64,000 bases of DNA, from positions 800,001 to 864,000 of the forward strand of contig CAVZYA010000002.1 of assembly GCA_963779415.1 (NCBI GenBank), in the 5' to 3' direction. The DNA is from an uncultured Acidobacteriota bacterium. GTDB taxonomy: Bacteria; Acidobacteriota; Thermoanaerobaculia; UBA5066. The position numbers and the translations under genes are program-made. The notes beneath the pieces are model-generated. The model made no database searches, was not told where the DNA came from, and saw only the letters and a program-made list of their open reading frames with translations. This document shows, piece by piece, positions 1 to 64,000 of this stretch; the stretch's first letter is position 1; the number at the start of each line of letters is the position of its first letter.

Positions 1-379
1 GCGTGGCGGATCGCGGCGGCTGAGACGACGAAGGTCGAGCGGAAGAGCTGCTCAGTGAGTCCCCAGTGCTCCGCCGCACTCCAACCGCCAATGTAGCAGG
101 GCGAGTAGAGCTCGCTCGCCAGCACCCAGGGATCTTCGACTGCGCCTCCTTCACGCCCCGCTTCGAGCGGCAGCACGAGGTAGAGCCCGCGACGGACGCG
201 CACGAGCCAGCCTTGCTGCACCAGGCGCCCGAGCGTGACCGATGCTTCCGACGGCGGTTGCCGCAGTAGCTCTGCGGCCCGCGTTGTCGTGAAGAGCCCG
301 CCGCGTGCTCTCTGGCAAGGCGACGGAGCCTTTCTTTAGGGTCTCGTGCGGGCATCGAAGAACCCTTTTTCGCCGCCAC
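1..379 (-). CDS. Type IV TA system AbiEi-family antitoxin, N-terminal part (frameshifted; runs off left edge)
   Basis: Manual minus-strand translation, not in the ORF track: TLGRLVQQGWLVRVRRGLYLVLP...DPWVLASELYSPCYIGGWSAAEHWGLTEQLFRSTFVV, the wHTH plus YxxxxSAxxxxGLTxQ signature of AbiEi. Probable GTG start at 379. Confidence 0.8.
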   Translation of the reverse strand, partial: MAAKKGSSMPARDPKERLRRLAREHAAGSSRQRGPQSYCGNRRRKHRSRSGAWCSKAGSCASVAGSTSCCRSKRGVKEAQSKIPGCWRASSTRPATLAVGVRRSTGDSLSSSSARPSSSQPPRSAT

Positions 380-391
380 GAGTACAGTATA
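380..391 (-). promoter_or_regulatory. Putative -10 box (TATACT) 6 nt before the abiEi GTG; leaderless-type
   Basis: Minus strand reads TATACT-gtactc-GTG with no SD sequence. Confidence 0.4.
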
Positions 392-478
392 CACGTAGAA
401 AACAACGTCAGGAGGCGTTTACTACACTCTAACTAAACCTTCGAGTCGAGGGCTCCACCCTGAACGATCGAAGAAGGG

Positions 479-1884
479 CTACTGCTTAACGACTGCAGGG
501 GCGGTCGGCGGAAAATCAACGTCCTCGGGGGCGTTCAGGTAGCTGATGTACCGCCCGCGATACCCGAGGAGGGTCAGAATGATCCGTTTAGTGAGCTCCC
601 GGAGAACCGCGATATGTCGGATAACGCCGTCGTAGTCATTTCGGGCGCTGTCACCGCCGTGGACGACACTGCTTCTCGCATCGATGGCTACTGTGATTGC
701 CCGCTCGAGGCCTGAGTACGGAACACCGTCCTCGTCGAGCATCCGATAAAGCCGTTCACGGATCGTAAGCGCATTCAGATTTCCGATCTTCTTTCGAATC
801 AGTTCTGCTGCCCTCTCCATTGTTGCTTGCTCGACTTTTCCTTCAGGCGACCCACCCCGGAACTGACCGCTTCATCGAGGCCTGGGCGCATGTACTTGTC
901 GAACAACTCCCTTGGGATTGCTGAGTAAATGTAGCCGCGTACCCGCTCAAAACGACCGACGAGATTCTCAAGGGTCGCCACCGCCATCGTCAGCTGTACC
1001 TCGACGAAGGCCGAGTGCGCGAAATACATCGCGATCGCAATGTCGAGCCCTCTCGCCTTGCGGAGCTCTTCTGTATAGGCCGAGGTGGCGAGCTGGACGA
1101 AGGCTGTGAGATCGAGCGAATACGAGAGTGGCTCGGTCGGGGTGCCTCCGCCGTGTTCTTCCCAGATGTCGCACCGGATCCAGTTTTCGCCCGACAAGAC
1201 GTCCCGAAGGCTGTATCGGAAGTACCGACCCTGAACCAGCGAAAGTACTTCAAGAACGCGACGGCATTGGGAGTCGCAGAGGGCCAGCCAATCGCCGATC
1301 GGACGCGAGTCGTTATCCGATGCCCTGATCGAGAGCTGGCCAGAGAGCTCGGTCGATCCGTTACGCGAGTCGCGGCACCGAAAGAAAGTTCTCCCAGGTC
1401 GTCGGTGCAGTTTGAACCTGAAACCCCTCAATGCCCGGGATGAGATACGTCACCGCGGCTTCTGAAGCAAGGGCAGATCTTTCCAGCCTGGAGGCTGGCT
1501 TGAGTGTCAGATGCCTAGGAATGCCTTCGATTCGAACAGAGGTCACGCCGTGCGTAGTCCCCCGTCCCGGCTGGTGACATAGAGGTGTTCGCTTTGAACG
1601 TGACGCCCGCCCGGTGCGAGGCCATCGAAAGAGATCGGTTTAACCGTTCGACTCTCTTCGTTCAGCGGCTGCATGAGCCAGAAGTTCAGGTCGTCGAGAG
1701 GACTCGGTGCCATTTTGAAAAGAGCTTTACCGAAACGGTCGACCGAGATATCAAAGTTCGCTCTACAGCGGCGCTCGCCGGATCGGAGTTCACCCTCACA
1801 CCCTAGGAGTTCGATGGGTTCATTTCACCCGATCTGCTCGCAAGTTCTTCGGAGAGGCCTTGAGGGGTCGTGCGGCGAGTTCAT
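479..1884 (-). CDS. HEPN-domain protein (ApeA-like architecture), broken by several frameshifts
   Basis: ORF fragments 1361-1546, 799-1431 and 479-820 plus an upstream frame starting at an ATGA overlap with the hsdS stop. C-terminal helical region has ATLENL...ARSSVVHG (RxxxxH)...LRELTKRIILTLLGY. Confidence 0.65.
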
Positions 1885-3060
1885 AGCTTCCCCATGAAGG
1901 CCTTATCGAGGATTGCCGGCAAGAGGGCATCGAGCTTGGCGGCGGTCCTCCCCTGCGGGGCCTTCAAGGCATCGACTTTGGCCTGAAGGCCGTCGAGGTA
2001 GGCGACGATGTGGCGCTGCTCAGCGAGCGGTGGGACATGGACGCCACATCCCCGTAACTTCACCCCGGTCAGGTGAGCGATGGTTGTCTGCGTCTTGAGT
2101 TCGGAGAACCCTGTCTGCTCGGCTGCCCAGAAAATCTGGTGCAGGAGGAACCGTGGCGTGACTCTGCTGGGGTCCACCCGAACCCGGTGCAATGCCTTCT
2201 GAAAGCAACAGCCGGCAATCTCGTTGTTCCAGATGGTAGACTTTCCGATGTCGCCGCCTTCGCACACGAGGATATCGCCGGGAAGAAGTTGAAACTCCCG
2301 TTTCTCGTTTTCGTCAAAATCCATTTCAAATACGGAGGACAGGTCGAGACGGTCCCACTGAATGTTCGCATTACGCAGGTACGGTGTGCTGTGCCGACCC
2401 GTCTTGGCGGCGCTGGAGAGCATTTTTCAAGGCGACATTCAGCTACCGAGTCGAGTCTAACGGTGGGATGGTCTGTGAGAAGCCCGGAAAACAACGTGTC
2501 CCGTTCCTGAACGCAAATAAGTTCTGCCATGCGGTTAGCCTCTTGTCTGAGGCCGACTGCATCCTTCAAGCCAGCAGAAAGTTCCTCGATCCGCGCACGA
2601 TCCGCCGCTGCTCGGCGAGGGGCGGGACGGGGACCCGCGCAGCGAGCAAAGTCTTGGGGCGCACGGCGGCGTAGCCGGTTGTGCCGAATGCTCCGCTGGC
2701 CAGTTGCGCCTCCAAGTAGTTCGCCTGGAAAATCGCCTGCAGCCACGCATTCAGGACGAGGTCGTGATTTACGTCAAACAGGAAGAAGTGGCTGGTACAG
2801 AGTGCACCAGTTCCATCCGGCGGTACGAAGCCGATGGCACCCTTCTTACCCCAGATTTCCGACAGGATCACCTGCCCAGACTTGGCGAGCTGGTGCTGCT
2901 TCATCTTCAGGGTAGAGCCGTCAACTGGGGTGTCCAGAACGACGCCTCTGCCGTACAGCCGCACCGAGAGTTTGGAGTAGGGGCGCGCCTCTGGCCTTTC
3001 GATGAACTCGGTGTTCTGCACAAGAAGCTCGCCGAGGGGAACGAGCGGCCAGCCGTTCAA
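1881..3060 (-). CDS. hsdS: Type I R-M specificity subunit (frameshifted)
   Basis: MNGWPLVPLGELL start, two TRDs each ending VPPLAEQR(R/H)IV, C-terminal AILDKAFMGKL. Fragments 2566-3060, part of 2069-2746, and 1881-2423. Confidence 0.9.
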
Positions 3061-4645
3061 CCGGGCCTCAGCTCGAGGAATCGTTTGATGTTCTGGACGA
3101 TCTCAATGATCTCTTTCTCCTTCTTCAGGATGTCATCGACGAGCTTCTCCGGCGAAAGATGCTCGAGATCTTCCGGTCCGTTCGGGTTCTTGAGATCGAG
3201 GTTGGCGGAGAGAAGCTGGCCGCTGTCGTCGTACTTCAGGGCATCCCGGGCCACGACCTTCCACGCGTGATCGTCGACGGCACGGCTCTTCCACCACGCG
3301 GTGCAGGGCGCGAATTCCTCGAACTGCATCGGTTTCGTCTTCGAGTAGTTTTTCCGGCCTTCGGGAAGTGGGATGTTCGTAGTACCAGATATCCGTGGTC
3401 GGGCCGGAACGATCGAAGAACAGGATGTTAGTGGGAATGCTCGTGTAGGGCGCGAATACGCCGTTTGGAAGACGAACGATGGTGTGGAGGTTGAACTTCT
3501 TGAGGAGGTCCTCCTTGATCCGGGCCGCACACGCCGTCTCCGAAGAGGACTCCGTTCGGCACGACGACGGCTGCCCTTCCACCGGTTTCGCGAGCCGTGC
3601 CCCGGCCGTCTGAGCTTCCGCATGATGAGCTGAAGGAAGAGCAGCGCCGTCTCGGCCGTCTGCTTGTCGTCCGGGAAGTTGCCCTGGATTCCTCGCTCTT
3701 CTTCGCCTCCAAAGGGTGGGTTCGTCAGGATGACGTCACCCGGTCCTTGTCGCCGATCTCGGTCAGCTTGACGTCGAGGCTGTTGCCGGGATCGATCCGC
3801 GGGAATTCGAGGCCGTGGAGCAGGAGGTTCATCTGGCCGAGGAGATACGGCAGCGGCTTCGCTTCGCCCCCGAAGAGGCTCTTCTGCTGAAGTGTCCGGC
3901 GGTCCGCGACCGTCTTGCACTGCTTTTCCAGATGGTCGATAGGTCTCGACGAGGAAGCCGCCGGTGCCGCAGGCCGGGTCGAGGACGGTTTCCCCGAGGC
4001 GGGGGTTCGATCACTTCGACCATGAAGCGAACGACCGGGCGCGGCGTGTAGAACTCGCCGGAGTCACCCGCAGCGTCCCGCATCTCCTTGAGCATCGACT
4101 CGTAGAGGTGGCCCAGGGTGTGGATCTCCTCGGACGAGTCGAAGTGGATGCCGTTGACCTGGTTGAGGACGTCGCGCAGGAGATAGCCGTTCACCATCCG
4201 GTTGACGGTGCCGCGAAAGACGGTCGCGATGACGTCGCGCCGGTCGCCGCCGTTCGCGCCCTGTAGCTGTCCGCAGGTAGGCGAAGAGCCCGGGGCCCTC
4301 TTGCCGTCCGGCCGGACCGCCGTCTCCTGGTTGATGAAGGCGATCAGTTCGTCGCCCGTGATGCCGTCTTCCTTAGCCGCCCAGTCGCGCCAGCGGTAGG
4401 GGGCCTCGATGGCTGGCCGGTACTTCTCCCCCTGCAATCGTCGCCTTCTGCCTCGTCGCATCCGCTCCATGTCGTCGAGGAACTTCAGGAACATGATCCA
4501 GGTGAGCATCGGCAGGCGGTCGAGGTCGCCGTTCAGGCCTTTGTCTTTCCGCATGATGTCGCGGGCCGACTTGATGAGGCTGCCGAGACGCTGGCGGAGG
4601 TCGTGGAGCGGTGAATCTTCGTGTCTTCTTGCATCTCGTTTCCAT
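3057..4645 (-). CDS. hsdM: Type I R-M N6-adenine methyltransferase (frameshifted)
   Basis: IKSARDIMRKDKGLNGDLDRLP, GEFYTPRPVV, ILTNPPFGG and VRLPNGVFAPYTSIPTNILFF motifs across several frames. Confidence 0.92.
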
Positions 4646-4646
4646 C

Positions 4647-7060
4647 TCAGCTGCAGCATATAGCAGGCTTTGTAGGCGGTCGACGGCTTCGCGAAGCTTC
4701 TCGCGGTCCGCCGAACCGCGTGGCGATCTCCAGCGGCGTTGCCGTGACGGGAGATCGGCGAAATCTCGAGTACATCGGGAAGGCTGAACTGCGAGACGCC
4801 GTGTTCGGTGTATTTCTGGAGAAGCTCGTCGAGGATCTGCTCTGGCCTCCGGCCCGTACTGCTTGAAGAAGCTCTGGCCCTCTCGACGGACTTTCGCGGC
4901 GCGCTCTCGCCGGCTGCGTGGGCGCCGCACCGAACGCCAGATGGCAGAGAAGATCCAGCGGGTCGGCGTCGGGGAGCTTGGCCGCGTCTGCGAGGGATTC
5001 GACGTCAATTCCTCGTTCTGCGAGGGCCGCGAGGAGCTCTGCGCGGGTGGTTGACGCCTGTCCATGCACTTCGCAGGTCGTCGACCGAACGGGTAGAGGG
5101 TCCGGATCTTGTCGCGGCGCATAGTCGGTGAGCTGAATTACTCGGAGCGGTTTTCCCGTTCGGGTCGAGGTCGTAGACGAGGTGCGCGGCGATCTCGACC
5201 TGCCCACCGTCGACATAGAACTTGCGGCGTTCGGCGACGGGTGGCTCGACGATGATGCCTGGTGCAAACGGTTCTGTGGTTTCGCTGGTCGGGTCCGGGG
5301 GTGGCGCGCCCTCCGGGTACGTCGTTTTCGTGACTTCCCCGGCCGTCGTCGATCTCTTGCTCGGCTCACGAATGCCGGCTCGCCATCGAAATCGGGGTCG
5401 GCGAACAGGCGTCGTCGCGGATCCGGTGTAGTCGAGAATGTCGAAGAAGTAGCTTCCCGTAGTCGTCACGAACGCGCGTACCACGCCCGATGATCTGCTT
5501 GAACTCGCACGATGCGAGCCGATGACCCGTACGAGAACGATGTTCTTTCACGGGCGGGGCGTCCACACCGGTCGTCAGAAGCTGGGAGGTCGTCAGGATG
5601 ACCGGCGTCACGGTCTCCAGGTCCTGGAAGCGGCTGAGGTGGCCCGCGCCGATGTCGCCTTCGTCGGCGGTGACCCGGCAGACGTAGTCCGGGTATCTTC
5701 TGAACGAGATCGGCGTTCAGGTTGTTCAGGGCCTTCCGCATCTCCGAGGCGTGCTCCTGATCGACGCAGAAGACGATTGTCTTCGCGAACCGGTCCGTGG
5801 CTTTCAGGAAGTTGGCCAGGTGCTTCGGCGACGGCTTCGGTCCGGGCCGCGCAGAGCGACGACTCGCTCGAAAGTCCTTCGTCTGGTACTCGTCGTCCGG
5901 AATCTCGCGGCCGTAGCGGTCCAGCTCGCCTTTCGTCGGCCGCCAGCCCGCCGCGTCCCACGTGGTGACGATGCGGTGGACACGATAGGGGGCTAAGAAG
6001 CCGTCGTCGATGCCTTGGCGGAGGCTGTAGGTATAGAGCGGGTTTCCGAAGTAGAGATAGCGTGTCCCGCGTTCTCGTCACGAAGCGGCGTCGCCGTCAT
6101 GCCGAGCTGGATAGGCCGGCTCGAAGTAGTTCGAGGATTTCCCGCCAGCTGGCTGTCGACCCGGGCACTTCCCCGATGGCACTCGTCGACGATGATGAGA
6201 TCGAAGAAGTCGGGAGCGTACTGGCGGTAGAGGCCGGGCGCGTCGTTCGTCGCCGGCGAGCGACTGATAAATGCGCGAAGTAGATTTCCCGGCCTTTCTG
6301 AACGATCGCCGTCCTCGATCTTGCCATCGGGCGTCACCGAATGGCGGCGAAGGTCTTGTCCTTCGGGTCGTCGACGAGGATGTTGCGATCGGCCAGGTAG
6401 AGAATCCGCGGCTTTCGCGCTGCTGGCCGGTCGCTGTTCCATCCTGACGTTCCAGAGCTTCCAGCAGATCTGAAAGGCGACGAGCGTCTTCCCGGTCCCC
6501 GTCGCCATCGTGATCAGGACGCGCCGCTTGCCGGAAAGGAAGCGACTCACGCACGCGGTTGATCGCGATCTCCTGGTAGTAACGTGAGGCCTTCCCGGGC
6601 AGCGAAAGGCCGGGCTCGAGATAGCGTTGTGAGGCCGTTTCATCTTTCGGCCCTTCCGTGGCGCGAAGTCGGTTCCACAGCACGGCCGGCGTCGGGAAAG
6701 TCCGAGACCTCCAGTTCGATGCCCGTCGAGAAGTCGAACCCAACGATGGACTTGCCGTTTGTGGCGTACGCGAATCTCAACCCGAGGGTCTGCGCATAGT
6801 TCTTGGCCTGCTGAAGGCCATCACTGGCGGACTTGTAGTCAGCCTTCGCCTCGACCACGGCTATCGGCAGGTCCTTGCGTGTAGCGCAGGAGATAGTCCG
6901 CTCTCTTGGCCGGCCCCCGCGTAGCTGATCGCCCGCTGACTTTGATTCGGCCTGCGGTGAACTGACACTGTTCGTGGATCGAGTGGGGCGGCTCTTCCCA
7001 GCCGGCCTCCTGCAGCCGTGGAACGACGTACTTCCGGCAGGTGTCAGCTTCGTTCGCCAT
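4647..7060 (-). CDS. hsdR: Type I R-M restriction subunit (EcoAI/EcoEI-like; frameshifted)
   Basis: MANEADTCRKYV start, ADYLL and VEAK nuclease motifs, MATGTGKT Walker A, IVDECHRG, GMTATP, LLTTGVDAP, FKQIIGRGTR, C-terminal LQSLLYAA. Confidence 0.92.
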
Positions 7061-7117
7061 TCACTGGAGTGTCAACTATCGCACGGTGTAGGGCTTAGCC
7101 CCTACGGCACGTCCCGA

Positions 7118-9074
<1,957 letters not shown>

Positions 9075-9109
9075 AGCCGCGTCTAGAATGACCTCGTGGT
9101 GGCCGAGGC

Positions 9110-11406
9110 ATGACCGCGAAAGATCCCATGGACCAGAAGCCGGCCGGCGAGACGGTTCCCGGGGAGACGGCTCCGGAGAGCTTCGACCCTCACGCCCCCG
9201 TCGGCCACCCGTCGGCGGAGACCGACGAGGAGCTTCTCGCCGCGAAGGCTGCCGGGCTCACCGACCCGCGCTGGAAGCCCCTGACCGAGATCCCGGTCCT
9301 CTCGGACTACTACAACGAGACATACCTCTATCTCCTCCCGTCGGGCCCCCGCAATCTCTACGTCTTCTGGGAGGTCGGGGAGTGGACGCGCGGGGAGATG
9401 AAGAGCCGGTTCGGCGAGGGGTTTCTCACGCGGAATCACCTGATCCTCCGCGTCTACGACGTGACGGACGTCGTCTTCGACGGCTTCAACGCGAACAACT
9501 TCTTCGAGGTGGACGATTTCCTGAACGACAAGGTGGCGTACTGGGTCGCCGTCCCTCCCGGGCGGAGCTTCGTGGCCGAGATCGGCTACCGGGCTCTCGG
9601 GACGACCTTCTTCGAGAAAGTAGCCCGGTCGAACACGGTCTTCTCCCCCCGCGACCGCGCGGAGACGGCCGAGAGGTATACCGCGTGGGGCTCGGTGGGG
9701 CTCCCCGCGTCCGACGTGGAGGCGCCGGTCGGCGAGCGGAACTGGCGGTACAACCAGTACCTCTACTGGAAGCGGCGGACGCACGCGGCCCCGCCGGAGA
9801 AGGGATGCTGGGCGCTCGTCCTGCACCAGCACCTCCCGTTCATCCGCCACCCGGAATACGACGTCTCCCTCGAAGAGCAGTGGTTCTTCGAGGCCGTCGT
9901 CTCGGTCTACACGCAGCTCCTCCACCTGATGTGGCGGCTTTCGAACGACAAGGTCGACTTCCGCCTGACGGTGAGCCTCACCCCGCCGCTCCTCTCGATG
10001 ATGAAGGACCCGCTTCTCCGGACGCGGGCCGCGCGGCACATCGAGGAGATGCTTCATCTTTCGCGGCGCGAGAGGGGAGAACGCCCACGGCAAGCCGTGG
10101 CACGACACGGCGTGGCAGATCCACGACCGGATCCGGATCGCGAAGGAGGTCTTCGAGGCCTACTCGGGAGACCTGACCTGCGGGTACCGCGACTTTCAGG
10201 ACGCCGGAAAGCTGGAGATCATCACCTGCCCGGCCTCGCACATGATCCTTCCGCTCTTCGCGCACCAGAAAGAGACGGTCCGGGCACAGCTCCAGACCGC
10301 CTGCCGGCAGTACGAGCGGGCCTTCGGGCGGTGGCCGCGCGGCATCTGGCTCGCGGAGAACGCCTTCACCCCCGGCCTCGACGAGATGCTGGCCGAGGAG
10401 GGGCTCCGCTGGTTCCTCCTGAACGACAAGGCCGTCCTCGAGGGAGACACGCGCCCGTTCTTCGGCTCGTCCGAGCCGGTCGTCACGCCGGCGGGACTCG
10501 CGGCCTTTCCGATCGACCCGCAGACCCGGCAGAAGATCTGGTCGCGCGAAGGGGGCTATCCCGGCCACGCCGAACTACAAGGAGTGGTACCGCGACCTCG
10601 GCTACGAGGCCGACTGGGACTACCTCCCCCCGTACTTCCGGACGGCGAACGTCCGCCGGAACACCGGGATCAAGTACTACCGGATCACCGGGAAGAAGGT
10701 CGACCTCGGCGACAAGGCCTACTACGTTCCGGCCTGGGCGAACGAAGTCGTCCACGAGCAGGCGGGGGAGTTCGTCTTCGAGCGGGGCGCGCAGGCGAAC
10801 TACGACCGCGAGACGAGCGGTGGCCGGACGGGATGCCGCGTCTCGGCGTACGACGCGGAGCTGTTCGGGCACTGGTGGGAGGAGGGGCCGGCCTTCCTCG
10901 AGTCGGTCTTCCGCAAGATGCTTCATGACCAGACGGAGGTCCGCCCCGTGACGCCGTCGGAGTACCTCTCCGAGCAGCCGCACCACCAGCGGCTCGTCCC
11001 GAACGCCGGCTCGTGGGGAAAGAGCGACTACTTCCAGACGTGGGTCGAGGAGAGGGCCTACCAGCCGAACGTCTGGGTCTACCGGCACCTCTTCCGGCTC
11101 CTCGGGAGAATGTCGGATCTCGCGACCCGGCTTCGCGACGAGGCCGACCCGATGATCCGCCGCGCCCTCAACCAGGCGGCTCGCGAGCTTTTCCTCGCGG
11201 GCGCGTCGGACTGGGGCTTCCTGATCTCCACCGGGCAGGCCGTCCGGTACTCGGAGCTGCAGATCGTCCGGCACCTCGACCGGGCCAAGGAGCTGCTGAG
11301 GCAGGCCGGGGAAGGGAAGATCGAGGGAACCTTCCTCCAGCTCCTCGAGGACGCCGACACGATCTTCCCGTTCGGCGAGATGGACTACCGCGTCTTCTGC
11401 CGCTGA
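9110..11406 (+). CDS. DUF4912-like domain fused to GH57 1,4-alpha-glucan branching enzyme (frameshifted near 10070 and 10570)
   Basis: N-terminal LYVFWE...LILRVYDVT...ARSN; GH57 motifs LHQHLPF, GIWLAENAF, YDAELFGHWW, QAARELFLAGASDWGFLI. Confidence 0.85.
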
Positions 11407-12146
11407 AGGGCACGCGGGTGCCCAGACGCGGCCAGAGCGCTGAGGGCTCCAAGCCAGAGCGTCGCCTCGCGTGACGAGAGCCCGGCGCGAAGGAGCGACG
11501 ACTCCAGCTCGGCCACGACGTGCGCGTTCCGGCCCCGTCCGGCGAAACCGGACGCTGCGAGAACGGAGCGAAGAGAGATTCTCAGAAGGGAGAGTTCCAT
11601 CGAAGCGGCCGGCGCGTCAGAGCCTTCGTCCGTTCCGCGCCTTTGGCGCGGTGCTTCGAAGGGAAGACAATGAAAGGAAGACAAAGAGAACGCCAGAGAG
11701 ATTGCGACGGCCTGGGCGAGATTCAGGGACGGGAAAGCCTTCGAAGTCGGGATCCGGAGTCGTGCGTCACACTCCCGCACCTCGTCGGTGGTCAGGCCGC
11801 CCCGCTCCGGGCCGAAGACGAGCGCCACGCGGCGTCCCAGGCGCAGCTCACGGCGGATCGAGGCGAACGTCGTCGCGGGGGGAAGGCCTCGAGTCGCTCT
11901 TCCTCTAAGAGAAGACAGCGCCACGACTCGCGAAACGTCCGCCCGAAGCGCGTCCCAGCTGGCGCGTGTCTTTATCCCCCTGAGAAGATCTTCGGCGCCG
12001 GATGAATAGGCCACGGCATCTGGATGAAGGAGATCCACCCGGGGCTCGATGAGCGCCAGTTGCGCCCCGAAGTTCTTCGCCGCGCGGGCCGCGGCGCCGA
12101 GATTCCCCGGGTTGTGCGTCCGGACGAGAACGGCGAGGAGCGGCAT
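11385..12146 (-). CDS. TrmJ/LasT-type SPOUT RNA methyltransferase
   Basis: VLVRTHNPGNLGAAARAAKNFG, LVFGPERGGLT, SLNLAQAV. Confidence 0.9.
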   Translation of the reverse strand: MPLLAVLVRTHNPGNLGAAARAAKNFGAQLALIEPRVDLLHPDAVAYSSGAEDLLRGIKTRASWDALRADVSRVVALSSLRGRATRGLPPATTFASIRRELRLGRRVALVFGPERGGLTTDEVRECDARLRIPTSKAFPSLNLAQAVAISLAFSLSSFHCLPFEAPRQRRGTDEGSDAPAASMELSLLRISLRSVLAASGFAGRGRNAHVVAELESSLLRAGLSSREATLWLGALSALAASGHPRALQRQKTR

Positions 12147-12178
12147 CGGAAGGGCATCTTGGTCCAGAATGCGGGGTC

Positions 12179-12382
12179 ATGTCGAAGGAGCGATCAGAGA
12201 GCGAGCAGAAGGCCGTCGAGACGATTCTCAGGGCGCTCGGGCACCGTCTCGCGCGCCTCCGCGACGAATACGCGATGAAGACCCTTCGCCGCGAGGAGCC
12301 CGAAGGGGTGGAGAAGGGGCTCGCGCTCGCACTTCGCGAGCTGAACGACCTCCTCCCGCGTCGCAAGCGTCTGAAGGACTGA
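12179..12382 (+). CDS. Small hypothetical protein (67 aa)
   Basis: Helical, charged ORF filling the gap before the GT-C gene. Confidence 0.55.
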   Translation: MSKERSESEQKAVETILRALGHRLARLRDEYAMKTLRREEPEGVEKGLALALRELNDLLPRRKRLKD

Positions 12383-12392
12383 TCGCGAAGCG

Positions 12393-13825
12393 ATGGCCGA
12401 GGAGACCCCCGCGGCCGGAGTTCCCCGCGACGCCGGACGGCTTGTCGAGGCGGCAGCCGCGGCGGCGGTTACCGGGACGGCGCTCGTCTTCTTCCTGGTC
12501 TATCTCTTCGCCATGTCCGGAGCGTCGCTCTGGACGGACGAGCTTTACGGGATAGTCCACTTCAGCTCCCGTGGTCCGTGGACGGCGTGGACGGACTACC
12601 ACGCCCCGAATCACGTTCTCTTCTCGCTCCTCAACTCGCTTCTCCCGGGATGCGGCTCGGTCGACCCGGTCCGGGCGCGGCTCTTCTCCTTCATCGCGGT
12701 TTCGGCGCTCCTCCTCCTGGTGCTTGTCTTCTTCTGGCGAACGGGACGGTGGCTGGCCGGAGCCTTCGCGTTCCAGCTCCTCGCGACGAACGAGCGCGTC
12801 CTCGACCAGACTCTGCAGGCGCGCGGCTACGGTCTGCAGCTCCTCTTCGCGGGCGGGGCCGCCATCGCCGTCCGCGCGTATCTCGAGGCCGGGCGCCGGA
12901 GCGCTCTCTTCGCTCTCGCGGCTCTCGTCGTCCTCGGCACCTTCGCCGTCCCGCCGTTCATTCTCTTCGGCGGAGGGCTCTTCCTTCTCCTCTTCGTCGT
13001 CCGGAGGCGGCGCGAGGTGCTCGTCAGCGGACTTCTCGCTCTCGTCGGGGCCGTGGCCGTCCACCTGCCGGTCCTCGACGCTCTCTTTCGTCAGTTGACG
13101 ACGTACCGGACCGTCGGAAGCGGTGCCCTCGAGTTCGCAACTCCCGCGGCCGTCGCGGAGTCGCTCCGCCTCTACGTCCTGCCGGAGCTCTTCTCGTCGC
13201 CCCGCACGGGTGGAGGAGCGGTGCTGCTTCTCGCGGCTCTCGTCGCCGCGCTTCTCGTCACGGCCGGATCCCCCGAGCCCGAGACGAGCTGGCGCCGCGT
13301 CGTCCTCGGGGCGGTTCTTCTCTTCTTTGGTGCCTGCCTCCTCCTCCGGAGCCCGCTCGTCCGGACGACGGTCTTCGTGGCGGCGCCTCTCGCACTCGTC
13401 CTCGGCGCGCTCGTCGAGGATCTCCTCCGGCGAATCGGGATCCGGGGAGTCCGGCCGGCCGCCGTCGCGGTTCTGGCCGCGGTCCTCGCGTTCTCGAACG
13501 GCATCGCCGTCTCCCGGTTCGAGTTCGTTCCGATCGAGCGGTGGGACATGACGGCGGCGTTCGTTCGCCGCGCGATCCCCCCGGGACTCCTCTCTGGGTG
13601 ACGTTCCGGCCGGAGCTGCTCGCGCCCTATCTCCCTCCTTCGACGACTTTTTCCGAACGCTTCGACGCGGCGCTCTTCGCCTCCGGCGGACTCGCCGTCG
13701 TGGACACCGACGTCGATCCCCCGGTCCGGTTCGACGGAAGGCGATATGCCGCCGGCGCGAAGGAGTGGCGGACGCCGCTCGCCCGCCGTGGGACTCAGTC
13801 CGTCTGGTTCGTCCCGCGTTCCTGA
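12393..13825 (+). CDS. Multi-pass membrane protein, GT-C (ArnT/PMT-like) glycosyltransferase; frameshift near 13595
   Basis: LWTDE motif, YHAPNHVLFSLL, QARGYGL and many TM helices; C-terminus continues in the 12578-13825 frame. Confidence 0.65.
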
Positions 13826-14343
13826 GATGTCACCGCTTCTGCAGCCGCCGCGAGGCGCGACGGTCCGGCGCCCGAGATGACGGTGAAGCGGCGGCCAAGC
13901 TTCAGGAGGCCGCGCCGCAGGCGGTCGAAGAAATCCTCGCGCTGGGCGAGGTCGGGGTGACAGCGCTGCGGATCGAAGCTCCACGGAAGGTCGGGGCGAA
14001 GAAGCAGGGTCAGGTCGATCCGCTGCGAGGCGGCGAGCGCCTCGGCCTCCTTCGGACAATCGCCGTAGAGGACGTGGCTCCAGACCGTGATCGTCAGGAG
14101 GTCCGTGTCGAGGAGGAGAAGGCCGCGGGCCGACCGCGCCGCCTCCTCTTCGGCGGCCTTCTGGGCGAGGGCGATCGGGAGGATGTCTCCGATCTCGTAG
14201 ACGACCCCCTTCACGTCGTAATACGCCCGCGAAGCCTCCGGGACGAAGGGCGCGCCGAACCGCGCCGCCAGCTCCGCCGAGAGCGTCGACTTTCCCGACG
14301 ACTCCGGGCCGACGACCGCGACGCGGAAGAGGGGGACGCTCAA
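13795..14343 (-). CDS. NadR-like ribosylnicotinamide kinase / AAA protein
   Basis: RVAVVGPESSGKSTL, FVPE, LDTDLLTITVWS; TTG start overlaps the pnuC stop. Confidence 0.85.
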   Translation of the reverse strand: MSVPLFRVAVVGPESSGKSTLSAELAARFGAPFVPEASRAYYDVKGVVYEIGDILPIALAQKAAEEEAARSARGLLLLDTDLLTITVWSHVLYGDCPKEAEALAASQRIDLTLLLRPDLPWSFDPQRCHPDLAQREDFFDRLRRGLLKLGRRFTVISGAGPSRLAAAAEAVTSQERGTNQTD

Positions 14344-14945
14344 GCGACAGCCGGCCGGGGAGGGCGTCGCCACTCCCGGAGCGCGTAAACGCAGAGAACG
14401 AGGAAGACGACGTAGAGGAGCGCGGTCAGCTCGAGGCGCTGGACGAGGAAGAGCCCGACGTAGCCGACGTCCACGAGGATCCAGACGATCCAGCACTCGA
14501 AGACCTTCCGCGCCTGCAGCCACTGCGCCACGAGGCTGAACGCCGTCAGCGTGGCGTCGGGCCAGGGGTTCGAGGCGTCGGTCCGCGCCGCCATGAGGGC
14601 GCCGAGGGTGAGGCTCACCCCCGTCCCGGCGACTCCCCAGAGGGCCGCCGCGCGGCCGGAGAGCCGCGTGACGGGAAGCGTGTCGTGCCCTTCGCCCGTC
14701 CCTTTCCACCAGTGAAACCATCCGTAGAGCTGGAGGACGAGAAAGACGAACTGCAGGCCCATGTTCGCGTAGAGCCGCGACTGGCCGAAGACCCACGCGT
14801 AGGCCGAGACGCAGACGATCCCCGCCGGCCATCCCCAGACGCTCTGGCGCGCCATGAGCCAGACGGAGAGGAAGCCGGTCGTGGCGCCCAGCATCTCCCA
14901 CGGCGAGGCGCCCAGAATGCCGTGGAGAAGATCGGCCGCGCTCAC
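14340..14945 (-). CDS. pnuC: Nicotinamide riboside transporter
   Basis: WGWPAG, LYGWFHW, DATLTAFSLVAQWL, ECWIVWILVD. Confidence 0.9.
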   Translation of the reverse strand: MSAADLLHGILGASPWEMLGATTGFLSVWLMARQSVWGWPAGIVCVSAYAWVFGQSRLYANMGLQFVFLVLQLYGWFHWWKGTGEGHDTLPVTRLSGRAAALWGVAGTGVSLTLGALMAARTDASNPWPDATLTAFSLVAQWLQARKVFECWIVWILVDVGYVGLFLVQRLELTALLYVVFLVLCVYALREWRRPPRPAVA

Positions 14946-14955
14946 GAAGGGCGGC

Positions 14956-15981
14956 TCAAAGGCGCGGGGCGAATCGTTCGCCGCGAACGGGCTCGGCCGA
15001 GGGGACGAAGGTGCCGTTCTTGAGGACGTTCGAGAAGACGAGCGGCCAGCCGTTCCCCTTTCCCGGCTCGGAGGCGTCCTGAAGGTGGACGTGAAGGCTC
15101 GGCTCGAGGCCGCGGCCGCTGCTCCCGACCTGCGCGAGGGGGTCGCCGGCCTTCACCTTCTCTCCCGGCTTGACGACGACGCTGCCGCTCTTCAGGTGGA
15201 GAAAGAACGCCCAGACGTTCCGGCCGAGATCGAGGACGACGAAATTCCCTTCCGGCTCCGCGTCGCGGTCGATCTTTCCGGGGACGCCGTCGGGACGGCT
15301 GCCTTCGACGGCGACGACGGTTCCGGCCGCCGGGGCGAGGACGCTCTTTCCGAACGCGAAGAACTCCTCGTTCTTCGTCCCGGATCCGGCGAACGTTCTA
15401 CCGTCCTTCACGATGAAGAAGTCGGCCGCGAATCGCTGGTCCCGGTAGAGGGCGTGGAAATTCGACCAGACCGTCCGCCCGCCCCACCAGACCGTCCACT
15501 CGCCGTCGAAGGGGAGCCGGAGCGACACTTTCGGCGGCTCGTCCGCGTGTGGCGCCGGAGCCTCGACGGGAAGGCGCCGGGGACCGAGCGCCGTGATCTC
15601 GTCGTTCCGGTCGAAGTCCCACGGGATCGCGACAGGCGTCTTCGACTTTTCGAAGGTCGCGATCCGGAGATACCTTCGGGCGCCGGCGAGGCTGTCGGTC
15701 TTCTCATCGAGAACCGCCGTCTCCTTGCCGAACGCCTCCTTCCAGGAGTTGCGGAGGAGCTCGAGGCGGGAGGGGGCCTCGACGAGGCTTCGCTCCGCGG
15801 GAGAGAGCCGCTTCCAGATCTCGGCCAGCTCGCCGCGATAGAACGCCTGCGTCAGGCGGCGCCCTTCGGCGAGCGTCGCGTCGGAAGCTGTAGCGGCGGG
15901 AGGCGCGGGGCGGGGCGATTCCTTCGGCGGCACGGCCGCGAGGACGAGCGGGGCGAAAAGCAGGAGCGGGCGGACGATCAC
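14956..15981 (-). CDS. Secreted M23 family peptidase-like protein
   Basis: GGAGG RBS plus GTG, signal peptide, DQRFAADF, GNFVVLD...HLK, GSSGRGLEPSLHVHLQD. Confidence 0.8.
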   Translation of the reverse strand: MIVRPLLLFAPLVLAAVPPKESPRPAPPAATASDATLAEGRRLTQAFYRGELAEIWKRLSPAERSLVEAPSRLELLRNSWKEAFGKETAVLDEKTDSLAGARRYLRIATFEKSKTPVAIPWDFDRNDEITALGPRRLPVEAPAPHADEPPKVSLRLPFDGEWTVWWGGRTVWSNFHALYRDQRFAADFFIVKDGRTFAGSGTKNEEFFAFGKSVLAPAAGTVVAVEGSRPDGVPGKIDRDAEPEGNFVVLDLGRNVWAFFLHLKSGSVVVKPGEKVKAGDPLAQVGSSGRGLEPSLHVHLQDASEPGKGNGWPLVFSNVLKNGTFVPSAEPVRGERFAPRL

Positions 15982-16074
15982 GGGAATCCTCCTCGGGTTT
16001 TCAGGGCGCCCGGTGGGAACGCCGCATCCGGCTATGGTAACGGGCCGGGCTGCGGGACGGGTACCATCAGGACT

Positions 16075-17448
16075 ATGTCGGAAGTCCCCCCGCCCGTGCC
16101 CAGTCCCGGATGGTCGAACCTCGAGGCCGTCTTCGAATCGCTCGGCCGGGTCCTGATCTCTCTCGACGACCAGTTCCGGATTCTGCGCGCGAGCCGGACG
16201 CTCGATACCCTCGCGGGCGAGGGCGCGTCGACGGCCGTGATCGGAAAGCCGATCGAGACCCTGATCGGCGCGCGCCTGTTCGGGCCGGAGGACTCGCTCC
16301 GCGAGGCGCTTCAGGAAGGCCGCCGCGAGGAGGGCCGGCGCGGGGTGCTCCACTGCGGCGAGGACGCGGCGCGCCTCGTCTCCGTCACGACGGCCCCCGT
16401 CGCCGAGAGCGCCGTCAGCTCGTGCGACCCGCGGGCCCGGTACCTCGTGGTCCTTCGCCCCGCCGAGGACGACGACTCGATGCTGCAGAGCGCCATCGCG
16501 ACGCACGGCCTCGTCGCCCGGTCGCGTCCGATGATGCGGATCGTCCACCTCGTCGAGTCGCTCCACCGAAGCGACGCGACGGTCCTCATCACGGGCGAGA
16601 GCGGGACGGGGAAGGAAGTCATCGCGCGGGCGCTACACGCCCAGTCGACGCACGGCGGAGGGCCGTTCGTCCCCGTGAACTGCGCGGCCCTTCCGGGCGA
16701 GCTCCTCGAGAGCGAGCTGTTCGGGCACGTTCGCGGGGCGTTCACGGGGGCCGTGAAGGACCGCGTCGGCCGTCTCGAGATGGCGAGCGGCGGCACGCTC
16801 TTCCTCGACGAGGCCGCGGAGATCCCGCCGAACGTGCAGGTCAAGCTCCTCCGGGTCCTTCAGGAGCGCGTCTTCGAGCGGGTCGGCGAGAGCACGTCCC
16901 GGCGCCTCGGCGCGCGGATCATCGCGGCGACGAACGCGGACGTGCAGGAGGCGATCCTCAGCGGAAAGCTCCGGGAGGACTTCTACTACCGCCTCCGGGT
17001 CGTCCCGATACACATTCCGCCGCTGCGCGAGCGGCCGACGGACATCGAGCTGATCGCCCGGCACCTTCTCGCCCATATCGGAGGGCGCGAGGGACGCTCG
17101 CTGCGTCTCTCCCCGGACACGCTCGCCGTCCTTGAGGCCTGCCCGTGGCCCGGAAACGTCCGCGAGCTGGAGAACGCGCTGGAATACGCGGTCGCGATCT
17201 GCCGCGGGCAGACGATCCACGTCGAGGACCTCCCCCTCGAGATCCAGACCCCGCGACGCGCGACGGTCGAGCCCCCCGCGCCCCGGAGACTCGCGGAGGA
17301 AGCGCCAGGGGCGGAGGGAGAGGAGCAGAGGATCCGCCGCGCGCTGGAGCGGAACATGTGGAACCGCTCGAAAGCGGCGGCCGCGCTCGGGATGAGCCGG
17401 ACGAAGCTCTGGCGCCGGATGCGCGAGCTTCGCATCGGCTTCGCCTGA
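16075..17448 (+). CDS. PAS-domain sigma54-dependent transcriptional activator (Fis HTH)
   Basis: GESGTGKE, ESELFGHVRGAFTGA, WPGNVRELEN, C-terminal AAAALGMSRTKLWRR. Confidence 0.93.
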   Translation: MSEVPPPVPSPGWSNLEAVFESLGRVLISLDDQFRILRASRTLDTLAGEGASTAVIGKPIETLIGARLFGPEDSLREALQEGRREEGRRGVLHCGEDAARLVSVTTAPVAESAVSSCDPRARYLVVLRPAEDDDSMLQSAIATHGLVARSRPMMRIVHLVESLHRSDATVLITGESGTGKEVIARALHAQSTHGGGPFVPVNCAALPGELLESELFGHVRGAFTGAVKDRVGRLEMASGGTLFLDEAAEIPPNVQVKLLRVLQERVFERVGESTSRRLGARIIAATNADVQEAILSGKLREDFYYRLRVVPIHIPPLRERPTDIELIARHLLAHIGGREGRSLRLSPDTLAVLEACPWPGNVRELENALEYAVAICRGQTIHVEDLPLEIQTPRRATVEPPAPRRLAEEAPGAEGEEQRIRRALERNMWNRSKAAAALGMSRTKLWRRMRELRIGFA

Positions 17449-17494
17449 CCCGGGGCCGGTCTTCCCGCAAGACCAGACGATCTCGAAACTCCGC

Positions 17495-17529
17495 TTGACT
17501 TCCGGGAGTTATGAACATATGTTCATAAC
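17495..17529 (+). promoter_or_regulatory. sigma70 promoter overlapped by a perfect 22-bp palindromic operator (17508-17529)
   Basis: TTGACT (17495)-17 nt-TATGTT (17518); GTTATGAACATATGTTCATAAC is its own reverse complement. Confidence 0.8.
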
Positions 17530-17563
17530 GGTTGGCTGAGAGATCGCCAGCCGAAAAGGCAAC

Positions 17564-17962
17564 GTGCCCAGACCCACGCACCTCCGGCAAGTCTCGCTTC
17601 GGCCTTCGATTAAAGGCTTCAAGCCGATCGGTATTCCGATGTCGGAACTCGAGATCCTCTCTCTCCAGCTCGACGAGCTGGAAGCGATCCGGCTGACGGA
17701 CCGGGAAGGCCTTTACCAGGAGGAGGCGGCCGCGAGGATGGGCGTCTCGCGCGTCACTTTCGGTCGGATCCTCTGGGAAGCCCACGAGAAGGTGGCCAGA
17801 GCGCTCTTCGAAGGGAAGGCGCTCGTCATCGGAGAGGGGCCGGTGAAGTTCGAGCCGGGGGTGCGCGGGGTCTGTGCCGTACATGGAGGTCCCCGCCGGC
17901 GCGGCCGCGCCTGCCGGTGCGGACGTGATCCGAGATTGGCGCGGCAAGGAGAAAGGTCATGA
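17564..17962 (+). CDS. DUF134 (UPF0251) HTH DNA-binding protein, copy 1
   Basis: MPRP...FKPIGIP...LDELEAIRLTDREGLYQEEAAARMGVSRVTFGRIL...GKALVIG; Cys/His tail CAVH...CRC. Confidence 0.9.
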   Translation: MPRPTHLRQVSLRPSIKGFKPIGIPMSELEILSLQLDELEAIRLTDREGLYQEEAAARMGVSRVTFGRILWEAHEKVARALFEGKALVIGEGPVKFEPGVRGVCAVHGGPRRRGRACRCGRDPRLARQGERS

Positions 17963-18258
17963 TGAACGAGAACAATTTCAATGGCCGTGGCCGGTGGCAT
18001 TCGTCTTCGGTCACAGGAACAATCGGCGTGGGCCAGGGGGGCCCCCCCCGCGGGGGCGGGCGCGGCCGGTGCTTCGGCGGCGGGCGCGGTGAGCGCTGCG
18101 CGACAGATGGGCCCGGTCAAGCCGGGTCCCGGCGCGGAAGCGGCTCTCCGTGGAATCTGATGGAGGCGCTCGAGAGGCGCGTGGCGGAGCTCGAAGCGCG
18201 CGTCACTATCCGGCCCGAGCCTTCCGGCAGCGATCCGGACGCCCAGGAGCGTGGGTAA
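17959..18258 (+). CDS. Gly-rich small protein, DUF5320-like
   Basis: GGGRGRCFGGGRG followed by coiled coil LERRVAELEAR; ATGA overlap with DUF134. Confidence 0.55.
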   Translation: MMNENNFNGRGRWHSSSVTGTIGVGQGGPPRGGGRGRCFGGGRGERCATDGPGQAGSRRGSGSPWNLMEALERRVAELEARVTIRPEPSGSDPDAQERG

Positions 18259-19303
18259 TCCCCTCCCGGAAGCCGTAAAGGGGGCCGGCGCCGTCCTCGC
18301 CGATTCGACCATGATCACCGGGTTCGTCTTCGTCATGATGATCCTGGTCGAATACGGACAGGTCGTGACGGCAGGCCTCCTTGGCCGCTGGCTCCAGCGA
18401 GGGGGTCTTCTCCGGACGGCCGCGGTGGCCTTCGTGGGAACCGTCCCGGGCTGTCTCGGCGCTTTCACGGACGTCACCCTCTACATCCACCGGCTCATCT
18501 CCTTCGGCGCCCTCGTGGGAGCCATGATCGCGGGGAGCGGGGACGAAGCCTTCGTCATGCTCGCCCTCTTCCCGAAGAAAGCGCTTCTCCTTTTCGGGCT
18601 GCTCTTCCTTTACGGGCTCCTCGTTGCGCTGCTCGTCGACAGGCTGGGCCGCCCCCGGTACTACGGGTGCGACTCCTGCCCCGACGGCATCGCGCTCCAC
18701 CCGGAGGAGCTCGCCCTTCCGAGAGAGGCTCTCCTGCGCCGCTCGTTCGGGGCGTGCAGCTTTCCGCGCGCGGCGCTCTGCGGGGCGCTGACGCTCTTCC
18801 TCGCGGCGGTGGCGGCCGGGTGGGTCGGCCCCTCCGAATGGAGCTGGGTCCGGGGGACGATCCTCGCCGTCACTCTGCTCGCGCTGATCGTCGTCTTCCT
18901 CGCACAGGAGCACTTCCTCGAGGAGCATCTCTACCGTCACGTCGCCCGAAAGCACCTTCCGAGGATCTTTCTCTGGGTCGTCGGGATCCTCCTGGCGCTC
19001 GCCCTCTTGAAGGCGGCCGACCTCCCCCTTCAGGAGTGGATTCGAAGCCACCGGGGGTGGGCGCTCGTCGCCGCCGTACTGGTCGGTGTCATACCGGAGT
19101 CGGGCCCCCATATGGTTTTCGTGACCCTCTTCGCGCAGGGGGCCCTCCCCTTCTCGGTCCTGGCCGCGTCCTCGGTGGTCCAGGACGGTCACGGGATGCT
19201 CCCTCTCCTGGCGGAGTCACGATGGGAATTCGTCAAGGTCAAGAGCGTCACGGCGACGGCGGGGCTCCTCCTCGGGGGACTCCTGATGGCGCTGGGACAT
19301 TGA
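18251..19303 (+). CDS. Putative metal (Mn/As) transporter, DUF2899/ArsP_2-like
   Basis: GTVPGCLG, SGDEAFVML, EHFLEEHL, GVIPESGPH, VQDGHGMLPLL. Confidence 0.8.
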   Translation: MGNPLPEAVKGAGAVLADSTMITGFVFVMMILVEYGQVVTAGLLGRWLQRGGLLRTAAVAFVGTVPGCLGAFTDVTLYIHRLISFGALVGAMIAGSGDEAFVMLALFPKKALLLFGLLFLYGLLVALLVDRLGRPRYYGCDSCPDGIALHPEELALPREALLRRSFGACSFPRAALCGALTLFLAAVAAGWVGPSEWSWVRGTILAVTLLALIVVFLAQEHFLEEHLYRHVARKHLPRIFLWVVGILLALALLKAADLPLQEWIRSHRGWALVAAVLVGVIPESGPHMVFVTLFAQGALPFSVLAASSVVQDGHGMLPLLAESRWEFVKVKSVTATAGLLLGGLLMALGH

Positions 19304-19317
19304 AAGGAAGAAGTGAG

Positions 19318-19764
19318 ATGGGTGAGAAGTTGAAGATCGGAATCGTCATCTGCGGCCGCTATGGAACCTGCGCGGGCGGGAAGTGTTTCCGAGCCCTCCG
19401 CGAGCGGGAGGGGGCGTTCGCCGCGTATGCCGGACGCGACGTGGAGCTCGTCGGCTTCGCCACCTGCGGAGGCTGTCCCGGCGGCAACATCGAGTCCGCC
19501 CCCGACGAGATGAAGCGAAACGGTGCCGAGGTGATCCACCTCGCCACGGGCTTCGTCGTCGGCTATCCGCCTTGCCCGTACCTCGATCACTTCGTCCGGA
19601 TGATTCCCGAGAAGTTCGGCCTGAAGGTCGTCGTGGGGACTCATCCCGTCCCCCAGAAGTACTTCCGGATCCACGAGAAGCTGGGAACGTGGGAGGGCCC
19701 GCGTTGGGAAAAGCTCCTGAAACCGACTCTCGGAGATGAGTCCGTCCGGCTCGCTTACGACTAG
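19318..19764 (+). CDS. CGGC-domain protein
   Basis: KIGIVIC...CAGGKCF...GFATCGGCPG...YPPCP...VVGTH. Confidence 0.88.
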   Translation: MGEKLKIGIVICGRYGTCAGGKCFRALREREGAFAAYAGRDVELVGFATCGGCPGGNIESAPDEMKRNGAEVIHLATGFVVGYPPCPYLDHFVRMIPEKFGLKVVVGTHPVPQKYFRIHEKLGTWEGPRWEKLLKPTLGDESVRLAYD

Positions 19765-19877
19765 GCTCGTCCGGGGACGGTCCCCGGCCGGGCCGGCCCA
19801 TCGGGTGACCCGGGCGTAACATGAAATTTTCCCCTCGCGGTGACCTGACCGCGGATCGACGGGCGAAGGAGGCAACG

Positions 19878-20381
19878 ATGGGAAGCAAGGGACGCCAGAT
19901 CGTCGGGATCGACGTGAAGAAGCTGCTCCGGATGCTCAACGCAGCCTATGCGAGCGAGTGGCTCGCGTACTACCAGTACTGGCTCGGGGCCAAGCTCGTG
20001 AAGGGGCCGATGAAGGACGCCATCGCGGCGGAGCTGACGCTCCACGCCACGGAGGAGCTGAACCACGCCACGCTGTTGACGGGCCGGATCATCCAGCTCG
20101 GCGGCACGCCGGTCGTCGACCCGAAGGAGTGGTTCACGCTGAGCCCGTGCTCCTACGACGCGCCGGCCGATCCCTACGTCTCGGTGGTCCTCGACCAGAA
20201 CATCGCGGGCGAGCAGTGCGCCATCACGGTCTACAACCAGCTGATGAAGGCGACGAAGGACAAGGACATGGTCACCTACAACCTCGCCCTCACGATCCTC
20301 GAGCAGGAGGTCGAGCACGAGGAGGATCTCCAGAGCCTCAAGGAGGACCTCGACCTGATGGTCACGCGCGGGAGCCGGTAG
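19878..20381 (+). CDS. Ferritin-like / Dps-like (DPSL) protein
   Basis: LNAAYASEWLAYYQYW, EELNH, GEQCAI, EVEHEED; AAGGAGG RBS. Confidence 0.88.
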   Translation: MGSKGRQIVGIDVKKLLRMLNAAYASEWLAYYQYWLGAKLVKGPMKDAIAAELTLHATEELNHATLLTGRIIQLGGTPVVDPKEWFTLSPCSYDAPADPYVSVVLDQNIAGEQCAITVYNQLMKATKDKDMVTYNLALTILEQEVEHEEDLQSLKEDLDLMVTRGSR

Positions 20382-20433
20382 GAGCCTTTTCCCGTTCGGA
20401 GCGGCCTTTCGTGGGCCGCCCCGGACATTCTCG

Positions 20434-21454
20434 TCAGTAGCTGGTCTCGTCCAGGACGACAGGGCCCCGGAAGCGGCTGTAGATGAAGGCGGTGTAGCCG
20501 AGGACGAAGGGCATCCCGACGAGGGCGATGACCAGCATGGTCTTCAGGGTGAGCGGAGAGGACGACGCGTTCTGGACCGTCAGGCTCCGCGAGGGATCGC
20601 CGAGCGCGGGGACGAGGTTCGGAAAGAGGCCCTGTCCCATCACGGCGATCAGGAGCGCGATGGCCGCCGACGAGGCGAGGAACGCCGCTCCCGGACGCCC
20701 GCGAGCGAGGAGCAGGGGAAAGGCGGCGAGGGCGACGACGAAAAGGGCCGGCGCGATCCAGGCGGCGGGATGGTCATACGCCTCCCAGAGGTGCCGGGCG
20801 GCGACGCGGGAGAAGAGCGTCACGGCGAGCCAGAGGACGACGAACGCCCCCCAGGCGGCGCGCGCCGTGGCGCGGGCGCGGTCCCGGAGCGCTCCTTCCG
20901 TCTTGAGATTGAGCCATGCCGCTCCCTGCATGACGAACATCGCGACGCCGAGGAGCCCCACGGCGAGAGCGAACGGGTTGAGGAGCGTGAAGAAAGTTCC
21001 CGCGTACTCGCCTTCGGCGTCGAGCGGTAGCCCCCGCACCACGTTTCCGATCGCGACGCCGAAGAGGAGCGCCGGGAGAAAGGAGCCGAGCGCGAACGCC
21101 GCATCCCACGCGGAGCGCCAGGCGGGGCTCTTCTCCTTGCTCCGGAACTCGAGGGAGACCGCCCGCAGGATGAGGGCCAGAAGGACGACCATCAGCGCGA
21201 GGTAGAGGCCCGAGAAGACCGTGGCGTAGACCGCGCGGGAAGGCCGCGAAGAGCGCTCCGCCCCCGGTCAGAATCCAGACCTCGTTGCCGTCCCAGACGG
21301 GGCCGACGGCGTTGAGCAGGATCCGGCGTTCCCGGTCGTTCCTCGCCAGGAAGAGATGGAGCGTCCCGACCCCGAGGTCGAAGCCGTCCAGGATCGCGTA
21401 GCCCACGATCAGGACGCCGACCAGGAGGAACCACGTCGTCTGGAGGTCGGGCAT
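20434..21454 (-). CDS. cydB: Cytochrome bd oxidase subunit II (frameshift near 21235)
   Basis: [43 protein letters not shown]. Confidence 0.93.
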
Positions 21455-21472
21455 CTCAGGCCTCCCTCGGGG

Positions 21473-22811
21473 TCATCCGGGGCTCGCCGGCAGGTGGTCG
21501 TCGCCCTCCGGTCCGTGGAGGACCTCTTTGTTGAGGATGTGGATCCAGAGCGCGAAGAGGAGGAGGTAGATGAGCGAGAACAGGACGATCGAGAAGAGGA
21601 CGTTTCCGGCCGGCACGCTCTTCGAAACCGCGTCCTTCGTCTTCAGCACTCCGTAGACGATCCAGGGCTGACGCCCGACCTCGGCCGTCATCCAGCCGAG
21701 CTGGATGGCGATCGTCGGGAGGGGGATCGACCAGAACATCGCCTTTTGCCACCAGCGGGTCGTCTCGAGCGTCCCCTTCCGCATCAGGAAGACGCCGATC
21801 AGCGCGAGGAGGAGCATGACGTTCCCGACGATGACCATGTGGCGGAAAGCGAGGAACGTGACGGCGATCGGCGGCCACTCTTCCCGCGGGAACTCCGAGA
21901 GCCCCCGGACGGGCGCCTGGAAGTTTCCGAAGGCGAGGAACGAGGTGAGGTTCGTGATCATCACCTCCGGCCCTTCCTTCTTTTCGGTCTGCGACGGCGG
22001 GAGCGACCAGAGGATGAGAGGCGCGCCCTTCTCCGTCGTGTAGAGACCTTCCATCGCGGCGAACTTCGCGTACTGGGTATGAGCCACCTGCTTGGCGTGG
22101 CGGTCTCCCGTCGCGAAGCTGGCCAGGATGCCGACGAGGGAGAGGACCGTCGCCCAGCGAAGTGAAGCCCGGGCGACGTCGGAGCCGCGCTCTTTCAGGA
22201 AGTACCACGCGGAGATCCCCGCGGCCAGGAACCCGCCCGCCACCCAGGCCGAGGCGATCGTGTGGACGTAGCGTGGCAGGGTCGACGGGTTGAAGACGGC
22301 CTCGGCGAAGCTCGGTCAACTCGGCGCGGCCGCCGGCGAGCGTGTAGCCCGCCGGGGTCTGCATCCACGAGTTCGCGACGATGATCCAGAAGCCCGAGAG
22401 GTGCGAGCCGAACCAGACCATCACGGCGGCGAACCACCGCGTGGTCGAGGAGATCCTTTTTCTCCCGAAGAGGAGGAGGCCGAGGAACCCGGATTCGAGG
22501 AAGAAGGCGAAGACCCCCTCGGCGGCGAGCGGCGCGCCGAAGATGTCGCCGACGAAGCGCGAGTAGCCTGCCCAGTTCGTCCCGAACTGGAACTCCATGA
22601 CGATGCCGGTGGCGACGCCGACGGCGAACGTGACCGCGAAGATCTTGAGCCAGAAGTCCGACATCCGCCGGTAGAGGTCCTTGCCGGTCCTCCAGCGGGC
22701 CGTCTCGATCGCCGCGATGAAGAGCGCCATTCCCATCGAGATCGGCGGGAAGAGAAAGTGGAACATCACCGTGAGCGCGAACTGGATCCGTGCCAGAAGT
22801 ACCGTGTCCAT
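21473..22811 (-). CDS. cydA: Cytochrome bd oxidase subunit I (frameshifted near 22310-22240)
   Basis: LARIQFALTVMFHFLF, MEFQFGTNW, AFFLESGF, KFAAMEG, EVGRQPW. Confidence 0.93.
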
Positions 22812-22883
22812 CTCGATCAGGCCCTTCCGGGGCCCCGGCCCCGTGCGACGAAAGCTGCGGACGCGACGAAGCGGCTCTTCGTG

Positions 22884-24081
22884 TCAGCAGCCGCCCTGGA
22901 TCTTTTTTACCACTTTCGGTTTCTTCTGCCCCGTGGCCTTCGCCTCCTGGATCATCCTGAGGATCTCCGACCGGGCCGACTCCCGGAACCTCTGGACGTC
23001 GCCGGCCCATCGGCCTCCCGTCGAGACGAGGAGGATCGGCTGGAGGATAGTCCTGTCGAAGGCGGGAAAGCCTCCCGCAAGGAGGGTGACGTTCTCGTAC
23101 CCGAGCTCGGAGAGGAGAAGGGCCGCCGATCGCTCCTGGGCATCGTCGACCCCGACGACGACCTTCTTCAGGTGGCGCGGGCCGAGGACCTCCCGCCACT
23201 CCTTGCCGAAGAGATCCCGGATCGAGGCGTTCACCGAGCCGGGCAGCGGAAAGGCGGCGAAGGCCTTGGGGTCCCTCAGGTCGACGATCTTCATCTGGGG
23301 CTCGCGGTCGACGATCCGGAAGGCGAGTTCGTCCACCGTCATCACCTTCACCGGGTGCGCGGCGGCGAAGGCCGGGTTCGAGACCTTCGCGAGGAGACGC
23401 GCCTTGTAATCGGGGACGAAGAGGAGCAGGACCCCCACCGCGAGAAGGCCGGCGCCCGCCACGCCGGTGCGTGGCGGCGGGGAACCGGAGAGACGGGGCC
23501 CCCGCGGGGTCCACCTTCCGCTCGATCCACGTCGTCACGGCAAAGGCGAAGACGGCGATCGCGATGAGAAGGAAGGCGAAGACGCCGGCCGGCATGTGAA
23601 GGGACTGATAGACCGTGAGCGGACCGAGGAAGGTCGAATCGTCGAACTTCTGGACCCTCGGATAGATCTCGGCGAATCCGAAGATGCCGAGGAGCCCGCC
23701 GCCAACGAACGCCATCGCGTCCACCTTCCCGATCGCGGCGGCGCAGACGCTCGTCCCGGGGCAGTAGCCGCCGAGAAGGAAGCCCACGCCCATGATCGCG
23801 CCCCCCACGATGGCGGGGGCGAGCCACATCGGATTGACGAAGATGACGTCGAGGTCGAGAAGCCCCGCCGATCCGAGGAGAAGGACACCCGCCATCGCCG
23901 TGGCGGCGGCGGTGAAAAAGACCCGAAGGACGGTGAAGTCGTATCCGTAGAAGACGCCAGCGAGCCGTCGGGACGACGAGAAGCCCGCCTGTTCGAGGAC
24001 CGCACCGAAGCCGATCCCGAGGACGAGGGCGACGACGAGGTTGAGCTGGTCGGAGATCAGGTCGGGAACGAACGGACCCAT
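22884..24081 (-). CDS. YeeE/YedE sulfur transporter domain fused to a rhodanese-like domain, ending in GGC (frameshift near 23465)
   Basis: GFGAVLEQAGF, GGYCPGT; then IVDLRD...LPGS...LGYENVTLLAGGF; ends KKIQGGC. Confidence 0.8.
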
Positions 24082-24085
24082 TGCG

Positions 24086-24616
24086 TCACCCCTTCGTCTT
24101 CTGTCCGAGCCAGAGGCCGCGGACGAACCAGGCCAGCAGGTATCCCGTGCCGAAGATTGCGAGCATGGTGACGAAGCCCGCGGTCGACAGGACGGCCATC
24201 CCGCTCAGCGCCGCGCCGCTCGTGCACCCGCGCGCCAGCTGGGCGCCGATGCCGAAGAGCGCCCCGCCGGCCGCCGCGAAGACCCACCGTGTCTTCGTGG
24301 AGACGCGGGGCCCGGCTTCCGTCACGAGCTTCAGGCGATCGGAGACGACGCCCGAGAGGAAGGCGCCGATCAGGACGCCCGCCATCTCGAAGACGAGCCA
24401 CGTCTTCAGCGGGCTCTCCTGTCCGGGACCGACATAGTGCGCATAGAAAGGGGAGGCCTGCGCGTGGGCCGGCGCCACGCCGTCGACCGCCGCGACGACC
24501 ACGCTCTTGAGCGCGCCGCTCGCGCCGAGCCCGCGGCCCGTGACGAAGATGGTCGCCAGCAGGACCATGCCGAGCAGGAACCCGGCGAGGTAGGGATCCA
24601 TGTATTTCTTTCTCAT
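24086..24616 (-). CDS. YeeE/YedE family membrane protein
   Basis: PYLAG, GRGLGASG, GAQLARGCTSGAALSG. Confidence 0.88.
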   Translation of the reverse strand: MRKKYMDPYLAGFLLGMVLLATIFVTGRGLGASGALKSVVVAAVDGVAPAHAQASPFYAHYVGPGQESPLKTWLVFEMAGVLIGAFLSGVVSDRLKLVTEAGPRVSTKTRWVFAAAGGALFGIGAQLARGCTSGAALSGMAVLSTAGFVTMLAIFGTGYLLAWFVRGLWLGQKTKG

Positions 24617-24626
24617 CGGACGCCTT

Positions 24627-25298
24627 TCATTCGGCCCCGGCGGACGCACGCAGCGGAGCGGCGGGTGCCTCGGCCGGGAATCGGGATGGCGTGTCTCTCT
24701 CCAGCACCTCGTAGCCGGTGATCATCGCCTTCAGGTTCGACGTCACGGTGCGGCCCGTCGTCATCAGGTAGAGGTGGGCGACAAGGAAGGTCAGGAGGAG
24801 GAAGGCTCCCGCCGTGTGGAGGACCGCGATCGTCTCGAGGCTCCGGACGTTGAGACCGAACACCTCGTTGCGCTGAGGGTACCGGTAGAACATGTAGAGA
24901 AGCCCCGAGACGACGACTACCGGGATGACGAGGAGCTTCAGTCCGGCGTAGGTCAGCTTCTGGAGGGGGTTCAGCTTGGAAAGGACGGTCTTCTTCGTCG
25001 GGTGGGGCGCGTTCCGGAAGATGCCGAAGATGTAGTAGTCCGCCTGCGCCCGCAGGTTCTCCCAGGTCGGGATGTACTGCCTCCACTCTCCCGTCGTGAA
25101 GTGCCAGAAGATCGCGAAGACGATCAGGACGAGGAAGCTCCAGGCGGCGACGGCGTGGTAGCGGACCGCGTGCTCGAACCCGAAGAAGCGAATCGAGCCG
25201 TGGATCTCGAAGCCCGTCACCGCGAGGAAGAGGATGAGGGCTGCCTGGGCCCAGTGCCAGAACCGCTCGAACGACCGGTAGACGTACTCGCGCTTCAT
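24627..25298 (-). CDS. Cytochrome b (Ni-hydrogenase/PhsC-like membrane anchor)
   Basis: FERFWHW, GFEIH, KLNPLQKLTY, LHTAGAF...AHLY, AMITG. Confidence 0.88.
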   Translation of the reverse strand: MKREYVYRSFERFWHWAQAALILFLAVTGFEIHGSIRFFGFEHAVRYHAVAAWSFLVLIVFAIFWHFTTGEWRQYIPTWENLRAQADYYIFGIFRNAPHPTKKTVLSKLNPLQKLTYAGLKLLVIPVVVVSGLLYMFYRYPQRNEVFGLNVRSLETIAVLHTAGAFLLLTFLVAHLYLMTTGRTVTSNLKAMITGYEVLERDTPSRFPAEAPAAPLRASAGAE

Positions 25299-25299
25299 T

Positions 25300-26868
25300 T
25301 CACTTCGCTCCCTTCCCGTTCTTGCGGAATGCGAACCGGGCCCCGCCGTGGATCACGACGCCGGCGAGGGTGACGGCGAGGAAGGCGATGCCGGAGCGGT
25401 CGACCCACGGGCTGCGGTCCCGCCCCGGCATGTAGAAACCCCCGAGCTGCGCCAGCCGCCCGCCCGTGCGCGCGTGACACTCGGTGCAGGTGACGGCCTT
25501 TCCCTTCGGGGCGATCATGTGGTTGACGGGCCAGTACATCTCCGTCCGGGCGAAGGCGTAGTGGCCGCTGTACGGAAGGCCGATGTCCTTCATCCCTTCC
25601 TCGGCCGCCCGTTCCCAGTTGAACTCCGCCCAGTAACCCCCGTCGCCCGGGTGAGACGAGTAGAGCTTCGGCTGGATCAGGTAGTCGTTCCCCTCGTCGT
25701 AGATCTGGCTGGCGCGGTGGATCTTGACCGGGACGATCTTCGAGTCCGGGTCGTCGTAGCTGCCGTCGAGCGGGTTCAGGACGAGGGGCACTTTCGGGTC
25801 GAACTTGTCGCCGATGAGGTAATGCGAGGCCGTCCCGTTGAACCAGATGTAGTCGGGCTTGATGTTCTTGCCCCAGACGAACGACCCCTTGATCGACATG
25901 TAGACGTCGGTCCCGCTGGCGTCCTTCTCCTCGTACGGCTCGCCGTCCTTCAGCTTTCCCGCCGCCGACCAGTCCCACGCGAGCTTCGTCGGATTGACCT
26001 TCGCGTAGGTGGGGATGTGGCACGTCTGGCAGGCGACCTTGTAGGTATGGTCGTTCAGGACGTCGTCGGCGTGCGGCATCGCCGTGTGGCATGTCTCGCA
26101 CTCCACGCGGTTCCGGTTCATCGAAGAGACCGAGTACATCTTCCCGAGCATCTGGTGCTTTTCGGCCGTGTGGCAGTCGACGCACTGCATGTCGAGTCCG
26201 TCGGTGGCCATGTGAACGTCGACGTCGCGGGTCGTGTCGAAGAGGGCCATCTCCAGGTCCCCGTGCTTGACGTTGTTCCCGCCGCCGCCGAAGAAGTGAC
26301 AGGTACCGCAGTTCGTCCTTTGCGGCCTGCCGACGTGCTGCGCGACGTTGGTCAGGTTGACCGAAGGGTCGGGCATTCCCGCCCCTCCCGCAGCCTTCAC
26401 GTACGTGGACGTGTTGTCGTGGCAGGCGAGGCAGTCGACGTTGAGCGGGTCCTTCAGGTCGAACGTCGCGTCCGCCCAGCCGTAGCCGATGTGGCATTTG
26501 TCGCAGCTTCTCTGGCTGCCCGAGACCCCGATGCAGAAGTTGTTCAGGATGTTCCTCTTGCCGACCTCGCGGATCCCCTTGCCTTCGATGTACTCCGTCC
26601 GGTCCCAGTTCCAGTGCGAGGACTTCATCACCTCCGCAGCGCGCCCGTTGTGGCAGGAGATGCACGCGGCGGTGACGTCCTGGGGCCTCTTGAAGGAGAC
26701 CTTGAGTTGCGCGAAGCGGGAGTGGTCGACCGACGACTTCGACTTGTGCGAGAAGCGCTCCTTCAGCTTCGAAAGGGGCGTCTCCTCGGAGACGTTCTTC
26801 CTGAGAGCGCTGTAGGCGAGTCCCAGGATCGCGGCGAGGGCCAGAAGGGTTGCGAAGATTCGTTTCAT
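25300..26868 (-). CDS. Octaheme c-type cytochrome, tetrathionate reductase (OTR) family
   Basis: Signal anchor plus 8 CxxCH motifs (CISCH, CDKCH, CLACH, CGTCH, CVDCH, CETCH, CQTCH, CTECH); GK-xx-ILNNFCI; FFGGGGNNVKHGDL; C-terminal TM helix. Confidence 0.92.
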   Translation of the reverse strand: MKRIFATLLALAAILGLAYSALRKNVSEETPLSKLKERFSHKSKSSVDHSRFAQLKVSFKRPQDVTAACISCHNGRAAEVMKSSHWNWDRTEYIEGKGIREVGKRNILNNFCIGVSGSQRSCDKCHIGYGWADATFDLKDPLNVDCLACHDNTSTYVKAAGGAGMPDPSVNLTNVAQHVGRPQRTNCGTCHFFGGGGNNVKHGDLEMALFDTTRDVDVHMATDGLDMQCVDCHTAEKHQMLGKMYSVSSMNRNRVECETCHTAMPHADDVLNDHTYKVACQTCHIPTYAKVNPTKLAWDWSAAGKLKDGEPYEEKDASGTDVYMSIKGSFVWGKNIKPDYIWFNGTASHYLIGDKFDPKVPLVLNPLDGSYDDPDSKIVPVKIHRASQIYDEGNDYLIQPKLYSSHPGDGGYWAEFNWERAAEEGMKDIGLPYSGHYAFARTEMYWPVNHMIAPKGKAVTCTECHARTGGRLAQLGGFYMPGRDRSPWVDRSGIAFLAVTLAGVVIHGGARFAFRKNGKGAK

Positions 26869-26924
26869 CTGTCGTCGTCCTATTCGATCGGGTGTCTCGG
26901 GGCAAGCGACCGCGTCACCTTCCA

Positions 26925-26940
26925 TTCAAGAAGAGCGCCA
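26925..26940 (-). promoter_or_regulatory. Putative sigma54 -24/-12 promoter for the OTR-cyd operon
   Basis: TGGCGC-TCTTC-TTGAA versus consensus TGGCAC-N5-TTGCW, about 57 nt upstream of the start; the -12 is non-canonical (GA). Confidence 0.5.
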
Positions 26941-27145
26941 GAGGGGTTGGAGGAGACTTCCGAGCGAATACCTCCTGTGAATCGGCGTGCGAGACCTATC
27001 GTTTGATCCGCCGGGGCGCGACGTGCGGGGACGCTGAACAGTGCGAAACGTTTCGACGTGGACACCCTGTCGCAACAGAGTGCGCGCCGGGCACGGCTCG
27101 CCCGATGGTGATCGAAACAAGTCCGTCGACTTTTTCTCTTTCCTT

Positions 27146-27167
27146 ATTACGAGCATATGCTCATAAT
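27146..27167 (+). promoter_or_regulatory. Second copy of the DUF134-associated palindromic operator
   Basis: ATTACGAGCATATGCTCATAAT (one mismatched pair), 8 nt before the DUF134 GTG; contains a CATAAT -10-like hexamer. Confidence 0.8.
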
Positions 27168-27175
27168 GCTCGATC

Positions 27176-27559
27176 GTGCCTCGACCTTCCTGCCTCCGCC
27201 ACGTGACCTGCCGCCCGTCGGCGCCGCTCTTCAAGCCTGCCGGCATCCCGGCCACCCTTCTGGAGGAGATCGTCCTGACGCTCGACGAACTCGAGGCCCT
27301 TCGCCTCGCGGACCTCGAAGGTCTTCATCAGGAGGACGCCGGCGCCCGGATGGGGATCTCCCGCCCGACGTTCGGCCGCGTCGTCGAGGCGGCCCGGCGA
27401 AAGGTGACGGAGGCGCTGACGGCCGGGAAGGCCCTCCGGATCGAGGGAGGGCCGGTCTGCCCCTCCGGGCGGCCGCGGGGCCGCTGCGCGGCCTGCAGCT
27501 CCGGCTCGACAGCATTACCGGTAACTCGCCAGGGACCCGAACGAAAGGAGCCCAAATGA
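27176..27559 (+). CDS. DUF134 (UPF0251) HTH DNA-binding protein, copy 2
   Basis: MPRPSCLRHV...FKPAGIP...LDELEALRLADLEGLHQEDAGARMGISRPTFGRVV...GKALRIEGG; CxxC in tail. Confidence 0.92.
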   Translation: MPRPSCLRHVTCRPSAPLFKPAGIPATLLEEIVLTLDELEALRLADLEGLHQEDAGARMGISRPTFGRVVEAARRKVTEALTAGKALRIEGGPVCPSGRPRGRCAACSSGSTALPVTRQGPERKEPK

Positions 27560-27960
27560 ATCTCTGTCTTCCCATCACCCGAAACCTCGGACTGAAGAGC
27601 CCCGTCAGCGCGCACTTCGGCTCTGCGCCGCTCTTCCTCGTCGTCGACACCGAAAGCGGGAGGTGCCGCGAGATCCCGAACCGCAACCAGCACCACGCCC
27701 ACGGGATGTGTCAGCCCCTGGAGTCGCTCGCCGGAGAGCGCTTCGACGGAATCGTCGTTGGAGGAATCGGCCAGGGAGCGCTCGGAAAGCTCCGGGCGGC
27801 CGGTATCCGGGTCTTCCTGGCAAACGCCTTCACCGTCGAGGAAGCGGTCGCGGCGCTCACGTCGGGCGCTCTCGAGGAGGTCTCCCCGGCCACGGCGTGC
27901 GCAGGCCACGCTCACGAAGGGGCGGACCACACCCATAGGTTGACCTTGCCGACGCATTAG
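27556..27960 (+). CDS. NifB/NifX-family (FeMo-co binding fold) protein
   Basis: VSAHFGSAPLFLVVD, HHAHGMC, VGGIGQGA, His-rich tail; ATGA overlap with DUF134. Confidence 0.88.
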   Translation: MNLCLPITRNLGLKSPVSAHFGSAPLFLVVDTESGRCREIPNRNQHHAHGMCQPLESLAGERFDGIVVGGIGQGALGKLRAAGIRVFLANAFTVEEAVAALTSGALEEVSPATACAGHAHEGADHTHRLTLPTH

Positions 27961-28014
27961 AGAAAGTGCTCCCGGCCGGGGAGCGCTGGTACGCATCTCG
28001 CAGGGACTCCCGGC

Positions 28015-28320
28015 GTGGACGGGGAAAACCTGCTTCCGGGAGAGCGCCTCTGCGAAGGTTCCGACTGGACGCCCGAAGCCGCCGCCGTGGCGGCCGGTCG
28101 GCGCGGAATTCATCTCACGCCGGTCCACTGGCAGGTCCTCGGCTGCGCGCGCGAGGAGTGCCTGAGGACGCGGCACGTACCCGACGCCCGCACGCTGGCG
28201 TTGAGGACCGGGATTAGCCGGGACGAGATCGAGCGCCTCTTCCCGGGAGGTGCGTGGGCCGTCATTGCGGAGATTGCGGGGATGGAGCCCCCGAAAGGGG
28301 CCCACGACCCGACGACCTGA
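28015..28320 (+). CDS. TusE/DsrC-like protein lacking the C-terminal cysteines
   Basis: DWTPEAA...GIHLTPVHWQVL...R...LFPGG...IAGMEPP. Confidence 0.7.
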   Translation: MDGENLLPGERLCEGSDWTPEAAAVAAGRRGIHLTPVHWQVLGCAREECLRTRHVPDARTLALRTGISRDEIERLFPGGAWAVIAEIAGMEPPKGAHDPTT

Positions 28321-28381
28321 CACAAATCCCGATCGAACGAACCGCGGACCCGGCAGGCCCGCCTTTGAGAGGAGTGCCTCG

Positions 28382-29637
28382 ATGAAATCCCGGATGACCT
28401 TCGCCCTCGCTATTCTCTTCACCATCGCCGTCGCCGCCCCCGCCCTCGCGACCGACGGCTACTTCCAGCTCGGCTACGGCACGCCGTACGTCGGGCAGGC
28501 GGGCGCCGGCGTCGCGCTCTCGCTCAACACGATGGCTCCCGCCACGAACCCGGCCGCGAACGCCTTCGTCCTCGGGTACGACGTCGACCTCGGCTTCTTC
28601 AACCCGAACCGCCAGTTCACGGTCACGGGGAACCCTTCCGGCTACCCCGGCACCTTCGGCCTGCAACCCGGAACCGTGAAGAGCGGCAATTCCCTCTTCC
28701 TCGTCCCCGGCCTCGGCGCCAACTGGAAGCTGAACGACACCATGACGCTCGGCGTCGCGATCTACGGCAACGGCGGCATGAACACGAGCTACGCCGAGTC
28801 GGTCTTCTACGCCGGCCGGACCGGAGTCAACCTCTCCCAGATGTTCATCGCCCCGACGTTCACGATCACGGTCGCCAAGAACCACGCCTTCGGCGTCACC
28901 CCGATCGTCTCCTTCCAGCGCTTCCAGGCCGAGGGCGTCCAGAGCTTCGCCCCCTTCTCGTCCAGCCCGGGAGACCTCTCGAACAAGGGCTACGACGAGT
29001 CCTTCGGCGTCGGGCTCCGGGTCGGATACCTCGGGAAGCTCACCCCGTGGCTCTCCGTCGGCGCCTCCTACCAGACCGAGACCGAGATGGCCAAGTTCAA
29101 GAACTATTCCGGCCTCTTCGCCGAGCAGGGGGACTTCGACATCCCGTCCAACTGGACCGTCGGGCTCGCCGTCAAGCCGGTCGAGAGCCTGACCTTCGCC
29201 TTCGACGTGCAGGAGATCTACTACAGCCATACCGAGTCGATCGGGAACCCGATGCTCCCGAACCTGATGACGGCGCCGCCTCGGCGACGACGGCGGCGCG
29301 GGCTTCGGCTGGCAGAACGTCACCGCCTACAAGTTCGGCGTCCAGTGGATGGCGGCCGAGGGACTGGCCCTCCGGGCGGGCTACGCCTACGCGAAGCAGC
29401 CGATCCCCGAGTAGCGAGGTCCTCTTCAACATCCTCGCGCCCGGCGTCATCGAGCAGCACGTCACGGCCGGCGTCAGCAAGTGCCTCGGCAAGAAGGCCG
29501 TCCTCCACTTCTCCGTCGTCCGCGCACTCTCCCACTCCGTCACCGGTCCGAACCCGCTCGAGGCCCCCGGCCAGCAGACCATCGAGCTGAAGATGGACCA
29601 GTGGCTCTTCGACATCGGGGCGTCGTTCGGCTTCTGA
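28382..29637 (+). CDS. FadL/TodX-family outer-membrane transporter (frameshifts near 29280 and 29410)
   Basis: Signal peptide, TDGYFQLGYG...GAGVA...NPA, YGNGGMNT, GDFDIP, C-terminal F. Confidence 0.85.
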
Positions 29638-29706
29638 CCTCGAGAGCAGCGACTCGCACGTTCTTCCGGGCGGCTCGTCGGGTACTCTCGGGGCCGGGGA
29701 GGAATC

Positions 29707-30631
29707 CTGACGACGCAAGCCCAGGGGCACGGCCATGCCCCTCCCGCACTCTCTTTGGACCGGAGACTCTGGCTGGGGGTATTTCTCAACGTCCTCATCA
29801 CGGCCGCGGAGGTCATCGGCGGTCTCGCGAGCGGAAGCCTCGCGCTTCTCTCCGACGCTCTTCACAATGCGAGCGACGTCGCCGCTCTCCTTCTCGCGAT
29901 CGGGGCCCGGGCCCTCGGCCGCAAGGCACCGACGACGCGCTTCTCGTACGGGTTCCGGCGTCTCGAGGTCGTTGCCGCGCTCGTCAATGCGGCGGTCCTC
30001 GTCGGCCTGACGGTGCTCGTCGGGAGGGAGGCCATCGGGCGGCTCGGACATCCCTCGGCCGTGAACGGACAGACGATGCTGGCCGTCGCGCTGGTGGCGT
30101 TCGTAGCGAACGTGGCGGCCGTCCTCCTCCTGGGACGGCACGAAAAGCACGACCTGAACGTCCGCGGAGCCTTTCTCCACCTTCTGCAGGATGCGTCTCG
30201 CCTCCCTCGTCGTCGTCGTGGTGGCGCTCCTTGCGGGAACACGACACGGTCCGTGGCTCGACCCGGCCGCTTCGCTCCTGATCGGCGCCGCGGTCGTCGT
30301 CAGCGCGGGACGGTTGATCTGGGAGAGCGTCCGGATCCTCGTCGAGGCGTCTCCCTCCGGTCTGGACGTCGAGGAGCTGGCGGCGGGACTCGACGAGGCC
30401 TTCGCTCCGGCCCGGTTCCACCACCTCCACGCCTGGACGGTCGGCCCCGGGCAGGTGGCCCTCACCGCTCACGTGAAGCTGGAGGACGGAAGCCTCGAAG
30501 AGATAGAGAGACTTCTCGAGGCGGTCCGAAGGCTCCTCGCGGAGCGATGGGACATCCATCACGCGACGCTGGAGCCGGAGAGGGAACGCTGCTCGGGAGA
30601 CGACGTACCGGAGCGATGGAAGGCCCGCTGA
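29707..30631 (+). CDS. Cation diffusion facilitator (CzcD/ZitB-like; frameshift near 30200)
   Basis: SLALLSDALHNASD, YGFRRLE, LNVRGAFLHLLQD, HHLHAW, HHATLE; start uncertain (29707 CTG or 29755). Confidence 0.88.
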
Positions 30632-30653
30632 ACGGGGAGTCGTCCGGCCGGCG

Positions 30654-31814
30654 TCACTCCGCGAGCGTGAACTCCCATCCGCAGTGCCCCTCTGCCTCCG
30701 GGTCCGGCGGGCAGAGGAGGCACCGGGTCGTGATGCGCGTGTCGACCGTCCGTGCGAAGGTCTCGAACTCCACCTGTCCGACGGGACGGCACGGGAAGTC
30801 CGGGAGGCCCTTTCGCCGGCGCGTCTCCTGGACGCGGCAGGACGTCATGAAGAAGCGGAGGACCCGGCCGTCCCGCTCGATCCGGCTCGGGTTCACGAAG
30901 CTGTAGGCCCGGAAGGAGAGCGCCCGCGCGAGAGCGTCGAGGCCGCCCCCCTTCGGGATCGCATACGTCTCCATGATCCGGCGCGCCTCGGCGGCCGCGA
31001 ACCGGTGCCACGCCGCGGCGTCCAGCTCCATGGCGGTCTCCATCCCGTACCGCTCCTCGGCCGCGAGGAACCAGCTCCCGTCGTGGGCCAGCCAGTTCTT
31101 CGCAAAGACGTCGAGGGCCTTGAAGAGGCCGTCGCGGTCGAGCGCCTCGAAGGCCGGCGGCGCCGCGGCACGCGCCGCGCCCGCGCTCTTGCGGAAGGCC
31201 GCGAAGCGTTCGTGGTGTACCTCCCCGACGCCGGTCTCCTCGAGCCCGAGACCCGAGAGGAAGCCGCGGGCCAGATCGAGGGTCACGGGGCCCTCCGGGT
31301 GGACCCCGCCCTCCGCCGCGTGGACGCGCGCTGCGAAGTCGAAACCCTCCCGGGAGAAGTCGGCGAGCAGAAGAACGCCGCCGGGCCGCACGACGCGGAC
31401 GATCTCGCGGAGGACGGGCGCGCCCTCCGCGAGATGGTGGAGGACGTTGAACGAGACGGCGGACGCGAACGCCCCGTCCGCGAAAGGAAGCGCGGCTCCG
31501 TCCGCCGGCGTGAAGCGAATGCGCGAATCGAGGCCGGTTCCCTCCGTCAGGGAGGCGGCGACCTCCTGATCTCCGGCGTTCGGGTCGACGCTCTCGACGG
31601 GGAGACCGCGGCGTGCGAGTTCGCGCGCCATGACGCCCATTCCCGTTCCAAGATCGAGGACGGGGCCGTCGAGCGGGCCCGCCCCGTCGAGGACGAGGGA
31701 GGCGGCAAGCTCCCCGTCGTGTCCGAGGGCGACGAAAGCCTCCCTGCGCTTCCGGGAGGACTCCTTCCGTCGTGATATCTCGTCCGCGGTCAGCGTCGTG
31801 CGCTCAGTGTCCAT
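30654..31814 (-). CDS. Class I SAM methyltransferase fused to a DUF6125-like domain
   Basis: VLDLGTGMG, LPFADGAF, VVRPGG; then KNWLAHDGSWF...CRVQ...FPC...C...CGWEF. Confidence 0.8.
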   Translation of the reverse strand: MDTERTTLTADEISRRKESSRKRREAFVALGHDGELAASLVLDGAGPLDGPVLDLGTGMGVMARELARRGLPVESVDPNAGDQEVAASLTEGTGLDSRIRFTPADGAALPFADGAFASAVSFNVLHHLAEGAPVLREIVRVVRPGGVLLLADFSREGFDFAARVHAAEGGVHPEGPVTLDLARGFLSGLGLEETGVGEVHHERFAAFRKSAGAARAAAPPAFEALDRDGLFKALDVFAKNWLAHDGSWFLAAEERYGMETAMELDAAAWHRFAAAEARRIMETYAIPKGGGLDALARALSFRAYSFVNPSRIERDGRVLRFFMTSCRVQETRRRKGLPDFPCRPVGQVEFETFARTVDTRITTRCLLCPPDPEAEGHCGWEFTLAE

Positions 31815-31850
31815 ATATCACAAGATAATCATAAAGTTATATATGGTCAA
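31815..31850 (-). promoter_or_regulatory. AT-rich leaderless-type sigma70 promoter with an imperfect inverted repeat
   Basis: TTGACC-17 nt-TATCTT-7 nt-ATG, an AT-rich patch in a GC-rich context. Confidence 0.6.
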
Positions 31851-31860
31851 CCCCCGACGG

Positions 31861-32517
31861 TCATATTCCGAGGAAGCCGACGACGAGGCCCGTGACGACG
31901 ATGACTCCGCCCGCGACCGCGTCGCCCCACCGGTCGAGGAAGGGGACGCGGAGCCGGACGGCGCCGGCACGGGCGGAAAGGGCGAGCGGAATCATCGTCC
32001 CGATCGTCGCCGCCTCGTAGAGAAGGACGATTCCGACGGCCGGCGCCGTTCCGAGGGGCGCCGCCGAGAAGAGAAGCGGAATGACGGCGACACAGGGATC
32101 GACCGAAAAGAGGAGGAAGAGCGACCACGCCGTGGCGCGCGACGGGTCGTGGACGTGGTCGTAGTGGGGATGCGGGTGACCGTGGACGCGCTTCCCGACG
32201 GCGCGCCGGAGGCCCCAGACGGCGTACGCGAGGCCGAATCCGACGAGGAGAAGGCCGGCCACCGATTCCATCCGCTGGCCGAGCCTTTCGAAGAGCTGCC
32301 GCCCGAAGAGGAGGCCGAGGAGGCCGAGGAGCGCGGAGACGGTGACGTGCCCGAAGCCGCAGAGAAACGTGACGAGGGCCGTCTTCCGCGCCGCCCATCC
32401 CTGAGCACGGGCGAGGGCCGCGAAAGGGAGCCAGTGGTCGGGCGCGAGCGTGTGGAGAGATCCGACCGAGACGGCCGCTCCCGCGAGGGCCAGGAAAAGC
32501 TCGCCGCCCCTCTCCAT
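31861..32517 (-). CDS. Ni/Co transporter-like membrane protein (NicO/UreH-like)
   Basis: LHTLAPDHWLPF, GFGHV, His-rich loop HGHPHPHYDHVH, DPC motif. Confidence 0.75.
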   Translation of the reverse strand: MERGGELFLALAGAAVSVGSLHTLAPDHWLPFAALARAQGWAARKTALVTFLCGFGHVTVSALLGLLGLLFGRQLFERLGQRMESVAGLLLVGFGLAYAVWGLRRAVGKRVHGHPHPHYDHVHDPSRATAWSLFLLFSVDPCVAVIPLLFSAAPLGTAPAVGIVLLYEAATIGTMIPLALSARAGAVRLRVPFLDRWGDAVAGGVIVVTGLVVGFLGI

Positions 32518-32591
32518 GAAGCGCGGAATCTTACCCGAGGCCGAACTTCTCGAGACGCAAGGCGATTCTCTCCCACGCTAGACTCGGAGGG

Positions 32592-33540
32592 GTGAGGCGC
32601 GACGGGGCGACCGAGGATCTGGCCGGGGGAGTCCTCGCGGGACGGATCCCCGCCGTCGCCCGCGCCATCTCGTGGGCCGAGGGGAGCGATCCGCGCTTTC
32701 CGGAGCTGCTCGCACGGCTCTTCCCTTCGGCTGGCCGCGCGCGCGTCACCGGACTCACCGGCTCTCCCGGGGCGGGGAAGTCGACGCTGACCGCGGCACT
32801 TGCGCGGCGCTTCCGCGCCGAGGGGACGCCGCGTCGGGATCGTCGCCGTCGACCCGTCGTCTCCCTTCAGCGGCGGGGCGATCCTCGGCGACCGGATCCG
32901 GATGCAGGACCTCTACACCGACCCGGGGGTCCTGATCCGCTCGATGGCGACGCGCGGCCATCTCGGCGGCCTCGCCCGCGCGACGGCCGACGCCGTCGAC
33001 GTCCTCGACGCCGCGGGCTACGACGAAGTCCTCGTGGAGACGGTCGGCGTGGGGCAGGACGAGGTGGAGGTCTTCCGTCTCGCCGAGTCGTGCGTCGTCG
33101 TCCTGACGCCCGGGATGGGGGACGACATCCAGGCCATCAAGGCGGGCCTGATGGAGGTCGCGGACCTCTTCGTCGTCAACAAGGCCGACCGCGACGGGGC
33201 CGACCGCGTCGTCCAGGAGATCCTCCAGATGCTCGAGCTGGGGGAGCACGGCGCGTGGCTCCCCCCGATCGTGAAGACCGTCGCGACGAAGGGGGAGGGG
33301 CTCGACGGGCTCGAAGCGAAGCTGCGCGAGCATCGGGCATACCTCGACGGGCCCGACGGCGCCGCGCGCCGCCGCGCCCGGACGAAGATGCGGATCGAGG
33401 GACTCCTCGAGAGAAGAAATCCTCCGAAGGGTAGAGACGCTGGCGGGCGACGGAGGGGCGCTCGACGAGAGGGCCGCGCGCGTCGAAGCGAGGATGGAGG
33501 ATCCCATTTCGGCTGCGCGACATCTGGCCGGCCGGCTGAA
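32592..33540 (+). CDS. meaB: Methylmalonyl-CoA mutase-associated GTPase (frameshifted; probably fused to the downstream epimerase)
   Basis: GLTGSPGAGKST, VDPSSPFSGGAILGDRIRM, ETVGVGQ, GDDIQAIKAG, VNKAD. Confidence 0.9.
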
Positions 33541-33599
33541 GCACGAGATCGGCGGTGCGGAAGCGCATTCACCTTCTAAGAAGACCCCCGGCGGCCTCC

Positions 33600-34014
33600 C
33601 CGGTCTCGTCTCCCGGATCTCGCACCTCGGCATCGCCGTGAATTCGATCGCCGGCGGGGGCGCCGTCTGGGACCTTCTCGGCCTTCTCGAGGAGCACCGC
33701 GAGGTCGTCGAGTCCCAGAAGGTCGCAACCTCGTTCCGGAGCGGTCGGGGAGTCGCATCTCGAGCTTCTCGAGCCGACCTCACCCGAGAGCCCCATCGCG
33801 AAATTCCTCGAGAAGAAGGGGCCGGGGATTCACCATCTCTGCCTCGAGGTGGCCGACATCGACGCGGCGCTCGCGACGCTCAAGGCGGCCGGCGTGAAGC
33901 TCATCAACGAGGATCCCGATCGACGGCGCGCACGGCTGCCGCGTCGCCTTCGTCCACCCCTCCGCGACCGGCGGCATCCTCCTCGAGCTTTCCGAGAAGA
34001 AGAAGACGTCCTGA
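33600..34014 (+). CDS. mce: Methylmalonyl-CoA epimerase domain (frameshifted)
   Basis: ISHLGIAV, ELLEP...IAKFLEKKGPGIHHLCLEV, GAHGCRVAFVHP...GGILLEL across frames. Confidence 0.85.
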
Positions 34015-34049
34015 CCTTCCCTCCCGGCCCCTTTCGAAAGGAGCCTCGT

Positions 34050-34619
34050 GTGGCAGACGACGACGTGAAGGAGACACCGGGGCGCCTCCGGATCGAAGGG
34101 AAGATCGGTGCGGTGCGTCTCTTCGGCCTCCCGTTCCTCCTGGTCGGCCTCTGGTTCCTGATGCAGTTCCTCGGCGGAGCCCGGGACGTCCTCCGGGGAG
34201 AGGTCAATTTCGGCGACTCGGTGGCCGGACTCGCCGGCATCCTCCTCGTGGCCGTCCTCTTCGGCCTGACGGGCTTTTTGATCTTCTTCCTTCGCCGTCA
34301 TGCCGATCTCGACGCCGGGAAGCGGCTCGTCGAGGAGGTGAAGGACTTCCACCTGTCGAAGAGCGTCCGGTCGACACCCTTCTCCGAGTTCGGCGAAGTC
34401 CTCGTCCGCTGGGAGGAAAGCGGCGCCACCGGCGGACGGCCGCACGAGAAGACGATCTGGCTCGCCACGGTCCGTCTCGTCCGGACGGACGGAAAGGACC
34501 TCTTTCTCTTGCACGACACGAACGGCCTCGTCCTCCCTCGACCTCGCGCAGAAGGCCGCCGCGATCATGCAGCTCCCCCTCCGCGACGAGACGGCCGAGG
34601 CGGCGGGACGGAGGAGTGA
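34050..34619 (+). CDS. Hypothetical membrane protein (2 TM)
   Basis: AAGGAG RBS, two hydrophobic helices, host-like codon usage; probable 3' frameshift. Confidence 0.55.
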   Translation: MADDDVKETPGRLRIEGKIGAVRLFGLPFLLVGLWFLMQFLGGARDVLRGEVNFGDSVAGLAGILLVAVLFGLTGFLIFFLRRHADLDAGKRLVEEVKDFHLSKSVRSTPFSEFGEVLVRWEESGATGGRPHEKTIWLATVRLVRTDGKDLFLLHDTNGLVLPRPRAEGRRDHAAPPPRRDGRGGGTEE

Positions 34620-35040
34620 CAGGTCCGCAGGCACGATCTCCCTTCTGGCCGCGACCGAAAGGAATTGCGGGACTCCGCGGATTCCTCCCCTTCGTCGAAC
34701 GGCGTCGCGAAGCATTGGACGGAACCCGTCGGCATGCCGGTTTCGTCCGTTCCACTCGAAGACGATCACGTCGGCGCCCGACGGGTCCACAGGGACGTCT
34801 CCAGCACCCGGATGAAGAAATCGACCGGATCCTTCCGCCCGACGGGATCCTTCGTTCCGCACCCACGCCTCGTTCTCGACGTAGTCGTTGTTGCAGGACT
34901 GGATCAGGAGCGTCGAATGACGGGTGCGGTAGAGGCGCGGGAGGAACTTCAACTCGCGCACGGTCCCGAATTGGGCGAGTCCCGCGCTCAGCACGCGCTT
35001 TCCGGTCGCGGCGGCCAGGAGCGCGGCGAAGGCAATCCAT

Positions 35041-36669
35041 TTGCCGTCCGCGGAGCGGTGGAATAGGATCGAGTTTGGGCGGATGATCATCACAGCAGGT
35101 AGCGAAACGGCTCGGCTCCACGAGCAATTCGCGGGCTGCGGGCGGTGGTGCGCCGTTCTTCTGTTCCTCTTCCCTGCGGTTCTCTCTCGGCCGGCGTCCG
35201 GCGAAATTCGCGGCGGCTATCAAGTGATGCCGTCGGACCCGCCCGGAGGAATCAGTCAATTTTCGATTGTCGGTTGGGCTGTCTCACCATGCGGGAAGCC
35301 CGACTTGCACATTCTCCTCGACGGCAAGTCATACGCCGTGCTCGTGCCGAATTTGCGATTGCGGGAGATTCGCGACCGGTTCCCCGGACTTCCGGGGTCC
35401 GACTCCGCAGGCTTTTGGGCCTCGATCGATCCTGCCAGCCTCCCGTCGGGTCCTCACACGTTCGAAATCCGGGCAGTCGAGGCATCTTGCGGAGAAGTGA
35501 AGCTCGGCGAGATCCGATTCGTGGCCCGAGCGCCGATTCCGGCGGCAGCCGCTGTCCCCGCTCTCGCGATGCTCCTGTTCGTCGTTCCCTTCTTCCTGGC
35601 TCAGTGGCTCCCGCAGGAGAAGGATGGCCGAGCCCCGAGGATCCCCCTGCTTCCGGTCAGCGCATTGGTTCTCGCGGGCTTGGCATCGACGATCGTCCTC
35701 GCCGGGAGGTTCGGAGAGACCCTCGTTGCCGGGAAGCCCGGACTATTTTCGCCGCTCGGAAATTGGGACGGCGAAGAGTATCTTCAGATTGCCCGGTACG
35801 GATACGGCGGGCCCGGGAGCCATCAGGAGTGGGGGTGGCTCCCGCTGTTTCCGGCACTGCTCCGCTTGCTGACCGTCATCCCTTTTCCGCTCGCCCTTCT
35901 CGGCTCGATTTTCAACTTCAGTTGCGCCTTTGGCGCAGTCGCGCTCCTTCGGGATCTCTATCCGGACCGGACCAAGGGTGTCCTTTTTTACATCCTGTTC
36001 CCGTCTTCGATATTCTTCGTGGCCTGCTACTCCGAGGCGTCGTTCGTGCTTCTCGCAACAGGGGCTCTGGCGGCCGTCAAGAGGGGAAGGCCTTTCCCGG
36101 CGTCGCTTCTCGGGGCGCTTGCGGCTCTCACGCGACCCAGCGGGTTCCTCGTCGGTCTCTTTGCGCTCGAGTTCCTGCGCGCGCGGCGCTGGCGAGATTT
36201 CGTGATCACGGCTCTCGGCCCGGTCGCGGGACTCGGCTTCTGGTACGCGCTGCCGTCACGATGGACCGGGGATGCCGGAAAGTACCTGCAGATCCAGCAG
36301 GGCCTCGGGCGAGACCTCACGTTTCATCCGGGCCGTCTTCTCGTTGTGCTTCTGACGCCGATCGCCCATCCCGTATATGGGGACCTGACCGGACTTCTCG
36401 CGCTCCTCCTCGTTCTCGTCGGAGCCGCGGCGCTCCTTCGCCGAAGGCAATTTGCCGAAGGCCTCTTTTCGGCCTTCGTCGTGCTCTTCCCGTTTTTCAC
36501 GGGGGGTTTAACCTCAATGGCACGCTACGCCCTCGGCGCCTTCCCCGCCCTCGTTGTTCTCGGTAGCTCCGTGAAGAATCGCCCTCTTCTCTACGCTCTG
36601 TGGGCCCTCGAGCTGGGACTCGCCCTCTACTTCGCCCAGCGGTTCGGGAGGCACTGGTACGCCGGGTGA
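35041..36669 (+). CDS. GT-C mannosyltransferase-like (PIG-V/DUF2029-like) membrane protein with N-terminal soluble domain
   Basis: NWDGEEYLQIARYGY, PLFP, ACYSEASF, TRPSG, SMARY; start uncertain. Confidence 0.75.
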   Translation: MPSAERWNRIEFGRMIITAGSETARLHEQFAGCGRWCAVLLFLFPAVLSRPASGEIRGGYQVMPSDPPGGISQFSIVGWAVSPCGKPDLHILLDGKSYAVLVPNLRLREIRDRFPGLPGSDSAGFWASIDPASLPSGPHTFEIRAVEASCGEVKLGEIRFVARAPIPAAAAVPALAMLLFVVPFFLAQWLPQEKDGRAPRIPLLPVSALVLAGLASTIVLAGRFGETLVAGKPGLFSPLGNWDGEEYLQIARYGYGGPGSHQEWGWLPLFPALLRLLTVIPFPLALLGSIFNFSCAFGAVALLRDLYPDRTKGVLFYILFPSSIFFVACYSEASFVLLATGALAAVKRGRPFPASLLGALAALTRPSGFLVGLFALEFLRARRWRDFVITALGPVAGLGFWYALPSRWTGDAGKYLQIQQGLGRDLTFHPGRLLVVLLTPIAHPVYGDLTGLLALLLVLVGAAALLRRRQFAEGLFSAFVVLFPFFTGGLTSMARYALGAFPALVVLGSSVKNRPLLYALWALELGLALYFAQRFGRHWYAG

Positions 36670-36829
36670 GGAACCGGCACCGGAAAGGCCGGGCTTGACG
36701 CCGCGGAGGCTTCTATTACGGAAGCGCGATCCGGAGTTCACGGAAGTTCTGGGCGGAATCGATTCCAAGACGGCAAGCAAAGACGGGCTGAGGCTCTTTG
36801 CCGGGCTGGCGGACCGGACAGAGAGTCTC

Positions 36830-37120
36830 TGAACACTGGACACGAACTTGATCAAGAGTCCGGTAACCTCGTCGAGACCTCGAGACCAGCGAGGGAGGCC
36901 TTCCTCGAGCACGGCCGCGGTTTCGTCATTGTCGTCGAGGGCCGGGACGAGCCGCGCTGCCGACTACGGAGGACCAGATCATCGGGGTCTTGAAGGAGTC
37001 GGAGACCGGGGCGCCGACGAAGGCGTTGTGCCGGCGGCATGGGATCAGCGAGCAGAGCTTCTACCGCTGGAAGGCGAAGTACGGCGGGATGGACGTCAGC
37101 AACGCCAAGAAGCTGCGGGC
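36830..37120 (+). mobile_element. IS3-family (IS407-like) remnant: truncated orfA
   Basis: DQIIGVLKESETGAPTKALCRRHGISEQSFYRWKAKYGGMDVSNAKKLR at about 36972-37119; possible left end TGAACACTGGACAC at 36830; no orfB. Confidence 0.8.
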
Positions 37121-37456
37121 TCAGTTCGGCCGTGTCCCCTCGCCGGGAAGCGGGGGGCGCGCGAGGAAGGAGCGGACGTCGCGGCCGACGATGTCGAGGA
37201 AGCGCTCGGCGTAGCTCGCGACGCTTCCGACCCGCGCGTCCTCGAACATCTTCTCGACGCGGTGCATCGGGACGAAGAGGGTGGTGACTCCCAGCTCCCC
37301 CTCGTCGGTGCCGCGGTGCTGCCGCGCCCATTCGTCGAAGAGCGCCACGTCGATTCCGCGCAGGGTCACGCCCGCCGGTCCCATCGAGAGGAGAAGCCCC
37401 CAGTACTTCTCCTTCGGCTCGACGAGGTGGAGGAGAACGAGAGTGCCCGGGTCCAT
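37121..37456 (-). CDS. Hypothetical protein (111 aa)
   Basis: Host-like codon usage; directly downstream of 37462-38238. Confidence 0.65.
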   Translation of the reverse strand: MDPGTLVLLHLVEPKEKYWGLLLSMGPAGVTLRGIDVALFDEWARQHRGTDEGELGVTTLFVPMHRVEKMFEDARVGSVASYAERFLDIVGRDVRSFLARPPLPGEGTRPN

Positions 37457-37461
37457 TCCCG

Positions 37462-38238
37462 TCAGAAGATGACGCTGTCGACGAAGAACTTCGAGGGAGT
37501 GGTCCGTCCGGTGACGAGCGCCTCGGCGTCCTCGGGGGAGAGCTCGAACCGGCCGGCGGACTCGCCCGCCGAGGTGGCGAGGTACATGTCGACCTTGTCG
37601 AGCGACTTGCCGAGGGCGCGCGATTCCTTCAGCCCGCGGGCGGCGGCCGCGATGGCGCCGAAGACCTGCTGCTCGGTCTCGGTGATCACCTGAAGGCGCA
37701 CTCCCTGCGGGATGGTGACGAGGCGGACGCCGCGAATGCCGGCAGACTCGAAGGCCTGATTGAAGGTGTTCATCATCTGGAGGTCCATCGCTCCTCCGCC
37801 TCCGGAGTCGGCCGCCTTCAGGGCCGCGGCGAGGCGGGAGGAGGTGTCGGCGTCGCCCGGGGGGGCGTCCGGCTGCAGGGTCCTCATGATCTTCTTGTTC
37901 TTCTTGATGTAGTCCGAGAGAGACGGCCTCTTTCCCCCCGTATCGGGGATCACCTTCGGCTCGTTAGAAGAGTCGCTGAGAACGTACGCCCCGCCGAGCC
38001 CTTCCTGGTTGGCCTTCATGGTCCGGGTCTCGTCGTAGTCGGCGAGGGCCATCGACTGCTGGGCGCCGAGAGGCGTCCGGAAGACGAGCCGGTTCCCCTG
38101 GACGACGGGCTTCTCCCGGGCCGGGATCCGCTGCCCGTCCTTCGTGTAGATCACGTAGTCGGCGGCCAGGAGAGCCGCCGGGAGGAGAAGGAGGATCACG
38201 AGGGCGAGCCGTCTGAAGTGAGCCATGGGATTCCTCAT
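37462..38238 (-). CDS. Exported hypothetical protein
   Basis: Signal peptide (RRLALVILLLLPAALLA); 258 aa. Confidence 0.7.
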   Translation of the reverse strand: MRNPMAHFRRLALVILLLLPAALLAADYVIYTKDGQRIPAREKPVVQGNRLVFRTPLGAQQSMALADYDETRTMKANQEGLGGAYVLSDSSNEPKVIPDTGGKRPSLSDYIKKNKKIMRTLQPDAPPGDADTSSRLAAALKAADSGGGGAMDLQMMNTFNQAFESAGIRGVRLVTIPQGVRLQVITETEQQVFGAIAAAARGLKESRALGKSLDKVDMYLATSAGESAGRFELSPEDAEALVTGRTTPSKFFVDSVIF

Positions 38239-38285
38239 TTGAAGTATAAACGTCTGACTCCGGGGGGAGCCGGAGGGGAGGACCC

Positions 38286-39299
38286 TTGCTCATCGTCATG
38301 GACCGGTCGGCGACCGACGAGGACGTCGGCCGCGTCGTTCGCGCCGCCGAGCGCCTCGGGCTGAAGGCCCATCCGATTCCGGGCGCCCAGCGCACGGCCA
38401 TCGGGCTGACCGGGAACAAGGGCGAGATCGGCCCGGCGGCCTTCGAGAACCTTCCGGGGGTGAACGAGGTCATCCGGGTCTCCCACCCCTACAAGCTCGT
38501 CTCGAGGGAGTTTCACCCCGAGGACACGGTCGTCTCGATCGGCGGGGTGCCGATCGGCGGGAAGAAGCTCGCCGTGATGGCGGGTCCATGCGCCGTGGAG
38601 TCGCTCGACCAGACGATCTCCGTGGCGAAGGCCGTGAAGGAGGGCGGGGCTTCGATCCTCCGCGGCGGGGCTTTCAAGCCTCGGACCTCTCCCTACTCGT
38701 TCCAGGGGCTCGGGGAGGAAGGGCTCCGGATTCTCGACGCGGCGCGCCGGGCGACGGGCCTTCCCGTCGTGACCGAGGTCCTGGACACGGCGTCCGTCGA
38801 CCTCGTGGCCCGCTTCGCCGACGGGCTCCAGATCGGCGCGAGGAACATGCAGAACTTCGAGCTTTTGAAGATGGTGGGCCGGACGGGGAGGCCCGTGCTC
38901 CTCAAGCGCGGCATGTCGGCCACGCTCGAGGAGTTCCTCCTCGCCGCCGAGTACGTCATGGCCGAAGGGAACCCGAACGTGGTCCTCTGCGAGCGGGGCG
39001 TCCGCACCTTCGCCGACCACACCCGCAATACGCTCGACCTTTCCGTCGTCCCGGCCGTCGAGCGCCTCTCGCACCTGCCGATCATCGTCGACCCGTCGCA
39101 CGGGACCGGGCGGCGGGACAAGGTGACGCCGATGTCGTTCGCGGCGGTCGCGGCCGGGGCGGACGGCCTGATCATCGAAGTCCACACCAAGCCCGAGGAG
39201 GCGCTCTCCGACGGGCCGCAGGCGCTGACGCCGGCGCTCTTCCTCGACCTGATGGCGCGGCTCCGGCCGATCGCGGTGGCCGTGGGACGGAGCGTGTGA
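38286..39299 (+). CDS. aroF: DAHP synthase, class I-beta with N-terminal regulatory domain
   Basis: AGPCAVES, GAFKPRTSPYSFQG, QIGARNMQN, DPSHGTG, SDGPQ. Confidence 0.95.
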   Translation: MLIVMDRSATDEDVGRVVRAAERLGLKAHPIPGAQRTAIGLTGNKGEIGPAAFENLPGVNEVIRVSHPYKLVSREFHPEDTVVSIGGVPIGGKKLAVMAGPCAVESLDQTISVAKAVKEGGASILRGGAFKPRTSPYSFQGLGEEGLRILDAARRATGLPVVTEVLDTASVDLVARFADGLQIGARNMQNFELLKMVGRTGRPVLLKRGMSATLEEFLLAAEYVMAEGNPNVVLCERGVRTFADHTRNTLDLSVVPAVERLSHLPIIVDPSHGTGRRDKVTPMSFAAVAAGADGLIIEVHTKPEEALSDGPQALTPALFLDLMARLRPIAVAVGRSV

Positions 39300-40390
39300 A
39301 GCCGGCGGCGCTCGTTCTCGAGGACGGCCGGCGCTTCGTCGGCCGAAACGTCGGGGCGGACGGGACGACGTTCGGCGAGGTCGTCTTCAACACGGGGATG
39401 GCGGGGTACCAGGAGACGCTCACCGACCCGTCGTACCGCGGACAGATCGTCGTCATGACGGCCTCGCACATCGGCAACTACGGCCTGAACGACGAGGACG
39501 TGGAGTCGGAGGGGATCCAGGTCTCGGGCTTCGCCGCACGCCACTTCCCGGACCGCTTCTCCTCCGTGCGGGGAAAGCGGACGATCGCCGAGAGCCTCGC
39601 GGCGGCGAAGATCGTCGGGATCGACGGACTCGACACGCGCGCCCTCGTCCGGCACCTCCGGACGGGGGGGGTCATGCGCGGAGCGATCTCGACCCAGAGC
39701 GTCTCGGACGCCGCCTCCGACGCCCTCGTCGAGGAGATCCGCAGGCAGCCGACGATGGCCGGCGCGGCCCTCGCCCTCACCGTCGGGACGAAGGCGCGGT
39801 ACGAGTGGACGGCAGGGCTCCCGGCCGACGGCGAGCGGAAGCGGATCGCGGCGATCGACTACGGCGTGAAGCGGAACATCCTCCGGATGCTCGCGGCGCG
39901 CGGCCTTCGGCCGTCGGTCTTCCCGGCGGCGGCCAGGGCGGAGGAGCTTCTCTCGGGCGGGTTCGACGGCTTTTTCCTCTCGAACGGCCCCGGCGACCCG
40001 GAGGCCCTGCCGACCTGTGTCGAAACGGTGAAGGCGCTCGTCGCCTCGGGGAAGCCGCTCTTCGGCATCTGCCTCGGGCACCAGCTCCTCGGCCTCGCCC
40101 TCGGCGGGACGACCTTCAAGCTCAAGTTCGGGCACCGCGGCGCGAACCACCCCGTCCGGAACCTCCTCGACGGGACCGTGGCCATCACCTCGCAGAACCA
40201 CGGCTTCGCCGTCGCGACCGATTCGCTCCCGTCGCACGTCGAGCCGACGCACGTGAACCTGAACGACGGGACGTGCGAGGGCTTCCGCGTGAAGGACGCC
40301 CCGGTCTTCGCCGTGCAGTACCACCCGGAATCGGCGCCCGGGCCCCACGACTCGGCCGTCCTCTTCGACGATTTCGCGCGGCTTCTCTAG
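39296..40390 (+). CDS. carA: Carbamoyl-phosphate synthase small subunit
   Basis: GEVVFNTGMAGYQE, SNGPGDP, GICLGHQ, SQNHGF, QYHPE; GTGA overlap with aroF. Confidence 0.95.
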   Translation: MKPAALVLEDGRRFVGRNVGADGTTFGEVVFNTGMAGYQETLTDPSYRGQIVVMTASHIGNYGLNDEDVESEGIQVSGFAARHFPDRFSSVRGKRTIAESLAAAKIVGIDGLDTRALVRHLRTGGVMRGAISTQSVSDAASDALVEEIRRQPTMAGAALALTVGTKARYEWTAGLPADGERKRIAAIDYGVKRNILRMLAARGLRPSVFPAAARAEELLSGGFDGFFLSNGPGDPEALPTCVETVKALVASGKPLFGICLGHQLLGLALGGTTFKLKFGHRGANHPVRNLLDGTVAITSQNHGFAVATDSLPSHVEPTHVNLNDGTCEGFRVKDAPVFAVQYHPESAPGPHDSAVLFDDFARLL

Positions 40391-40456
40391 GCGATCGGCC
40401 CTCCCAGGGGCTGGTACGATCTCCAGAATTCACGGCATGAAAAGGGGGGAGAGGGT

Positions 40457-40972
40457 ATGCGCGCTGGTAACGGGATCTCTTTCTTTCTCGGCGTCCTGAT
40501 CGCTCTCGCGGGGCTCGCGGCTCCGGCCGGCGCGGCGGACGGCACGGCGAAGGGGACGATGACCGTCGGCGGGAAGACGACCCCGCTCACGTACGCCTAT
40601 GCCTGGGCCGAACCGGGCTTCTTCGACAAGACGAAGGAGGACGTCCACGTCGTCCTTTCCGACGTTCCGCTTTCGTCGAAGGCGCTGGCGGACGAGTTCG
40701 AGCGGATCCACATGGCGGAGGCCGGGAAGCTCCATGCCATGGAGATCATCTTCGACGCCGACGCGAAGCCGATCTCGACGACGTTCCGATCCGACGGCTT
40801 CAAGGCCAGCCCGAGCGGCATGTCCTCCGAAGACGTCTTCGAGAAGAAGACATTCGACGGAAAGACGGTCGCGGGGCGATTCGCGAGCACGAAGCCGCAC
40901 GAGTTCTTCGACGTCGTCTTCTCCTTCGACGCCACCTTCGAGGTGCCGATCACCCGGAAGTGGAAGAACTGA
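40457..40972 (+). CDS. Exported hypothetical protein
   Basis: Signal peptide, 171 aa, host-like codon usage. Confidence 0.7.
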   Translation: MRAGNGISFFLGVLIALAGLAAPAGAADGTAKGTMTVGGKTTPLTYAYAWAEPGFFDKTKEDVHVVLSDVPLSSKALADEFERIHMAEAGKLHAMEIIFDADAKPISTTFRSDGFKASPSGMSSEDVFEKKTFDGKTVAGRFASTKPHEFFDVVFSFDATFEVPITRKWKN

Positions 40973-41074
40973 CGCCGGCAGCGGCGGGCTCGCGACCCCC
41001 GGGGCCGGAGCGGCGAGAAGCGCGAGGAACGGGACCAGGAGAGTGAACGGCCTGAAGGGCGTGCGTCCGGGCAT
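40973..41074 (-). pseudogene. Orphan 5' gene remnant (RBS plus signal peptide only)
   Basis: GGAAAGG..ATG, then MPGRTPFRPFTLLVPFLALLAAPAPGVASPPLP, running into the stop of the convergent gene. Confidence 0.5.
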
Positions 41075-41112
41075 CGTCGTCCTTTCCGCGCCTCCCGCCG
41101 AATTCGAAACGA

Positions 41113-43149
41113 TCAGTTCACGTCCGGCCAATTGCCCGGGGGTTTCTTGTCGGCGCAGTCCGATTCCGGCGTCCCCAGGCAACGCGCGCGGCGGACGCAT
41201 GCGGCCCAGGCCTCGTACTGGAGGTTCGGAAGAGCGTCGTCGAGGTCGCGGATGTCGTTCTTGAGCGAGTTGAACTCGGCCAGACTCGCGAGCGCCTCCT
41301 TGAAGGCCTCCACGCACGCGTCGGCGCTCAGTTTCGTCTCCGCGGAGACGAGGAACGCGCCCTGGCACTCCTCGAGGTCTTTCTCCATCTTGTCGGCGGA
41401 CCCTCCCGACATCAGCGTGGCCACCTTGTCCAGGACGGCCATCGTCTCGTTCCAGTTCTGCCACCCCTCCGGGCCGAGCGCCGACGTCGGGTCCTCGCCC
41501 GCGAGGATCTTCTCGACGATCTTCGCGACCTGCTGCATCCCCATCGGAGGGAGGAGCCCGTTCGCCTCGGCGTACTCGATGGCTTCTGCGACCTCGTGGG
41601 AGACCTCGGCTCCCTCCGCCTCCGGCGCCAGAAGGGAGATGATCGCCTTCGTCGCGAGGCTCTGGACCAGGCAGGCCTTGATGGTCTTCTTGTAGTCGTC
41701 GTAGTGCGCGCGCGCTTCCTTCATCTTCTCCTGGTACTCCCGGCCGGCCGTGTCCCGCTCCCGGACCTTCGCGTCCCGCTCGGCGCGGTTGGTCTTCAGC
41801 CGGCTGTCGGCTTCCAGCGTGGACGGGCAGGGTTCGCGGGGGGGCTCGGGCGGCGCGGACGGCGCGCCGCAGCCGCAGCAGACCTCCCACGTCATCTCCA
41901 CGCGCGGAAAGTCCGCGCCCCGTCGGGGGTCGGTGAAGACGGTGTGTCCGGCGAAGGGGATGACGGCGTAGCGGTCGGCCTCCCGGATGCAGGAGACGGA
42001 GTTCCCGGCGTCGGCGCACACCGTCGGCTGGACGCAGGTGACGAACGGGTTGAGCGCCGTGCACCGCGGGTCCCGGGGCCGGATGTCCCCGCCGGAGAGG
42101 CCGCCCGACCAGGTCGCCTTCAACTTTTCTCTTCCGCCCACGTCGGTGCACGTCAGCGGCGCGGTGACCGCATCGTGGATCTCCCGTGGCAGGACCGAGA
42201 AGTAGAGCTCGGGCTTCACGGGATAGAAGTGGAGGCCGCCCCGCGCCTGCGGATCCCTCCGGAAGCCCGTGGGCCCGGCTTTCCCGAACGTCACTGTTCC
42301 TGACTTGTGGCTCGCGGGCGCCTGACACGTCTCGCGATTGCCCGGCGTGTCCACGCAGCCGCCGGTGCTCACCTCCCAGGCGAGCTCCGTCGCGTCGAAG
42401 CCGGTCCAGAGGGTAGACGTCCAGGGTGACGTGGCCGGGACGGTCGCGACGAGCGGGAAGCGCAGGACCGTCCGGATCGTTCCCTGGCAGTCGTCGCCGC
42501 TGAAAGGATTGCTCACGTGGACGACCTCGATCCGCCCTCCGAGAGGCTTGTCGAAGGGGCAGGGCTTCACGCGGTCGTTCGGCGGGCGGGGGGGTCGCGG
42601 TCCGGAAGGCTCGCCCGGCGACGTCGCCGGCCCGCCGGATCCGGGACCGCGAGGCGGTTTCGGCGGTTGTGGAGGCTGGGTGCCGCCCTGCTCCCCTTCG
42701 CCGTCGTTCACGACGGGATGGCGGATCTCGCCGGCCACCGGAGTCGGCTCGGGAGCGGACGCGAGATGAATCCACGCGACCTTCTGCCGCGCGTACGAGC
42801 CCTTCGCGGTCTCGACCTCGTCGAGGCTCACCTCCACGAGATGCTCGCCGTGGACGCTGCCGTCTCGCAGATGCACTTCGTCCTGCGACGGGTCACCGAC
42901 GGACGGCGGCGAGGCGATCACCACGGCGAATCCGATCCAGGCGACCTGGGCCCGCGGCACGATGTTCGAGCCGATCCGACAGCTCGTCGAACAGGTCTTG
43001 AGCACGCCGCGATGGACCTGACCGTTGACCCGGATCACGACATCCGCCGGCCGCTGCGGGGCGCCGGCTTCGGCGGGTGCCGCCGCTCCGGCGGCGACTG
43101 CCAGGAAGGCGAGCACGCCGGCGAGTCGTCCCCCGAGACTCATTCGCAA
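41113..43149 (-). CDS. Large secreted Cys-rich protein of unknown function (678 aa)
   Basis: Signal peptide, tandem N-terminal repeats, Pro-rich linkers, about 21 Cys, helical C-terminus. Confidence 0.75.
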   Translation of the reverse strand: MRMSLGGRLAGVLAFLAVAAGAAAPAEAGAPQRPADVVIRVNGQVHRGVLKTCSTSCRIGSNIVPRAQVAWIGFAVVIASPPSVGDPSQDEVHLRDGSVHGEHLVEVSLDEVETAKGSYARQKVAWIHLASAPEPTPVAGEIRHPVVNDGEGEQGGTQPPQPPKPPRGPGSGGPATSPGEPSGPRPPRPPNDRVKPCPFDKPLGGRIEVVHVSNPFSGDDCQGTIRTVLRFPLVATVPATSPWTSTLWTGFDATELAWEVSTGGCVDTPGNRETCQAPASHKSGTVTFGKAGPTGFRRDPQARGGLHFYPVKPELYFSVLPREIHDAVTAPLTCTDVGGREKLKATWSGGLSGGDIRPRDPRCTALNPFVTCVQPTVCADAGNSVSCIREADRYAVIPFAGHTVFTDPRRGADFPRVEMTWEVCCGCGAPSAPPEPPREPCPSTLEADSRLKTNRAERDAKVRERDTAGREYQEKMKEARAHYDDYKKTIKACLVQSLATKAIISLLAPEAEGAEVSHEVAEAIEYAEANGLLPPMGMQQVAKIVEKILAGEDPTSALGPEGWQNWNETMAVLDKVATLMSGGSADKMEKDLEECQGAFLVSAETKLSADACVEAFKEALASLAEFNSLKNDIRDLDDALPNLQYEAWAACVRRARCLGTPESDCADKKPPGNWPDVN

Positions 43150-43255
43150 AAGCTATCGCCCGCGTCGTTCCGGATCAAGGGTTTTTCTCTGGCCCGTTCG
43201 CGACAGGCGATGGCCGCGACGTGCCAGACGTGCCCTCCGCCCTTAAGATCCTCCC

Positions 43256-44488
43256 GTGCGCGTTCCCCTTTTCCTCGCGCGACGCTTCCTCGGCGGCCGG
43301 CGCGGAGGGCTCCTCCGGACGGTCTCGGCTCTCGCGCTCTTCGGCGTCTCTCTCGGCGCGGCGGCCCTCGTCGTCGCGATGGGGCTGATGTCGGGCTACC
43401 GGCACGACCTCTCCGACAAGCTGGCCGGGACGAACGCCGAGGTTCTCGTGATGGTCGAGAGCGGCCGGGACCGCGCCGCCCTCGAGAAGAGCCTCGCCGC
43501 CCTTCCGGGGGTCGCCCGCGTCGCCGAGACGGGCTTCGCGTCGGGCATCCTTCTCTCGGCCGCGGCCCCGCGCGGGGCCGACGCGCTCGTGAAGGCGCTC
43601 GACCTTCCGGGGGGCACCGTCACGACCCCGCTCCTCTCGCGCGTGCCGGACCTGCCGGTGCTTCTCGGCGCGCCCCGCGCGGACGGGCGGACGCCCGTTC
43701 TTCTCGGCGCCGGTCTCGCGAAGCGCCTCGGGGTTACGGCGGGATCGCCGGTCGTCCTCGAGACGTCGTCGCTCGACCTCTCGAAGGGAATCTCGCCTCC
43801 GCGGCGGACGCTCCTTTCCGTCGCGGCCGTCGTGGAGACCGGGTTCTCGGAGGTCGACGACAACTGGGCCGTCGTCTCCCTCGCCGCCTTCTCGCGCCTG
43901 GCCCCCCCGGACGCGCGGACGGGGATCTGGGAGCTGAAGCTCCGGCACGTCTCGGACACCGACCGGACCGTCTCGGCGGCGCGCGCCGCGCTCGGCGAGA
44001 CGGTCACCGTCCTCGACTGGAAGGCGATGAACCGCGACCTCTTCGCGGCGCTCGCCATCCAGCAGACGCTCCTCTTCGTCGTTCTCGCCCTCATCGTCGC
44101 GGTGGCGGCGGGGACCGTCGTCTCCTCGCTCGTCGTCCTCCTCGCGGAGAAGACGCGCGACGTCGGCGTGCTTTCGGCCGTCGGGGCGACTCCGCGGATC
44201 ATTCAACGGACGTTCCGGCTGGCGGGTGCGCTCCTCGGCGGGGCGGGCCTCCTCCTCGGCATCGGTTTCGGCGTCCTCGTCTGCTTCGTCCTGACGACGT
44301 TCCGGCTCGTCCGCTTTCCTCCCGAGATCGCGAAGGTCTACTACCTCTCGTGGATGCCCTTCCGGCCGGAGCCCCTCCATCTCCTCGCGATCTTCGGCGT
44401 CGGGATGCTCCTCGTTCTCCTCGCCTCGGCCCTTCCGGCCCGCCGCGCCTCGCGGCTGAATCCTGCAGAGGCATTGAGGTATGAGTGA
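43256..44488 (+). CDS. LolC/E-family (FtsX-like) ABC permease
   Basis: GVSLGAAALVVAMGLMSG, DWKAMN, EKTRDVGVL, PARRASRLNPAEALRYE. Confidence 0.9.
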   Translation: MRVPLFLARRFLGGRRGGLLRTVSALALFGVSLGAAALVVAMGLMSGYRHDLSDKLAGTNAEVLVMVESGRDRAALEKSLAALPGVARVAETGFASGILLSAAAPRGADALVKALDLPGGTVTTPLLSRVPDLPVLLGAPRADGRTPVLLGAGLAKRLGVTAGSPVVLETSSLDLSKGISPPRRTLLSVAAVVETGFSEVDDNWAVVSLAAFSRLAPPDARTGIWELKLRHVSDTDRTVSAARAALGETVTVLDWKAMNRDLFAALAIQQTLLFVVLALIVAVAAGTVVSSLVVLLAEKTRDVGVLSAVGATPRIIQRTFRLAGALLGGAGLLLGIGFGVLVCFVLTTFRLVRFPPEIAKVYYLSWMPFRPEPLHLLAIFGVGMLLVLLASALPARRASRLNPAEALRYE

Positions 44489-44566
44489 CCCGCGGTCACC
44501 CCACGCGGACCCGGGGGTCCGGGGGCGCGCGTAGCCAAGCTCCCGGCGAGCCATTGAGGTACGAGT
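44472..44566 (+). repeat. 15-bp imperfect direct repeat of the lolC/E 3' end flanking two hairpins
   Basis: CATTGAGGTATGAGT (44472) and CATTGAGGTACGAGT (44552); hairpins GTGACC-CGC-GGTCAC and CGGACCC-GG-GGGTCCG lie between. Confidence 0.6.
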
Positions 44567-44589
44567 AGCCCGGCGTAGACTTTCCGCGA

Positions 44590-45495
44590 ATGCACGCCGT
44601 CCGCTCGCCGGCGATCGACGAGGTCGCGCTCGAGGAGCGCGCCGCCTCGCTCGGGAAGAGGTCGATCAAGAAGGAGTCGAAGGTCGTCGGGATCCGGCTC
44701 GCCATCTCGATGTGCGACCTGACGACGCTGGAGGGAAGGGACTCGCCGGGCAGGATCCGGCAGCTCTGCGCCAAGGCGATCCGCCCCGATCCGGAGGACC
44801 CGTCGATCCCTTCCGTCGCCGCCGTCTGCGTCTATCCGGACCTCGTCGCCGAGGCGAAACGCGCCCTCGCGGGCTCGGACGTCAGGGTCGCCAGCGTCGC
44901 GACGGCGTTTCCGTCCGGGCGGTCGCCGCTTCCCGTCAAGCTCGCCGAAGTCCGCCGCGCCGTCGCGGCCGGGGCGGACGAGATCGACATGGTCATCGAC
45001 CGAGGCGCGTTCCTCGCAGGGGAATACGCCCGGGTCTTCGACGGGATCGTGGCGACGAAAGCCGCCTGCACCCGTCCCGACGGCTCCGCCGCGCACCTGA
45101 AGGTGATCCTCGAGACGGGGGAGCTGGAAACGTACGACAACGTCCGGCGCGCGTCGGACCTCGCCATCGCCGCGGGAGCCGACTTCATCAAGACGTCGAC
45201 GGGAAAGGTGCAGCCGGCCGCGACGCCCGCCGTGACGCTCTGCATGCTCGAGGCGATCCGCGACCACTGGCTCGGGACGGGCGTGAAGGTCGGAATGAAG
45301 CCGGCGGGCGGCATACGGACGAGCAAGCAGGCGCTCCACTACCTCGTCCTCGTGAAGGAGACGCTCGGGGCCGACTGGCTCAACGCCGACCTCTTCCGCT
45401 TCGGCGTCTCCAGCCTCCTCAACGACCTCCTGATGCAGCTGAGAAAAGAGAAGACGGGCCGTTATCAGACAGAGGAAGAATTCACGAAAGACTAA
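44590..45495 (+). CDS. deoC: Deoxyribose-phosphate aldolase
   Basis: DLTTLEG, VATAFPSG, GADEIDMV, LKVILETGEL, FIKTSTGK, KPAGGIR. Confidence 0.95.
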   Translation: MHAVRSPAIDEVALEERAASLGKRSIKKESKVVGIRLAISMCDLTTLEGRDSPGRIRQLCAKAIRPDPEDPSIPSVAAVCVYPDLVAEAKRALAGSDVRVASVATAFPSGRSPLPVKLAEVRRAVAAGADEIDMVIDRGAFLAGEYARVFDGIVATKAACTRPDGSAAHLKVILETGELETYDNVRRASDLAIAAGADFIKTSTGKVQPAATPAVTLCMLEAIRDHWLGTGVKVGMKPAGGIRTSKQALHYLVLVKETLGADWLNADLFRFGVSSLLNDLLMQLRKEKTGRYQTEEEFTKD

Positions 45496-45506
45496 GAGGC
45501 TGGAAA

Positions 45507-47027
45507 GTGAAAGAGAGACGTATTTCTCGAACGCCGGCTGCAACTGCAGCCGCCGCATATAAGAAAAAAGGTCCTTCTCCGGACTTCGACGGCGTTTGGG
45601 ATTACGCGCCCGCTCCGGAATCAACCTCGCATTTCGCGATCTCGCCGCGTTACGGCCTCTTCATCGGCGGAAGATTCGTCACGCCGAAGGCGGGGAGGTG
45701 GTTCGACACGATCAACCCGGCCACGGAGGAAAAGCTCGCCGAGGTGGCCGAAGCGGGGGAGGCCGACGTCGACGCCGCCGTCCGGGCGGCCGAGCGGGCG
45801 TACGAGAAGGTCTGGCGGCGGATGCCGGGGAAGGAGCGCGGGAAATACGTCTACCGCCTCGCCCGGATGTTGCAGGAGAAGGCCCGCGAGTTCGCCGTCC
45901 TCGAGACGAGGAACGGCGGCAAGCCGATTCGGGAGTCGCGCGATCTCGACGTCCCGCTCGCGGCGGCCCACTTCTTCTACTACGCCGGCTGGGCCGACAA
46001 GCTCGACCACGCCTTCTCCGGCCGGCGGGCGCGGCCGCTCGGCGTCTGCGGGCAGGTGATCCCGTGGAACTTCCCGCTCCTGATGGCGTCGTGGAAGCTG
46101 GCGCCGGCGCTCGCGGCCGGGAACACCTGCGTCCTGAAGCCGGCCGAGACGACGCCGCTTACGGCCCTCCATCTCGCCCGCCTCGTCGAGGAGGCCGGCT
46201 TGCCGCCGGGGGTCGTGAACGTCGTCACGGGGGGCGGCGCGACGGGGGCGGCGCTCGTTTCGCACCCGAAAGTCCGGAAGGTCGCCTTCACCGGCTCGAC
46301 GGAGGTGGGAAAGAAGATCCAGCGCGCCCTCGCCGGGACCGGAAAAAGGCTGACGCTCGAGCTGGGGGGTAAGGCGGCCAACATCGTCTTCGCGGATGCC
46401 GCGATCGACCAGGCGGTCGAAGGGATCGTGAACGGCATCTACTTCAACCAGGGACACGTCTGCTGCGCCGGGTCGCGCCTTCTCGTCGAGGAGTCCGTGC
46501 ACGACCTCGTCGTGAAGAAGCTCGCCCACAGGATCCGGACGCTTCGCCTCGGCGATCCGCTCGACAAGAACACCGACGTCGGGGCCATCAACTCGAAGGC
46601 GCAGCTCGAAAAGATCCGCGAGCTGGTCGACTCCGGCATCGCCGACGGCGCGATCCTGACGCAGGCCCCCTGCCGGATTCCCGCGAAGGGGTTCTGGTTC
46701 CCTCCTTCCTTCTTCACGAACGTGGCGCAGAGCTTCCGGATCGCGAGCGAGGAGATCTTCGGCCCCGTTCTCGCGATCCAGACGTTCCGGACGCCCGAGG
46801 AGGCGGTCGAGAAGGCGAACAACACGATGTACGGCCTCTCGGCCGGCGTCTGGACCGAAAAGGGGTCGAAGATCTTCAAGGTGTCGCAGAAGCTCCGCGC
46901 CGGCGTCGTCTGGGCGAACACCTACAACAAGTTCGACCCGACCTCTCCCTTCGGCGGCTACAAGGAGTCGGGCTTCGGAAGAGAAGGGGGCCGTCATGGT
47001 CTCTGTGCTTACCTTGAAGCCGTCTGA
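45507..47027 (+). CDS. Aldehyde dehydrogenase (full length)
   Basis: IPWNFP, FTGSTEVG, LELGGK, NQGHVCCAG, EEIFGP, PFGGYKESG. Confidence 0.93.
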   Translation: MKERRISRTPAATAAAAYKKKGPSPDFDGVWDYAPAPESTSHFAISPRYGLFIGGRFVTPKAGRWFDTINPATEEKLAEVAEAGEADVDAAVRAAERAYEKVWRRMPGKERGKYVYRLARMLQEKAREFAVLETRNGGKPIRESRDLDVPLAAAHFFYYAGWADKLDHAFSGRRARPLGVCGQVIPWNFPLLMASWKLAPALAAGNTCVLKPAETTPLTALHLARLVEEAGLPPGVVNVVTGGGATGAALVSHPKVRKVAFTGSTEVGKKIQRALAGTGKRLTLELGGKAANIVFADAAIDQAVEGIVNGIYFNQGHVCCAGSRLLVEESVHDLVVKKLAHRIRTLRLGDPLDKNTDVGAINSKAQLEKIRELVDSGIADGAILTQAPCRIPAKGFWFPPSFFTNVAQSFRIASEEIFGPVLAIQTFRTPEEAVEKANNTMYGLSAGVWTEKGSKIFKVSQKLRAGVVWANTYNKFDPTSPFGGYKESGFGREGGRHGLCAYLEAV

Positions 47028-47084
47028 CCGTTCTGGAGCATCGGCACCATAGGCGCGCCGGCCGCGAGGAGCGAGATTTACGGC

Positions 47085-49508
47085 ATGGTCGAAGCCCTGC
47101 CGCCCGAACGCCTCCGGAACTCGTGCGACGCCTCGCGGTTCGACTTCGTGACAACGGCGGATCTCGGCGGGGACGCGGGTGTCCCCGGGCAGGGGAGGGC
47201 CGAGGATGCGATCCGGTTCGCGATCGGCATCGGGAGCGAAGGCTTCAACGTCTACGCGATGGGGCCGGCAGGTCTCGGGAAGCACGAGATCGTCCGCCGC
47301 CTCCTCGACGAGAGCGCGAGGACGAAGGAGACGCCGTCCGACTGGTGCTACGTTCACGACTTCCAGAGCGGGCAGAAGCCGAGGGCGCTGAAGCTCCCGG
47401 CCGGCCGCGCCGCGGCGTTCGCCCGCGCGATGGATCACTTCGTCGAGGTACTCCGGGGAGCCATTCCGGCCGCGTTCGAGACCCACGAGTACCGCGCCCG
47501 CCGGCACGAGATCGACGCCGAGTTTCAGGAGCGACAGGAACAGGCCTTCGACGAGCTGCGCGGGAGGGCCCGGACGCGCGGCCTCGATCTCGTCCGGATG
47601 CCGATGGGGATGGCGCTCGCGCCGTTCCGGGACGGCGAGGTGATGGACCCGGCCGTCTTCGCCAAGCTTCCCGAGGAGGAGCAGAAGCAGATCGGCGCGG
47701 CGATGTCGGAGCTCCAGGGGGAGCTGGAAAGAATCATCCAGGAGATCCCGCGCCTCCGGCGCGAGGCGGGGACGAAAGTCCGCGAGTTGAACCGCGTCTT
47801 GATCCGGACGGCGGTCCACGACCGCTTCCTCGAGGTGAGGAAGATGGTCGAGGACGTGCCGGCCGTGCAGGCGTACCTCGACGCGGTCAGCGAGGACGTG
47901 CTCACCCACGCGGAGGGCTTCCTCCCGGAGAAGGGGGGCGATCCGGCGACGCTGCGAGGCGTCCCGGCGCCGGAGCCCGACGGCAAGGAAACGGCCCTTC
48001 GCCGCTATCGGGTCAACGTCCTCGTGGACAACGCCGCGACGAAGGGAGCGCCCGTGGTCGCGCTCGACCACGCGACCTTCCCGAACCTGATCGGGCGAAT
48101 CGAGTACCTCTCCCAGATGGGGAACCTGGTCGCGGACTTCACGCTGATCCGCCCCGGCGCGCTTCACCGCGCGAACGGCGGCTATCTCCTCCTCGACGCG
48201 CTCGACGTCCTCTCGCAGCCTCTCTCGTGGGGGGGCCTGAAGCGGGCGTTGCGCGCCGGATCCATCTGCGTGGAGCTGCCGGGGCAGTCCCTGGGCCTCA
48301 TGACGGCCAGCTCTCTCGAGCCCGAGCCGATCCCGCTCGACGTCAAGGTCGTCGTTCTCGGAGACCGGACCCTTTACTACCTCCTCCACGAATACGACCC
48401 GGAGTTCGCCGGGCTCTTCAAGGTCGCGGCCGACTTCGAGGAGGACGCCCCCCGCGACGACGAGGGCGTCCGTGCCTTCGCGCGTCTCGTGGCCGCGTTC
48501 ACCCGGATGGAGAATCTCCTGCCGCTTCGGCGCGACGCCGTCGCCCGGCTCGTCGAGCACGCGTCACGGAAGGCGGAGGACGGCGAGAAGCTCTCGCTGA
48601 AACTGCGGGACCTCGACGACCTTCTGCGCGAAGCGGACTGTCTCGCGAGAAAGGAGGGCTCGACGTCGATGACCGCGGCCGACGTCGAGCGGGCGCTCGA
48701 GGGGCGAGAGCGTCGCGCCGACCGGATCCGGAAGCGGATCCTCGACGAGATGATGCGGGGAACGCTTCTCATCGACACCGCCAGCGCGACGGTGGGGCAG
48801 GTGAACGCCCTGTCGGTCCTCCAGGTCGGCGGAACCGCCTTCGGCCATCCCTCGCGAGTGACGGCCCGCGTGCGGCTCGGGAGCGGCAAGGTCGTCGACA
48901 TCCTCCGGGAGGTGGAGATGGGCGGCCCGAACCACACCAAGGGCGTCCTGATCCTCGGAGGCTTTCTCGCGGGACGTTTCTTGCCGGACCTCCCTCTGTC
49001 GCTCTCGGCCAGCCTCGTCCTCGAGCAGAACTACGGCGGCGTCGAGGGGGACAGCGCCTCGTCGGCCGAGCTCTATTCGCTCCTTTCCGCCCTCGCCGAC
49101 GTCCCGATCCGGCAGTCCTTCGCCGTCACCGGCTCCGTAAACCAGCGCGGCGAGGTGCAGGCGATCGGCGGCGTCAACGAGAAGATCGAAGGCTTCTTCG
49201 ACCTCTGCGCCCGCCGGGGGCTGACGGGAGAACAGGGTGTCCTGATCCCGAAATCGAACGTTCCCCACCTGATGCTCCGGAAGGATGTCGTGGCCGCGGC
49301 CGAGGCGGGACGTTTCCGGGTCTTTCCCGTCGAGACGATCAACGAAGGGATCGAGCTTCTCACCGGGCTCCCCGCCGGGGAACGCGGGCCCGATGGCCGG
49401 TTCCCGGAGACGAGCGTCAATGGACGGGTCGAGGCGCGGCTCCTCGCCTTCGCGAAGGCGGCGCGCGCCTCCGCCAGGCCGGAGGAGAACGCGAAGGAGG
49501 GAACGTGA
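47085..49508 (+). CDS. Lon-like (LonB/LonC, S16) ATP-dependent protease
   Basis: GPAGLGK, GALHRANGGYL, catalytic VEGDSASSAE and IGGVNEKIEGF. Confidence 0.9.
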   Translation: MVEALPPERLRNSCDASRFDFVTTADLGGDAGVPGQGRAEDAIRFAIGIGSEGFNVYAMGPAGLGKHEIVRRLLDESARTKETPSDWCYVHDFQSGQKPRALKLPAGRAAAFARAMDHFVEVLRGAIPAAFETHEYRARRHEIDAEFQERQEQAFDELRGRARTRGLDLVRMPMGMALAPFRDGEVMDPAVFAKLPEEEQKQIGAAMSELQGELERIIQEIPRLRREAGTKVRELNRVLIRTAVHDRFLEVRKMVEDVPAVQAYLDAVSEDVLTHAEGFLPEKGGDPATLRGVPAPEPDGKETALRRYRVNVLVDNAATKGAPVVALDHATFPNLIGRIEYLSQMGNLVADFTLIRPGALHRANGGYLLLDALDVLSQPLSWGGLKRALRAGSICVELPGQSLGLMTASSLEPEPIPLDVKVVVLGDRTLYYLLHEYDPEFAGLFKVAADFEEDAPRDDEGVRAFARLVAAFTRMENLLPLRRDAVARLVEHASRKAEDGEKLSLKLRDLDDLLREADCLARKEGSTSMTAADVERALEGRERRADRIRKRILDEMMRGTLLIDTASATVGQVNALSVLQVGGTAFGHPSRVTARVRLGSGKVVDILREVEMGGPNHTKGVLILGGFLAGRFLPDLPLSLSASLVLEQNYGGVEGDSASSAELYSLLSALADVPIRQSFAVTGSVNQRGEVQAIGGVNEKIEGFFDLCARRGLTGEQGVLIPKSNVPHLMLRKDVVAAAEAGRFRVFPVETINEGIELLTGLPAGERGPDGRFPETSVNGRVEARLLAFAKAARASARPEENAKEGT

Positions 49509-50338
49509 GGATCCGCCGCATCCTCGTTGCGCTCGACGGCTCCCCCGAGAGCCGTTCGACCCTGGCGGCGGCGGCGAGGCTCGGAATGGCGGCCGGTGCC
49601 GAGCTTTCCGGACTCTTCGTCGAGGATGTCGAGCTCCTCCGTCTCGCCGGCCTGCCGTTCGCCCGCGAAACCGGCGTGTCGTCGGGGGTCTTCCGGCGGC
49701 TCGACACGGCCGACGTCGAACGGAGATTCCGCATCGGGGCGGAGAGGGCGGAGGCGACGCTTCGCGAGGCCACCGCAACCGCGGGGCTTCGATCGTCGTT
49801 CCGCGTGGCCCGCGGACGGGTCGTTCCGGAGCTTCTGGCCGCGGCCCGGGAGGCGGACGTCGTCGCGACGGGAAAGAGAAGCGGCTACGGGCCCGCCGGG
49901 CGCCGGCTGGGTACGACGGCCCGCAGCCTCATCGCGCATCTCGAGGCCCCGGTCCTCGTGGGCGGCATGGAAGGCTCTTCCGAGGGGCCCGTGGTCGTCA
50001 TCTGCGCGATACCCGACGTGCCGGAGGAGGCTCTCGGGTTCGTGGCGCTCCTGGCGCGTGCCTTCGGAGCCCCGGAGGTGGTCGTCATCGCGGGCGAGCG
50101 CGGGGCCGGACCGAGCCGCGCGGAACCGGAGGGCCTTCGCATCCGTCGCCGCAGCTTTCCGTCGATCCCGTCCGGAGACGTGAAGGCGCTTCCGGAGATT
50201 GCGCTCGCCAGCACGGTCGTCCTCGTCCGTCCCGAGGGGACGGCCGGCCACGAGCTTCTCGTCGCGCTCGCGGAGACCGTCACCTGTCCGGTCTTCGTCA
50301 TCGCGCCTCACGGCTTCGCCGAGCTTCTTTCGGCCTAG
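49505..50338 (+). CDS. Universal stress protein
   Basis: RRILVALDGSPES, GLFVED, ADVVATG...LGTTA. Confidence 0.85.
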   Translation: MRIRRILVALDGSPESRSTLAAAARLGMAAGAELSGLFVEDVELLRLAGLPFARETGVSSGVFRRLDTADVERRFRIGAERAEATLREATATAGLRSSFRVARGRVVPELLAAAREADVVATGKRSGYGPAGRRLGTTARSLIAHLEAPVLVGGMEGSSEGPVVVICAIPDVPEEALGFVALLARAFGAPEVVVIAGERGAGPSRAEPEGLRIRRRSFPSIPSGDVKALPEIALASTVVLVRPEGTAGHELLVALAETVTCPVFVIAPHGFAELLSA

Positions 50339-50348
50339 GAACTCCGCC

Positions 50349-51491
50349 ATGAAAGACAGGCCCGACGTCTACCGGAAGCTCCAGGAGCACATCGACCGGA
50401 TGCCCGTCGGCTTTCCGGCGACGAAGAGCGGCGTCGAGATCCGTTTCCTGAAGCGGCTCTTCACCGAAGAAGAGGCCGAAGCCGCGCTCCTTCTCTCCGC
50501 CCTTCCAGAGCCCCTGGAGAAGATCTTCGCGCGCGCGCCAAAAGGGCGGTGGACGCGCGAGACGTTCGAGGCGCTCCTCGACGGGCTCGCGGAGAAGGGC
50601 GCCATCATGGGCGGGCGCTCCAGAGTCCCGCACGGCGGGACGAAGCGGTACAGCAAGGCGATGCTGGCCCTCGGCATGTACGAGATGCAGGTCGACCGGC
50701 TCACCGCCGAAATGCAGCGCGATCTGGAGCAGTACACCGCCGAGGGATTCGCGGGCGCCTTTCTCGGGCCGAGGACGAAGCAGATGCGAACGGTCCCCGT
50801 CGACGTCCGGATCGTTCCCGAGCGCCGGGTGGGCCGGTACGACGACGCGCGCCGGCTGATCGGGGAAAGCCCGGGCCCCTGGGCCGTCATCAACTGTGTC
50901 TGCCGGCAGGGGAAGGACCTCGTCGGCGAGCCTTGCCGCCAGACCGACGTCCGGAGGACCTGTCTCCTGATGAAGGGGATGGCCAGATACGCCCTCGAGA
51001 CGGGAGTCGGAGAGGCCCTGACGGCGGATCGGGTGCTCGAGCTCGTCGACCGGGCCGAGCGGGAGGGGATGGTCCTCCAGCCCGAGAACGCGCAGGACCC
51101 GCTCTTCGTCTGCTTCTGCTGCGGCTGCTGCTGCGGCGTCCTCCGGATGGCGAAGCAGTTCCCGAAGCCGGCCGAGGCGGTCGACTCCAACTTCCGGGTC
51201 GAGGTGGACGCCGGACTCTGCTCCGACTGCGAGACGTGCCGCCCGCGCTGCCCGATGGAGGCCCTGCAGACGGTGGACGGCAAGACGGCCGTCGACCGGG
51301 ACCGTTGCATCGGCTGTGGCGCCTGCATCACGACCTGTCCGTCGGACGCCCTCCGTCTCGTGGAGAAAGAGCGGCCGCACGTCCCGCCGAGGGACCAGTC
51401 CGCGCTCTACCGGAAGATCCTCGTCGAGCGGTACGGCGTTCTCGGGACGGCGGGGATGCTCGGAAAAGCGCTCCTCGGACGGAAGGTCTGA
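50349..51491 (+). CDS. 4Fe-4S dicluster protein with additional Cys clusters
   Basis: CVCRQ, CFCCGCCCG, CSDCETCRPRCP, CIGCGACITTCP. Confidence 0.88.
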   Translation: MKDRPDVYRKLQEHIDRMPVGFPATKSGVEIRFLKRLFTEEEAEAALLLSALPEPLEKIFARAPKGRWTRETFEALLDGLAEKGAIMGGRSRVPHGGTKRYSKAMLALGMYEMQVDRLTAEMQRDLEQYTAEGFAGAFLGPRTKQMRTVPVDVRIVPERRVGRYDDARRLIGESPGPWAVINCVCRQGKDLVGEPCRQTDVRRTCLLMKGMARYALETGVGEALTADRVLELVDRAEREGMVLQPENAQDPLFVCFCCGCCCGVLRMAKQFPKPAEAVDSNFRVEVDAGLCSDCETCRPRCPMEALQTVDGKTAVDRDRCIGCGACITTCPSDALRLVEKERPHVPPRDQSALYRKILVERYGVLGTAGMLGKALLGRKV

Positions 51492-51501
51492 CCGGCGCCC
51501 T

Positions 51502-51891
51502 CTAGTCCCAGATTCGTTCCACGCCCTGGCCGTCGAGCGCTTCGTCGGCGCTCACGAGCTTCGATCCGGTGGCCGTGGCCGCGGCCAGGATGAGGCGGTC
51601 CATCGGGTCGCGCACGGCGGGAAACGACGCAAACGCCGTTGCCTGCTCGATGTCGAGAGCGAGAACTGCGTATCCGGCATGCCCGGCGAGTGTCTCGAGG
51701 ACGCGGGAGAGGCCGACGCGGAGGCGTCCTCTTTCGTAGAGGAGGGAGATCTCGACGAGCGAGATGGCGGGGACGTAGCAGAGCGAGCGGGCGACATCCG
51801 CCGAGCGGAAGGCGCGCTCCGCCGCCCGGCCGAGGCGCCGCCGGTCCGTCAGCTGCCAGACGAGGGCGTGGGTGTCGGCGACGAAGGTCAT
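51502..51891 (-). CDS. vapC: VapC-family PIN toxin
   Basis: FVADTHALVW, SLVEI, DPMDRLILA, LVSAD; ATGA overlap with the antitoxin. Confidence 0.88.
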   Translation of the reverse strand: MTFVADTHALVWQLTDRRRLGRAAERAFRSADVARSLCYVPAISLVEISLLYERGRLRVGLSRVLETLAGHAGYAVLALDIEQATAFASFPAVRDPMDRLILAAATATGSKLVSADEALDGQGVERIWD

Positions 51892-52154
51892 GCGGGACGC
51901 GAGCGGCGTCCGAGCGAGCGCGACAGCTCGCGGCGGACGGCCCTGAAGTCCGCGAGGCCGGGCACCCTCGCCCCGGCGAGCGCGTCGGCGAGAGGACGTG
52001 GTGGGGGCGTCACGCCCCCGGCGGGAGCCTGCAGCGCGCGTTCGAGAAGCCGCTCGACCTGCTGGGAAAGAGAGCGCCCCTCGGTTCGCGCCAGGGCCTC
52101 GAGCCGCGCGCGCGTCACCCGGGGGAGGCGGACGGTCACGACGGCGTCTTTCAT
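51888..52154 (-). CDS. Ribbon-helix-helix antitoxin
   Basis: MKDAVVTVRLP...LEALARTEGRSLSQQVERLL, directly upstream of vapC. Confidence 0.8.
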   Translation of the reverse strand: MKDAVVTVRLPRVTRARLEALARTEGRSLSQQVERLLERALQAPAGGVTPPPRPLADALAGARVPGLADFRAVRRELSRSLGRRSRPA

Positions 52155-52190
52155 GTATTTGAATGTATGCGGAGCGCATCGGTCCGTCAA
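52155..52190 (-). promoter_or_regulatory. Leaderless sigma70 promoter of the TA operon
   Basis: TTGACG-17 nt-TACATT-7 nt-ATG; ATACAT direct repeat is a possible RHH operator. Confidence 0.65.
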
Positions 52191-52232
52191 GACGAGGCAC
52201 CGCGACGCTCCGCGGCGGGCTAGAATCGGCCC

Positions 52233-53108
52233 GTGCCGCGTCTCGAAGTCCGGAAGACGTACAAGCTCCTGATCGGCGGGGCGTTCGTCCGGACGGAGTC
52301 GGGGCGGGCGTACCGCGCGACCTCCCCCGCGGGCGAGTTCCTCGCGCACGTTCCCCTCGGATCGCGGAAGGACGTCCGCGACGCCGTCAAGGCGGCCCGG
52401 GGCGCGTTCGGCGGATGGTCGGGGCGGACGGCTTACAACCGCGGGCAGATCCTCTATCGCGCCGCCGAGATGCTGGAAGAGCGCCGGGCCGAGTTCGCCT
52501 CGGCGCTCGTCCGATCGACGGGAGCGTCGCGCGGCGCGGCCGGGCGCGAGGTGGCCGTCGCCGTCGACCGGCTGGTCCACTTCGCCGGCTGGGCCGACAA
52601 GATCGCGGCCGTCCTCGGCTCCGTGAATCCCGTCGCGGCGCCCTACTTCGACTTCTCCGTCCCCGAGCCGACCGGTGTCGTCGGGATCGTCTCGCCGGAG
52701 AGCCCCGCGCTCCTGCCTCTCGTCACCCGGCTTGCCGCCGTGACCGTGTCGGGGAACACGGCCGTCGCCATCGCCTCCGGGAGGACGCCGATCCCGGCTC
52801 TTCTCTTCGGGGAAGTGATCGGGACGAGCGACGTCCCTTCCGGCGTCGTCAACATCGTGACGGGAAGGAAGTCCGAGCTGGTGCCGGCCCTCGCCGCTCA
52901 CCGCGACGTCGACGCCCTCGACGACGGTTCGGACGACCCGGCTCTCTCGAAGCGGATCGAGGAGGAGGCCGCCGACCGCGTTCGGCGGATCGCTCGTCCG
53001 AAGGCGACGTCTCGGGCCGACTGGTTCTCGGCGCGCGCGTGCGAGGGGATCGCCGCGGTCGAGCCGTTCGTCGAGATCAAGACGACGTGGCATCCCGCGG
53101 GAGCGTGA
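52233..53108 (+). CDS. Short aldehyde dehydrogenase-like protein (NAD-binding domain; no catalytic domain)
   Basis: RKTYKLLIGGAFVRTESGR, TAYNRGQILYR, EPTGVVG, KTTWHP; lacks ELGGK and the catalytic Cys. Confidence 0.85.
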   Translation: MPRLEVRKTYKLLIGGAFVRTESGRAYRATSPAGEFLAHVPLGSRKDVRDAVKAARGAFGGWSGRTAYNRGQILYRAAEMLEERRAEFASALVRSTGASRGAAGREVAVAVDRLVHFAGWADKIAAVLGSVNPVAAPYFDFSVPEPTGVVGIVSPESPALLPLVTRLAAVTVSGNTAVAIASGRTPIPALLFGEVIGTSDVPSGVVNIVTGRKSELVPALAAHRDVDALDDGSDDPALSKRIEEEAADRVRRIARPKATSRADWFSARACEGIAAVEPFVEIKTTWHPAGA

Positions 53109-53791
53109 CGAAACCCCTCTTTTTCTTCGATCTGGACGACACCCTCCTCGACCATCACGGAGCCGAGGAGGCGGCGCACCGCGCCACGCACGCGGAGCTT
53201 CCGGGGATCTTCGGCGCCGTTTCGTTCTCCGAATGGCTGGAGAGGTACCGGCGGAACAACCTCGCTCTCTGGGCTCTCTACGGAAGAGGAGAGATCGGCC
53301 GGCACGAGCTGAGCAGCCGCCGGTTCTCCGACCCGCTCCTCGAGCTGGACCTCGATCCGGCGCACGGGGAGACGGTCGGAAGGGTCTACCTCGACTTTTA
53401 CGCGCGGCACTGGCAGCTCGTGGACGGGGCCGAGGAGATCCTCGAGTTCGCGGCGCGGACGGGCGTCGTCGGGATCCTCTCGAACGGCCTCCGCGAGCAG
53501 CAGCGGAGCAAGATCCGGACGTTCCGCCTCGACCGCTGGGTCTCGCACGTCGTCCTCTCCGAGGACGTCGGAGCCATGAAGCCGGCGCGGGCGATCTTCG
53601 ACGCGGCCTGGCAGGCGGCCGGCGGCGGGAGCGTCCGGAAGGTCTACGTCGGGGACTCGTGGGAGACGGACGTCCTCGGCGCGAAGGCGGCCGGCTGGTT
53701 TCCGATCTGGTTCGACCGCCACGGCCGCGGCGCCCCGGCCCCGGTCGTCTTCGTCACGAAGCTCGTCGACCTCAAGCCGCTCCTCTCCTGA
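53105..53791 (+). CDS. HAD hydrolase (YjjG-like nucleotidase)
   Basis: FFDLDDTL, ILSNG, KP, YVGDSWETDV. Confidence 0.88.
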   Translation: MTKPLFFFDLDDTLLDHHGAEEAAHRATHAELPGIFGAVSFSEWLERYRRNNLALWALYGRGEIGRHELSSRRFSDPLLELDLDPAHGETVGRVYLDFYARHWQLVDGAEEILEFAARTGVVGILSNGLREQQRSKIRTFRLDRWVSHVVLSEDVGAMKPARAIFDAAWQAAGGGSVRKVYVGDSWETDVLGAKAAGWFPIWFDRHGRGAPAPVVFVTKLVDLKPLLS

Positions 53792-53794
53792 GAG

Positions 53795-55372
53795 CTACTT
53801 CTTCGGCGGGACCGAGGGGGGCGTGAGCGTCGCGGCGTCGAGGAGGGTCTTCCGCATCGCGGAGTGGAGGGCCTCGTTGTCGGCGGGCGGGACGAATCCG
53901 TGGTGCTCGAGGATGTTCCAGAGCCGGCCCGCGATCGTCTCCGACTTGGAGTGGCGGAGGAGGTAGTCGGTGGCGCCCGACTGGATGGCGAAGGCGAAAC
54001 GGCTCCGGTCGATCCGGGGCGACATCAGGACGACCGGCAGGTTGGCCGTGGCGTGCTGCGACCGGAGGACCCGGGTGACGTCGAAGCCGTCCATGCCGGG
54101 GAGGTTCGTGTCCATCAGGACGAGGTCGACGTCCTCCTTGAGGAGGATCTCCAGCGCCTTCTCGCCGCTACCCGTCCCGATCGTCTCGATCGCATACTGT
54201 CCCAGCGCGTCGGCCAGCTCGTTCCGCGCCCGGACTTCGTCGGCGACGACGAGAAGGACGGGAGCCCGGGTCTTCTTCGGCGGCGCGGGCGGCACCTTCG
54301 CCGTCACGGCAGAGGGGATCTTCGCGACCGGCATCGCGGCGGCGGAGACCTCGAAGGAAAGTCCGGCGGACGGCGGGATCGGCGTCCCGGCTGCGGACGG
54401 GAGCGGCGAGAAGTCCGGCTCGATCGGCGGCCACTCGGGTCCTGGTAGAGGCGCGGCCGGAGGCGGGGGCAGGAAGGCGGAGGCCTCCGGCGTGAGAGCG
54501 GCCTGCGGCTCCTCGAGAGGGGCGGCGGGAGCGAAGGGGCGCAGCATCGCCATCTCCGCCTCGAGGTCGGCCGCCGACGCGAACCGGTCGTCCGGGTTCT
54601 TCGCGAGGGCCCTGAGGACGATCGCGTGCAGCCCGGGCGAGATGTCGGAGAAGCGCGCGAGGTCGTCCGGGATCGGCTCCGAGACGTGCTTCATCGCGAT
54701 GATGAGCGGGGACTCTCCGTCGAACGGGACTTTTCCCGTCAGCATCTCGAAGGCCATGACCCCGATCGAGTAGACGTCGCTTCGCGCATCCGTGGGCCGG
54801 CCGAGCGCCTGCTCGGGCGACATGTAGTGCGGCGTCCCGACCATGACGCTGTCGAGCGTGAGGGTGACGCTCTGCTTTCCCCGGGCGAGGCCGAAGTCGA
54901 GGATCGCGACTGCGCCGCTCTCCTCGACCATGACGTTCTGCGACTTCAGGTCGCGATGGATGATCCCCAGCCGGTGCGCCGCCTCGGTGCCGAGCGCGAT
55001 CTGCCGGAGGATCGAGATGGACGGCGCCGGCGCGATCCGCCCCTCGCGCTGGATCAGCGTCCGGAGGTCGATCCCCGGGACGAACTCCATCGTGATGAAC
55101 GGGTAGTCGCCGCTCATCCCGAAGTCGTGGATCCGCGCCACGTTCGGATGCTTGATCTTCCGGTTCAGGTTGATCTCGCGCTTGAACCGCGTCAGGAGCT
55201 GCTGGTCGTCCGTCTCCCAGTCGGGCGAAAGGACCTTGATCGCCACCTCCTCGTCCAGCTCGAGGTCGTTCGCCCGGAAGACGATTCCCATCCCCCCGCG
55301 GCCGATCGTCTCGATCCAGCGGTATCGGGGAATTCCCTCGAAGAATCGGTCTCGAAGCCGGTCGAGATTCAT
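53795..55372 (-). CDS. Hanks-type Ser/Thr kinase with C-terminal receiver domain
   Basis: GRGGMG, VAIK, HRDLK, DFG, GTPHYMSPE; REC motif DLVLMDTNLPGMDG. Confidence 0.9.
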   Translation of the reverse strand: MNLDRLRDRFFEGIPRYRWIETIGRGGMGIVFRANDLELDEEVAIKVLSPDWETDDQQLLTRFKREINLNRKIKHPNVARIHDFGMSGDYPFITMEFVPGIDLRTLIQREGRIAPAPSISILRQIALGTEAAHRLGIIHRDLKSQNVMVEESGAVAILDFGLARGKQSVTLTLDSVMVGTPHYMSPEQALGRPTDARSDVYSIGVMAFEMLTGKVPFDGESPLIIAMKHVSEPIPDDLARFSDISPGLHAIVLRALAKNPDDRFASAADLEAEMAMLRPFAPAAPLEEPQAALTPEASAFLPPPPAAPLPGPEWPPIEPDFSPLPSAAGTPIPPSAGLSFEVSAAAMPVAKIPSAVTAKVPPAPPKKTRAPVLLVVADEVRARNELADALGQYAIETIGTGSGEKALEILLKEDVDLVLMDTNLPGMDGFDVTRVLRSQHATANLPVVLMSPRIDRSRFAFAIQSGATDYLLRHSKSETIAGRLWNILEHHGFVPPADNEALHSAMRKTLLDAATLTPPSVPPKK

Positions 55373-55478
55373 GACGCTGTTCGTGGCCTTCGGCCGCGGA
55401 AGGAGAGCGTAGCAGGCCCGGGCGCCTCGCGGAAACGGGTCGCGGCCGGAAGACGGGAAGGGGGATAATCGGCGCCTC

Positions 55479-56048
55479 GTGGGCCTGCACTCCTCGATCG
55501 CCGGGATCGCGATCCTCCTCGTGGCGGGGGACGCCGCGGGACAGGCGCTTTCGCCCTCGCAGGGGCACTCCACCCATCAGGTGGCCGAGTTCACGCTCCC
55601 GGACGTCGAAGGCCGCCCCGTCAGCCTGTCGTCATATCAGGGGAAGTCGGGCGTCCTGATCGCCTTCGTGAAAGGGACCTGGTGCCCGCATTGCCAGGAC
55701 CTCATCCTCCAGCTTCAGCAGCTCAAGGCGACCGACCTCATCCGGATCCCCGTCCTCGTCGTCTCGCCCGAGCCGGCGTCACAGACGATCGGATGGGTGA
55801 AGAAGGTCGAGGCCGAGCGGGGGATTCGCCTCTCGATGCGGTTCGTCGTCGACTCGGCTCTCCGCTTCGCGCCCCGCTACGGCCTGACGCGGGAGATCAG
55901 CGGCACGCAGGGGCGCCCGCCGAACATCGTCCTGCTCGATCCGACGGGACGGCAGGTCTGGTCGTCGGCCGAGGGGCACGACAAGAACGTCGCGATCGGC
56001 CCGTCGCTCCATGCGCGGATCGAGGAGATCCGGGCGAAGGCGCACTGA
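55479..56048 (+). CDS. Exported AhpC/TSA-type redoxin
   Basis: Signal peptide, FTLPD, WCPHC. Confidence 0.8.
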   Translation: MGLHSSIAGIAILLVAGDAAGQALSPSQGHSTHQVAEFTLPDVEGRPVSLSSYQGKSGVLIAFVKGTWCPHCQDLILQLQQLKATDLIRIPVLVVSPEPASQTIGWVKKVEAERGIRLSMRFVVDSALRFAPRYGLTREISGTQGRPPNIVLLDPTGRQVWSSAEGHDKNVAIGPSLHARIEEIRAKAH

Positions 56049-56088
56049 CGCCGCCGAAGCGCCGGAGGAGCCTCCGCCTCGACCAACC

Positions 56089-57168
56089 TCAGTACTTGGG
56101 GGGCTGAGGCGTGCTGCTGTCGGTCACGACGACGTTTGTTGCGACGGTGGAGCCGCCGGAGTCGTTCGTCACCGTCAGGATGACGCGGTACGTCCCCACT
56201 GCGGCGTACGTGTGCGACCGGGACAACTCGGGGCCCGTCTCCGTCGGGCTGCCATCGCCCCATGTCCAGCCGAGGGAGAGCGGGTTGTTCGTCGGCACGG
56301 CCCCGAAGAGAACGGCGTCGCCGGCCACCGGCTTGGACGGCTGGTAGCCGATGGTGGCGAAGGCGGCGCCGGCAGGCGGCGGGACGGCCACGACGGCGAA
56401 CGGGTCGCCCGACGCGTTGTTGATGACGGAGGCGTAGGAGAGAACGGGGGTGTCGCTCACGAACTCGAGCCAGAGATTCGTGTCGGTCGTGGAGACCGCA
56501 GGCTGGAAGTCGGTCAGGAAGTTGTTGATCTGCTTGAAGCCGTTCGGGTCGAGCTTGAGGATCGCCTGCGAGAGGAAGGAGCCGTCTCCCCGACGGAGCG
56601 TGGCGACGACGGTGGCCGTCACCTGGTCGCTGGGATTCACGAAGACGACGTTGGACCGGTAGCCCGTGAGGGGTTCCGTGCTCGTACCGAGCTGGACGAG
56701 CGAGCCCGCCGGCGCCGCCAGCGAGACGTCCAGCCCGGGGATCCACTGACCGGAGACCGAGCCGTTGCCGCAGCCGTTGTAGTTGTTCGTGCCGGACGAG
56801 ACCACGAGGGGGGAAGACGCCTGAAACCGGACCGGGCCGAAAGAGCCGTGCGGCTGGTTGAAGAGGACGCCGATGATGTTGTCGAAGGCGACCTGCCCGC
56901 GCGCCGGAACCGTGAAGTTCCCCTGAGTGACCGTCGCGGCGGTGATCTGCGCGGCCGGGTTCGCCTGTCGGTAGAAGACGGGCGTCACGAGGACGGGGAG
57001 CCCCGTCGCGTTGTAGATCCGGACATCCGTCCGGTAGTCGGCGCCTCCCCCTCCGGACGTGTAGCCGGTCGACGGGATGATGACGTCGGCTCGCAGGGGT
57101 CCGCGGGCGGCGAGTGCGGCCCCGAGCACGGTGGCGAGACGAAGGAATCGATTCGACGTGAGGACCAC
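56089..57168 (-). CDS. Secreted protein with C-terminal PKD domain
   Basis: Signal peptide, YRTDVRIYN, YASVINNASGDP, WTWGDG...HTYAAVGTYRVILTV. Confidence 0.8.
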   Translation of the reverse strand: MVLTSNRFLRLATVLGAALAARGPLRADVIIPSTGYTSGGGGADYRTDVRIYNATGLPVLVTPVFYRQANPAAQITAATVTQGNFTVPARGQVAFDNIIGVLFNQPHGSFGPVRFQASSPLVVSSGTNNYNGCGNGSVSGQWIPGLDVSLAAPAGSLVQLGTSTEPLTGYRSNVVFVNPSDQVTATVVATLRRGDGSFLSQAILKLDPNGFKQINNFLTDFQPAVSTTDTNLWLEFVSDTPVLSYASVINNASGDPFAVVAVPPPAGAAFATIGYQPSKPVAGDAVLFGAVPTNNPLSLGWTWGDGSPTETGPELSRSHTYAAVGTYRVILTVTNDSGGSTVATNVVVTDSSTPQPPKY

Positions 57169-57254
57169 CTTCTGCCTCCTTTTCCCGGGAAGGATCGCGG
57201 CGTCCTCCCTCCCGCGCCGGAGGGGGCGTCGTCCCATATTGCGACACATTCTCA

Positions 57255-57270
57255 AGCAAAGGCGAGGCCA
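57255..57270 (-). promoter_or_regulatory. Putative sigma54 promoter of the PKD gene
   Basis: TGGCCT-CGCCT-TTGCT, a close match to TGGCAC-N5-TTGCW. Confidence 0.55.
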
Positions 57271-57331
57271 GAGCCATCGTCCCTTTTTGCGGATGTGGGA
57301 ATCGTGACCCCTCCGGTAGACTGCCCGGGCG

Positions 57332-58276
57332 ATGAGCTTCTGGGCGTCGCGCCGCGTCCTCGTCACCGGGGGAGGAGGCTTTCTGGGCCGCGCTCTTCTC
57401 CGGACGCTTTCCGAGCGCGGTGCCGCGCACGTCTTCGCCCCGGGAATCGACGAGCTGGACCTTCGGGAGAAGCCGGCGATCCGCCGGTTCCTCGCCGGGA
57501 CGAAGCCCGATCTCGTCCTCCACGCGGCCGCGGTCGTCGGCGGAATCGGGGCGAACCGCGCCCACCCCGGGCGCTTCTTCTACGAGAACGCCGCCATGGG
57601 GATCGAGCTGATCGAGGAGGCGCGGCGGGCGGGCGTCGCGAAGCTCGTCTGCCTCGGGACGATCTGCGCCTATCCGAAGCTCACGCCCGTGCCGTTCCGC
57701 GAGGAAGAGCTCTGGAACGGCTATCCGGAGGAGACGAACGCGCCGTACGGCCTCGCGAAGAAGATGCTCCTCGTCCAGCTCCAGGCCTACCGCGCCGAGT
57801 ACGGCTTCCGTGGCGTCTTCCTCCTCCCGGTCAATCTCTACGGCCCCGGGGACAACTTCGACCTCGAGACGAGCCACGTCATCCCCGCCATGATCCGGAA
57901 GTTCGTCGAGGCGAAAGCGGCGGGCGTGGCGGAGGTGACGCTCTGGGGGGACGGCTCGCCGACGCGCGAGTTCCTCTACGTCGACGACGCGGCCGACGGG
58001 ATCGTGACCGCCGCGGAGAAGTTCGACGGCGGCGAGCCAGTCAACCTCGGGTCGGGAGAGGAGATTGCCATCCGCGATCTCGCCTCCCTCGTCGCGAAGG
58101 AGACCGGCTACGCGGGCGAAATCCGGTGGGACACGACGAAGCCGAACGGCCAGCCCCGCCGCCGCCTCGACGTCTCCCGGGCCGAGCGCCTATTCGGCTG
58201 GCGGGCTCGCACCCCGTTCTCCGAGGGGCTCGGGAGGACTGTCGCGTGGTATCGGGGGAACCCGGCCGGGGCCTGA
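57332..58276 (+). CDS. fcl: GDP-L-fucose synthase
   Basis: [45 protein letters not shown]. Confidence 0.93.
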
Positions 58277-59305
58277 GCCCAGCAGCTTCTCGCACCTCCA
58301 CTCGAGGTAGTGCCCGAAGAACCAGAGCCAGCGGAAGGCGGGGTTCTTCGATTCGCCGCGGTGGTAGCGCAGGTAGATCTGCTGCGCGATGACGGCGAGG
58401 CGGAAGAGGCCGTAGACCTCGTAGAAGGCCCAGTTCCCGGGCGAGTAACCCGTCTTCGAAAGGTAGTAGTCGACGACCTCGCGGCGCGTCGGCATGCCCG
58501 GAAGATGGGTCGGCTGACGGCGCGTGGCGCGCGCGACGGGGTCGTCGCCGGCCTCGACCCAGTACGCGAGGCTGTTGCCGAGATCCATCAGCGGATCGCC
58601 CAGCGTCGCCATCTCCCAGTCGAGGATCCCGACGACGCGGGCGGGGTCGGCCGGATCGAGGACGACGTTGTCGAGCCGGTAGTCGCCGTGGACGACGCAG
58701 GTGGCGACGTCCTCCGGTGTGTTCTCCTTCAGCCAGCCGATGACCCGCCGGAAACGCGGGGCGTTCCACGTCCGCGCCTTTTCCCACCGGTCGCTCCACC
58801 CGTCGATCTGCCGCCGGGCGTAGCCGGCTCCCTTGCCGAGCCCTTCGAGGCCGGCGGCTTTCGGGTCGATCCGGTGGAGGTCCACGAGTCGGTCGAGGAC
58901 GGAAAGGCACATCCGCCGCGCACCCTCGGGATCGAGGGAGAAGCCCGCCGGAAGATCCCTCCGGAGGATGACGCCGGGGATCCGGCGCATGACGTAGAAG
59001 TCGCCGCCGAGGACGGCCGCGTCGTCGCAGAAGGCGATCATCTCCGGAACGTACGGATAGAGCGGGCGGAGCGCCTGCTGCACGCGGAACTCCCGCCCCA
59101 TGTCGTGCGCCGACTTCGCCTTCGTCCCGGCGGGCGGCCGGCGGAGGACGAGGTCGTGGCTCTCGTATTCGATCCGGTAGGTCCAGTTGGAGGCGCCCCC
59201 GGAATATTGCGTCACGCGCGGAGTCCCGGAGAGCCCCGGAAGACGCGCCTTGAGCCACACGTCGACGGCGGCGAGATTCAGCTCCTCGCCGGGGCGGGAT
59301 CTCAC
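58190..59305 (-). CDS. APH-family phosphotransferase (ACAD10/11 N-terminal-like)
   Basis: [41 protein letters not shown]. Confidence 0.88.
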
Positions 59306-60508
59306 CGGTCCTTCATTCCGTATCCGCGCAGGATCCGCCTCGCCACGCACTCGATGTGGACCTCGTCGGCGCCGTCGTAGATCCGGGCCGCCCTCTCGTG
59401 GGCCCACCACCAGGCGAGCGGCGTGTCGTCCGTCATCCCGAGGCCGCCGAGACCCTGAAGGGCGCGGTCGAGGACCCGCTGCATCGTCCGCGCGACCGTG
59501 AACTTCAGGAGCGAGATCTCCTCCCGCGCCGCGCGTGCCCCTTCCTCCTCGATCTTCCACGCGGCGTGGAGGACCATGAGCCGCGCCGCGTGGATCTCGG
59601 CGCGGCTCTCGGCGATTCCCTGCTGGACGATCTGCTTCGTCCCGAGCGGCCGGCCGGGGGAAAGCTCGCGCGTCGCCGCGTGGCGGCAGAGGATGTCGAG
59701 CGCCCGCTCGCAGACGCCGATCCAGCGCATCGCGTGGTGGATCCGGCCGGGTCCGAGGCGCTCCTGCGCCATGGCGAAGCCCGCCCCTTCCTCGCCGAGC
59801 AGGTTCGAGAGAGGGACCCGGGCGTCCTGATAGCTCACCTCGCCGTGGCTCGCCCAGCCGGCCCCCCGCTCGCCCATCACGGAGATGTTCCCGACGAGGA
59901 CGAAGCCTTCTGTTCGCGTCGGAACGAGGATCATGCTGGCGCGGCGGTACGGATCGGGGGCCTCGGGGCTCGTCACCGCCATGCAGACGGCGAAGGCCGC
60001 GCCGTCGGCCGAGGACGCGAACCACTTGTGCCCGCGGAGGACCCACGAATCGCCGTCCCGCCGGGCGGTCGTCCCGAGCCAGACGGGGTTCGAGCCGGCG
60101 AACTCGGGCTCGGTCATCGTGAAGCAGCTCCGGATCTCGCCGCGGACGAGGGGAAGAAGGAAACGCTCCTGCTGCTCCGGCGTGCCGTGCCCCATCAGGA
60201 TCTCCATGTTCCCGACGTCGGGCGCCTGCACGTTGAAGACGAAGTGTCCGAGCGGGCTCCGTCCCAGCTCCTCGCTCATGTGGGCGAACTCGACGAGGGA
60301 GAGCCCCGCGCCGCCGTACGCCTCCGGGACATGCGCCGAAAAGAGCCCGGTCGCCCGCGCTTTCTTCCGCGCCTCCTCGAGGGCCGGCATCAGCGCCGCA
60401 AAATCCGCCATGCCGGAGACCGGCCTCGAGCGGGAGGATCTCCTTCTCCACGAACTCGCGGACGAGGCTTCGAATCGCCTGAACCTTCGGTGACTCGGAG
60501 AAGTCCAT
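59302..60508 (-). CDS. Acyl-CoA dehydrogenase (frameshift near 60410)
   Basis: APDVGNME, MTEP, GHKWF, AQERLGPGRIHH, RIYDGADEVH. Confidence 0.92.
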
Positions 60509-60519
60509 CCCCGCGATTA

Positions 60520-60809
60520 TCGGCCGGCACGCTTCTCGAAGAGGCCGAGCGGCGTTTCCCGAAGGCCCGGTACATCTTCCTCTGCGTCTCGTCGTTCAAT
60601 CCGCGCGTGCGCGCCCTCTACGAGCGGCACGGCCGGTGGCGTAATGAACATGGGGAGCAATCTCGGAGGGCTCGTCTCGCCGGCGCTAACGCCGGTCCTA
60701 GCAGCCGCGGTCAGCTGGGAAAACGCACTCCACGTCGCGGCCGCTCTCTCGGTCGTCGGTGGCCTCCTCTGGCTCGGGATCGGGGAGCCGCCCGGGGCGG
60801 CCGGTCCGG
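60520..60809 (+). pseudogene. Chimeric remnant: GNAT acetyltransferase C-terminal fragment joined to an MFS transporter C-terminal fragment
   Basis: TLLEEAERRFPKARYIFLCVSSFNPRVRALYERHG, then AGGVMNMGSNLGGLVSPALTPVLAAAVSWENALHVAAALSVVGGLLWLGI. Confidence 0.7.
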
Positions 60810-61439
60810 CTACAGCTTGAGCCGGAACCCGGCCGACAGGATCACGGGATTCAGCTTCAGCGTCTGAGTCGACCCGGATGCGCCGTACGAGTCGACCTTC
60901 AGCGGAAGGTAGCGTCCGTCGACCCCGAACGACAGGAGCCCGAGGAGCGTGAGGTCGACGCCGAGCGCCGCCTCGAAGGCTCCTTTGCTCTTCACGGTGA
61001 TCGCGCCGATGCCGGACGCCGTCAGGTCGTCGCTGCTCAGGTTCCCCATCCAGACCCAGGCTCCGCCCACCCCGGCCCAGACGTCGAGGAACCCCGGATG
61101 GAGCGGGTGGATCTTCAGGAGGAGAGAGACGGGGCGCATCTCGAGACTCCCGAGGTCGATGGCCTTCTGCCCGTAGACGTCGAGCGCCCCCTTCGACCAG
61201 AGGTTGAAGACGGAGACCTCCCCCTCGAGGAGGTTCGTGAAGCCGTAGCCGAGGGTCCCCCCGACGCCCCACCCCGAGTCGAACTTGACGTCGACGCCGT
61301 TGGCGGAATCGACGGTGGTCGTCCCGTTCATCAGGACGCCGGAGCCCCAAACGCCGATGGAGAGCTTTCCGGCCTGGGCGAGCGCGGAGCCGGAGGCCAC
61401 GAGAAGCCAGAGTACGAGGAGCGGCCGAGCCAACTTCAT
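60810..61439 (-). CDS. OmpW-like outer-membrane beta-barrel protein
   Basis: Signal peptide, amphipathic beta strands, C-terminal LNPVILSAGFRLKL. Confidence 0.8.
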   Translation of the reverse strand: MKLARPLLVLWLLVASGSALAQAGKLSIGVWGSGVLMNGTTTVDSANGVDVKFDSGWGVGGTLGYGFTNLLEGEVSVFNLWSKGALDVYGQKAIDLGSLEMRPVSLLLKIHPLHPGFLDVWAGVGGAWVWMGNLSSDDLTASGIGAITVKSKGAFEAALGVDLTLLGLLSFGVDGRYLPLKVDSYGASGSTQTLKLNPVILSAGFRLKL

Positions 61440-61569
61440 GACCTTTCCCTTTCCTTCGAGTCCCGCGGCGGTGTCGCGCGAATTCGGCGTTCGATTGGCG
61501 CGCGAAAGTGTAGCATCGCGGTCGAAGCGGCGGACCGGGAGCGTTTCTGAAGCGAGGAGGTTTTCGGCG

Positions 61570-64000
61570 ATGCGGCGATATCTGGCGGTCTCCCTTCTCT
61601 GTGCGGCCGTCGCGGGGCTCAGTGCACCGCAGGCGGACGCCCAGACCAACCCGACCCTTCTCAGGCTTCCCGGGATGAGGGCGGCCGGGTCGATCTCGCG
61701 GGATACCTACGGGATCCCGTCGATCTGGGCGCTCAACGCGTGGGACCTTTTCTACCTCCAGGGCTATGTCCACGCGAACGACCGTCTCTTCCAGATGGAT
61801 ACCCTCCGCCGGCAGGCCTCCGGAACGCTGGCGGAGCTGCTCGGGCCGGGCGCGCTCGCGAGCGACGTCCAGCTCCGGACGATGGGACTCCGCCGGGCGG
61901 CGATGGGCTCGCTCGCGGCGCTCTCTCCCCAGGCGATGGAGGCGATGGAGGCCTATTCGGCCGGTGTCAACCAGTGGGTCGCCACCCACTCGCTCCCGCC
62001 GGAGTACGCCGCCCTCAGCCTGACGAAGTTCGCTCCGTGGACGCCGCTCGACAGCGTCACCGTCGGCAAGGCGCTCGCCTTCCAGCTCTCGTTCGACCTC
62101 GACACGACTCCAACCATCGCGCTCCTGACGTATCAGGCGGTCGGGAAGGTCGTCGGGTTCGACGGTACGGCTCTCTTCGCCGAGGATCTCTGGCGCTCCT
62201 CGCCGTTCGACCCGTTCACGACGCTCGGCAGCGCCAACACGCCCCGTTCGACCGCTCCGGGGAAGATGGAGTTCACGACCCACCAGGCCGTCGCAGGCGA
62301 AACGGAGGAAGCCCGTGCCGCGGGTCTCGAAGCGCTCTCGAAGGCCGCCGACGACATGCTGGCCAGCGGGACGCTCGATCTCGCGCTCGCGTTCGAGCAG
62401 AAGGCGCGGCAGGTGCCGCTCCTGGTTGACATCCTCGACAACAGGCGTCCCGCCAGCTCGAACGAGTGGGCCGTGGTTCCGGCCCTGACGGCCGACGGCC
62501 AGCCGCTCCTCGCCAACGACCCGCATCTCACGCTCTCGACACCCGCAATCTGGTATCCGATCTCCCTCCGGGGGGGCGGATTCAACGTCGCCGGGAACAG
62601 CTTTGCCGGAGCGCCGTTCGTCATCCACGGCCAGAACGAGAACGTCGCCTGGGGCTCGACCGTCCATCCGATGGACGTGACGGACACGTTCCAGGAGACG
62701 GTCATCCCGGCTCCCGGCTCCCCGGTGGGATACGCGACCGTCTACAAGGGGACGGCGGAGCCCATCATCGCGATCGCCGAGGTGTTCAAGACCAACAACC
62801 CCGGATCGGGGATCAAGGACAACATCACGGTCGTCCCCCCGAGCGGCTCCATCCCCCCGGCCTCGCTCGTGATGCCGCGCCGCGACTACGGTCCGATCAT
62901 CACCCCCGACACCCTCGCCTCCGGCTCGGTTCTCAGCGTCCAGTACACGGGATGGAGCCGGACGCGTGAGCTCGAGGCGTTCATGCGGATCGACCTCGCA
63001 ACGTCGGTGGCGGAAGTGAAAGCCGCCCTCCAATACTTCGACTGCGGCTCGCAGAACTTCGCCGTCATCGACACCTACGGAACCGTCGCGTACCTGACGA
63101 GCGCCGAGCTGCCGATCCGCGAGGACCTCCAGAGCAACACCGTCAACGGGTCCCCCCCTGGCTCATCCGGAACGGCTCGGGCGGAAACGAGTGGCTGTCC
63201 CCTCCCTCCCCGCTTCCCGAGGACCAGGCCGTCCCCCACCAGATTCTTCCGTACGCGGAAATGCCCCAGGCCGTCAACCCGGCCGCGGGGTGGTTCGCCA
63301 ACGGAAACAATGACCCCGTTGGCACGTCGCTCGAGAACAACCCTCTCGGCACGCAGAGGCCGGGCGGGGGCATCTTCTATCTCGACGTCGGCTACGGATA
63401 CGACGGCTTCCGGGGAGGCCGGATCGCGCAGCTGATCAGGCAGAAGATCGCCGCGGGCGTGAAGTTCACGCGGGCCGACTTTGCCCAGATCCAGGCCGAC
63501 AGCGGGATGATCGACGCGCAGGTCTTCGTCCCGTACATCAGGACGGCGTTCGCCGACGCCAACGCCCCCGGAGCCGATCCGACCCTCGCCGCCCTCGGCC
63601 AGGACCCCGCGATCGTCGCGGCGGTGGCACGGCTCGCCGCGTGGGACTTCTCGACGCCGACGGGTCTCAAGGCCGGCTACGACGCGGGGAAGGCGGCGGG
63701 GGTCGACCCGACTCCCGCGCAGGTATCGGCCAGCGTCGCCGCGACCCTCTATGCCGTCTGGAGGAGCGAATTCGTCGCGAACACGATCGACGTCGTCCTG
63801 AACGCCATGCAGCTGCCGATTCCACCGGACTCGACGACCCTGGTGGCTCTCCGGCACCTCCTGGACACCTTCTCGACGGGCGGCGGCGTCGGAGCGTCGG
63901 GCCTCGATTTCTTCAACGTTCCCGGCGTGGCCAATGCCGCCGACCGGCGCGACATCCTGATCCTCAAGAGCGTGGCGGACGGGCTCGGGCTCCTCTCCAG
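61570..64000 (+). CDS. Penicillin acylase family (Ntn hydrolase), frameshifted near 63160 and 63400; runs off right edge
   Basis: RDTYGIP, QGYVHANDRLFQMD, SNEWAV (catalytic Ser), LANDPHL. Confidence 0.9.

Follow-up and report, generated by a model that had tools for sequence, protein, structure and literature searches.

Palindromic sites preceding two DUF134 genes are probable operators of the DUF134 proteins that these genes encode

Bacillus subtilis DeoR (SorC family, DeoR subclass; PDB 7bhy and 8r7y) is, according to the cited parts of PMC11229326, a tetrameric repressor in which a sigma-70 region-4-type helix-turn-helix (HTH) is combined with a sugar-phosphate effector domain of ~250 residues, and whose promoter-overlapping operator (dra-nupC-pdp) has two half-operators totalling 39 bp. 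The archaeal protein EnfR/Tfx (Thermococcus onnurineus TON_1525; PDB 8hno) is described in the cited sections of PMC10570040 as a small sigma region-4-type HTH repressor that dimerises via its non-HTH part, an alpha+beta ‘note-head’ domain following the N-terminal HTH, and binds a pseudo-palindrome on the promoter, a 36-bp AT-rich repeat. ArsR/SmtB proteins are presented in the cited portions of PMC8790569 as local, autoregulated repressors of metal export or storage genes that a ligand at Cys/His sites releases, and their 12-2-12 operators have the core TGAACA-N2-TGTTCA (for example AATACCTGAACA-GA-TGTTCAAGTATT, Table 2).

Here, two genes of the DUF134/UPF0251 family (PF02001) were analysed, both located in one 64-kb window (the whole stretch of DNA under study) of a 4.36-Mb genome, and each directly preceded on its 5′ side by a palindrome centred on CATATG. 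These palindromes are probably operators bound by the products of the two genes. The literature search found no paper describing the palindrome as a DUF134 operator. The features concerned are as follows.

17495..17523, + strand: sigma-70-type promoter-like site of operon 1, TTGACT-17 nt-TATGTT, overlapping operator 1 (promoter scan)
17508..17529, no strand: putative operator 1, a perfect 22-bp palindrome, GTTATGAACATATGTTCATAAC, whose centre is the -10 hexamer
17564..17962, + strand: DUF134 copy 1, 132 aa, GTG start, PF02001 79.5 bits, recognition helix SRVTFGRIL, C-terminal tail CAVHGGPRRRGRACRC
27146..27167, no strand: putative operator 2, a 22-bp palindrome with one asymmetric pair, ATTACGAGCATATGCTCATAAT, separated by 8 nt from the GTG start at 27176
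27176..27559, + strand: DUF134 copy 2, 127 aa, GTG start, PF02001 78.2 bits, recognition helix SRPTFGRVV, Cys 6/12/95/103/106

An earlier note on this DNA had described a perfect palindrome overlapping the -10 of a TTGACT promoter before copy 1, a near-identical palindrome before copy 2, a compensatory change between their arms, and no further copy in the window, all of which held on re-analysis. The asymmetric pair of operator 2 is A at 27163 opposite C at 27150, and the difference between the two sites is itself symmetric (GAAC/GTTC in operator 1, GAGC/GCTC in operator 2). Scanning the window with TTAYGARCATATGYTCRTAA at ≤3 mismatches returned 2 matches, compared with 0 in each of 100 shuffles, and no other position scored ≥14/20. 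The genome-wide scan that the note had proposed (4,359,815 bases in 3 contigs, ≤3 mismatches) returned operators 1 and 2 and one other match, at C3:243146, which has 3 mismatches and is non-palindromic; the whole genome has exactly two instances of the pattern GA[AG]CATATG[CT]TC. A six-frame search of the genome identified copies 1 and 2 as its only DUF134 genes. The only good copies of the palindrome in the 4.36-Mb genome are the two that precede its only two DUF134 genes, and the DUF134 ‘regulon’ of this genome, which has no additional site, is limited to the two operons headed by DUF134.

Assignment of both downstream genes to DUF134, also made in the note, was borne out by Pfam scores well above the gathering cut-off of 27, each match covering 89-90 of 98 model positions. 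Both copies carry the DUF134 N-terminus M-P-R-P...FKP-G-P followed by the HTH LDExEA-RL-D-EGL-Q--AA--MGVSR-TF-RI, and R3, P21, D37, E40, L44, D46, M59, S62, R63 and T65 are invariant in a 97-sequence alignment. The family can be outlined as a domain of ~95 residues around a sigma-70 region-4-type HTH, predicted to be the DNA-binding part, and a variable Cys/His tail. An AF2 model of copy 1 shows a sigma-70 region-4-like HTH with pLDDT >89 for residues 11-90, and a disordered tail with pLDDT 38-55 beyond residue 100. The two proteins are related to, but are not equivalogs of, NCBIfam NF003257 (PRK04217; 65.8 and 65.9 bits against a curated equivalog cut-off of 115), an entry named ‘hypothetical protein’, so that the family is one without assigned function. 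Features of three other groups were looked for and not found: Pfam finds no sigma-70 region 2, and residues 34-81 resemble sigma70-ECF positions 118-165 below the cut-off; a C-terminal SorC/DeoR effector domain of ~250 residues has no place in proteins of 132 and 127 aa in which Pfam finds DUF134 only; and neither protein matches PF01022 (HTH_5) at E ≤0.001.

Enrichment of the motif upstream of DUF134 genes in other genomes, which the note had named as a check, was pronounced. A match of ≥15/20 to the 20-mer was present in the 200 nt 5′ of the DUF134 start at 58 of 80 genome_contigs loci spanning many phyla, as opposed to 9 of 1704 control windows taken from the same loci, at least 4 of those 9 lying at the head of a DUF134-containing operon (L019, L027, L074, L087); the remaining 22 loci have no good site inside 200 nt. 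An exact CATATG is found ≤200 nt upstream at 132 of 164 loci. Among 41 relatives, the motif (≤3 mismatches) was detected in 3/7 DUF134 carriers and 0/34 non-carriers, and among 201 genomes of the phylum in 26/43 carriers and 16/158 non-carriers, with 21 carriers having it <100 nt upstream of the DUF134 match. A reversed-pattern control matched in 18 of the 201 genomes, so the motif rate in DUF134-less genomes is at chance level. Seventeen of the 43 phylum carriers have no match at ≤3 mismatches, and in genus g2 all that the four carriers show is a degenerate GGGCATATGC element. A single site, located at the DUF134 gene, was found in each of five other DUF134 genomes (4.7-6.2 Mb). The 22-mer of operator 1 precedes the copy-1 orthologue identically in G022 and as a 17/20 version in G012; the site orthologous to operator 2 in G012 is TTTCGAGCAAATGCTCATAA, at equal distance to the start, and G177 and G143 carry the similar TTACGAGCATATGCTCATTA. 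In G001, a genome of the same genus, a cytochrome gene adjoins the NifX-like-to-FadL genes and both the DUF134 gene and the palindrome are absent; judged from sequence, the pair of genomes presents a natural deletion or insertion of the DUF134 gene together with its palindrome.

The symmetry of the site suggests that DUF134 dimerises, with one subunit on each half-site, TTATGA(A/G)CAT, of the 20-bp inverted repeat. The third helix would read the half-site with its N-terminal end (S62-R63-x-T-F-G-R68 in copy 1). Among 123 unique protein/site pairs, Asn at the position of R68 is accompanied by T at half-site position 5 in 96/96 half-sites, while Arg at this position is accompanied by G in 121, A in 28 and T in 1 of 150; at residue 64, Val goes with A at half-site position 7 (18/18) and Gln with G (147/148). 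The Arg/Asn covariation with base 5 rests on 1-2 evolutionary events: the tree, built with the trait column kept in, has 2 changes and, on supported branches, 1 independent pair, and no meaningful p-value can be attached to the covariation. In the HMM alignment, R63 and R68 of DUF134 fall on two arginines of DeoR with a spacing of five residues, which correspond to R34 and R39 of PMC11229326 if a 2-residue numbering offset is assumed; the cited part of that paper reports that R39 contacts G4 of the half-site ATTGAAC. By this analogy, the covarying G of the DUF134 operator corresponds to the G contacted by DeoR R39, and R68 is predicted from alignment and covariation to recognise the G in TGA(A/G)C, in the manner of its DeoR counterpart.

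A promoter scan of 17300-20600 returned TTGACT-17-TATGTT as its sole match (0.3 expected), and the orthologous loci L007 and L006 have kept this promoter. The spacing of 21 nt from TTGAC to CATATG seen at operator 1 recurs in 25 other loci, and in 111 of 123 regions a TTGAC precedes the site by ≤45 nt (14-16, 21 or 32-37 nt), so that the site always falls across the spacer plus the -10, on the -10 alone or on the start region; in N-type loci it lies downstream of a separate -10. Around site 2 the consensus scan (26900-31100) gave 0 matches and no recognisable sigma-70 -35/-10, so that of the two sites only site 1 sits visibly on the core promoter, at the -10. Because the sites lie over the core promoter, autorepression is the likely mechanism. 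A scan for sigma-54 promoters near both operons gave no match. Separately, a sigma-54 activator gene adjoins DUF134 copy 1.

The same observations bear on the proposal that DUF134 binds the palindromes as an activator or dual regulator, with sigma region 4 recruited or replaced, for instance. The sigma-70 region-4 fold speaks for this, as does the lack of a consensus promoter at site 2, which would suit an activator-dependent promoter; however, the fixed distance of the -35 in most regions, and sites over the spacer, -10 or start, are what a repressor would show, the centre of palindrome 1 is the -10 hexamer itself, and the spacers are 16-17 nt, whereas promoters activated by MerR-type proteins have 19-20 nt. 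Activation is an improbable role on these grounds. The claim of the note that DUF134 controls its own operon via the palindrome is instead supported, at the level of sequence, by enrichment, co-occurrence, joint absence, covariation and promoter position. The genes that would be controlled are the following.

17959..18258, + strand: 99-aa ORF with a Gly/Arg-rich N-terminus, overlapping the DUF134 stop by 4 nt (ORF list)
18251..19303, + strand: ArsP_2 family permease (Pfam: putative 10TM heavy-metal exporter; PF11449, 107 bits)
19300..19764, + strand: Cys-rich CGGC-domain protein, start approximate (PF08821, 101.8 bits)
19821..20381, + strand: ferritin-like protein, last gene of operon 1 (PF00210, 88.7 bits)
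27556..27960, + strand: NifX-like protein (Nitro_FeMo-Co domain; PF02579, 69.6 bits), its ATG overlapping the DUF134 stop (ATGA)
27966..28217, + strand: 83-aa ORF (ORF list)
28250..29590, + strand: FadL/TodX-type outer-membrane channel (PF03349, 52.4 bits)
29755..30906, + strand: cation diffusion facilitator (CDF) exporter (PF01545, 101.6 bits)

The 99-aa ORF has no Pfam or NCBIfam match; related loci have a small ORF at the same position after DUF134, and 5 of 80 loci have PF17253 (DUF5320), to which the 99-aa ORF may, judged by eye, bear some resemblance. In L014 and L017, too, the gene after the copy-1 orthologue encodes an ArsP_2 permease, and the DNA of the ferritin-like gene is 95% identical to that in G022 and G244 (another genus). 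The NifX-like protein is the commonest downstream neighbour of DUF134 (23/80 loci) and matches MrpORP weakly (E 1.6e-5, far below the cut-off). The 83-aa ORF matches no Pfam or NCBIfam family. Membership of the CDF gene in operon 2 is uncertain because a 165-nt gap precedes it; no operator-like site was seen in this gap.

Under autorepression, a bound dimer should block RNA polymerase, since operator 1 lies on the -10 and operator 2 ends 8 nt before the start codon. Copy 1 would shut off its own operon of small ORF, ArsP_2 permease, CGGC protein and ferritin, and copy 2 that of NifX-like protein, small ORF, FadL-type channel and perhaps CDF exporter. Speculatively, gain or loss of a metal ion or Fe-S cluster in the conserved Cys/His tail, or oxidation of the tail, could lift repression or bring it about. 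The tail motif of copy 1 (C-x2-H-x9-C-x-C) is conserved within its clade and most other DUF134 proteins have a zinc-ribbon-like CxxC...CxxC; such motifs are compatible with metal or sulfur sensing, which stays speculative.

The metal-related cargo, an ArsP_2 permease and a CDF exporter, would also suit operators belonging to an ArsR/SmtB-type metal sensor encoded elsewhere, with DUF134 merely the first regulated gene. The palindromes share the core of the 12-2-12 repeats, and G044 has a look-alike, ATATGAGCAGATGTTCATAT, upstream of an ORF which, read by eye, has an ArsR/SmtB-like C-terminus and lies beside an HMA-type ATPase. This alternative was tested and weakened, and is now very improbable. 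The six HTH_5 genes of the genome all lie outside the window, the best match upstream of them is 12/20 and three have palindromes or AT-rich repeats of their own; none of the six carries the motif, which speaks against an ArsR-type factor, an alternative that the note had raised. The site tracks the DUF134 gene across phyla and vanishes along with it, HTH_5 and HTH_20 are absent among 149 downstream neighbours, the central TA (CATATG) is fixed here but variable in 12-2-12 sites, and the operator varies with the DUF134 helix.

It is extremely doubtful that the palindromes have no dedicated binder and reflect an unusually well conserved promoter or a leader RNA hairpin. The right arm does coincide in part with the -10 (CATAAT or TATAAT) in many loci, and the RNA is predicted to fold with -23.7 kcal/mol (z -3.45) in the region of site 1 and -8.7 (z -2.3) at site 2. 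However, the left arm mirrors the right although it has no promoter role, the changes are symmetric (GAAC/GTTC, GAGC/GCTC, TTAG/CTAA, TTGG/CCAA), and base identities are kept beyond what pairing alone would explain; judged by the TTGACT-17-TATGTT promoter, site 1 is mostly upstream of the start site, and in N-type loci the site comes after a separate -10. A reading of the sites as LexA (SOS) boxes with the Firmicute-type consensus GAAC-N4-GTTC was tested, weakened and is nearly negligible as an explanation: site 1 contains GAACATATGTTC, and the DUF134-less genomes G152, G171, G204 and G222 carry AGAACATATGTTC(G/T), which may be LexA boxes, but the 200 nt upstream of the genome's own lexA (C1:1076371-1076559) contain no GAAC-N4-GTTC or CATATG palindrome, the two sites genome-wide include none seen at repair genes, site 2 has GAGC/GCTC, and the association is with DUF134 and not with SOS genes.

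With the palindromes taken as operators of DUF134 itself, indicated by ~160 other loci, a widespread family gains a testable target. A broader proposal, tentative and rather doubtful at present, is that DUF134 proteins are very widespread small sensors, mostly of anaerobes, whose HTH would be switched by metal or Fe-S in the tail and which would control mobile Fe-S, metal-cofactor and metal-storage modules together with the operator, through a one-residue-one-base code (R68-G5, N68-T5, V64-A7). If so, the code would let paralogues in one cell stay apart, or be re-targeted at will, and the modules would move between genomes together with their operator.

Among described systems, a similar theme of gene content is seen in the Desulfovibrio vulgaris orp clusters under OrpR/sigma-54, which include NifX-like ‘orange protein’ relatives; the OrpR site given in the cited part of PMC8359166, GGGCGYRTTTTGCGCCC, is unrelated to the DUF134 palindrome. 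DUF134 resembles ArsR/SmtB proteins by analogy in its presumed local autoregulation, gene content and Cys/His ligands and in the shared operator core, and differs in fold (winged helix, HTH_5, in ArsR/SmtB) and in the fixed CATATG centre and TTAT/ATAA ends of its site. Structural matches were all weak (no Foldseek E ≤0.001, no Z ≥8), the best being sigma-70 region 4 and ECF sigma factors (for example E. coli SigE region 4 on -35 DNA, 2h27; Z 6-7.1; Foldseek E 0.065-0.4), accompanied by weak NCBIfam matches to sigma70-ECF region 4 (E 0.001-0.004); unlike sigma factors, DUF134 has no region 2 and no core-binding parts, and its target is a palindrome and not a -35 hexamer. EnfR aligns with Z 6.6 (rmsd 1.6 Å over 52 residues, 29% identity) and was absent from the matches when PDB sequences were searched with the DUF134 profile at E up to 1; the order of its domains and the sequence of its repeat, as cited above, differ from those of DUF134. 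The DeoR DNA-binding domain matches weakly by profile (E 0.063) and, on its operator, by structure (Foldseek E 0.14, 35% identity over 40 columns; VIA Z 5.0). DUF134 proteins differ from DeoR in their size (~100-160 residues), Cys/His tail, single 20-bp site and extra N-terminal segment of ~30 residues, and Pfam finds no SorC domain in them. The two appear to have in common the recognition-helix motif SRxTxxR, half-sites that resemble each other (ATTGAAC, as cited above, and TTATGAAC) and, as predicted for DUF134, repression from an operator that overlaps the promoter.

The two palindromes lie at the positions that the earlier note had given, each before a DUF134 (PF02001) gene, and the observation is real. 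Their arms differ symmetrically, as that note had described, reading GAAC/GTTC in site 1 versus GAGC/GCTC in site 2. Copies 1 and 2 are the only PF02001 genes in the source genome, directly behind sites 1 and 2, and in both a GTG start gives the N-terminus M-P-R-P typical of the family.

Features of the two DUF134-led regions (window coordinates; strand where assigned)
14854-17448, plus strand: sigma-54 enhancer-binding protein of 864 aa, with AAA+ at residues 554-720 and a Fis-type HTH at the end
17508-17529: site 1, GTTATGAACATATGTTCATAAC, a perfect 22-bp palindrome
17564-17962: DUF134 copy 1, heading a tight cluster (operon 1) that continues with a 99-aa ORF, an ArsP_2 permease, a CGGC-domain protein and a ferritin-like protein
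20434-26925, minus strand: genes between the operons, encoding cytochrome bd subunits II and I (cydAB), a 628-aa sulfur-transport-domain protein and a 541-aa multihaem cytochrome
27146-27167: site 2, ATTACGAGCATATGCTCATAAT, with a single asymmetric pair, C27150 facing A27163
27176-27559: DUF134 copy 2, translationally coupled (ATGA) to a NifX-like protein; operon 2 continues with an 83-aa ORF and the gene for a FadL-type channel, and a CDF exporter gene lies beyond a 165-nt gap

A search of the window with the consensus at up to 3 mismatches returned 2 matches, sites 1 and 2, and 0 in 100 shuffles; no other position in the window, operon interiors included, reached 14/20 to the operator, in agreement with the claim that the window holds no further copy. 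The source assembly, in which the window is G000:C2:800001-864000, has 4.36 Mb and 68% G+C. Genome-wide, GA[AG]CATATG[CT]TC has exactly 2 occurrences, and the scan added one non-palindromic match with 3 mismatches (G000:C3:243146-243165; L003:1501-1520), which was treated as a chance match and not as a further operator. This look-alike overlaps a TTGACG promoter-like stretch, and a small ORF starts just after it, at about L003:1523. The hexamer CATATG is present in 44 copies in the 4.36 Mb genome, 3 of them in the window, where the operators hold two; it is strongly avoided, since about 320 copies are estimated from base composition alone.

In order to relate the motif to DUF134 elsewhere, 80 loci were drawn from one-genome-per-species contigs of Acidobacteriota, Planctomycetota, Deltaproteobacteria, Elusimicrobia, Spirochaetota, Omnitrophota and others; the closest public-genome loci are Acidobacteria/Acidobacteriota MAGs. 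Enrichment of the motif before DUF134 homologues, a check that had been proposed earlier, was found: a TTATGARCATATGYTCATAA match of at least 15/20 lies in the 200 nt before the DUF134 start in 58 of the 80 loci, compared with 9 of 1704 other 200-nt windows from the same loci, and several of these control matches are real sites heading operons with an inner DUF134 gene (L027 -2433, L074 -839, L087 -791 and L019 -2415). Among 41 relatives, the motif at up to 3 mismatches is confined to G000 (the source genome), G012 and G022, all DUF134 carriers, and is found in 0 of 34 relatives without DUF134; the four g2 carriers, which form one genus, show none at this threshold and have instead a degenerate GGGCATATGC element that either heads a pair of ferritin-like and DUF134 genes or lies upstream of DUF134. 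In an evenly drawn sample of 201 genomes of the phylum, with counts tallied by hand, DUF134 scored above the cut-off in 43 genomes (it also occurs in many other phyla), and the motif was present in 26 of these 43 carriers and 16 of the 158 non-carriers, the latter rate being at chance level because a reversed-pattern control matched 18 of the 201 genomes. The motif lies less than 100 nt upstream of the DUF134 match in 21 of the 26 motif-bearing carriers, within 2 kb in 2 (G176, G177) and elsewhere in 3 (G070, G143, G206), and five more DUF134 genomes (4.7-6.2 Mb) have a single site each, located at the DUF134 gene. These comparisons indicate that the motif is tied to DUF134 in other genomes, and the palindromes are well supported as predicted DUF134 operators.

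The protein and its predicted site also vary together. An alignment of Asn-for-Arg proteins (helix motif SRxTF(G/A)(R/N)I) served to retrieve a further 80 loci from metagenomes, and both sets together comprise 164 loci, of which 132 have an exact CATATG up to 200 nt upstream, giving 123 unique protein/site pairs. Among these, 75 pairs are of the Arg type, with the operator consensus TTATGAGCATATGCTCATAA, and 48 are of the Asn type, with TTATTAGCATATGCCAATAA.

Helix residue and operator base (residues numbered as in copy 1; positions within the half-site of the 20-mer)
Asn at the R68 position: T at position 5 in 96 of 96 half-sites
Arg at the R68 position: position 5 is G in 121, A in 28 and T in 1 of 150
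Val after SR (copy 1 clade): A at position 7 in 18 of 18
Gln after SR: G at position 7 in 147 of 148

On a quick tree with the trait column kept, the Arg/Asn and G/T switches require 2 changes each, with 1 independent pair on supported branches; the association between Arg/Asn and G/T is perfect, yet it reflects only one or two events and gives no statistic. The DUF134 protein of G193 (helix SRPTLTRI; L200, G193:C2:538150-538750) fits this picture: it has two tandem sites with the centres CTATAG and CTATGG, not CATATG, so that the site centre may be read by the residues that align with F66 and G67. In the source genome and in G012, a member of another genus, the copy-1 site has GAAC and the copy-2 site GAGC. 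The idea that operator sequence strictly insulates paralogues was nevertheless rejected, and cross-talk is possible, because G080 has two Val-type paralogues, both with GAACATATGTTC.

At site 1, the only promoter-like match in 3.3 kb is TTGACT-17-TATGTT (17495-17523), with its -10 at the palindrome centre, in agreement with the overlap with the -10 of a TTGACT promoter described in the earlier note. A TTGAC lies up to 45 nt upstream of the site in 111 of the 123 unique regions. The distance from TTGAC to CATATG is 14-16 nt in 39 regions, where the site covers the spacer and its right arm is the -10; 21 nt in 25 regions, copy 1 included (plus one at 20 nt), where the -10 is at the palindrome centre; and 32-37 nt in 41 regions, most Asn-type loci, where the site falls just behind a separate -10. 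Repression is favoured because a protein at all three positions would exclude or block RNA polymerase, and the proposed mechanism is self-repression by a DUF134 dimer bound on the promoter palindrome, in which binding, dimer and direction of control are all putative. Site 2 ends 8 nt before the start codon, and no consensus promoter was found there. The autorepression of both operons that the earlier note had put forward is thus favoured for operon 1 by the promoter overlap and the comparative positions, whereas at site 2 repression would follow by analogy only.

Synteny with G012 extends over the whole 16 kb, both operons included. In G001, which belongs to the same genus as the source genome, the cytochrome gene adjoins the NifX-like-to-FadL genes; the NifX-like gene, its ribosome-binding site and an upstream CGAAACGTTTCG element are kept, and the DUF134 gene and the palindrome are both absent. 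Since gene and site are missing together, they are gained or lost as one unit. The ferritin-like gene of operon 1 (19821-20381) has 95% DNA identity to G022:C55:65800-66316 and G244:C2:73778-74293, both from another genus, whereas the matches listed for its DUF134, permease and CGGC parts include none from the source genus; operon 1 looks mobile and recently transferred within the family. The CGAAACGTTTCG palindrome (27044-27055), conserved in G001, has 2 copies in the source genome, and adjacent to it, about 100 nt upstream of operator 2, is the element GCAACAGAGTGCGCGC (27072-27087), conserved in G012 and with a similar TTGCAAC stretch in G001. This region may be a second regulatory site that also serves the divergent multihaem cytochrome gene.

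The first two ORFs after DUF134 in the 80 loci (149 ORFs) encode NifX-like (Nitro_FeMo-Co) proteins in 23 loci, DUF5320 in 5, ParA/NUBPL or CbiA-ferredoxin ATPases in 4, peroxiredoxins in 4, ArsP_2 in 2, ferritin in 2, and CGGC, FeoA and ZIP in 1 locus each. The two operons of the window fit this theme of metal, Fe-S and redox handling. ORFs 17959-18258 and 27966-28217 had no Pfam match (E up to 1) and no NCBIfam match (E up to 0.01). The oxygen- and sulfur-handling genes at 20434-26925 are flanked by both DUF134-led clusters, and their cytochrome and sulfur-transport part is syntenic in G012.

Among the alternative owners of the sites are ArsR/SmtB-type regulators, whose 12-2-12 operators contain a TGAACA-N2-TGTTCA core (PMC8790569) common to the DUF134 sites, and a look-alike in G044, ATATGAGCAGATGTTCATAT (L182:1501-1520; G044:C61:5810-5829), lies upstream of an ORF read as ArsR/SmtB-like at its C-terminus. 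This explanation is weakened by the site following DUF134 and not ArsR; a Fur/ArsR-type factor had been named as the possible owner, and none of the six HTH_5 genes of the source genome is near the window or has the motif. The G044 ORF adjoins an HMA-domain P-type ATPase (both read from ORFs, without a family search); if it is of the ArsR type, the 12-2-12 and DUF134 operators would have a common core and different protein folds. The reading of the sites as LexA boxes is weakened by the region upstream of lexA in the source genome, which has no such repeat, and conservation of the left arm, both symmetric and sequence-specific, argues against an RNA hairpin or a plain promoter. Control by OrpR and sigma-54 was rejected, as the OrpR site (PMC8359166) is unrelated to the palindrome and a window search for sigma-54 promoters (TGGCAC-N5-TTGC, at most 1 mismatch) gave 1 match, at 2835 and thus near neither operon, with 1.6 expected. 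The sigma-54 enhancer-binding protein has no Pfam match over its first ~550 residues. Its gene stops 60 nt short of operator 1, and in G012 too it is the neighbour upstream of the copy-1 orthologue.

DUF134 is a large family without assigned function: a search with this query alone returned, among cluster representatives at 50% identity, 3555 with E up to 0.001, of which 1444 reach E up to 1e-10, and the nearest NCBIfam model is named 'hypothetical protein'. Mentions of DUF134, UPF0251, PF02001 or COG1342 in the full-text literature searched are few, one of them a table entry. Four operator cores had no match in that literature, a scope outside which lie subscription journals and RegPrecise-type databases, where an earlier prediction is possible. 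DUF134 becomes testable through a defined 20-bp operator, a residue predicted to contact a base and a small, clear target set, with NifX-like proteins, DUF5320, Mrp/NUBPL ATPases, ferritin, metal transporters and peroxiredoxins as candidate targets; knowledge of the family would also help to explain the NifX-like and 'orange protein' gene clusters of anaerobes, which are no less obscure. Self-repression by an HTH dimer bound to a promoter palindrome is a classical principle, so the novelty lies in the family, the operator and the predicted residue-to-base contact, not in the mechanism.

Copy 1 was modelled with AF2 from an alignment of 97 sequences; confidence is high at residues 11-90 (block means 89-98), with three helices between short strands and a disordered tail past residue 100. 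The Cys/His tail remarked on earlier recurs in the family, with tail Cys in 153 of 159 unique proteins, CxxC...CxxC in 98 and C[PA]xH in 29; the copy 1 clade conserves C[PA]VHGGPRRRGRxCxC, and copy 2 has Cys at 6, 12, 95, 103 and 106. The tail may serve as a sensor, hold a structural zinc or take part in dimer contacts.

Structure comparison matched the model to sigma-70 region 4 domains (VIA Z 6-7.1), to EnfR, a repressor of archaea (Z 6.6, with 52 residues superposed at rmsd 1.6 A), to LuxR/GerE-type domains and to the DeoR DNA-binding domain on its operator. These matches are weak by score, with no Foldseek match to the PDB at E up to 0.001 (all E at least 0.065) and no Z of at least 8 VIA-wide, and may serve as a guide to how DUF134 works, not to family membership. 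The DUF134 profile aligns VSRVTFGRIL with ISRPTVSRLL of the B. subtilis DeoR DNA-binding domain, so that R63 and R68 fall on two DeoR arginines five residues apart, taken as R34 and R39 on the assumption of a 2-residue numbering offset. According to PMC11229326, DeoR R39 contacts bases T14 and G4 of ATTGAACAAAATTTCAAT, and R34 contacts T12. In the DeoR half-site ATTGAAC, G4 corresponds to G5 of the DUF134 TTATGAAC, the base that changes with R68, and the covariation gains weight because DeoR R39 contacts the G corresponding to this operator position.
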